DNA of 27,441 nucleotides from a virus. Taxonomy: Duplodnaviria; Caudoviricetes. Below, piece by piece: positions 1-27,441 of this stretch. Position numbers and translations under genes: made by a program. The stretch spans positions 1 to 27,441 of the IMG/VR virus record IMGVR_UViG_3300027850_000141, one strand, 5' to 3'. The notes beneath the pieces are model-generated. The model was not told the origin of the DNA and made no database searches. It saw only the letters and a program-made list of their open reading frames with translations. Numbering within the stretch: position 1 is the stretch's first letter; each line of letters starts with the position of its first letter.

Positions 1-342
1 CATCGCGTTCCACACTAGCGCAAGCCCAGTCAGGCTGGGGTTTTCGCGTGATACCTCAGCAGCGACCGCAGCCACTAAGCCAGGATGGGCGATCGCACTC
101 ACCCTCAAAAAGCCGCCGGATCCGACCATGGCAGTTTTGAACACACCCCATCGGGCGGAAGTTGCGTAATCAGCGAGTGGTGCTGTAGGTGCAACCTCAC
201 CCGGCGCATAGGCTACTAGCACACCATCGGGATAGTCTGCCGTGGCAGTCAGATCGATTATCAGCGCCGTGGTATTTGACGCGGGCAGCACTGATGGCGA
301 TCGCAATCCATCAATATTATGCAGCGGTATTAAGGTTGGCAC
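1..342 (-). CDS. hypothetical phage protein, runs off the left edge (MPTLIPLHNIDGLRSPSVLPASNTTALIIDL...)
   Basis: Hand translation: GTG at 342 with GGAGG 7 nt upstream, and 114 codons open to position 1. Not in the ORF track because the stop lies outside the window. Confidence 0.7.
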   Translation of the reverse strand, partial: MPTLIPLHNIDGLRSPSVLPASNTTALIIDLTATADYPDGVLVAYAPGEVAPTAPLADYATSARWGVFKTAMVGSGGFLRVSAIAHPGLVAAVAAEVSRENPSLTGLALVWNAM

Positions 343-586
343 CTTTCGGCCTCCGTCTTGTTGCCTGTGGCTGATCCACGCTAACCGCGCCCGCGTCTAC
401 AAGCCATTCACAGCGCCCGTTTAGTGGATCGCGCAATTGTATCAAAAGATAGCCGTCCATCGCCTCGCTGCACGACTTGAGGAGGTAGGGATTGCCCGCC
501 GCATAGATCGCAACAGTCTGATCCAATGTAGATCCCGGCGTAATGCGATCGCGTAAAATGGCCTTTGCCCTGACTGTTAGCTTCAT
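317..586 (-). CDS. small protein resembling the SH3-like accessory domain of cyanobacterial lysozymes/peptidases
   Basis: ATG at 586 after AGGA and a TWGGCACNNT motif. The pattern MKLTVRAKAILR...GYLLIQLRDPLNGRCEWLV resembles that repeated domain (recognised by eye). Confidence 0.55.
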   Translation of the reverse strand: MKLTVRAKAILRDRITPGSTLDQTVAIYAAGNPYLLKSCSEAMDGYLLIQLRDPLNGRCEWLVDAGAVSVDQPQATRRRPKGANLNTAA

Positions 587-594
587 TGTTTGTC

Positions 595-822
595 CTAGTG
601 TGCCAACGGCTCTAGCGGCGGATGGGTGGGGCACCTCCAGTGAACATAGCCCAGCATCTTTGTGGCAGAGTAAAACCCGGCAGGGTGGCGCGTTCGGTAC
701 GATTGCAGTTTGGCTACCCGCACCTCGCCTAGCACAAAGTTACCTAGCAGCCCGGCGCATAGCTCACAACGGTTACCGGGTGAGGGGTTGAGAATCTGCG
801 TGTAGCGATCGCCGTGTGACAT
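595..822 (-). CDS. small putative zinc-binding protein (CxxC...HxxC)
   Basis: Motifs RCELC and VHWRC. A perfect TATAAT lies on the minus strand at 854-859, upstream of ATG 822. Confidence 0.5.
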   Translation of the reverse strand: MSHGDRYTQILNPSPGNRCELCAGLLGNFVLGEVRVAKLQSYRTRHPAGFYSATKMLGYVHWRCPTHPPLEPLAH

Positions 823-845
823 ATTTGTTTAGCTCAGTTGAATAC

Positions 846-874
846 TTGACAAGATTATAACGTATAGCTATAGT
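846..874 (+). promoter_or_regulatory. sigma70-type promoter TTGACA-17-TATAGT with TATARY repeats
   Basis: TTGACA 846-851, 17-nt spacer, TATAGT 869-874. TATAAC/TATAGC/TATAGT repeats at 856-874. Confidence 0.8.
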
Positions 875-906
875 AGTTTGTAGAGACCCGCCACAAAGAG
901 AGCCCG

Positions 907-1053
907 ATGGATACCACTGTAGACGACACTCAGGATAACAAGCCTTTGCGAGACTCGGAACGGTTGATTCGAGACAAGCAACAAATGGCAGAGACACTTA
1001 CTAACCGCTTTTACAAAGACCAAACCACCAAAAAATGCCCAGACCAAAAGTAG
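907..1053 (+). CDS. 48-aa hypothetical protein (MDTTVDDTQDNKPLRDSERLIRDKQQMAETLTNRFYKDQTTKKCPDQK)
   Basis: First ATG after the consensus promoter, purine-rich AAAGAGAG upstream, overlaps the next gene. Below the ORF track cutoff. Confidence 0.5.
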   Translation: MDTTVDDTQDNKPLRDSERLIRDKQQMAETLTNRFYKDQTTKKCPDQK

Positions 1054-1217
1054 CCCGAGACCAACTAAAACGCAACGCGGGCATCAGCCTGCGCCCCGGC
1101 ATGATCCGGCAGCTAGACGATGCGGCGGCGCGGCTGGGCTACCCGTCCCGGTCTGCGTTGATTGAGGCGCTGATCAATGCCGGGGGGATCGGGCTGTTGG
1201 GGGATGATTCCTCATGA
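1035..1217 (+). CDS. ribbon-helix-helix (CopG/MetJ-like) regulator
   Basis: Beta strand AGISL followed by LDDAAARLGYPSRSALIEALI. ATGA overlap with the methylase. Confidence 0.8.
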   Translation: MPRPKVARDQLKRNAGISLRPGMIRQLDDAAARLGYPSRSALIEALINAGGIGLLGDDSS

Positions 1218-1297
1218 CGAAACCATTGATCGCATACTACGGCGGGAAGCAACGCATGACGAAACCCCTTATCTCCTACTACGGCGGCAAGCAACGC
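1214..1297 (+). repeat. 42-bp imperfect tandem duplication at the methylase start
   Basis: 1214-1255 vs 1256-1297: 36/42 nt identical, MTKPLIAYYGGKQR / MTKPLISYYGGKQR. Confidence 0.95.
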
Positions 1298-2200
1298 ATA
1301 GCGGCAAACGTTGTTGAGGTGATTGATACGATCCCTCACACCGTATACTTTGAACCGTTCTTTGGCGGCGGTGCTGTCTTCTTTAAGCGCGTCATCCCTC
1401 ACCATACGAATACTCACCATTTTAGGGAGGTGATTAACGACAAATCAGCGCTATTGATCAACTTGTACCGAACCGCTAGAGAGCATCCTGAGGAGTTCAA
1501 CAGCTTGATTGAATGGACGCCATACTCTGAGAGTGAACACAGAAGATCTATGGAGATTTGTAAGAGGCCAGACGAACATAGCGACATGGATAAGGCGTGG
1601 GCTTATTACACCAATATCAATCAAAGTTTCTCTCATCAATTAAATGGAGGATGGGGCAGGGGTGTATATACCCGAAATCTATCTGCCACATGGGACAATC
1701 GGCGATCGCAGATGCCAGAATGCCTAAAGCGACTCAAGGATGTTGCGATCGCTTGCGATGATGCGGCGGTCATCATCCCTCAGTGGGATAGCCCGCAAAC
1801 CTTGCTGTATTGCGATCCTCCATACCCCAATACAGATTGTGGTCATTATTCAGGGTGGACAGACGAAGATCATCAGCAGCTATGCGATCAGCTAGACAAC
1901 GCCCAAGGAAGCTATATATTGAGCGGCTACGACAATCCTATCCATCCCAAAACCTTTGATGAACGGATCGAGATTTCAACTCTTTGCAGTGCCAACGGGA
2001 AAGGCAAGGTAGACAAGGATCGAGATCGCCGCCGCGCCGCCACAGCAGAAGAGATGGGCGATCGCCAGCGGACTGAGGTGTTGTGGATAAAGAATCGCAG
2101 CGCCAACATTAGAGACGAACTAGGCGCGGCGTTGCAGAAACAGCGCTACACGCAGACAGATATGTTTGAACCGGGGAACACAAGCGAGGATGCGCAATGA
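1214..2200 (+). CDS. DNA adenine methyltransferase, D12/Dam class
   Basis: Motifs YYGGK, YFEPFFGGGAV, EVIND and LYCDPPY. The first 14 codons are duplicated. Confidence 0.9.
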   Translation: MTKPLIAYYGGKQRMTKPLISYYGGKQRIAANVVEVIDTIPHTVYFEPFFGGGAVFFKRVIPHHTNTHHFREVINDKSALLINLYRTAREHPEEFNSLIEWTPYSESEHRRSMEICKRPDEHSDMDKAWAYYTNINQSFSHQLNGGWGRGVYTRNLSATWDNRRSQMPECLKRLKDVAIACDDAAVIIPQWDSPQTLLYCDPPYPNTDCGHYSGWTDEDHQQLCDQLDNAQGSYILSGYDNPIHPKTFDERIEISTLCSANGKGKVDKDRDRRRAATAEEMGDRQRTEVLWIKNRSANIRDELGAALQKQRYTQTDMFEPGNTSEDAQ

Positions 2201-2484
2201 CAGGACTTTGCAGAGTTGTAGACAACGGCGCGAATATACTAGTTGACCCTCAATTAGTGCCGATGGAACAGGCCGAAGAATGGGCTAATAGCCTGAACAA
2301 GCAATATCCAAGGCTTGAGTTCATGGGTCTAGATGTGTGGCAGCTAGGCTTAAACCTGCGGATCTGTGGGGTCGATAGTACCGAAGCGCGGGCGATCGCC
2401 AACGATGTGTTCTCAGGGAAGATAACTGAGATCTTTGTGGTGTTCTACAAGACTGGGCGCATAGCAAGCTGGGCTGAGAGCTAA
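2197..2484 (+). CDS. hypothetical protein
   Basis: ATGA overlap with the methylase stop; 95 aa. Confidence 0.65.
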   Translation: MTGLCRVVDNGANILVDPQLVPMEQAEEWANSLNKQYPRLEFMGLDVWQLGLNLRICGVDSTEARAIANDVFSGKITEIFVVFYKTGRIASWAES

Positions 2485-2525
2485 ACCAACACACTGCTAA
2501 AATCAAACCACTACCATGCTCCAAT

Positions 2526-3539
2526 ATGGCAATCATCAGAGCGTTTAAGCGGGATCACAATTGCCCGATCTGCGATAATTCCAAAGGCAAATGCCGGGAA
2601 ACAGAAGACAACCTAATTCTCTGCATGGGCGCTGTTGGCGATCGCGTCCCTGGTTATCGGTACGTCAAACCTAGTAAGGATCGCGTGTGGGCTATCTGGG
2701 CACCCGATACCGATGGCCGTGGCACAACCTCAGAAGAATGGCGATCGCGGTTAGACCAACGGGCACGTGAGAATGCAGCCAGAGAGGCGCGGCGGGCGGC
2801 TAACTGTATGATTGCAGTGGAGCGCGATCGCCATTACCGACGGTTGCTAGATGCCCTGAACCTCAACACTAGCGACCGTGAAGATCTACAACGGCGCGGC
2901 TTTACCGATCAACAGATTGAGGCGGCGGGCTTTAAGTCTGTGGAGCAATGGGAGCGGCTTGATAGGCACTACCCTGACAACCTGCCGGGTGTAGTGAACG
3001 GAGGGCGATCGCTCAACACCTTTGCACCGGGCTACCTTTGCCCTACCCGCAATCAGGACGGCCTGATCATTGGCTGTCAGGTACGGGCTAGGGAAGGAAC
3101 CCCCAAATACTATTGGCTCACGAGCGCCACAAGGGCGAACCCAAGCGGTGCAACACCACACACAACGCACAAAGAACTGCCGCTGACCTATGTCAAAGGG
3201 ACTGGCGATCGCCCGTGGATCGCATTCTGTGAGGGAACCGGGGCTAAACCTCACCTTGCCTCAATCAGGTTAGGCTGCGATGTAGTGGGGGCGGCGGGCG
3301 GTCAGTTTGGCAGTTCCCCTCAGCAAATCAAAGCGGCGATCGATAGCGGCCTTGCTCCAATATTGTTGCCCGATGGTGGTGCGATCGATAACCCCAATGT
3401 TATGCGGCAGTATCAAGGGCTAGCTGAATTGGTGCCGGGGCTGACGATCCTTTGGTGGGGGCAAAACACAAAGGCCGATGGCGATGTAGATGAGGTTGAC
3501 CCGGCCACCCTCGATCAAGCGCGGTTGATCTGTATGTAG
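2526..3539 (+). CDS. primase-like protein (Zn finger plus Toprim-like domain, cyanobacterial plasmid/phage Rep N-terminus), no helicase domain
   Basis: CPIC..C..C zinc site, DLQRRGF, FCEGTGAK, LPDGG and DGDVDE acidic motifs. Extended -10 TGCTAAAAT at 2495-2503. Confidence 0.7.
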   Translation: MAIIRAFKRDHNCPICDNSKGKCRETEDNLILCMGAVGDRVPGYRYVKPSKDRVWAIWAPDTDGRGTTSEEWRSRLDQRARENAAREARRAANCMIAVERDRHYRRLLDALNLNTSDREDLQRRGFTDQQIEAAGFKSVEQWERLDRHYPDNLPGVVNGGRSLNTFAPGYLCPTRNQDGLIIGCQVRAREGTPKYYWLTSATRANPSGATPHTTHKELPLTYVKGTGDRPWIAFCEGTGAKPHLASIRLGCDVVGAAGGQFGSSPQQIKAAIDSGLAPILLPDGGAIDNPNVMRQYQGLAELVPGLTILWWGQNTKADGDVDEVDPATLDQARLICM

Positions 3540-3550
3540 CAGGCTAGCAG

Positions 3551-3635
3551 TGTTAGACTGGAGTGAATGTTTAACAGACATTTACTTTACCTATTAGAGT
3601 AAGCCCCCAATAGCACTAGCTACTGGGGGCTTTTT
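3551..3635 (+). ncRNA. putative sRNA unit 1 (extended -10 promoter, ~70-nt RNA, terminator)
   Basis: TGtTAGACT at 3551-3559, a 5' hairpin AATGTTT/AGACATT, the motif ACTTTACCT, and a GC-rich hairpin followed by T5. Confidence 0.45.
3601..3635 (+). terminator. Rho-independent terminator
   Basis: AAGCCCCCA...TGGGGGCTT stem followed by a T run. Confidence 0.8.
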
Positions 3636-3645
3636 CTGCCAACCG

Positions 3646-3726
3646 TGTTAAACTCTAAGGACTGTGCAAAGACTTTACCTTGCGTGCTTAAAAGCCCCCA
3701 GTAGCTAATGCGACTGGGGGCTTTTT
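3646..3726 (+). ncRNA. putative sRNA unit 2 (extended -10 promoter, ~65-nt RNA, terminator)
   Basis: TGtTAAACT at 3646-3654, the same ACTTTACCT motif, and a paralogous terminator. Confidence 0.45.
3690..3726. terminator. bidirectional Rho-independent terminator ending the head operon
   Basis: AAAAGCCCCCAGT...ACTGGGGGCTTTTT, a few nt from the stop of 3731..4066. Confidence 0.85.
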
Positions 3727-3730
3727 GTGT

Positions 3731-4066
3731 CTACATTGCAGCGATCTCTTTTAGCTGCTTTAGCTGGTCGTTGATGGCCTCAACGATGCCCCGGCGCGGG
3801 CTATCGTCACCATTCTCACACTCTAGCCAGTATTGCAGCAAAACCGCATCTAGCTGACCCTTGATCAGCGGCCTGGCATCGGCGACACTAATGCCATCTA
3901 GGTTGCCGGGAATCGTTACGGGTTCGGTATCTGGGGATTCGGTGTCTGGGGAGGTGTCCGGTTTCCATACCTGGTGAACCTTAGGATCGTAGTCCGCCTC
4001 GTTGATAATCAGCTTGTATGCAGCATTGTCTGGGTTGTGGATCTCGATAGTTTTCAGATCGTACAT
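3731..4066 (-). CDS. capsid-adjacent hypothetical protein
   Basis: Follows the capsid gene, GGAG RBS. N-terminal IINEADYDPKVH motif, PDT-repeat linker, helical C-terminus. Confidence 0.75.
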   Translation of the reverse strand: MYDLKTIEIHNPDNAAYKLIINEADYDPKVHQVWKPDTSPDTESPDTEPVTIPGNLDGISVADARPLIKGQLDAVLLQYWLECENGDDSPRRGIVEAINDQLKQLKEIAAM

Positions 4067-4081
4067 ATTCGCTCCAATAAT

Positions 4082-4110
4082 GCGATCGCCCTACAGACTA
4101 GGGCGATCGC
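4082..4110. repeat. perfect 12-bp inverted repeat built from two HIP1 sites, 3' of the capsid gene
   Basis: GCGATCGCCCTA-CAGAC-TAGGGCGATCGC. Confidence 0.85.
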
Positions 4111-4118
4111 GCTTGTGA

Positions 4119-5273
4119 CTACCCTAGGATTCGGACGGCTAGCTGAGGACGGTTTAGCAGCACTCCCCACAGGCAATCTACGCTAAAAATCGTCTCTTTC
4201 CAACCGCGCTGAACTTCAAAGCGCAGTACTAGGCCAGACTGAGGATCGGGAAGAACCTCGAGGATATTGCCCGCCGCCGGAACGTCGATGATTGGCCGGG
4301 AAGCGAATGCAATGGCGTCTCGGTGAAATGCGAGGTTGGCAACGTGGGAGGAGGCGGTCGTCGTGACAAACGTGGCAACAGCGCCGTCTGCATAGTTTGC
4401 AGCTAGTCCGGGGCTAATGCCGATCGTGATCTCGTTGGCCGTAGGAGTAGCCGTCGCAACACTTGTCACCACGTAGGTTCGGATATTTCCAGGCAGGCTG
4501 AAAACATCACCGATTGCAGGGGCTACAGGGATTGCGCCAGATCCGTTGTCTAACACTAGACTTGTCGCTCCAGCCACCGCCGCCGCGTCAACTGCATAGG
4601 GTGCAACAGCGGTACTGGTGTGGCGCGGCACTTGCTGATCTTCGTACCAATCAAACCCTACAGCGCGGGTGATCTGGGCATCGCGCAACGTTTCGGACGA
4701 TCCCGATTCGTTGACCTTCTGCAAAACACCTAAACCGAGCGCGTTAGCATACGCAAACTCGTTGAGGATCATCCGGCGATCGCGGTAGGGTGCGAAGGCG
4801 GAAGTCAACATCCGCGATGCCTCTTGGGCTACGCCAGTGTTCACGCCGAATGGGGTCGTCCCGGCTACCCCTGTGACATTGTAGACCTGCCGATAAACAC
4901 TAAAGATCGACGAGTTGATACTACGACACAGCGCTTGTACGGCTTTTTCTACAGCGCGGTTGCGTGTGCCGTTCGCCACCTCAAAAAGGTCTTTGTCGGC
5001 CATTCTGAAGGTCGCGGCTTCAAAATTGTTTAGGTTTAACTGGCGCTTAACGGCCGTCACATCAGAGATAACAGCATCGGCGGGGTACGGGCCGGGCACG
5101 ACGGGAAAAGCTTGCATGTCACCCAATTCGGGGATCTCAATCATGCTCCCCTGGCTCGCAGCTTCCTCACTATAAAGGTTGTTGACTTGTGCCGGCATGA
5201 CACAATTCTCTCGAAGAACATCTAGGATCTGCGAGAGGATCTGAGGGATCAGGGCTTGTAATTGGTTGGGCAT
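4119..5273 (-). CDS. major capsid protein, P22 gp5-like (HK97 fold)
   Basis: 384 aa after the scaffold. Motifs GSMIEIP, GFDWYEDQQVP, NLAFHRDAIAFASRP and DCLWGV..RPQLAVRILG. Confidence 0.9.
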   Translation of the reverse strand: MPNQLQALIPQILSQILDVLRENCVMPAQVNNLYSEEAASQGSMIEIPELGDMQAFPVVPGPYPADAVISDVTAVKRQLNLNNFEAATFRMADKDLFEVANGTRNRAVEKAVQALCRSINSSIFSVYRQVYNVTGVAGTTPFGVNTGVAQEASRMLTSAFAPYRDRRMILNEFAYANALGLGVLQKVNESGSSETLRDAQITRAVGFDWYEDQQVPRHTSTAVAPYAVDAAAVAGATSLVLDNGSGAIPVAPAIGDVFSLPGNIRTYVVTSVATATPTANEITIGISPGLAANYADGAVATFVTTTASSHVANLAFHRDAIAFASRPIIDVPAAGNILEVLPDPQSGLVLRFEVQRGWKETIFSVDCLWGVLLNRPQLAVRILG

Positions 5274-5364
5274 GGCTGTATCTTCAATCCTTTGTGATGA
5301 TCCTCACGGCATCGCCTGAGAGGTGGAGACCGTGCAGCATCGCCACACAAAGATAGGGTGCCAA

Positions 5365-5397
5365 CACAAAAAGCCCCTCAATAGAAGGGCTTTTGTG
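5365..5397 (-). terminator. Rho-independent terminator between scaffold and capsid genes
   Basis: Minus strand reads CACAAAAGCCCTTCTATTGAGGGGCTTTTTGTG. Confidence 0.75.
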
Positions 5398-5407
5398 CGA
5401 TCGCCAT

Positions 5408-6271
5408 CTAGCGATCTGTCAGCACAGCGCCGGATTTGCGAACGGCGGCTAGTTGCTCTGGTGTCATACTGGCAAGCTGACTGCCAATATTTCCCGAGCT
5501 AAGGACGGCCTTACCACCGATCCGACCACCAGCAACAGAGATACCCGCGCCACTAGATTGGTTGTAGGCGGGTAGCATAACTTGGAGCGATCGCCCATAG
5601 TCGCCTTTTTTGATCGCCGTCAACAGATCGGCCATTGTGGCGGGGCGCGATTGAGAGTTCATCTTGCTTGAGTCAGGAACGAAATAGGGCGTACCGTCTG
5701 GCTGTTTGATCGTCTTGATCTCAGCCCTGTAGCCCACAACTGTATCGCCTTGCTTGATTGGGGCGGATTCCAGATCAACGAACATGGCGACAAGATTGCG
5801 GAATTGTTGCATCTCGAGCGCATTGCTGGCAACGCCGCCGCCCTCAAGGAAAATGCCGTCCAAGGTCTGCTCATTGGCACGAACCCGAACATAGTTATCG
5901 AGCGCCGTTAACTGGATTTCGTAGCCTTCTGTGGTTGTTTTGAGCTTTGCTGCGTGAGCAAATTCCAACTCCGCCCGCAGTTTCGCAGCAGTGTCTGCAG
6001 CGTTTTGCTGTTCTTTTAGCTCTGCCAATAGCGCGGGAATTGTAGCAGGGTCAACCCCTTGCTGCGTCAATCTGTCAAGGATGGCCGCTTTTTGAGACAG
6101 TGACTCATTCGTTTTAGATTGTTCGGCGACGATTTGCTTTTGCCGTTCGTAGGCTCGTTTCAGCGCTCCCACATCCTCAGTTGGGATAGTGTCGGGGATC
6201 TTGGATAGGTCAAGATCGGCATCTTGAGAACCGCCATCGGCGGGCGGCATCGCCTGGGTGTCAATGGGCAT
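5408..6271 (-). CDS. capsid scaffolding protein
   Basis: Acidic disordered N-terminus, coiled coil (LKRAYERQKQ), SSGAG tail, position before the capsid gene. ATG 6271 preferred over TTG 6292 because a promoter motif lies at 6297-6306. Confidence 0.75.
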   Translation of the reverse strand: MPIDTQAMPPADGGSQDADLDLSKIPDTIPTEDVGALKRAYERQKQIVAEQSKTNESLSQKAAILDRLTQQGVDPATIPALLAELKEQQNAADTAAKLRAELEFAHAAKLKTTTEGYEIQLTALDNYVRVRANEQTLDGIFLEGGGVASNALEMQQFRNLVAMFVDLESAPIKQGDTVVGYRAEIKTIKQPDGTPYFVPDSSKMNSQSRPATMADLLTAIKKGDYGRSLQVMLPAYNQSSGAGISVAGGRIGGKAVLSSGNIGSQLASMTPEQLAAVRKSGAVLTDR

Positions 6272-6327
6272 GGGGTGATCGGATAAGGTCAAAGCTAGAG
6301 TGCCTAGCCCATCACCCCATCACCGCA

Positions 6328-7188
6328 TCAGATAGCGATCGCCGCTATGGCCTTTTCTTCGTGCTGGCATTCTGACAGAAAAGCATCAATTCCCCAGTCG
6401 TTGATCTGCCCTTCGCAGACTGCCAACGATTGACCTTCTTTCCAAGTGGCTACACCTCTAGTGATCCGATACCGTGATGACTGGCCATCACCATCCAGCT
6501 TGTATTCAAGATCTCTCACCGCTGGCTCAACCTTGACCCGCGCCGCTAGTGCCATCCCTGCTGTACCATCTGCAACACGAGCGATCGCCGATCGACTGCG
6601 CACCATATTTTGCAGAAACAACAGCCCCGCATCTGCCGAACCTGAAGGGAGAATAATGTTGGTAAGGGTGTTTAGCTTTTCCTGCGTGGCGGTTTCGCTG
6701 TCATATTTGCTGTCGACGTCATCCAAAATGATTAGATCAGGACTAAACTTTTCTAGCGCCTTTTGAGTAGCGCGGCCTTCTAGCCCAACCGACATAGCGC
6801 CCCACCCGTTCTCTGCCTCAATTCGCCATGCCCTCCAGCCTTCTGAGGAGGAAACGTTGACAGTACAGCGAACCCCAAGCTGATTGAGTAAACCACCAAT
6901 ATCTTGGATATGGAAATCCGCCTGATGCTGCATATCGCAGACATACAGAACAAAACGGCGCGTTAGTGATAGCGCTGTATATCCTGAGATAAGTTCAGCC
7001 ATTGTCGATTTAGCGCCGCATCGCGGCCATACCTCAACCCGTGGAGGAGGCTTAGTTCCATAACTGAAATCCGCCACCCAATCCCAGATAGCCATGTGGC
7101 GATCGCCCATAGGGATTAGGTCGCGTGGCAAGAATCTGGCCATTGTATCCGCAGGATTTTCACCACGGCGAGGAGATTTAATTGGCAT
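6328..7188 (-). CDS. terminase large subunit paralog, ATPase domain only
   Basis: Colinear with about residues 38-311 of the 9962..11458 protein (roughly two-thirds identical by eye). Walker A PRCGAKST, Walker B LIILDD. Ends just after QHE with no nuclease domain. Confidence 0.9.
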   Translation of the reverse strand: MPIKSPRRGENPADTMARFLPRDLIPMGDRHMAIWDWVADFSYGTKPPPRVEVWPRCGAKSTMAELISGYTALSLTRRFVLYVCDMQHQADFHIQDIGGLLNQLGVRCTVNVSSSEGWRAWRIEAENGWGAMSVGLEGRATQKALEKFSPDLIILDDVDSKYDSETATQEKLNTLTNIILPSGSADAGLLFLQNMVRSRSAIARVADGTAGMALAARVKVEPAVRDLEYKLDGDGQSSRYRITRGVATWKEGQSLAVCEGQINDWGIDAFLSECQHEEKAIAAIAI

Positions 7189-7213
7189 GAGGTAATCGGA
7201 TAAAGGATAGCGA

Positions 7214-8035
7214 CTAGCCTAGCACAGACTCCGACAGCGATCGCCGCCAAATCACTAGACAGCGACAATTACCCCGGCAGCTACAGCGATCGCCCTTTGG
7301 CACAATTTCGGCGGCGGCGACAAACCCATCAGTCACGTAGCCGGGGCACTCAGGGCAATGATCCGCGCCGGGGTCTAGCGATCGCCTGCCTTGCCATCCA
7401 CCTTGTGAAACCCTGATGGCGTGTTCAGCATCGTAGTATGAAGCGCCGGTGTTTGTTGCGTACCTTGAGGCGCGGGCTAACATTGCAATAGCGGATACGC
7501 TACCGATGGCGATCGCCGCTGCGAATCCTGATAGCGCGGTAAACTCTGCGGATAGTCGATCGCCCAACCGTCTGAGGTGTTCGGCGTTTAACCCGGCGGC
7601 AGTTCCCGCGCCCGCTTGGGTCATCCGTAGGTGTGAGTGGTAAAGGTCACTGGCCATGAATCTCTGCCAATCAGCTAGGGTGATATTGCCATCGATCAAT
7701 TCTTGCACTTGGCGACGGTAGCGCTCGGTTGTGTTTGCGCGATCTCTGCCGATTATCTGTTCTATTTCAGGAATGGCCACAGCCCGACGCCCGCGATAAT
7801 ACAGACCATCTGACTGCCGATAAGTTAGTCGGTTAGACGGGACAGAACTGATTAACAGCAGCAAAACAAGCGCGGCTAATAGCTGAGACAGGCCGTTAGG
7901 TTCGGCGTTGGCTTCGGCGATCGCGGCCTGTATCGCGGCTATATCCTGATCAGCTATGGCGATCGCCCCTGACTCAATCAATAGTTGGTCAGCGCTAAAA
8001 ACCTCACCCGCGATTCTTGGGTTTGCGTCCTCCAT
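7214..8035 (-). CDS. minor head / head morphogenesis protein (Mu gpF / SPP1 gp7-like)
   Basis: C-terminal HCPEC...CSCRGNCRC motif, located in the head operon. Confidence 0.75.
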   Translation of the reverse strand: MEDANPRIAGEVFSADQLLIESGAIAIADQDIAAIQAAIAEANAEPNGLSQLLAALVLLLLISSVPSNRLTYRQSDGLYYRGRRAVAIPEIEQIIGRDRANTTERYRRQVQELIDGNITLADWQRFMASDLYHSHLRMTQAGAGTAAGLNAEHLRRLGDRLSAEFTALSGFAAAIAIGSVSAIAMLARASRYATNTGASYYDAEHAIRVSQGGWQGRRSLDPGADHCPECPGYVTDGFVAAAEIVPKGDRCSCRGNCRCLVIWRRSLSESVLG

Positions 8036-8409
8036 CAGAACAGCATCATCCCATCTCTGTTCCTTGACTCTGTAGCGATTTGCTGGCCAAGAATCCGCGA
8101 CACCCGCAGCCTCAACTCTGCATACCGATCATCAATCCCTAACAGCCGTGACCCCTCTGACCACTCTAGCGATCCGGCCTTGATCAATGCGGCGTTAGCG
8201 CTACCCGCCTCCGTGCCCCTCGCTGCCGTTAGCGCGTCTAACTCTGTCAGATCAGCCTGCACTCGTGTGATCAGGGTTTCATCTGTTAGCGCGTCTAGTT
8301 GCCCTTGCACCAATTGATTGAGGTTACTGTAACTGCTGGCGAAACGGCTGTTTGTGGTATAGGCATTGTGCAGAATCACCCGCGCTTTATCGACTAGGTT
8401 CCACGGCAT
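8035..8409 (-). CDS. putative head completion / adaptor protein
   Basis: 124 aa, helical with an IKAGSLEW hairpin motif, overlaps both neighbours. Confidence 0.5.
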   Translation of the reverse strand: MPWNLVDKARVILHNAYTTNSRFASSYSNLNQLVQGQLDALTDETLITRVQADLTELDALTAARGTEAGSANAALIKAGSLEWSEGSRLLGIDDRYAELRLRVSRILGQQIATESRNRDGMMLF

Positions 8410-9913
8410 TAGGTGCGTCTCCTGTTAGTCCTAGAGAGGGCAAAGTTGTGCTGTTTGGCTGTGGAGGAATCGCCCCCGCTGCCGTCATTTCGTCTGTCCA
8501 CTCGCCCAACTCAATCAATTTGATCCGATATTGCGCGGCATTCATCCCGCCCGACAAGAAATTGTTAAACCAAAACGTCAGTTTCTCAGCACTCGCAGGG
8601 GCCGTAATCGCCGCATCGCTAACCGTAACGCCGCCCGCGCTGCCGTCAACTGGGAAGCTAGGATCTTGAAACCGTTTGACAAAATAGAATATCTGTGCTA
8701 TTGCGCTTTCCTTGCGTCTGGCGATCCCTTTTAGCGATAGCCGCGATTGGTTGGACTCAATCACAGCTTCGGTTGCAGTGCGCTCCACCTCCCCCCCAGT
8801 TAGGAAAGATTGGGCGATCGCATCCATCCTCGTTAGGCGATCGCGTTGCCCTTCACGGGTGCTGTTGAGCGCTGTGCAGGCAGGCTCTAGCAGTGTCATT
8901 TTGCCGCCGCCCTCCATTCTGCGAATCCGGCCTGACATCAGCATATCGCCGCTCTCGGTCGGTGCATTGTTGGGGTATTCTTCCACGACGATAGCAAAAT
9001 TGGATCGCGTTTCGGCTGTGTTTTGCTCACTCAGCTTATTAAAATATTCTAGGTTTAGGTCAACCAAGGGCATATATTCGGGAATGCCGCCGCCGATTAC
9101 GTCTGTATCGATCCCGTGGAAAAGGACAGGATCGCCGTACAGCGAATACCAGACCAGTGGCAGAGAGCCTAGTGGTTGACCCGTGGCATCTAGGATCGCG
9201 GTTGCTTCGGTAAACGGATCGACGACAATATTCCCCGTTGGCCGTCCGTCTTTAACCTCATCCCTCCAAACCTCAACAACCGCGCGATGTGATTGCATAT
9301 ACCCGGCGCGATTCAGAGGTTCGTCAAGCTCCTGTAGGCTATAAACCCAGTATTCGTTAAAGGTGGTCACGCCAAACCGACCCGCTGGCTCTGTTGCACT
9401 TCGGGCGATCGCCACTTGCATAATTTGCAAAACGCCGTCAATCTCACCCACGATTGGAGCGTAAATATCACGGATGCCAACGGTTATCAGACGCGCCCTA
9501 GATTCTGCCGTTGCCCGCGTCTTAGGGACGTCCACAATAACCAGCGCCGCATTATATAGGAGAGATTGCGAATCTAGGCTAAGCAGGTAAGCGACCAGAC
9601 TTTGGCGTTGCCCGTCTACATTCTCAATCCACTCTCTTATATCTAGCGGCGTATCTTCGTCAACTGAGTACTCCGACAAAAGCCCAGCGTGTGCTTTCAC
9701 GGCTGGTTTCAGCCTGTTTTCAAAAGCAACCGTCTCCACGCGCGCCCTATAAACCTGATCCACCTCGCCTAGCTGTTTGCGGAGATAACGTTCTTTTAGC
9801 GGCCTGTTGTGCAAACCAGAATAGCAATTAGAGACACGCTCCCACAGAGGCGTTAAAACGTCCGTCCAATAGGGCGGGCGATAGTCGGGTTTGTCAAACG
9901 GTTGTGAGGGCAT
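8387..9913 (-). CDS. portal protein (DUF4055-like)
   Basis: 508 aa right after TerL. Motifs YL..GE...YRAR, ENVDG, PLVDLNLEYF, ERTATEA. Confidence 0.85.
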   Translation of the reverse strand: MPSQPFDKPDYRPPYWTDVLTPLWERVSNCYSGLHNRPLKERYLRKQLGEVDQVYRARVETVAFENRLKPAVKAHAGLLSEYSVDEDTPLDIREWIENVDGQRQSLVAYLLSLDSQSLLYNAALVIVDVPKTRATAESRARLITVGIRDIYAPIVGEIDGVLQIMQVAIARSATEPAGRFGVTTFNEYWVYSLQELDEPLNRAGYMQSHRAVVEVWRDEVKDGRPTGNIVVDPFTEATAILDATGQPLGSLPLVWYSLYGDPVLFHGIDTDVIGGGIPEYMPLVDLNLEYFNKLSEQNTAETRSNFAIVVEEYPNNAPTESGDMLMSGRIRRMEGGGKMTLLEPACTALNSTREGQRDRLTRMDAIAQSFLTGGEVERTATEAVIESNQSRLSLKGIARRKESAIAQIFYFVKRFQDPSFPVDGSAGGVTVSDAAITAPASAEKLTFWFNNFLSGGMNAAQYRIKLIELGEWTDEMTAAGAIPPQPNSTTLPSLGLTGDAPNAVEPSR

Positions 9914-9961
9914 TTTGGTCAGGGCATTATGCAGAATTACCTGTAACTGGTTTAAGTGTGC

Positions 9962-11458
9962 CTACCAGATAGCCGCGCCCGCGTTGGATGTTCTGACAGG
10001 TGTACCGAGCATCAACTCTGTGAGCGCCCAAACCAGCGCATCGAGGCGGTTTGGGCTTTGCATCCCGTGCGTCCACTGGCACAATTCACGTTCCAAGTCT
10101 GGGTAGTTCCCCACGTGGTGCACCATCCCTTGCTGGTATTTTTGCTGAATTGGTTCCGCCCGAATGGCCTTACCCCTCGAGGCAGTCACTAACTTTACAT
10201 TGACACGGCGATCGCACGACCTAATCACCGTGGCGACCATATCACCGCCGTAGTTAGCCTCACACGCAACGCAATCGCCTTGCAGTAGGTTGTACCGGGC
10301 GACCACATCAGCCCCCCATTCTGCTGAGGTGCCGGTCGTTGAGTCGTCTGCCAGAACATAGGCGTGGCCAGTAATATCAAGCCCTGCTGCGATGATGCCT
10401 GTCTCGGTGCCCGTACCGCCGGAAGGGTCAACACCTAGCACAATCCTAATTAGTGCAGGATGGCTAGACACGCGATAAGGCACAATGTCGCGTGACTTAT
10501 CCCATAGCCCTCCATCGGGTTCATCCTCATGCTGAGATTCTGCGAGAAAAGCACGAAGCCCCCATTCATTGATCTGGCTTTCACAGACTGCCAATGACTG
10601 CCCTTCTTCCCAAGTGGCTGTACCGCCAATGATCCTGTACCGCGCTGATTGACCCTCGCCGTCTAGCCTATATTCCAGATCTCTCACAGCAGGTTCAATG
10701 GTCACCCGTGCCCCTAGCGCTATCTCTGCCGTGCCGTCTGCAACACGGGCGATCGCCGATCTGCTGTGGATCATATTTTGTGCAAACAACAGGCCAGCAT
10801 CTACCGACCCTGCCGGAAGGATGGCACTGCTTATGGTTCTCAGCCTTTTCTGTGTGGCGTTTTCGCTGTCGTTTTTGCTGTCGATGTCGTCCAAAATAAT
10901 CAGATCAGGCCGGAACTGACCTAGACGCGCCCCTCGAACACTGCTGTCTAAACCCACAGATATAGCGCCCCACCCGTTCTCGGTTTGGATGCGGCGGGCT
11001 GTCCACCCTACTGAAGATGAGTAAACATTGACAGCGCGGCGGATTCCAATCTGTTCAAGGAAACCAGCGATAGATTGGATATGCAGATCGGCCTGATCCT
11101 GTGTGCCACAGACGTACAGCACAAAACGCCGCGATAGGGTCAGGGCTGTGTATGACGCGATGAGTTCGGCCATTGTCGATTTAGCTCCACCCCGTGGCCA
11201 AATCTCAACACGCGGCGGCGGCTTCGTCCCAGCGCTAAAGTCTGCCGCCCAGTCCCAAACAGAGATATGGCGATCGCCCATAGGGATCAGCGTATCTGGC
11301 AATAGCCGCGCCATCGTATCGGCAGGATGTTCCCCACGGCGCGGGCGGTAGATTTCAGGTACAGGGCGATCGCGTTTGTTGGATCGGATGCCCAAGCTTT
11401 GCGTGACGGCTTCGTTCGAGCGGGCGATCGCATACGCCAACGGGTTAAATTTCCCCAT
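9962..11458 (-). CDS. terL: terminase large subunit
   Basis: Walker A PRGGAKST, VRG..PDLIILDD, and RNase H-like nuclease motifs GVDP, EANYGG, GKAIRAEP, SPNRLDALVWA. Confidence 0.95.
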   Translation of the reverse strand: MGKFNPLAYAIARSNEAVTQSLGIRSNKRDRPVPEIYRPRRGEHPADTMARLLPDTLIPMGDRHISVWDWAADFSAGTKPPPRVEIWPRGGAKSTMAELIASYTALTLSRRFVLYVCGTQDQADLHIQSIAGFLEQIGIRRAVNVYSSSVGWTARRIQTENGWGAISVGLDSSVRGARLGQFRPDLIILDDIDSKNDSENATQKRLRTISSAILPAGSVDAGLLFAQNMIHSRSAIARVADGTAEIALGARVTIEPAVRDLEYRLDGEGQSARYRIIGGTATWEEGQSLAVCESQINEWGLRAFLAESQHEDEPDGGLWDKSRDIVPYRVSSHPALIRIVLGVDPSGGTGTETGIIAAGLDITGHAYVLADDSTTGTSAEWGADVVARYNLLQGDCVACEANYGGDMVATVIRSCDRRVNVKLVTASRGKAIRAEPIQQKYQQGMVHHVGNYPDLERELCQWTHGMQSPNRLDALVWALTELMLGTPVRTSNAGAAIW

Positions 11459-11939
11459 CTTCCATCCGCTGCAGCAATTCGGTAACGCCCAACGTTAGCG
11501 CCCAACCCTCGAACCCTTGTCCTAACAGGCGATCGGCGGCTAGGACAAGCGGGGCAATGTCCTTCATACCGATCGACTCCTCTGGCAGATCATCAAAGCG
11601 CGCGCCCGCTTTTTGGAACATTTTGATCCCGCGATTGATCCGCGTTTTGTACGATGCCCTCAGCGCCTGCTGAAATTCCAACAAGTCCGCTTTGTACTGT
11701 GCGATAACTTTGTCCTGTACTTCGTCCGCAGCCTCTTGATACCTACCCCTAGAACGCTCCTGCCGCCGCTCGATTTCAGAGGCTAACTCAGCGGCGAACG
11801 CCGGGCTGTGATTGCACCATCGGTTGACTGTAATCCTGTTCAGTCCTAGTCGCTCAGCTGTAGCGCCCTGTGTCAAACCCTCAGACAGGCAGGCGATCGC
11901 ATTCTCTTGATCTCTAGTCAGGGGCTGGATTTGAGTCAT
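11445..11939 (-). CDS. terS: terminase small subunit (N-terminal HTH)
   Basis: HTH GLTQGATAERLGLNRITVNRW followed by helical segments; overlaps the terL start. Confidence 0.75.
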   Translation of the reverse strand: MTQIQPLTRDQENAIACLSEGLTQGATAERLGLNRITVNRWCNHSPAFAAELASEIERRQERSRGRYQEAADEVQDKVIAQYKADLLEFQQALRASYKTRINRGIKMFQKAGARFDDLPEESIGMKDIAPLVLAADRLLGQGFEGWALTLGVTELLQRMEDGEI

Positions 11940-11983
11940 GTAGCGTTCTGTTCAGGATAGTAGCGCGGCTGTTACTATCGTGC

Positions 11984-12220
11984 CTATTTCCTGTTCTCCT
12001 GCCATGAAGGCCAGTCAGCGGATTTTTCCATCAGGAAGTCGATCGCTTTCCTGATCAGATATGAGTTTGATTCGGGGTAGCTATCTAGCCATTCCTTTTG
12101 ATCAGTCCTTAGCCGTATGGTAGTTGGCACGGTTTCACCCGGATTGTCGGGCGCGGGCGTTTTGACTAGCCCTGACAGATTCCATTCGCCGCCGCCCTCG
12201 CTTTTAGATTTCCTACCCAT
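11984..12220 (-). CDS. ribbon-helix-helix regulator
   Basis: TTIRLRTDQKEWLD...SYLIRKAIDFLM; AAGGA RBS. Confidence 0.75.
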   Translation of the reverse strand: MGRKSKSEGGGEWNLSGLVKTPAPDNPGETVPTTIRLRTDQKEWLDSYPESNSYLIRKAIDFLMEKSADWPSWQENRK

Positions 12221-12251
12221 GTCGCTATCCTTTGCTGTGCTGTGCTGAGTA

Positions 12252-12413
12252 CTAAGGGCGGGGCGCTACTTCATGGCCTGCCTTGATTAGCTTTTCAGCT
12301 TTAGCAGCGGTGCAAACTAAGTACTTCTGACCTTCGCCCATGATGACCATCATCATTTTGTCTGCTTTGTCTGCGTAGCTGTATGCGAGGGTTAGCGAGT
12401 TGAACTGAGTCAT
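12252..12413 (-). CDS. 53-aa hypothetical protein (MTQFNSLTLAYSYADKADKMMMVIMGEGQKYLVCTAAKAEKLIKAGHEVAPRP)
   Basis: Hand translation. AGGA RBS, first gene behind a consensus promoter. Below the ORF track cutoff. Confidence 0.75.
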   Translation of the reverse strand: MTQFNSLTLAYSYADKADKMMMVIMGEGQKYLVCTAAKAEKLIKAGHEVAPRP

Positions 12414-12447
12414 GGGGTTATGTCCTAAACTGTTTCTCTACTTCTCT

Positions 12448-12476
12448 ATAATAGGGTATACACCGTAAAAATGCAA
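12448..12476 (-). promoter_or_regulatory. sigma70-type promoter TTGCAT-17-TATTAT
   Basis: -35 at 12471-12476, -10 at 12448-12453. Near-palindrome GGTATACACC in the spacer. Confidence 0.75.
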
Positions 12477-12503
12477 TAGCTATTTTGAGATAATTGCGGT
12501 TTC

Positions 12504-13790
12504 CTACAAATGGCCTACCAGTTCAGGCACTACGCCCGTGAGTTTCGTGAACCGTTGTAGCACGACCTCGCAATAGTCGGGCGATAGTTCAAATCCGTAG
12601 ACCGTGCGATCGCCGTTCATCTGTTGCGCGGCGATGATTGACGGGGCGCTACCTAGGAACGGATCAAAGATTAGATCGTCGGGCTTGCCATATTTCTCGA
12701 ATACCCATTCAGCGAGGGCAACTGGCTTTTGGGTTGGGTGAACCCTTTTTTGTCCATGTTCAGAGGCTTTGATCATGCCATGCCATTGGTGTCTAAATAC
12801 ATCTAGCTTTACCCCTTTGTTTGCGTATGCTATCTCAGCACCACTAAAAGTGTCACCCTCTCTCTCTTTGTCCCAAACTATCCACCCAAAGCCGTCACCT
12901 AAAACAGACGGATAATAATTCGCTCCCCAAAATATTTGAGTTGCATTTTTGAATAACCGATTTACCAAATAAAAACTATCTTTAGCTACCGATGTATCTC
13001 CATCACCTAATATTTCCCCAAAATCGTTACTAGCTGCGGAACCCTGAATTCCCTTTCCACTGTGATTAATCCCATACGGCGGATCAGCCCACACCATACC
13101 CACCGTGCGATCGCCCAACAACGTCCTAACATTGCCCTCATCGGTCGAATCACCACAACAGATCCGATGCCGCCCCAATTGCCAGATCTCACCCGGCTTT
13201 ACACGGCTGGCGATTTTGCCCTCATCCGCATCAGCTAGCAGATCAGAAACGGCCTTTTCGTCCTCCTCCGTTTCGCCGATTTCGGATGAGTCATCCTGTC
13301 CTAACGCAAAATTGATTTCCTCTTCGGTGAATAGAGTCGCTGGTAAGCTTTGCCCCAACTCTGCCAAAACCTGCAAATCCACCGCAAACTGTTCAGGGTC
13401 AAGATCGTAGTTTAGCTGTGCAGATCTATTATCTGCATGAGCGGCGGCGATCGCAGCCGGATCTCTAGCGTCTGTCCAATCTGTTCGCCGGGTGGCTACT
13501 CCCACATCGCCCTCAACATCGACCTCGATCCACGCCAGGGCTACCCCGTTAGCGACCGCGCTTTCGTAAGCGTGATTGCCATTAACGACCGTACCATCGG
13601 CGGCTACGACTATGCCCCTGTGCAACCCTGAAAGTTGTAGAGACTCGTCTAATGCAGCCACCCCGCGCGGTTTGCCACGGTTGCTATTGCTAGGGTTGGG
13701 GGAGTAGGCTTCTGCGGATCTAGCCCTGATTGTGACCACACGGCCATCAGGTAGGGTGATGTTCTGCTCTTGTGGGTTGGCGGATTTCAT
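12504..13790 (-). CDS. ParB-like N-terminal domain plus N4/N6 DNA methyltransferase
   Basis: VVNGNH and ADNRSA (ParB-like), WQLGRHRICCGDST, DPPY, HPTQKP, DPFLGS. Typical position upstream of terS. Confidence 0.9.
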   Translation of the reverse strand: MKSANPQEQNITLPDGRVVTIRARSAEAYSPNPSNSNRGKPRGVAALDESLQLSGLHRGIVVAADGTVVNGNHAYESAVANGVALAWIEVDVEGDVGVATRRTDWTDARDPAAIAAAHADNRSAQLNYDLDPEQFAVDLQVLAELGQSLPATLFTEEEINFALGQDDSSEIGETEEDEKAVSDLLADADEGKIASRVKPGEIWQLGRHRICCGDSTDEGNVRTLLGDRTVGMVWADPPYGINHSGKGIQGSAASNDFGEILGDGDTSVAKDSFYLVNRLFKNATQIFWGANYYPSVLGDGFGWIVWDKEREGDTFSGAEIAYANKGVKLDVFRHQWHGMIKASEHGQKRVHPTQKPVALAEWVFEKYGKPDDLIFDPFLGSAPSIIAAQQMNGDRTVYGFELSPDYCEVVLQRFTKLTGVVPELVGHL

Positions 13791-14170
13791 TGTGTGTCTC
13801 TATAGCAGTCGATCAAATCAATTAGGACGCGGCATGACGCAAGCGACATGATCCGCATCTTAAGCAGGGCAGACACGTAGGAACCGCGCCCCTGAACCTT
13901 CATGGCATCCGCCATCCTAGGGATCACGTTTGGGTGGACGCTTTCGGGGTCGTCACTTAGTAGCGCATAAAACGCATCATTTTGTAGCGCCGTGACAAGT
14001 TGCAGCATCGCGCCCTCGAACATCGTGGGGTCTAGGTCTAACCTCACACAGATCTGGCTTGCGGCATCGGCGCTGTAGTAGGCCAGGTAATAGTCAATCA
14101 GTCTTTGGTTACTCAGATCGGCAACCTCTGAGACACTGAGGATCTGCCATTCCTCCTGTTGCTTCGTCAT
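13787..14170 (-). CDS. hypothetical protein
   Basis: ATGA overlaps at both ends. Confidence 0.7.
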   Translation of the reverse strand: MTKQQEEWQILSVSEVADLSNQRLIDYYLAYYSADAASQICVRLDLDPTMFEGAMLQLVTALQNDAFYALLSDDPESVHPNVIPRMADAMKVQGRGSYVSALLKMRIMSLASCRVLIDLIDCYRDTQ

Positions 14171-14964
14171 CGTGTCACCCCGGCGCTAACCCACTCCTCT
14201 AGATCCTCCAATAACTCGATCCCGGTTGACCGATACACCCCACTGGTTTGGGGGATAACCTGCCGGGTGTAGCCGATCGCCCGTCCTAGCAACGCCTCTA
14301 ACTGTTCGAGCCGCGACAATAGGATTGACTCAGAATAGCCAACAGATTGAGGGACAGCGGTAGTCCGAACGTCTGCACGAACGGCGGCGGGCGGTTGCGT
14401 GATTAGGTCGCTGATTGGGATTCGCTGGATGCCATCGTCCGATGCGATCGTGACAGTACCCGATGAGCGATCGCCGTCGATGACGGTGCCTGAGATTGTA
14501 GGGGTAGAAACAGAGTCGCCGATCGCTAGCAACAGGGATTCCTGGTTAGGATGACGCCACGATTGCAGCGTTCTGACATTGACTTGGTGACCAGACTCTG
14601 CAACCGAAAGCGCCCGGTCAACGATACGCTGGTCGGCGGTGGCGAGTTGGTTGAAAGCTGCCTCAGTGATTGGCAGAATCTCAATTCCCTCAACATGGCC
14701 GAAGCGCTTGTAGAGGGCAATCAGCTTAGTGGCAGTCGCGGGGTCAATGCCCACGCAGACCTCTAACCATGATTCGAACAATCTCGCATCCGTTGTCCAT
14801 GTCTGCGCTCTCATCTCTAGCAGCAATTTACCAGCGTTCAACGCCGCGATCCGGCCTGTTTTCATGCACCCTTGGATCAGCCGCGCGTCTTGCTGTGCCT
14901 TGTCTCTACAGGCTGCGGGTAGGCTGGTATATTCAAAAATTTGCAGTTGAACCGAGGCATTCAT
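14167..14964 (-). CDS. DUF3102-like protein
   Basis: AGKLLLEMR...LFESWLEVCVGIDPATATKLIALYKRFG pattern. Confidence 0.65.
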   Translation of the reverse strand: MNASVQLQIFEYTSLPAACRDKAQQDARLIQGCMKTGRIAALNAGKLLLEMRAQTWTTDARLFESWLEVCVGIDPATATKLIALYKRFGHVEGIEILPITEAAFNQLATADQRIVDRALSVAESGHQVNVRTLQSWRHPNQESLLLAIGDSVSTPTISGTVIDGDRSSGTVTIASDDGIQRIPISDLITQPPAAVRADVRTTAVPQSVGYSESILLSRLEQLEALLGRAIGYTRQVIPQTSGVYRSTGIELLEDLEEWVSAGVTR

Positions 14965-15688
14965 ACGCAATTCGTTCCCGCCCTATTTGAATGTTTTTCT
15001 GCACTGTCTCGATCGATTGTCCCAACTCTAGCGCTATATCCTCAACAGTCCGCTCCTCAATAAAGTGCCGAACGCAAGCAAGTATCACAAGCGCGGGTAG
15101 CCTTTGGAGCGCGGCGGTAACGGGGGAAAATGCCCCCACCGTTTCCGCCTCTAGTTGTGGCGCTTCGGCTATGCAGTCTAGGGCGATCGGGTTTTGGCGT
15201 GCCCGCTCTGCCGCTATTTCTTCCCAGCGTTTAAGCGGAATCCCTAGACTCAGCGCAGCGTCAGACCGTGGGCGATTAATCCCTAAGCTGAGCCATTTGC
15301 GGTGTCTCGTTAGGACGCGAGAATACAGCGGCGCGTTAGTCTGATTCCTCTTACACCCCGTGTGTGGGTCGGGGGAGCGATCGCGGTGGTGACTGAGTTC
15401 GCCGTTGATTATCGGGATCGCGTAGCTCGAAAAGCTATAGCCTAGGCTAGGGTTAAACCGCTCCACAGCTTTGATCAAACCAACACGCGCAATCTGCAAC
15501 AGGTCGGGGTACGGGGTCGCCTGGATTTTGGCCGCTTTACTAGCTGCCTGAGTGGCAAGCCTGTCGTTAGCGACAATTATTTGATCGCGCAACTTGATTG
15601 ACGGAGCGCTGTGATATTGCGCCAACAACGCCGTTATTTCGGCACCTCGAACCGTTAACACTCTAGGCATAGGGCGGGGGTGGGACAT
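14933..15688 (-). CDS. phage-encoded alternative RNA polymerase sigma factor (SigF/SigB-like)
   Basis: Region 2 DLLQIARVGLIKAVERFNPSLGYSFSSYAIPIINGE and region 4 HTH TVEDIALELGQSIETVQK. ATG 15688 follows GAGGG. Confidence 0.85.
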   Translation of the reverse strand: MSHPRPMPRVLTVRGAEITALLAQYHSAPSIKLRDQIIVANDRLATQAASKAAKIQATPYPDLLQIARVGLIKAVERFNPSLGYSFSSYAIPIINGELSHHRDRSPDPHTGCKRNQTNAPLYSRVLTRHRKWLSLGINRPRSDAALSLGIPLKRWEEIAAERARQNPIALDCIAEAPQLEAETVGAFSPVTAALQRLPALVILACVRHFIEERTVEDIALELGQSIETVQKNIQIGRERIAYECLGSTANF

Positions 15689-15760
15689 GGTACACACCCT
15701 CAAATCTAGCACTACAGAACGAAACACCATAGGCACAATAGCGAAAACAAGGGCGGGCAG

Positions 15761-16000
15761 TTGATAAATCCGGCGAAGTGGGCTGTATACGTGTTTGCGT
15801 TAGTGTTGACGCTACCAATCCCGTTACTGTGTTTTGAGCGTAACGAGTCAGGGCAATTCCAACCCAACAGTGATCCGCCAACCGCCCTAATATTTGGTCT
15901 AGCTGTGTTCGCTAGCGCGGCGTTGGGTATACAGATCCCAAGAGAAGCGATCGCCCATGTCCTCCACCTCCCAAACCAAGCGCCCCCCAAAAATGAATGA
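15761..16000 (+). CDS. small two-TM membrane protein, holin candidate
   Basis: Two hydrophobic segments (WAVYVFALVLTLPIPLL and ALIFGLAVFASAALGI). TAGGCACAAT motif at 15730-15739. Confidence 0.5.
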   Translation: MINPAKWAVYVFALVLTLPIPLLCFERNESGQFQPNSDPPTALIFGLAVFASAALGIQIPREAIAHVLHLPNQAPPKNE

Positions 16001-16217
16001 CTCCGAATGCGACTCAGGAATCCCAAACCCACGCCCGCCAAACACCCCAACCTCACAGCAGAGTTTACCGTTGATTGCAGGGTCGCCAACGCTATTGTCA
16101 GATTCTTGGGATACAGCAGACGTGCCGCCGAAATACTACCATGCGATAGATCGCCTCATCCAGAAGCGATTGCGTACCTGCAGGATAGCGAAAACAGACT
16201 TCCCCGCAAAAAGCTGA
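15993..16217 (+). CDS. hypothetical protein
   Basis: ATGAATGA overlap with the upstream gene. Confidence 0.45.
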   Translation: MNDSECDSGIPNPRPPNTPTSQQSLPLIAGSPTLLSDSWDTADVPPKYYHAIDRLIQKRLRTCRIAKTDFPAKS

Positions 16218-16240
16218 TCACAGATTTGTTTTTAGGCAAA

Positions 16241-16537
16241 GTGAACCACTGCGTTTTGTTTGAGGCAAAACTACACAACCCAGACCGCAGCGTGACACTG
16301 ATCAAAATGCCATTGTCGATAGTGCTAGAGGGCTACAAAAGCGAGGCCGTACTGAGGGCGATGGTTAAATTCTGCGCTTGGCAGGCGTTAGAGATCAAGC
16401 CCGGTGAAGTGCTGTTTCGCGATGATATTTTGAGCATCCTTGAGGAGGATGTGCTGAAAACGCAGACCCTTCACGCCCGGATCTATTGGATGTCCGCACT
16501 ACTGGCAAAGTATGCCAATATTTGCAAGATCCGGTAG
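16241..16537 (+). CDS. hypothetical protein
   Basis: GTG start after TAGG avoids overlap with 15993..16217. The longer 16007 start is possible. Confidence 0.5.
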   Translation: MNHCVLFEAKLHNPDRSVTLIKMPLSIVLEGYKSEAVLRAMVKFCAWQALEIKPGEVLFRDDILSILEEDVLKTQTLHARIYWMSALLAKYANICKIR

Positions 16538-16539
16538 GC

Positions 16540-16947
16540 TTAACCCTCGATCTTAAGATTCAAGTGCAGAATAACCGATTCCTCATAGCTGCCGTGTGCG
16601 ATCGCCGCTAACTCGCTGACGGCCTCATCTAGCCCATCCCTCAGCACGGGACACTCTGGCTCTTCATCTAGCAACCGTTGCACGTATAGCTTTTGGCCTG
16701 TCCAGTACTCTAAAGGGTTGCCTGCTGGGGGCTTGGCAATCTCTGCAATCTTCGGGGTTAGATCGCCAATAGATTGCAAAAAGTCCTTGCACATTTCGGT
16801 ATCGCTATAGGTGCCGTTGGCGATCGCCTCTAGCGCCTCGTCCGCCGCCTGTAATTCCTGTTTTAGTCCAGTGCCATTTGGGTATTCGATAAGCAGTCGC
16901 TCGATGTCAATCTTGTGTGCTGTCCAGATCTCTAGAGATGATTGCAT
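16540..16947 (-). CDS. acidic hypothetical protein with a two-fold internal repeat
   Basis: LEIWTAHKIDIERLL...LEAIANGTY vs LEYWTGQKLYVQRLL...LAAIAHGSY. Confidence 0.75.
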   Translation of the reverse strand: MQSSLEIWTAHKIDIERLLIEYPNGTGLKQELQAADEALEAIANGTYSDTEMCKDFLQSIGDLTPKIAEIAKPPAGNPLEYWTGQKLYVQRLLDEEPECPVLRDGLDEAVSELAAIAHGSYEESVILHLNLKIEG

Positions 16948-17395
16948 TTGTTTTCTTCTTTAATAGCCAATCTAGTAACTCATTCACATCATCCGCCCGA
17001 AACGTCCCTTCTTCCTCTAGGCCGTCCGAACACTTCAAAAACTCTAGCGGGCTGTCCATTGCGGCTGGCACAATGAGTTGCAGTTGATTGTGTGTGAATC
17101 TGCGGCCAGCCCAATCAAACAGGATCGCTCCATAACAGGGCGCAATGAATGGCGCGATCTGTGCTGCGTTGAGCCTTTTCACTAATGCGTAGTGGCAGAT
17201 CTTTAGGTACAGGGTGGACGCACGACGACAATGCGGCATCGAAAACCCCGGCGCTCCGTATCCATCCCAGTCATCGCCCAGTGTTGGGAGGATTTGCAAT
17301 CGTTGCAAGGGGTCGATATTGGTTGCCCAGTCGAATGCCATAATTTTAATATTGGGATCGTTTCTATATTTGCAACTCAGATCGCTGAGTTGCAA
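16907..17395 (-). CDS. hypothetical protein of the widespread L-x-D-x-WDGYGA family
   Basis: LGDDWDGYGAP...PFIAP..GAILFDW pattern. Confidence 0.7.
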   Translation of the reverse strand: MQLSDLSCKYRNDPNIKIMAFDWATNIDPLQRLQILPTLGDDWDGYGAPGFSMPHCRRASTLYLKICHYALVKRLNAAQIAPFIAPCYGAILFDWAGRRFTHNQLQLIVPAAMDSPLEFLKCSDGLEEEGTFRADDVNELLDWLLKKKTNAIISRDLDSTQD

Positions 17396-17410
17396 ATATC
17401 GGCTATATTT

Positions 17411-17671
17411 TCAAACTGGCTTGTTTACGTCCCAGTGCGGGGGAGGATTGATATATTTCGTGGTGCCATCCCAGCGGATCGTGATGTTCCATCCCTCATC
17501 ATCATTGACACGGCTAGGGCAATGTTCGACGTTGATGCCGTCTTTCCTGACTGCGAACTCGTATTTTTTGATGTCGTTCGTACCAGAGGAGTCCATAAAC
17601 AGAGCAAGGCTAATGGCGTAATGGTGGCTCCTTTTTAGGAAAAACACTCTAACGGCTGTAAAGAGTTTCAT
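17411..17671 (-). CDS. hypothetical protein
   Basis: TAATG overlap with the thyX stop. Confidence 0.55.
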   Translation of the reverse strand: MKLFTAVRVFFLKRSHHYAISLALFMDSSGTNDIKKYEFAVRKDGINVEHCPSRVNDDEGWNITIRWDGTTKYINPPPHWDVNKPV

Positions 17672-18402
17672 TATGGTGCAAGCCTCGCTTTCCCTAATCT
17701 ATTTTCCTTATACCACTCTGCGATCGCAGGCACCCACTCCTCAAAATGCGGCCACAGTAACTCGCAGAGTTGTTGACATTCTAACTGCGCATCGGCCTTC
17801 GATCTCAGGTCGAACAGGTGCATTAAGGATCGCACGTTTGCAGACATCACCCAGCTTTGGCGAACGTCGAACGGCAAACCGCCCCGCGCGTGTTCTTCGG
17901 AATAGCCATCCTGCATCCGTTCGGCATAGCGGATCGCAGCCTTTAGTGCCCAATCCATATCGTCTGTACGCTGTTTCTCTGTGTACTCATACCGCTTGCC
18001 TTGGCGGTCGGTGTACGCTCCCACGGGGCGCAGATAGGCAAATCTCTCAGGGTCTAGTTCACCATTTGCCACGCTAACGATTCGGGCGCTGGTGTACCTG
18101 AACGATTGCACCGAAAAATGCCAGCCGATGCGGTGGGTGCGGATTTGCTGCATGACGCTATGAGGGAAGTCAACCACGTTAAAGCTGATCTGAGGAGCTT
18201 CCAAGGGGGAATAGTGCCCCCGGTTGCCTTTCAGCAGGTGCTTAACAACATACTCCCCGGCGTTCGCTTCGGTGGGGCGATCGCAGTCCACGGCGGGCTG
18301 ATCAGATACGCACTGATGAGCCGCTAACCATGCTAACTGCTGAGGGTTGGGGGTGCGGGCGATTGTCTCAACCCGGAAAAGGGGATCGATGATTGGTGTC
18401 AT
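17671..18402 (-). CDS. thyX: FAD-dependent thymidylate synthase
   Basis: GHYSPLE, QIRTHR..HFSVQSFRY, EHARG.LP, NVRSLMH..DLR...AQLE. Confidence 0.95.
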   Translation of the reverse strand: MTPIIDPLFRVETIARTPNPQQLAWLAAHQCVSDQPAVDCDRPTEANAGEYVVKHLLKGNRGHYSPLEAPQISFNVVDFPHSVMQQIRTHRIGWHFSVQSFRYTSARIVSVANGELDPERFAYLRPVGAYTDRQGKRYEYTEKQRTDDMDWALKAAIRYAERMQDGYSEEHARGGLPFDVRQSWVMSANVRSLMHLFDLRSKADAQLECQQLCELLWPHFEEWVPAIAEWYKENRLGKARLAP

Positions 18403-18596
18403 TTGTTTTTTAGTTCTGCCAACATTGAGGGTAGCGCCATTTCTACCGCTAGGACGATCGCCGTACTGCGAGGGATGCCCGCCGCCCGTGCGTAGTCTTC
18501 TAGGAGTGCTTTTAGGGAGGTAGGCATTGATACCCCTATCCCTACAGATGGATCAGCCGATCTAATCCCCCTGCCGCCTTTGCTTTTACTCAGCAT
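18399..18596 (-). CDS. ribbon-helix-helix regulator
   Basis: IGVSMPTSLKALLEDYARAAGIPRSTAIVLAVE. Confidence 0.8.
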   Translation of the reverse strand: MLSKSKGGRGIRSADPSVGIGVSMPTSLKALLEDYARAAGIPRSTAIVLAVEMALPSMLAELKNK

Positions 18597-19188
18597 CTTC
18601 TGCCTCTTCTTTTGCCTCTTCTTCCCACTCAGCGATTTCTGCTTTCAGCCATGCAACCGCTTCGTCGCGATCGCACATACCGTCTAGGCAGTCTTCACTT
18701 CCACAACCTTCGTCATCGATGATTTGCTCAGCCGTCTCCCCTTGTTCCCATCGGAACTTAAGTTCGTCTAGGCTTGGCTCAAACCAATCGCAAGCATCCC
18801 AGTAATAGGCGATCCACTCATTCCCGTGAGCTTCGCCGGATAGGACTTCGAGCGATTCCAACGCCTCGTCTGACCAGACTCCGATCTGATTATGACCGTC
18901 CCAATCCGTGCCCTTGTACGAATTTAGAACAAAAGCTAACGTGCCTACCATCTTTAGGAGGTATCTTTCGACAGATGACGGGATCGCCAAACTCCTGACA
19001 GTGAGGACGTGCTGATCGATGCCATTGTAAGCGGTGGCGGGGATCGAACCTCGAGAATGAAATGTGTACAATCGGGCTGATTCTGGATCGAGATAAATCT
19101 GGGTATCATTTTCAAAGTTGAAGCCCTCCTCAACAATGTCTTTGATTGATTCGAGCAGTGTTTCGGTCGCTGTCATTTGTGCTTGCAT
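18586..19188 (-). CDS. very acidic hypothetical protein (200 aa)
   Basis: ATG 19188 after AGGGA. About 46 D/E vs about 12 K/R by hand count. Confidence 0.8.
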   Translation of the reverse strand: MQAQMTATETLLESIKDIVEEGFNFENDTQIYLDPESARLYTFHSRGSIPATAYNGIDQHVLTVRSLAIPSSVERYLLKMVGTLAFVLNSYKGTDWDGHNQIGVWSDEALESLEVLSGEAHGNEWIAYYWDACDWFEPSLDELKFRWEQGETAEQIIDDEGCGSEDCLDGMCDRDEAVAWLKAEIAEWEEEAKEEAEDAE

Positions 19189-19231
19189 TTTTGATTCCCT
19201 TGGCTGGCTTGGCTTTTGTCTCAACACAATG

Positions 19232-19272
19232 AATATAGCAGCTTAACCAAAGTATTGCAAGGGTTTAGCCAA
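19232..19272 (-). promoter_or_regulatory. promoter TTGCAA-17-TATATT (TGn extended) with TTGGYTAA direct repeats
   Basis: -35 at 19255-19260, -10 at 19232-19237. Repeats at 19243-19250 and 19265-19272, 22 bp apart. Confidence 0.75.
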
Positions 19273-19279
19273 GGATCTT

Positions 19280-19591
19280 TTAGGGTTGCTCTTTCCCGCC
19301 CTCCTGAACTAGCCCCTCGTTTGCCAGAAGATAGGCGTGGAGCAGGCTACCACGGATCGCCAGCCACGGCAGTGAATCATCAGAAGCGCTGATCATGCGT
19401 TGGCAGGCGATTAACAGGATCGCCGTTAGCGCCGGGGCTGTTTTGGCGGTCAACTCGGCGAAGACCGCAGGGTATAGGGCGATCGCGGCAGCTAGGTTTT
19501 GCTCTACTGCCGCCGGGTCAGAGATTCCCGGCGCGCCTGCAATTAGGCGGGCGGTTGGGCGAGTGTGGTCGTGGTTGTGGTTGTTGGTCAT
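19280..19591 (-). CDS. hypothetical protein
   Basis: Tightly packed behind 19595..20155. Confidence 0.6.
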   Translation of the reverse strand: MTNNHNHDHTRPTARLIAGAPGISDPAAVEQNLAAAIALYPAVFAELTAKTAPALTAILLIACQRMISASDDSLPWLAIRGSLLHAYLLANEGLVQEGGKEQP

Positions 19592-19594
19592 TAC

Positions 19595-20155
19595 TTAGTT
19601 ACCTGCTTTAGCTTTATCTAACAGCCGATCCCACTCGTCCTGTAAGAACTGCCAAGCCTGCTTACCCCGCTGAGCATCAGCAAGGGCATGATGTTTTAGA
19701 TCCTTATAGACTGGCAACGGAGGATTGCCCAGATCTTGCCACAAGTGTTTGATAGATCTGAAATCCATTGGATCGTCAGGAGGAAGACCCTTCAACGATC
19801 CAATTAACTGGCGAAAAGCCTCCCGAGAACTTTCGGTCTCATAGAACCTCCAGAACTCTGGTATTCCATGAGTCTGGGGGTCACAGAACATACGAACTTC
19901 GTTGGCGATCTCCTTGTGAGTCCTAAGCCCACCGACCCCGCCATCTCGAACCCATGCGTTGAATTCCCGCTTTTCTGGCTGTCTTGACCAGAGTTTGGAA
20001 ACTACGTTTTTTGCTACCCACTCGCCTGCTTTGGACAAATCAGCGCCCGCGTTTTCAAAGTAGAGCTTCCGGCCATCCTCAGCGACAATCCCAACTGAGA
20101 TAAGGGCGATCGTGGAACCGTCTTCAATACATTTGCAGTCGAAAAAATACCGCAT
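19595..20155 (-). CDS. 3'-5' exoribonuclease-like protein (Rv2179c/DUF5051 DEDDh family) with degenerate active site
   Basis: MRYFFDCKCIEDG..I.LISVGIVAEDGR, WVAKNV, PEFW, HHALADA. Confidence 0.8.
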   Translation of the reverse strand: MRYFFDCKCIEDGSTIALISVGIVAEDGRKLYFENAGADLSKAGEWVAKNVVSKLWSRQPEKREFNAWVRDGGVGGLRTHKEIANEVRMFCDPQTHGIPEFWRFYETESSREAFRQLIGSLKGLPPDDPMDFRSIKHLWQDLGNPPLPVYKDLKHHALADAQRGKQAWQFLQDEWDRLLDKAKAGN

Positions 20156-20181
20156 TTAGTTGCCTGTGTAATTGGATCTAC

Positions 20182-20493
20182 CTAAACTTCTTCGATCTCA
20201 AGTATTGATTCCACCGAGAACCCTTGAGATTCCCCGGTGGTTGTCTTGCAACGGATGAACGTTGACGACTCTATATCCGTGATCCCATAGACCGCCGAAA
20301 CCAAGACTTCCCGGGCGGCAGTGCGAACCAATAGGGTTGCGCCGTTATCGCAACTCAGGTTCATAGCCGCATAAAGGGCGTTCAGAATGTCTGAGTATGC
20401 ACGGACGGCGCTTGAATCCGCAGTTTCGTAGTTTGGAATTGCCGCTGTGCAAGAGGCAATTAGGTCGGTGTATTCAGTCTGTTTGGAGGTCAT
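20182..20493 (-). CDS. hypothetical protein
   Basis: 103-aa ORF in the operon direction. Confidence 0.65.
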   Translation of the reverse strand: MTSKQTEYTDLIASCTAAIPNYETADSSAVRAYSDILNALYAAMNLSCDNGATLLVRTAAREVLVSAVYGITDIESSTFIRCKTTTGESQGFSVESILEIEEV

Positions 20494-20520
20494 TTTAGTT
20501 GCCGTTGTAGTTGGATCTGC

Positions 20521-20655
20521 CTAAGACATCGAATAAAGCGCCATCGCTACAAGGACTAAATAGACAATGACTGACAACGGAGTACCGATGACAATTTGAG
20601 CAAGGGTGAAGCAAACCAAGATGACCGTCAACAACTGTCCTACAAATTTCTTCAA
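20521..20655 (-). CDS. 44-aa hydrophobic two-TM peptide (MKKFVGQLLTVILVCFTLAQIVIGTPLSVIVYLVLVAMALYSMS)
   Basis: Hand translation. TTG start with AAGGAAAG RBS, first gene behind the TTGCAT-17-TACAAT promoter. Confidence 0.65.
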   Translation of the reverse strand: MKKFVGQLLTVILVCFTLAQIVIGTPLSVIVYLVLVAMALYSMS

Positions 20656-20668
20656 GATCGACTTTCCT

Positions 20669-20727
20669 TTGCGCTAAGGCAAATTGTGCAATACAATCAT
20701 TGTATGCCAATTGTACGCCAAATGCAA
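20669..20727. promoter_or_regulatory. overlapping opposite-strand promoters with tandem TTGGCRTACAA operator
   Basis: Plus: TTGCGC (20669-20674)-17-TACAAT (20692-20697). Minus: TTGCAT-17-TACAAT across 20699-20727, containing two 11-bp tandem repeats. Confidence 0.7.
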
Positions 20728-20877
20728 AGACAAACAAAACGACTACAGATCAGGATGTCTTCATCCGATTACGCAAAACTTGAGTACTTAGCCAGCGTGC
20801 GAGAGGTCAGCATGGCTCAAGTCCTCAGGGACTACGTTAGGCGACTGCCCAACCCGCCCCCGGATAGCCAAACCTAG
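20704..20877 (+). CDS. ribbon-helix-helix (CopG-like) regulator
   Basis: KRLQIRMSSSDYAKLEYLASVREVSMAQVLRDYV. Start at ATG 20704 or 20722, downstream of the plus-strand promoter. Confidence 0.8.
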   Translation: MPIVRQMQRQTKRLQIRMSSSDYAKLEYLASVREVSMAQVLRDYVRRLPNPPPDSQT

Positions 20878-20897
20878 CCCGCTGCACTCCCCACCGT

Positions 20898-21584
20898 TTA
20901 GGCGACTGGGGAGTTTTTTTGTCCGTCCACCACCCCAGCGATCGCCCTCTGAATAGCTGCCCTTACCCGCCGAAACACAGAGTGAGAATCGCCCCTTCCA
21001 TCAACGCGCTGGATTCGGCGGTCGAAGCGCGATAGCGATTCAAACCCGGCATAAACCAGCGAGTGGAACGCCCTATCCTCAGCATCTATCCTGTTAGCCT
21101 GACCCCGCGCCTCAACCCTCGCTAGGGCATCATCCACGGGCAGATCTAGCCAGAGCGTCAAATCGGGTCTAGGGGCGGCGGTGATCCTGTTCACCTCAAA
21201 CACCACACCAGCGCCCAAACCACGCGCCAGACCTTGATAAACAAGGGTGGAATCTGTGTAGCGATCGCACACCACGATCGCGCCACTAGCCAACGCCGGG
21301 GCGATTATCTCCTCAACGTGTTGGGCACGGGCGGCGGCAAACAGTAGTAATTCTGCGCGGTGGCCTATCTGTGCCCCGTGAAGGCCACCCAAAATAGTGT
21401 TACGTATATTCTCACCTAACGGAGTCCCACCCGGCTCCGTGGTGGCAATAACCGCAGAGTATGGCAACGATGGGGGATGTTCTGGTAGGTCTATCTGCGA
21501 TCGCAGCCAGTTTTCGGCTAGTTTGGCTTGTGTGGTTTTGCCGCAGCCTTCGCCGCCCTCAAAGGTGAGTAGGAATCCATTCAT
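20898..21584 (-). CDS. tmk: thymidylate (dTMP) kinase
   Basis: FEGGEGCGKTTQ, EPGGT, ELLLFAAARAQH, DRYTDST..YQG, PDLT. Confidence 0.95.
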   Translation of the reverse strand: MNGFLLTFEGGEGCGKTTQAKLAENWLRSQIDLPEHPPSLPYSAVIATTEPGGTPLGENIRNTILGGLHGAQIGHRAELLLFAAARAQHVEEIIAPALASGAIVVCDRYTDSTLVYQGLARGLGAGVVFEVNRITAAPRPDLTLWLDLPVDDALARVEARGQANRIDAEDRAFHSLVYAGFESLSRFDRRIQRVDGRGDSHSVFRRVRAAIQRAIAGVVDGQKNSPVA

Positions 21585-21727
21585 GGGGTTGGCTTTGAGG
21601 GTTGGGCAATCCATCGAAGTTCTAGCGAGATTCTGTCAAGACAAACCGGGTGATATTTCAGGTTTGGCCATTCTGGAAAGGATTTGCGATCGCCCGCAAT
21701 CAGTTTGGTGCAATAGGCGCAATTCAT
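21581..21727 (-). CDS. 48-aa zinc-finger protein (MNCAYCTKLIAGDRKSFPEWPNLKYHPVCLDRISLELRWIAQPSKPTP)
   Basis: CxxC...HxxC. TAATG overlap with the dnaB stop and ATGA overlap with the tmk start. Missing from the ORF track. Confidence 0.8.
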   Translation of the reverse strand: MNCAYCTKLIAGDRKSFPEWPNLKYHPVCLDRISLELRWIAQPSKPTP

Positions 21728-23088
21728 TATGGGTTCCTTAGGTTTTTGAACTGTGTGAATTCACCTTCAAACAGCAGCTTGACAGTACCCGTCGCGCCGT
21801 TGCGGTTTTTGGTGATGTTGACTTCTGCGATGCCTCGATCGGGTGTGTCTGGGTTATAGTACTCCTCCCGATACAGCATCATGATCAAGTCCGCATCTTG
21901 CTCAATGCCACCAGAGTTTTTAAGGTCGCTGTTGATTGGTCGCTTGTTAGGTCGTGCTTCTAGACCCCTGTTTAGTTGGCTCAACAACTCAATCGTTGTG
22001 CCAATTTCTCTGGCAAGATTTTTTGTCCGGCGCGTGGTATTGCTGAGCATTTCTGCTAGATTCCCCTCATCGTGACCTCCCATAATTTGCAGATAGTCGA
22101 TCACGATTAGCGCCGGAGTTCCCACGGTAGCCGCTAGGTGTTTCGACTTAGTGGCGATCTCCCCAATCGTTATGCCCGGCGTGTCGTCAACGTAGATCGG
22201 CAGTCCTGCCAGTTTTGCAATACCGTTGCTCAGCAGCCCCCACGTATGGCCATCTCGTGGGCGATCGCCATCAATTATCCTGCCGGGTACTCGTGATTCC
22301 TGTGCCCAGACACGATCAAAGACTTCCCCAGCGTCCATTTCCATCGAAAAGATAAAAACTGGAACATTGTGAGTTTTCGCAATATGGCAAGCGCGGCAGA
22401 CAGCTAGCGCTGACTTCCCCATTCCAGGCCGTCCTGCGGTGATCCACAATTTGCCGGGCTTAACTCCCCCACGGGTCAAGTTGTCGAGGTCGTGGTAGCC
22501 AGTGGATAGCGCTGTGGGCGTTGTTTGCTTGTCTAATGCCTCACAATGCTCAACACGCTCAATTGCGATCTGGTCGAACTTCCTCAAATCAGACTTAACG
22601 CCAGAGTGCAACAACAGCGAATAGACCGCCGCTTCGGCCTTTTGGCTAATCTCTGGCCAAGATCCGGGGTCACTCTGACCCAAATCCTTGAGATCCTGGC
22701 CAATCGCGATTAATCGCCGCCTCAACCATTTGTCAACGATTAGCTCAGCGTAGTAGTCAACGTTTAGCGCCGATACAGCCTCATCCAAAAACCTAGCCAT
22801 CCCTGCCTGTCCACCGACTACCTCAAGCTTTTTTGCCGTGTGCAGCCAATTGCAGACGGACGACAGATCCGTAGGGTTGCCCTGGTCGTGCAGGGTGGCG
22901 ATCGCCCGATAGATCAGCCCGTGCGCACCCGAGTAAAAATACTCAGGCTTGAGGACATCTCGAACACGGGCGATCGCATTGGGGTCTAGGAGCAGTCCGC
23001 CAATCAGTGCAATCTCAACTTCGATACTCTGTGGCTGCGTGGCTTCGTCATCCGGCCTTTGTCTGGGAAATCGGTTTTCAGCAAGCAT
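21727..23088 (-). CDS. dnaB: replicative DNA helicase
   Basis: PQSIEVE N-terminal domain, AGRPGMGKS, IDYLQ, LSQLNR, SGGIEQDAD, KNRNG. Confidence 0.97.
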   Translation of the reverse strand: MLAENRFPRQRPDDEATQPQSIEVEIALIGGLLLDPNAIARVRDVLKPEYFYSGAHGLIYRAIATLHDQGNPTDLSSVCNWLHTAKKLEVVGGQAGMARFLDEAVSALNVDYYAELIVDKWLRRRLIAIGQDLKDLGQSDPGSWPEISQKAEAAVYSLLLHSGVKSDLRKFDQIAIERVEHCEALDKQTTPTALSTGYHDLDNLTRGGVKPGKLWITAGRPGMGKSALAVCRACHIAKTHNVPVFIFSMEMDAGEVFDRVWAQESRVPGRIIDGDRPRDGHTWGLLSNGIAKLAGLPIYVDDTPGITIGEIATKSKHLAATVGTPALIVIDYLQIMGGHDEGNLAEMLSNTTRRTKNLAREIGTTIELLSQLNRGLEARPNKRPINSDLKNSGGIEQDADLIMMLYREEYYNPDTPDRGIAEVNITKNRNGATGTVKLLFEGEFTQFKNLRNP

Positions 23089-24160
23089 GGTCTGGCTCTC
23101 CTACTAGGGTCTTGAGATGATTGAGGTATTCAGCGGCCTGAGTGGTTGTCAGGTCTGCGACGGTTTCCTTCCCGGTTTTCTGAAACCAGTCATCAGGTAG
23201 CGCACCGTTCATTTTTAGGCGGGTCAGTTGCTTGACAATTGCGGTTGTCACGTTGCCCTCGGAGGTTTCTTCAGTGCCTAGAGCCTCTTGAGCCATTAGG
23301 GTTAGCCAGCCAAAGTCACCTCCACGGATCTTGTTTCCTAGGCACCGCTTAACGTCTGCCGATCCGTTTGGCAGTTTGTATTTTGTCAGGTGATTGCTCA
23401 CAACCGCTAGCATCCGATCATCAAAATCGGTGTAGCCAGAGCCATTCATTATCCAAGCCAAGCCATGTTCTAGCAGTTCTGGGTATCTCAGTTTTGGGGA
23501 TGCTGCTCTAGCAGTCCAGTTTGAGTTCATCTTGGCCGCTGATCCTGATCCTCTTGTTTTTTCTGGAGAGAGAGATTCTTGATTTTCTTGATTTTCTGTT
23601 TTTTCTCTTTCTTTCTTTCTCTCTAAATCTTGATTATCTAGATCCGGATCTAGATCCGGATCTAGATCTAATTCTTGATCTAGATCTAGATCTAGATCTG
23701 AGAGGGGGACAATTGGCATTTGTCCCCTTGTCCCCTTTTTGTCCCCGGGGACAAGTGCTTTGTCCCCGGGGGACAAGGTGGGGACAGATGCCTTTTTTTC
23801 ACGCTGTTTTTGCTTCTTCGCCGTGGCTTTTAACCGCTGAGCGACGTAGGCATCGCCCCTTTCAGCGATCGAATGGCAATAGACTATTTTCTCACCCTGC
23901 CAAAGTTGCGAATCAATCAAGCCGATGTCTGAAAAAGTATCTAGGACGCGGTTCAGTGTTCTGTCGTCTGAAAGTTTTAGGTCGTCTGCAATGCTTTCCA
24001 ACCAAAGATCGGTGGCAAGAATCTGAAAATTCCCCTCAGCTTCGTAAAGTTGCTCTAGGACAGCCCACCAGATTGCCACGCCAATCGCCCCGTGGATGCG
24101 GATCACTTTGCGGATCTTGAGATTCCGCAAAGTGTTCGTGTCGTGCTTAAACCAAAGCAT
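23078..24160 (-). CDS. phage replication initiator / replisome organiser (DUF4373-like N-terminus)
   Basis: WFKHD...KIRKV...HGAIG...W..LE.L. Internal iterons, upstream of dnaB, GAGGGGG RBS before ATG 24160. Confidence 0.8.
   Translation of the reverse strand: MLWFKHDTNTLRNLKIRKVIRIHGAIGVAIWWAVLEQLYEAEGNFQILATDLWLESIADDLKLSDDRTLNRVLDTFSDIGLIDSQLWQGEKIVYCHSIAERGDAYVAQRLKATAKKQKQREKKASVPTLSPGDKALVPGDKKGTRGQMPIVPLSDLDLDLDQELDLDPDLDPDLDNQDLERKKEREKTENQENQESLSPEKTRGSGSAAKMNSNWTARAASPKLRYPELLEHGLAWIMNGSGYTDFDDRMLAVVSNHLTKYKLPNGSADVKRCLGNKIRGGDFGWLTLMAQEALGTEETSEGNVTTAIVKQLTRLKMNGALPDDWFQKTGKETVADLTTTQAAEYLNHLKTLVGEPDHAC
23555..23786. other. putative replication origin: TGTCCCC/GGGGACA iterons, GATC array and AT-rich strand-biased tract
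   Basis: Eight heptamer copies at 23705-23786, including palindrome TTGTCCCCGGGGACAA (23739-23754). Nine GATC at 23641-23698. Pyrimidine-rich tract at about 23555-23630. Confidence 0.75.
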
Positions 24161-24545
24161 TGATCGCCCCCTCATCTTGTGTTGTGTGGCGTAGGGCGTT
24201 TTGCACGGCACCCACGCAAAAACTGTAGACCTGTGTTCGGTCTAGTGTTGGCCGTTGCGTTCTAGCGATAAAACCCAGCGCTTCTAGCGATTTGAGGTGG
24301 GTTCTGATAGACTTTTCTGAGCATAGCCCTAGCAGCGCGGCCTCAAACTCCTTTACAGTTCGTGCACCGACTTCGATCCGATCTGGGTTAGACTGGTCTG
24401 AACCATTTTCGATCGCCTCGTTAGCCCAATACTCGAACAGACTGAGGATTGCGGCGGCGGCAAACTTACCTGTAATTTGTTGATAGTCCTGCAAAACCAC
24501 GGCGATACGATTACCAAGGGGATGAAAAATACAAGATTGTTTCAC
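24147..24545 (-). CDS. winged-HTH protein resembling the N-terminus of phage replication proteins
   Basis: AAILSLFEYW...SEKSIRTHLKSLEALGFI...DRTQVY. GTG start at 24545. Confidence 0.7.
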   Translation of the reverse strand: MKQSCIFHPLGNRIAVVLQDYQQITGKFAAAAILSLFEYWANEAIENGSDQSNPDRIEVGARTVKEFEAALLGLCSEKSIRTHLKSLEALGFIARTQRPTLDRTQVYSFCVGAVQNALRHTTQDEGAINALV

Positions 24546-24570
24546 GCTAAAACCTGTTTGTTTACTACCT

Positions 24571-24597
24571 AGGCAGTCGTTCAACTGCCTTTTTTTT
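24571..24597 (+). terminator. plus-strand terminator antisense to the replication operon
   Basis: AGGCAGT-CGTTCA-ACTGCCT-T7. Confidence 0.7.
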
Positions 24598-24610
24598 GTC
24601 TTGAAATATC

Positions 24611-24973
24611 TTACCGCGATCGCCAGTCCAGATACGCTGCAATCACATCGCAGTGGCAAGCCAGCGGAGAACACCAGCACAGCAGAACAGGATCGTGTGC
24701 AGCCTCTAGGGTAGCCAGCGCCTCAATGAATTCTGCGCGTGTTGTCCGTCTGCCGGTGCTAGCGATCGCCAGCCCCATGGCCTCACTGATAGCCCGCGCC
24801 GCCGCTAGAGGCTCCTCACCCTGTAGAATCCGCCACAGGTAGCGCCGGAACCCCTCGATGACCTGAGGGCGATCCGCCTCTGTCTTCATGGCAAACGGGT
24901 TGCCCAGCGCCGAATGGCGATCGCACCGATAGCCTATTACACTGCTTTTTAGGTGCCCGATGGTGGCGGTCAC
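24611..24973 (-). CDS. DUF4326 domain protein
   Basis: DR.S.LGNPF...R..VI..F..YLW...LLCWCSPLACHCDVI. Confidence 0.85.
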   Translation of the reverse strand: MTATIGHLKSSVIGYRCDRHSALGNPFAMKTEADRPQVIEGFRRYLWRILQGEEPLAAARAISEAMGLAIASTGRRTTRAEFIEALATLEAAHDPVLLCWCSPLACHCDVIAAYLDWRSR

Positions 24974-25230
24974 GGGCGATCGCCCGCAACGCTGAGCCTA
25001 AACTCCAAGATTTCCGCTTTGACCTTTTGAGCGTCAAACAGAACAATACAGGTTCCGTAATTGGTTTTACCCAGCGACCGCCCTGCCATGTTGTTGAGCA
25101 AAACGAGGGTCGGCTCAACTAGCTCCACCTTTAGCGACGGCTTCCCCGGCAGTCGGGGAAGATCATTGTCTTCCCATCGGGCGATCGCCGCATCCGTTAG
25201 CCTTTCGAGTTGACCTAGCGTCATGTTCAT
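24970..25230 (-). CDS. hypothetical protein
   Basis: ATGA/GTGA overlaps at both ends. Confidence 0.7.
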   Translation of the reverse strand: MNMTLGQLERLTDAAIARWEDNDLPRLPGKPSLKVELVEPTLVLLNNMAGRSLGKTNYGTCIVLFDAQKVKAEILEFRLSVAGDRP

Positions 25231-25499
25231 GTGCGATCGCCCCCTCTGTATTTGACCCCTAGAGCCTTTTCAATTGCCTGAACGACCTCTAGGCTTACCG
25301 AGTCGCCCTTACCCCTCATGAGCCGATACAGGTAACTTGTGGTGATGTCCGCCGCTCTAGCGATGGCCGCAACCCTTACGTTTCTGTTTTTTGCTGCCGC
25401 GATCTCGTCCGTTAGCCATTGCGGAAAATCCTCCGCATCACTATCAATAATCTGCCGAATCTTTAGCCCACTCACAATGTCGCCTCTTGAATATGTCAC
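25227..25499 (-). CDS. XRE/Cro-like HTH regulator heading the replication operon
   Basis: VAAIARAADITTSYLYRLMRG..SVSLEVVQAIEKALGV; AGGA RBS. Confidence 0.85.
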   Translation of the reverse strand: MTYSRGDIVSGLKIRQIIDSDAEDFPQWLTDEIAAAKNRNVRVAAIARAADITTSYLYRLMRGKGDSVSLEVVQAIEKALGVKYRGGDRT

Positions 25500-25514
25500 T
25501 CGTCTAATGTCCTA

Positions 25515-25565
25515 ATAGTAAGGCAATAAATATAGTTTGACAAGTTGCAAGTTTTAGGTCACTAT
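25515..25565. promoter_or_regulatory. divergent promoters sharing one -35 region
   Basis: Minus: TTGTCA (25538-25543)-17-TACTAT (25515-25520). Plus: TTGACA (25537-25542)-17-CACTAT (25560-25565). Confidence 0.7.
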
Positions 25566-25639
25566 TGGAGATAAGCAAAGGGCGACCGCCTCAAACGAAG
25601 CGACCGCCCGCCAAATTAACCCCTGTAGGAATCTCTATT

Positions 25640-25819
25640 ATGCCCCATCGGCTGAATGCATTTTCAAACAATCCCACCCGCCGCCGCTACAGTGTGGCGA
25701 TCGCCCTCGGGGTAGTGTTGGCCGTGATGGCTTACAGCCCCGCTAGCGCTAATCAGACTGGCTACGAGCCTCCGGTTGAGGGCGGGCCAGCGAGGACGCA
25801 GGGATCGGGCACCCGGTAG
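25640..25819 (+). CDS. 59-aa secreted peptide precursor (signal peptide plus NQTGYEPPVEGGPARTQGSGTR)
   Basis: AGGA RBS. Basic n-region TRRR, hydrophobic h-region, P-A-S-A cleavage site, Gly/Pro-rich 22-aa mature part. Confidence 0.75.
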   Translation: MPHRLNAFSNNPTRRRYSVAIALGVVLAVMAYSPASANQTGYEPPVEGGPARTQGSGTR

Positions 25820-25829
25820 GTAGGTTGGG

Positions 25830-25857
25830 GCGATCGCTTCTCTTGGGGGGCGATCGC
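25830..25857 (+). repeat. HIP1-based hairpin 3' of the peptide gene
   Basis: GCGATCGCTTC...GGGGCGATCGC with G-U pairs. Confidence 0.6.
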
Positions 25858-25895
25858 GGATCGGTTCATTCAGCAAGTAAAGCAAGGTAGCTAAA

Positions 25896-26363
25896 ATGAC
25901 ATTCCACACAATCAAAGTAAACGACGATCCCAAGTTCCGGCGCGCTGTGGCAAAGGCCATCATGGCACAATCCCACCCCGGCTATCATTCTTCAGTACAA
26001 GGCGGGCACTATGCCGATCCCGTCGCTGGCATCGTCTACCTGATGCGAGGAGATCAGTGCCCATGGCCTGATGATGTGAATCACCGCATCGTTGAGGTAG
26101 AGCTTCTTGTGCTTGGTGCAGGTGACTATTCGGGCGAGGTTGACTGGGACATCCCACAGATGCCAAGAGGGGATATGTTGGCAGCATATCGAGAATCTGG
26201 GGGAACCGAGGATTGGGATCAGAATGCCTCCGAGGTCATTGAGTTTGCCCGCTCTCATCAGCAGTGGAAAGAGCGGATTGAGGAGATTGAAGATCTCGCT
26301 CATGATGAAACGATTAGCCTAATTCTGGACGAGATTCTGGACGAGATTTACGAAAGCGATTAA
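25896..26363 (+). CDS. acidic hypothetical protein
   Basis: AAGGT RBS; D/E-rich C-terminal half. Confidence 0.8.
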   Translation: MTFHTIKVNDDPKFRRAVAKAIMAQSHPGYHSSVQGGHYADPVAGIVYLMRGDQCPWPDDVNHRIVEVELLVLGAGDYSGEVDWDIPQMPRGDMLAAYRESGGTEDWDQNASEVIEFARSHQQWKERIEEIEDLAHDETISLILDEILDEIYESD

Positions 26364-26379
26364 ATCAACGGAGAAAATA

Positions 26380-26643
26380 GTGGCTACAAAACTTTGGTCG
26401 ATTGCAAAGAGGGCTGGGGGGATGCGCGATTCTAGGAAAGATCTAGAATCTCTGGGGTTTGTCGTGATTAAAGCCAACGGATTGTTCTATCGGGTAGCAC
26501 CGCCACAGGGCTTTACACGATTCACTGAGGGCGACTGGACAGACGTAAAAGACGCATCGGGTAAGTATGTTTTTACTCAGCAGATACCGGACGGTTGCGA
26601 TGCTCCCGCTGTTGTCTACTTTAGGTGCCCTGTCATCAGCTAA
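26380..26643 (+). CDS. hypothetical protein
   Basis: GGAG RBS, GTG start. Confidence 0.7.
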   Translation: MATKLWSIAKRAGGMRDSRKDLESLGFVVIKANGLFYRVAPPQGFTRFTEGDWTDVKDASGKYVFTQQIPDGCDAPAVVYFRCPVIS

Positions 26644-26653
26644 CACCCCGCCC

Positions 26654-26702
26654 AAAAAAGCGCTGACCTGCACGGTTCACAACCCGCAGGCCAGCGCTTT
26701 TT
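26654..26702. terminator. bidirectional terminator between convergent operons
   Basis: AAAAAGCGCTGACCTGC...GCAGGCCAGCGCTTTTT. Confidence 0.75.
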
Positions 26703-26709
26703 GCTGCCG

Positions 26710-27101
26710 CTATTCTTCGCCAACCATTGGCCGATAGCCAAGCCGCTTCCTCCACCGCTCAAGGCGTTCTGTCTCAGCGCCCTCCTTCGCCGTCCAACTA
26801 GGCAGTTGCCAACTGGTCGTAATAGGCGGCTCTGTGCTTTTCTGCTTGGCACGGGGCGCGGGCTTGTTTTGCTCGTCAATATATCTATTGACGAGCGCCG
26901 CCGCTGCCGGGTCACTCACGAGGGTCGCGTGGGTTGTGCCTAATCGCTTGGCGATCGCCCGCTGCGAGATGGTGGTTGGGTCGCCTTGTATAGTTCGCAG
27001 ACCTTTTTAACCTGCTCTATCTTGACGGTCTTCTCCCACTTTCGGCGTGGTTGCTTGTGTGCGATCTGCGGTTCTTCTGCGTTATCGTTGTTGTGCTTCA
27101 T
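26710..27101 (-). pseudogene. HTH protein gene split by a one-base frameshift near 26985-27010
   Basis: ATG 27101 (AAGGGA RBS) reads MKHNND...VKKVCELYK and stops at 26940. The -1 frame continues GDPTTISQRAIAKRLGTTHATLVSD... into the 26710..26919 ORF. Confidence 0.6.
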
Positions 27102-27118
27102 GTTTTGTTTCCCTTATT

Positions 27119-27143
27119 GGCAGTCGAAAGGCTGTCTTTTTTT
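27119..27143 (+). terminator. plus-strand terminator antisense to the XRE operon
   Basis: GGCAGTC-GAAA-GGCTGTC-T7. Confidence 0.65.
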
Positions 27144-27147
27144 GTCT

Positions 27148-27369
27148 TCACTTTGCGGACGGCTGAAATTTGACCCCCAGCGCGTTCTCTAACCTTGTCA
27201 GCACATCCTCTGAGATCGCCCCGTCAAGGTTGCCCGCCCGCAGCTTAGTTAGATAGCTCTCAGATAAGCCCGTGATGCGGCAAAGTTCTCTGAGGTGCCC
27301 GTAAGCCTTGATCCGTAGTCGTAGCCATTCCTTTAGTCCGGGGGCATGGCGCGAATAGGCAATATCCAT
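27148..27369 (-). CDS. XRE/Cro-like HTH regulator (second paralog)
   Basis: LRELCRITGLSESYLTKLRAG...ISEDVLTRLENALGV; AAGGAG RBS before ATG 27369. Confidence 0.85.
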   Translation of the reverse strand: MDIAYSRHAPGLKEWLRLRIKAYGHLRELCRITGLSESYLTKLRAGNLDGAISEDVLTRLENALGVKFQPSAK

Positions 27370-27392
27370 GAAACTCCTTAGTAACTGAAAAC

Positions 27393-27439
27393 AGAATAAC
27401 CCAACTCTCTTGACAATGCAACAATAAGAGTGCAATACT
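27393..27439. promoter_or_regulatory. divergent promoters
   Basis: Minus: TTGCAT (27416-27421)-17-TATTCT (27393-27398). Plus: TTGACA (27410-27415)-18-AATACT with a TG extension. Confidence 0.6.
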
Positions 27440-27441
27440 GT

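What the first reader, a model, noticed from the sequence alone, without database searches (positions are those of the whole stretch)
6328..7188. Second, ATPase-only terminase with rewired motor motifs inside the head operon (decoy or poison subunit?)
Seen: a 286-aa paralog of this phage's own TerL. It lacks the first ~35 residues and stops at the ATPase/nuclease hinge (QHE). It is well diverged (roughly one third of residues, mostly conservative changes) yet has no internal stop or frameshift, unlike a decaying duplicate. Notable non-conservative changes hit functional motifs: Walker A PRGGAKST>PRCGAKST, GTQDQA>DMQHQA, and SSVRGARL>GRATQKAL. Established: the RG motif before Walker B is conserved in TerL and has been proposed to supply a trans-acting arginine finger, and Avs (AVAST) STAND NTPases sense terminases. 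Inference: this is a selected non-packaging TerL mimic. It could be a decoy that soaks up terminase-sensing immunity, a dominant-negative subunit against competing phages, or a packaging brake.
Basis: partly seen in the sequence, partly recalled or inferred. Interest (0 to 1): 0.88.

Follow-up and report, generated by a model that had tools for sequence, protein, structure and literature searches.

The report
One-sided terminase ATPase copy, optional gene
Some strains of this likely cyanobacterial phage carry a second, selection-kept copy of the ATP-binding half of their own DNA-packaging motor that keeps its ATP pocket but has lost the arginines of its other face, so it likely caps the real motor protein rather than packaging DNA.

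Summary
The ORF at 6328-7188 (minus strand) is real: 70.5% identical to residues 36-313 of the phage's own TerL, with no nuclease. It is sister to that TerL (98/93), sits at the same site in two relatives, and is under purifying selection among alleles (omega about 0.3, against 0.015 for TerL). It is optional: an empty allele, joined at a 12-bp direct repeat, occurs in other runs. The flanking repeat gives it a copy of the putative scaffold's start signal. The ATP pocket and lid are kept. R141, G142 and R149 (99-100% conserved in 98 TerL relatives) are lost in all six alleles compared. The Walker A change is only a polymorphism. A fold model docks TerL's arginine face on the copy's ATP face (0.66, best control 0.00; may be by likeness). 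Best reading (0.4): an acceptor-only cap on TerL, possibly hiding the face that terminase sensors read. A plain decoy is weaker, because ATPase domains alone activate Avs2 and Upx. Truncated terminases are already noted in print (Rak2-like phages, T4 vs.8), and this scan found them in other genomes. This one is an independent, young, traceable case. No function is shown.

The parts
6328..7188 (-). ATPase-only paralog of the phage's own TerL, 286 aa; optional gene
   Evidence: AF2 model mean pLDDT 93.7, best PDB match P74-26 TerL ATPase domain
7003..7026 (-). Walker A loop (res 55-62); R56, G58, K60, S61 kept, G57C polymorphic
6919..6936 (-). res 85-90; T86 (97% conserved in TerL) is M in all six alleles compared; lies on the predicted acceptor interface
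6742..6777 (-). res 138-149, donor (arginine) face: R141, G142, R144/K and R149 lost in all six alleles compared
6718..6729 (-). Walker B (res 154-157), intact
7180..7247 (-). upstream copy of an imperfect direct repeat: 3' tip of the 273-aa gene, spacer, first three codons; perfect 12-bp core with a HIP1 site at 7236-7247; supplies the paralog's start
   Evidence: (55 of 83 columns identical, score 53 against a maximum of 32 in 300 shuffles)
6263..6345 (-). downstream copy of the repeat; 12-bp core at 6334-6345; gives the paralog its last codons and stop, then the putative scaffold start
   Evidence: empty allele joins 7236 to 6322
9962..11458 (-). full-length TerL, 498 aa (ATPase part 10520-11353); parent of the copy and predicted partner
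   Evidence: (PF17289, phrog_38)
11445..11939 (-). likely TerS
   Evidence: weak PHROG TerS hits and position
8387..9913 (-). portal
   Evidence: phrog_145, E 7e-35
8035..8409 (-). 124-aa head-module gene, unknown function
   Evidence: phrog_34914; same position in L001, L003
7214..8035 (-). 273-aa head-module gene whose 3' tip is duplicated around the paralog
   Evidence: phrog_24776
5408..6271 (-). putative scaffold (inferred from position before the capsid gene; no family hit); ATG at 6271, ORF finder starts at TTG 6292
4119..5273 (-). major capsid protein
   Evidence: phrog_283, PF11651

Best explanation
The gene is an optional, selection-kept duplicate of this phage's own TerL ATPase domain that keeps the ATP pocket and lid but has lost the arginines of its opposite face, and it likely works as an acceptor-only cap: it is predicted to bind the arginine face of a real TerL subunit and would end the chain there. 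Shown: origin from the phage's own TerL, flanking repeat that copies the putative scaffold's start, presence/absence polymorphism, purifying selection among alleles, one-sided loss of conserved residues. Inferred: origin by tandem duplication of terL-to-scaffold-start followed by internal deletion; expression at head-protein level in the late operon; ATP binding; no packaging (no nuclease, no C-terminal arm). Predicted only: binding to TerL. The pay-off is open. The cap would either hide free TerL from terminase-sensing defences in some hosts, or damp packaging (its own, or a co-infecting relative's).
For: Sister to own TerL, 98/93, stem 0.52 against 0.033 changes per column. Omega among alleles 0.313 (CI 0.17-0.56) and 0.27 (p 3e-9 against 1); longest identical run with TerL is 31 nt, so no long conversion tract. 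Of 56 columns conserved in at least 80% of 98 TerL rows and kept in own TerL, 10 are lost in all six alleles, 8 of them in residues 85-173 (p 0.017), while Walker A, Walker B, QN and lid residues are kept. RG and the Arg before PD stand in 132 of 132 full-length proteins with the motif. Complex model of TerL ATPase plus paralog with ATP/Mg: score 0.66, best of 3 controls 0.00; the mark was reached by 116 of 157 solved complexes and 2 of 215 mismatched pairs (counts hold only roughly here); runs share at least 65% of contacts, partner pLDDT at least 86. In the best run TerL gives its RG/RPD face and the paralog its P-loop and lid. On that interface 12 of 30 donor positions changed in the paralog against 6 of 35 acceptor positions (p 0.054), 45 of 207 elsewhere (p 0.039), and 2 of 20 lid contacts; five true TerL relatives show no such asymmetry. 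Mixed rings with inactive subunits slow and fail more often in T4 (PMC8589836, abstract).
Against: The complex pass may reflect likeness: the partner is 70% identical to TerL, the two alignments share most rows, and terminase-like rings have been solved. The face asymmetry is borderline and was tested on an interface from that same model. Four acceptor-face positions near the ATP site (85, 86, 92, 96) did change and could weaken binding. A cap would also act on the phage's own motor, and own TerL shows no compensating change (stem 0.033). One allele (P0002) lacks 17 residues of the lid, including predicted contacts. The arginine finger's place varies among terminases and HK97 has none, so R141/R149 as fingers is inferred. 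On the stem, conserved columns changed about as often as others (10 of 56 against 51 of 212, p 0.37), which fits simple release from function. The gene is dispensable.
Confidence: 0.4

Rival explanations
1. Free decoy: the copy was made unable to join TerL rings and competes by itself for terminase sensors, most plausibly two-domain sensors such as Avs3, binding without activating them.
For: ATP face kept; optional gene with mosaic, faster-changing alleles; borrowed head-gene start could make it outnumber TerL (inferred). SeAvs3 needs both ATPase and nuclease domains (10.64898/2026.08.25.746987, passage citing earlier work). The positions matching PhiV-1 Arg154 and Trp179, which EcAvs2 contacts, are changed in all six alleles, which could detune activation.
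Against: ATPase domains alone activate EcAvs2 (5 of 5 terminases tested), all three Upx homologs tested and Avs2-trypsin, and T4 vs.8 is itself toxic with EcAvs2. A lure should keep the sensor-contact face, yet that is the face that changed. The host's defence genes are unknown.
Confidence: 0.2
2. Defused relic: after the duplication the copy lost its arginines to stop it wasting ATP or gripping DNA, and is now only weakly held (folding, hitch-hiking) while being lost by recombination between the 12-bp repeats.
For: Empty allele in runs X5 and X6, and junction-like loose ends in X1 and X3. Stem omega not distinguishable from 1 (p 0.30). P0002 lid deletion. Found only in one narrow phage group: 2 distinct contigs with two copies among 140 loci with an ATPase hit. 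Isolated TerL ATPase domains are hyperactive (D6E, abstract) and bind DNA (P74-26, passages).
Against: Omega 0.27-0.31 among alleles, significantly under 1. Synonymous distance to TerL about 1.2 with the frame still open. No frameshift among the indels listed for the ORF in X1-X3, only an in-frame 3-nt insertion, and none of the 19 listed substitutions in the ORF makes a stop (120 rows of substitutions were not shown). Losses cluster on one segment rather than everywhere.
Confidence: 0.22
3. A new job that needs neither TerL nor a sensor, for example a nucleotide-binding head-assembly helper or a partner of TerS or portal.
For: Intact nucleotide pocket, position among head genes, rapid stem evolution followed by constraint. 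The scan's earlier notes place similar copies in the TerS slot of other phages (unchecked).
Against: The phage has its own likely TerS, and a relative with the same head module (L166) and the empty allele assemble their module without the gene. No new domain was gained.
Confidence: 0.15

Closest known systems
Large terminase ATPase domain (phrog_38 family; structurally P74-26 TerL ATPase, PDB 4ZNK)
   Same: Fold, Walker A/B, QN motif and lid; 70.5% identity to the phage's own TerL.
   Different: No nuclease or C-terminal arm; family-invariant R141, G142 and R149 lost; optional gene.
[quoted passage not shown]
   Same: Second gene with an incomplete terminase domain in a genome that has a full terL; function unknown.
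   Different: That gene neighbours terL by locus number and is very distant from it (domain E 1e-9 against 5e-79). This one lies 2.8 kb and three genes downstream, is 70% identical to its parent, is polymorphic for presence, and finds no match among 50,697 GenBank phage records, so it arose separately.
T4 vs.8 (PMC13601566, Results parts 1-2 of 3, Discussion and a Methods section read)
   Same: Stand-alone ATPase-like homolog of the phage's terminase with Walker A and B kept; role in the phage unknown; anti-defence role raised by the authors as a possibility.
   Different: vs.8 activates EcAvs2; whether this protein does is untested. vs.8 belongs to the T4 terminase family. vs.8 itself was not fetched or aligned here.
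Inactive-subunit doping of terminase rings (T4 gp17, PMC8589836 abstract; D6E R158A complementation, PMC5727402 passages)
   Same: Shows that subunits lacking one catalytic face enter rings and alter packaging or hydrolysis.
   Different: Laboratory point mutants of full-length proteins; no natural, genome-encoded cap was found in the searches.

Membership tests
Large terminase (working packaging motor) | ASCE terminase ATPase fold with lid | tested here: met
   AF2 pLDDT 93.7; top PDB hits P74-26, PhiV-1, T4, D6E, HK97 terminases
Large terminase (working packaging motor) | Walker A R..GK[ST] and Walker B acidic pair | tested here: met
   R56, G58, K60, S61, D156, D157, D159 kept in all six alleles compared
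Large terminase (working packaging motor) | C-terminal RNase H-like nuclease and arm | tested here: not met
   ORF ends 9 residues after QHE; no PF17289; no second nuclease piece in the window
Large terminase (working packaging motor) | Family-invariant arginines before Walker B (RG, RPD) | tested here: not met
   99-100% in 98 TerL rows and 132 of 132 full-length proteins; absent in 6 of 6 paralog alleles
Large terminase (working packaging motor) | ATP-driven DNA packaging | not testable with these tools
   needs an assay
Rak2-like / phiM12 truncated terminase | Incomplete terminase domain in a genome with a full terL | tested here: met
Rak2-like / phiM12 truncated terminase | Gene next to terL | tested here: not met
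   three genes lie between
Rak2-like / phiM12 truncated terminase | Common descent with those genes | tested here: not met
   sister to own TerL; no tblastn match in GenBank phages at E 1e-4; CBB_274 not aligned directly
vs.8-like Avs2 activators | Stand-alone terminase-like ATPase with Walker motifs | tested here: met
vs.8-like Avs2 activators | Toxic when co-expressed with Avs2 | not testable with these tools
   needs co-expression
Anti-Avs decoy or inhibitor | Binds a terminase sensor | not tested
Anti-Avs decoy or inhibitor | Blocks sensor activation | not testable with these tools
   needs a rescue assay

The most novel reading that the evidence does not exclude
A phage-encoded cloak made from its own immune trigger: the copy clamps onto the face of free TerL that holds the residues matching PhiV-1 Arg154 and Trp179, which the Avs2 sensor reads, while its own exposed face has lost those residues. 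TerL is hidden from terminase-sensing immunity until it loads on the portal, and the gene is kept only where hosts carry such sensors.
Probability: 0.2. Interest if true: 0.85.

Novelty: new variant of a known kind. Interest (0 to 1): 0.58.

Why it matters
ATPase-only terminase copies have been noted in several phage groups and their job is an open question, named as such for T4 vs.8. Most are too distant from their parent to read. This one is young: its parent, its birth scar, its allele series and a natural empty allele are all at hand, and the losses fall mainly on one face. That turns the open question into direct tests (binding to cognate TerL, ring capping, Avs/Upx rescue). If it caps or cloaks TerL, it would be a natural packaging-motor inhibitor or a new counter-defence strategy built from the sensed protein itself.

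Tried and rejected
Donor from another phage: rejected among the sequences sampled, since the copy is sister to own TerL (27 of 104 rows used, the closest ones). Rewired Walker A: rejected, polymorphic. Gene conversion from terL as the cause of low omega: no identical tract over 31 nt. Branch omega for the stem: not identifiable, outgroup synonymous sites saturated. Independent ATPase-only copies in this TerL family: none; 58 short hits examined, 38 of 38 with the motif keep RG and none ends at the hinge like this one; 140 of 214 loci had an ATPase hit and only the window's contig and the L001 contig had two (many loci are short or flank-limited, so this is weak). Close relatives by scaffold or 273-aa gene in viral contigs: only the L001 contig. 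Pfam: no hit; PDB by sequence: no terminase hit. ESM Atlas: terminase-like clusters only. Own promoter: four promoter-like sites against 7.6 expected by chance, so no signal. Expression: no RNA holder listed. Run X5 has no cover over part of the gene and X6 none over it; only their bridging joints are used. The 1.84-billion-protein profile search and the VIA structural alignment were not obtained, so more distant truncated copies and a residue-level structural match to P74-26 remain open. The original Avs1-4 paper was not available; its Avs3 result is taken from a later preprint. Literature searches for a natural dominant-negative or duplicated terminase found only the precedents cited. No supplementary files were read; those of PMC13601566 (vs.8 alignment, Avs2 contact tables) may bear on the contact mapping.

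Full report
Observation. The window holds a phage head module on the minus strand: likely terS, terL (9962-11458), portal, a 124-aa gene, a 273-aa gene, the gene in question (6328-7188), a putative scaffold and the major capsid gene. The 286-aa ORF aligns to TerL residues 36-313 with 196 of 278 columns identical and one gap; of 81 substitutions 33 are BLOSUM-positive, 19 zero and 29 negative. No nuclease or N-terminal terL piece occurs a second time. The model is confident (pLDDT 93.7) and its best solved match is the P74-26 TerL ATPase domain. The octamer HIP1 occurs 65 times against 0.5 expected, and the nearest named TerLs are in Nodosilinea and Leptolyngbya genomes at about 55-58%, so the host is likely a cyanobacterium (the HIP1 link is recalled knowledge).

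Relatives. Seven protein variants are on record at 85-93% identity or more: the window, P0001, P0039-P0042 and P0002. All end the same way. P0041 is partial and was left out of the six-allele counts. P0002 lacks 17 lid residues in frame. The gene stands at the same site in L001 and L003. L003 shares its assembly prefix with the window's own record, so it is another strain but not an independent sample. A more distant phage with the same gene order (L166; capsid 57%, TerL 57%) has the 273-aa homolog directly before the scaffold homolog, with no copy. Among 214 loci, 140 had an ATPase hit and only the window's contig and the L001 contig had two. A search aimed at short proteins gave 58 further hits; all 38 with the motif keep RG and none ends at the hinge. 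The copy is therefore specific to this phage group as far as seen.

Origin. In a tree of 27 ATPase rows the six alleles form one clade (100/100), sister to this phage's own TerL (98/93), with stems of 0.52 and 0.033. The gene is bounded by an imperfect direct repeat (55 of 83 columns, score 53 against at most 32 in 300 shuffles; also in L001 and L003) made of the 3' tip of the 273-aa gene, the spacer and the first three codons of the putative scaffold, with a perfect 12-bp core at 7236-7247 and 6334-6345. So the copy starts from a duplicate of the scaffold's start signal and takes its last codons from the second repeat in another frame. Inference: tandem duplication from terL to the scaffold start, then internal deletion. 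High expression is inferred from this and not measured.

It is optional. A contig in run X5 (depth 23.4) and one in X6 join 7236 to 6322 at the repeat, leaving the 273-aa frame with a normal-length end; a gene-bearing contig in X5 has depth 3.2. X5 and X6 are one study. Junction-like loose ends occur in X1 and X3, where gene-bearing contigs are deeper (35 and 42). Depths are rough and are not shares of cells. Whether the empty allele is ancestral or a loss cannot be told.

Selection. Paralog against TerL: dN/dS 0.157, dS about 1.2; this alone could be inherited. Window against L001: 0.313 (CI 0.17-0.56, p 9e-5), against 0.015 for the TerL ATPase part; only one of the other genes compared was as high. 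A codon model on 7 sequences gives 0.27 among alleles (p 3e-9 against 1), while the stem value is unidentifiable (p 0.30). No long conversion tract from terL explains it. In X1-X3 the indels listed inside the ORF add up to one in-frame codon, and none of 19 listed substitutions is a stop; 120 substitution rows were not shown, and protein searches see only intact genes.

What changed. Of 56 columns conserved in at least 80% of 98 TerL rows and kept in own TerL, 10 are lost in all six alleles: T86, E102, R108, T125, R141, G142, R149, K170, A182, I196. Eight lie in residues 85-173 (p 0.017) and four of seven conserved K/R are among them (p 0.015). Walker A, Walker B, Q193/N194 and the lid motifs are kept. 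RG and the Arg before PD stand in 132 of 132 full-length proteins with the motif. The Walker A cysteine is polymorphic. Against a tidy story: over the whole domain conserved columns changed about as often as others (p 0.37), and published work places the trans arginine differently in P74-26 and D6E and finds none in HK97 (passages of PMC5727402 and PMC9410871).

Model of the pair. TerL ATPase plus paralog with ATP and Mg scored 0.66 against a best control of 0.00. That mark was reached by 116 of 157 solved complexes and 2 of 215 mismatched pairs, counts that hold only roughly here; the runs share at least 65% of contacts and partner pLDDT is at least 86. The pass may come from likeness to terminase rings, since both alignments share most rows. 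The direction is the useful part: TerL offers its RG/RPD face, the paralog its P-loop and lid. Mapped on this interface, 12 of 30 donor positions changed in the paralog, 6 of 35 acceptor positions (p 0.054), 2 of 20 lid contacts and 45 of 207 others (p 0.039); five true TerL relatives differ evenly over the three sets.

Mechanism. Most likely (0.4) the protein binds ATP, docks on the arginine face of a TerL subunit and cannot pass the ring on, bind portal through a C-terminal arm, or cut DNA. In T4, motors with inactive subunits engage less, slow and fail more (PMC8589836, abstract). The difficulty is the benefit, since own TerL would be hit too. One answer is a cloak. EcAvs2 contacts PhiV-1 terminase Arg154 and Trp179 (PMC13601566). 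T7 gp19 has R153, D160 and W178, one less in each case, and a profile alignment (probability 82%, E 1e-5) puts these on the TerL residues that match paralog 149 and 173. Both TerL residues are in the predicted interface and both are changed in all six alleles. This chain is inferred and the second match is the weaker. A free decoy (0.2) suffers because ATPase domains alone activate EcAvs2, Upx and Avs2-trypsin, though SeAvs3 needs both domains. A defused relic (0.22) and a TerL-independent job (0.15) remain.

Known cases and novelty. A truncated large terminase beside terL is reported for vB_PcaM_CBB, other Rak2-like phages, phiM12 and phiN3 (PMC5259590, passage), and T4 vs.8 is a terminase-like ATPase that activates EcAvs2 with no known role. 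This scan's earlier notes list seven such findings in other genomes and none on this DNA. The present gene is not a member of those families by descent and fails the TerL membership test, but works at most like a one-faced TerL subunit. I found no paper on a natural capping or cloaking terminase copy in the searches, which cover open-licence papers only. Papers seen: PMC13601566 (abstract, Results parts 1-2 of 3, Discussion, one Methods section), PMC8589836 (abstract), passages of PMC13581612, PMC5727402, PMC9410871, 10.1101/080440, PMC11564622, 10.64898/2026.08.25.746987 and PMC5259590. Verdict: real, selected, optional, new variant of a known but unexplained kind; interest 0.58.

Noticed in passing
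window 1035-3539 (+): Plus-strand block after the head genes (60-aa small protein, D12-class adenine methylase, 95-aa protein, 337-aa protein with no Pfam or PHROG hit) varies among relatives: L001 lists only the 95-aa gene, L003 has the 337-aa gene next to the 111-aa gene. A second accessory site.
   Followed up: partly
window 12504-13790 (-); L001 2554-3225; L166 937-2196: Gene before terS carries an N6/N4 methylase domain in the window and a similar long form in L166, but L001 has only the 223-aa N-terminal part.
   Followed up: no
window 4119-5273 (-), residues about 214-304: The capsid protein has an inserted segment with weak hits to the distal tail protein pb9 B domain.
   Followed up: no
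whole window: 65 HIP1 octamers against 0.5 expected; the 12-bp repeat cores around the paralog each contain one.
   Followed up: partly
P0002: Allele with a 17-residue in-frame lid deletion between two similar short motifs, otherwise almost identical to P0042; natural deletion or assembly error.
   Followed up: no
window 14933-15736, 21727-23088, 17671-18402, 20898-21614 (-): Sigma-70-like protein and DnaB helicase; two further ORFs look like ThyX and thymidylate kinase by recalled motifs, not tested.
   Followed up: no
L031 7995-9337: A TerL relative whose ATPase and nuclease hits fall in two different frames; frameshift or assembly error.
   Followed up: no

What the first reader, a model, noticed from the sequence alone, without database searches (positions are those of the whole stretch)
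25515..25857. Secreted 22-aa peptide gene at the Cro-like switch: candidate cyanophage peptide signalling or PatS/PatX-like mimic
Seen: the first gene divergent from the XRE gene that heads the replication operon, with overlapping -35 boxes. It encodes a clear signal peptide (..TRRRYSVAIALGVVLAVMAYSPASA) plus only NQTGYEPPVEGGPARTQGSGTR, followed by a hairpin. Established: arbitrium AimP has this signal-peptide-plus-short-C-terminal-peptide layout in Bacillus phages, and cyanobacterial PatX is a secreted peptide with a C-terminal RGSGR that inhibits HetR. From memory, needing verification: a PPxxGxP...G[GS]G[ST]R motif also occurs in cyanobacterial DUF928 proteins found near CHASE2 sensors and CHAT proteases. 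Inference: a phage-encoded extracellular or periplasmic signal that either informs lysis-lysogeny along a filament or hijacks a host peptide receptor. No TPR/RRNPP receptor is in this window, so any receptor is host-encoded or lies outside.
Basis: partly seen in the sequence, partly recalled or inferred. Interest (0 to 1): 0.82.

Follow-up and report, generated by a model that had tools for sequence, protein, structure and literature searches.

The report
Phage mimic of cyanobacterial CHASE2 ligand
A virus that likely infects cyanobacteria carries a tiny gene for a likely secreted peptide whose tail matches a widespread host peptide, and a structure model predicts that this tail docks on the host's CHASE2 membrane sensor, which would let the virus tune the host's c-di-GMP signal from outside the cell membrane.

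Summary
The 59-aa ORF (25640-25819) is real: a signal-peptide-like N-terminus plus a 22-aa tail ending YEPPVEGGPARTQGSGTR. The tail belongs to a cyanobacterial host family of exported small proteins ending [YF]xPPxxGxPxxxxGSGTR. These follow a CHASE2-PAS-GGDEF diguanylate cyclase gene (All1219/Dgc2 type) in 49 of 60 loci, mostly Nostocales. The motif also opens DUF928 proteins, which flank other CHASE2 sensors. Host copies from the Thermoleptolyngbya order match up to 15 of 18 tail residues. Unrelated phages and mobile elements carry stripped versions with different signal peptides and codons. A fold of tail plus host CHASE2 domain scored 0.81 against a best control of 0.00 (mark reached by 116 of 157 solved and 2 of 215 mismatched pairs); no solved CHASE2 structure was found. 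There is no RG[ST]GR motif (not PatX), and no AimR or TPR receptor was found here or in five other carrier viruses (not arbitrium). Best reading: a phage mimic of the host's CHASE2 ligand acting on c-di-GMP. Binding, export, sign of effect and host are untested. The scan noted the host side earlier on other DNA; my look-ups found no phage-side note and no paper.

The parts
25640..25819 (+). 59-aa precursor gene (signal-peptide-like N-terminus + 22-aa tail)
   Evidence: 6 close homologs, 85-91% identity, frame kept
25640..25750 (+). Predicted Sec/SPI-type signal peptide, aa 1-37, cleavage after A-S-A
   Evidence: rule-based hydropathy; not SignalP, export untested
25751..25816 (+). Predicted mature 22-aa peptide
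25763..25816 (+). 18-aa motif YEPPVEGGPARTQGSGTR shared with host peptides and DUF928; predicted CHASE2-binding segment
   Evidence: lowest-error contacts of the model at motif Y-E-P, G-P and T-Q-G
25627..25630 (+). Ribosome-binding-site-like AGGA, 9 nt before ATG
   Evidence: sequence
25537..25565 (+). Candidate promoter of the peptide gene: TTGACA-17 nt-CACTAT (weak -10)
   Evidence: not passed by the scan; replaced by a different upstream region in 2 relatives
25515..25543 (-). Candidate promoter of the XRE gene: TTGTCA-17 nt-TACTAT, -35 overlapping the other -35
   Evidence: 9 of 12
25580..25609 (.). Leader hairpin (terminator-like on the - strand), kept in 3 of 3 relatives that cover it
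   Evidence: (z -2.0)
25830..25857 (+). 3' hairpin made of two HIP1 octamers; not conserved
   Evidence: absent in 2 of 5 relatives
25227..25499 (-). XRE-family HTH gene heading the replication operon (context)

Best explanation
The gene encodes a stripped-down phage copy of a cyanobacterial host peptide that is likely exported to the periplasm, where its 18-residue tail is predicted to bind the CHASE2 domain of a host membrane sensor, most likely the All1219/Dgc2-type diguanylate cyclase, and so would shift host c-di-GMP. Shown: gene anatomy, membership of the host motif family, the host family's gene link to CHASE2 sensors, and repeated occurrence on unrelated mobile elements. Predicted: cleavage after residue 37 and CHASE2 binding. 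Inferred: early expression from the promoter opposite the XRE gene; agonist action (I put 60:40 on agonist, because the invariant C-terminal GSGTR of the host peptide is kept intact); and a benefit through c-di-GMP control of gliding, biofilm, cell size or superinfection in the infected cell and perhaps its filament neighbours.
For: Genome scan: 110 of 120 loci shown (about 340 estimated) give an ORF ending in the motif at a stop, 107 of those 110 have a hydrophobic segment, and 108 of 110 record titles name cyanobacteria. The reversed-pattern control rang in 0 of 301 and 0 of 57 genomes. A CHASE2 gene lies upstream on the same strand in 49 of 60 loci with >=4.5 kb upstream; 6 of 6 tested are CHASE2-PAS-GGDEF. 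A second, separate link: a relaxed motif follows the signal peptide in 14 of 20 DUF928 loci by script and 19 of 20 by eye, as five tandem copies in two, and 14 of these 20 loci have a CHASE2 hit within 1.5 kb. The PPV[EQ]GGP subtype is a host gene beside nadB in 10 of 57 genomes of the Thermoleptolyngbya order, with up to 15 of 18 tail residues identical to the phage's. Mobile copies with unrelated signal peptides and different codons keep the motif; the median linker before the motif is 10.5 aa in 14 mobile versus 47 aa in 23 host copies (hand-picked sets). Complex model: 0.81, best of 3 controls 0.00; mark reached by 116 of 157 solved and 2 of 215 mismatched pairs (counts hold only roughly, own alignments); runs agree in >=71% of contacts; partner pLDDT >=56. 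No solved CHASE2 relative was found to memorise. No CHASE2, AimR or TPR_12 hit in 5 other carrier virus records, so the receptor is likely the host's. Papers: CHASE2 ligands unknown and Dgc2 suppresses gliding and biofilm (PMC10581220); All1219 is a major DGC (PMC13075795).
Against: No experiment: export, cleavage, expression, binding and sign of effect are untested. The host is not identified, and the receptor folded came from a stand-in genome chosen for its similar peptide. In those closest hosts the peptide gene sits by nadB but not beside the CHASE2 cyclase. The 49 of 60 synteny is mostly one inherited Nostocales arrangement. Only 1 of the 7 CHASE2 proteins of that genome was modelled, and close cousins of a true partner also pass, so the DGC is not singled out. 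Predicted interface residues are barely more conserved than the rest: p 0.03 in 44 orthologues, p 0.21 over all 63, p 0.68 in 19 paralogues. The folded chain carried 8 signal-peptide residues to reach 30 aa. Short forms also occur at host-like loci (L077). S. meliloti CHASE2 cyclases respond to a plant protein through NsrA (PMC13001267), so CHASE2 inputs need not be this motif.
Confidence: 0.6

Rival explanations
1. The peptide binds CHASE2, but the target that matters is another host paralogue (TIR-CHASE2, kinase-CHASE2, adenylate cyclase or caspase-CHASE2), and it acts as a decoy that damps an envelope alarm or cell-death system, i.e. counter-defence.
For: The stand-in host has 7 CHASE2 proteins, including a TIR_2/ThsB-like TIR-CHASE2, two kinases and two nucleotide cyclases. 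Several predicted interface residues are 90-100% conserved in paralogues (R71, Q200, G236, D244, G263). EACC2-caspase proteins with CHASE2 are proposed to sense stimuli and self-activate, in a paper on bacterial apoptosis and immunity systems (PMC8195603, passages). Capture by many unrelated mobile elements fits an anti-host role.
Against: The phage tail matches the nadB-linked, DGC-associated GSGTR subtype (up to 15 of 18), not the basic RREGGGTR type found in DUF928; of the 5 viral-scan carriers only L016 has the latter. No paralogue was modelled.
Confidence: 0.15
2. Arbitrium-like census: the secreted peptide builds up with infection density, is read through a host CHASE2 sensor and second messenger, and feeds back on the phage's lysis-lysogeny choice.
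For: First gene opposite an XRE in 3 of 13 mobile contexts and right after one in 2 more; some carriers have integrases or are classed as provirus; signal peptide plus short C-terminal peptide is the AimP layout.
Against: No AimR or TPR receptor. 8 of 13 contexts are not next to a recognised XRE. Unrelated phages share nearly the same peptide as the host, whereas private phage signals would be expected to diverge (inference). No integrase or CI in the window.
Confidence: 0.12
3. PatS/PatX mimic that re-enters cells and inhibits HetR.
For: Secreted small peptide with a Gly/Ser/Arg-rich C-terminus, like PatX's exported precursor (PMC12756182).
Against: The RG(S/T)GR motif reported as essential (PMC7761841) is absent from the peptide and from all 204 family ORFs collected. 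The family's conserved PP-x-x-G-x-P half is not part of that motif.
Confidence: 0.03
4. Passenger: a captured host fragment with no current function for the phage.
For: Small genes move easily; no RNA evidence could be had.
Against: At least eight unrelated signal-peptide types carry the same motif with varied synonymous codons. In close relatives the gene persists while the upstream promoter and the downstream gene are swapped.
Confidence: 0.07

Closest known systems
YIP peptides of PB1-like Pseudomonas phages acting on the diguanylate cyclase YfiN (PMC8085984; abstract and Discussion read)
   Same: Small phage peptide aimed at a host membrane diguanylate cyclase; raises c-di-GMP and cuts motility, the kind of outcome proposed here.
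   Different: YIP is reported to act on YfiN's transmembrane helices and is described as intracellular interference; this peptide has a signal peptide, copies a host gene's tail and is predicted to bind the periplasmic CHASE2 domain.
Arbitrium AimP/AimR of Bacillus phages (PMC6458997; search listing and start of abstract only)
   Same: Signal peptide plus short C-terminal peptide; phage-encoded; often near a regulator gene.
   Different: No AimR or TPR receptor found; tail is 18-22 aa, not a hexapeptide; shared with the host; predicted receptor is a host membrane sensor, with no import step.
PatX/PatS of filamentous cyanobacteria (PMC7761841, PMC12756182; passages)
   Same: Small cyanobacterial protein with a Sec-type signal peptide and a Gly/Arg-rich active motif (PatX).
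   Different: No RG(S/T)GR; different motif; gene linked to CHASE2 cyclase and nadB.
DUF928 (PF06051) and the host small protein downstream of All1219-type cyclases (probably Asl1218 in Anabaena PCC 7120)
   Same: Same motif; exported; encoded beside CHASE2 sensors.
   Different: The phage form has no DUF928 domain and almost no linker, and lies on a virus record without a CHASE2 gene. The Asl1218 match is inferred from tag order and 78-aa length (against L062); its sequence was not seen. No function was found in print.

Membership tests
Arbitrium (AimP/AimR) | Signal peptide followed by a short C-terminal peptide | tested here: met
   rule-based; tail 22 aa rather than 6
Arbitrium (AimP/AimR) | Cognate AimR (RRNPP/TPR) receptor gene next to the peptide gene | tested here: not met
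   flanks are an XRE and an unknown 155-aa gene; NF038310 0 of 5 and TPR_12 0 of 5 other carrier records (16-94% complete)
Arbitrium (AimP/AimR) | Peptide controls lysis-lysogeny | not testable with these tools
   needs infection assays
PatS/PatX/HetN | RG(S/T)GR pentapeptide | tested here: not met
   0 of 204 family ORFs including this one; motif definition from PMC7761841
PatS/PatX/HetN | Sec signal peptide (PatX) | tested here: met
   rule-based only
PatS/PatX/HetN | Binds and inhibits HetR | not tested
DUF928 (PF06051) | DUF928 domain | tested here: not met
   no Pfam hit for the 59-aa protein
DUF928 (PF06051) | Pro-rich ...GG[ST]R motif after the signal peptide | tested here: met
Host CHASE2-linked small secreted peptides (undescribed family) | Hydrophobic N-terminus and C-terminal [YF]xPPxxGxPxxxxG[ST]G[ST]R-stop | tested here: met
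Host CHASE2-linked small secreted peptides (undescribed family) | Gene beside a CHASE2 cyclase and/or convergent with nadB | tested here: not met
   phage context; no CHASE2 or nadB among the window ORFs
Host CHASE2-linked small secreted peptides (undescribed family) | Binds CHASE2 | tested here: inconclusive
   model supports binding, 0.81 vs best control 0.00; not a measurement
YIP (YfiN-interacting peptides) | Binds a host DGC and raises c-di-GMP | not testable with these tools
   needs two-hybrid and c-di-GMP assays; no sequence comparison with YIP was made

The most novel reading that the evidence does not exclude
The [YF]xPPxxGxPxxxxGxG[ST]R motif is the long-missing ligand of CHASE2 sensors, an undescribed peptide-receptor language of cyanobacteria. 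Many unrelated cyanophages and mobile elements have captured and minimised it to speak that language, resetting c-di-GMP or silencing CHASE2-gated alarms in the infected cell and along the filament's periplasm.
Probability: 0.45. Interest if true: 0.93.

Novelty: new variant of a known kind. Interest (0 to 1): 0.82.

Why it matters
The passages read describe CHASE2 as a widespread bacterial sensor with unknown ligands (PMC10581220). Phage capture points at the active 18 residues and gives a synthetic peptide that can be tested at once on Dgc2 (Leptolyngbya boryana) and All1219 (Anabaena PCC 7120), both already genetically characterised. If true, it is a case of a phage imitating a host's extracytoplasmic peptide signal in a Gram-negative phototroph, and it gives a handle on cyanobacterial gliding, biofilm and cell size.

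Tried and rejected
Pfam, PHROGs and NCBIfam give no family for the peptide. ESM Atlas gave no usable hit. The search for related loci in viral contigs confirmed none of 88 pattern matches. tblastn against annotated phages (P0001) and plasmids (P0009) gave no match; short queries are weak there. Sequencing runs: no RNA holder listed. My first guess that the 735-aa upstream host gene was adenylate cyclase CyaA was wrong; it is CHASE2-PAS-GGDEF. Of 29 loose-pattern viral matches only 4 were signal-peptide ORFs; the rest look like chance, with L010 unexplained. The pattern's final TRR also admits TGG: 2 of 29 phylum-sample hits are not stops. Fixed spacing makes all counts lower bounds, and motif invariance in alignment A3 is circular because rows were picked by the pattern. 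The 3' hairpin as a dedicated terminator was rejected (HIP1 pair, no T run, absent in 2 of 5 relatives). A Tat reading of TRRR was set aside because the other mobile signal peptides lack twin Arg. A specificity rule (CHASE2 N/D122 against peptide residue 24) was considered, but exceptions occur on both sides. Host assignment by capsid search gave only 35% and 28-29% hits in 2 of 57 genomes. No solved CHASE2 fold was found: PDB profile best E 0.44, Foldseek none at E<=0.001, VIA best Z 5.2. Literature searches listed nothing on this peptide family or a phage copy; subscription papers and bioRxiv supplements are not covered.

Full report
Observation. The window is a 27,441-base virus record with capsid, portal, terminase, SigF-like sigma, thyX, tmk, dnaB and rep genes. 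It holds 65 HIP1 octamers, which points to a cyanobacterial host (HIP1 as a cyanobacterial marker is recalled knowledge). ORF 25640-25819 encodes 59 aa: basic RRR, a hydrophobic core, A-S-A, then 22 aa (rule-based, no SignalP). It is the first gene opposite the XRE gene that heads the replication operon. The two -35-like boxes overlap, but only the minus-strand promoter passes the scan. The leader hairpin is kept in 3 of 3 relatives that cover it. The 3' hairpin is a HIP1 pair missing from 2 of 5 relatives. No integrase or CI repressor was seen among 41 ORFs scanned, so a lysis-lysogeny switch is not shown in this fragment.

Close relatives. Six homologs at 85-91% identity keep the frame and all but one of the last 18 residues. 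In DNA alignments the gene stays while the upstream promoter region (2 relatives) and the downstream gene change; contigs from four DNA runs also show loose ends just behind the gene. A profile search added 7 more distant small proteins with the same tail, one with two tandem copies.

A host family. A degenerate scan for the motif plus stop in species genomes returned 120 loci of about 340 estimated. 110 of the 120 are ORFs ending in the motif, 107 of these have a hydrophobic segment (two of the other three are cut by contig ends), and 108 of 110 titles name cyanobacteria. The reversed pattern rang in none of 301 and 57 genomes. In a phylum sample 29 of 301 genomes matched, 27 with a true stop. 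Of 60 loci with at least 4.5 kb upstream, 49 have a CHASE2 gene upstream on the same strand. All 6 tested are CHASE2-PAS-GGDEF, followed by the peptide gene, then convergent nadB and psbU. This is the All1219/Dgc2 type: All1219 is one of the major cyclases of Anabaena (PMC13075795, passages), is 50% identical to Dgc2 (PMC12267927, passages), and Dgc2 suppresses gliding and biofilm, with the CHASE2 ligand unknown (PMC10581220, passages). The Anabaena peptide is probably Asl1218, listed as a 78-aa unknown protein (PMC8557916, supplement search); I did not see its sequence. The synteny count is mostly Nostocales and reflects inheritance, not 49 events.

A second link to CHASE2. In 20 DUF928 loci from 4 genomes, a relaxed motif follows the signal peptide in 14 by script and 19 by eye, as five tandem copies in two. 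14 of the 20 have a CHASE2 hit within 1.5 kb. The one paper found that names DUF928 also notes it beside a CHASE2 gene (PMC5587647, passage).

Subtype and mimicry. The PPV[EQ]GGP subtype is a host gene beside nadB in 10 of 57 genomes of the Thermoleptolyngbya order. The best of these match 15 of the phage's last 18 residues. In the three of these genomes whose contigs were read (G006-G008) the All1219 orthologue lies elsewhere. Viral scans gave five unrelated carrier records: L001 and 4 of 29 matches. The metagenome scan (121 loci of about 150; L230 is the window itself and was not counted as independent) added further lineages beside integrase, endolysin/tail, partition, helicase or XRE genes; not all are proven phages. 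Their signal peptides are unrelated and their codons differ, for example TCN versus AGY for the Ser of GSG. The linker before the motif has a median of 10.5 aa in 14 mobile versus 47 aa in 23 host copies (hand-picked sets). The gene is first-divergent from an XRE in 3 of 13 mobile contexts (window, L202, L242), directly after one in 2 (L189, L199) and elsewhere in 8. None of five carrier records (16-94% complete) has CHASE2, AimR or TPR_12.

Structure. I folded the last 30 residues of the ORF with the periplasmic CHASE2 domain of the Thermoleptolyngbya All1219 orthologue (L174). The partner alignment A3 had 67 rows: the window plus 66 of 73 candidates, 7 dropped (six near-duplicates of kept tails and L010). 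The receptor alignment A2 had 63 rows. The score was 0.81 and the best of 3 controls 0.00. The mark was reached by 116 of 157 solved complexes and 2 of 215 mismatched pairs, roughly applicable because the alignments were mine; runs agree in at least 71% of contacts and partner pLDDT is at least 56. The lowest-error contacts fall on the motif. No solved CHASE2 relative was found by sequence or fold, so recall of a like complex is unlikely. Against this: interface residues are only slightly more conserved than the rest (p 0.03 in orthologues, 0.21 overall, 0.68 in paralogues), the receptor is a stand-in, and 6 other CHASE2 proteins of that genome, including a TIR-CHASE2, kinases and nucleotide cyclases, were not modelled.

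Mechanism. Most likely (0.6) the peptide is made early, exported, trimmed to 22 aa and binds the host CHASE2 cyclase like the host's own peptide, shifting c-di-GMP. Agonism is my guess at 60:40. Rivals are a decoy for alarm-type CHASE2 paralogues (0.15; PMC8195603 passages), an arbitrium-like census read through the host sensor (0.12), a passenger gene (0.07) and a PatX mimic (0.03). The PatX motif RG(S/T)GR (PMC7761841, PMC12756182, passages) is in 0 of 204 family ORFs.

Comparison and novelty. It works like YIP, a phage peptide on a host diguanylate cyclase (PMC8085984, abstract and Discussion), and is laid out like AimP, but meets neither family's defining tests. S. meliloti CHASE2 cyclases are reported to respond to a plant protein through NsrA (PMC13001267, passages), so a protein-type input has precedent. 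Nine literature searches were run; those aimed at this family listed no paper on the peptide or a phage copy, and subscription papers and bioRxiv supplements are outside them. Earlier notes of this scan describe the host peptide and the DUF928-CHASE2 pairing on other DNA. I saw them after reaching the same reading, and they are not independent evidence. Look-ups for a phage copy returned nothing. I class it as a new variant of a known kind (phage peptide steering host second-messenger signalling) built on an undescribed ligand-receptor pair; interest 0.82.

Noticed in passing
window 25537-25550 and 27410-27421: Both XRE-linked promoter regions begin TTGACAA and continue with TGCAA 0-2 bases later, the only two such sites in the window; possibly a shared operator. 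A second XRE gene (27148-27435) sits beside the second.
   Followed up: partly
window 14933-15736 (-): Phage sigma factor whose best NCBIfam match is SigF (below cut-off); from memory SigF controls pili and motility in cyanobacteria, the same traits as Dgc2.
   Followed up: no
L176:3-3302 (G006:C107): Host protein with several TIR_2/ThsB-like domains fused to CHASE2: a possible peptide-gated immune or cell-death sensor.
   Followed up: partly
L139 (657 bp locus): A longer ORF that looks like the end of a DUF928 protein carries the motif at its C-terminus rather than after the signal peptide.
   Followed up: no
L010:1792-1881 (-): A 552-aa ORF on a virus record without HIP1 ends in a motif-like tail; chance or a fused display form.
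   Followed up: no
P0013, L210, L162, L163: Tandem copies of the motif: two in P0013, a partial repeat in L210, five in two DUF928 proteins; suggests a multivalent or processed ligand.
   Followed up: partly
L016:5004-5168 (-): A virus record carries the basic RREGGGTR (DUF928-type) subtype beside its terminase gene, a separate capture from the GSGTR type.
   Followed up: partly
L001:4830-5063, L009:~280-509: Two phage versions have a Cys pair between signal peptide and motif, possibly a small disulfide loop.
   Followed up: no
L094: A contig titled Acetobacteraceae carries the Nostoc-type CHASE2-peptide locus; probably misbinned.
   Followed up: no
window 26655-26702: 17-bp 94% inverted repeat with A and T tails between convergent genes, likely a bidirectional terminator.
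   Followed up: no
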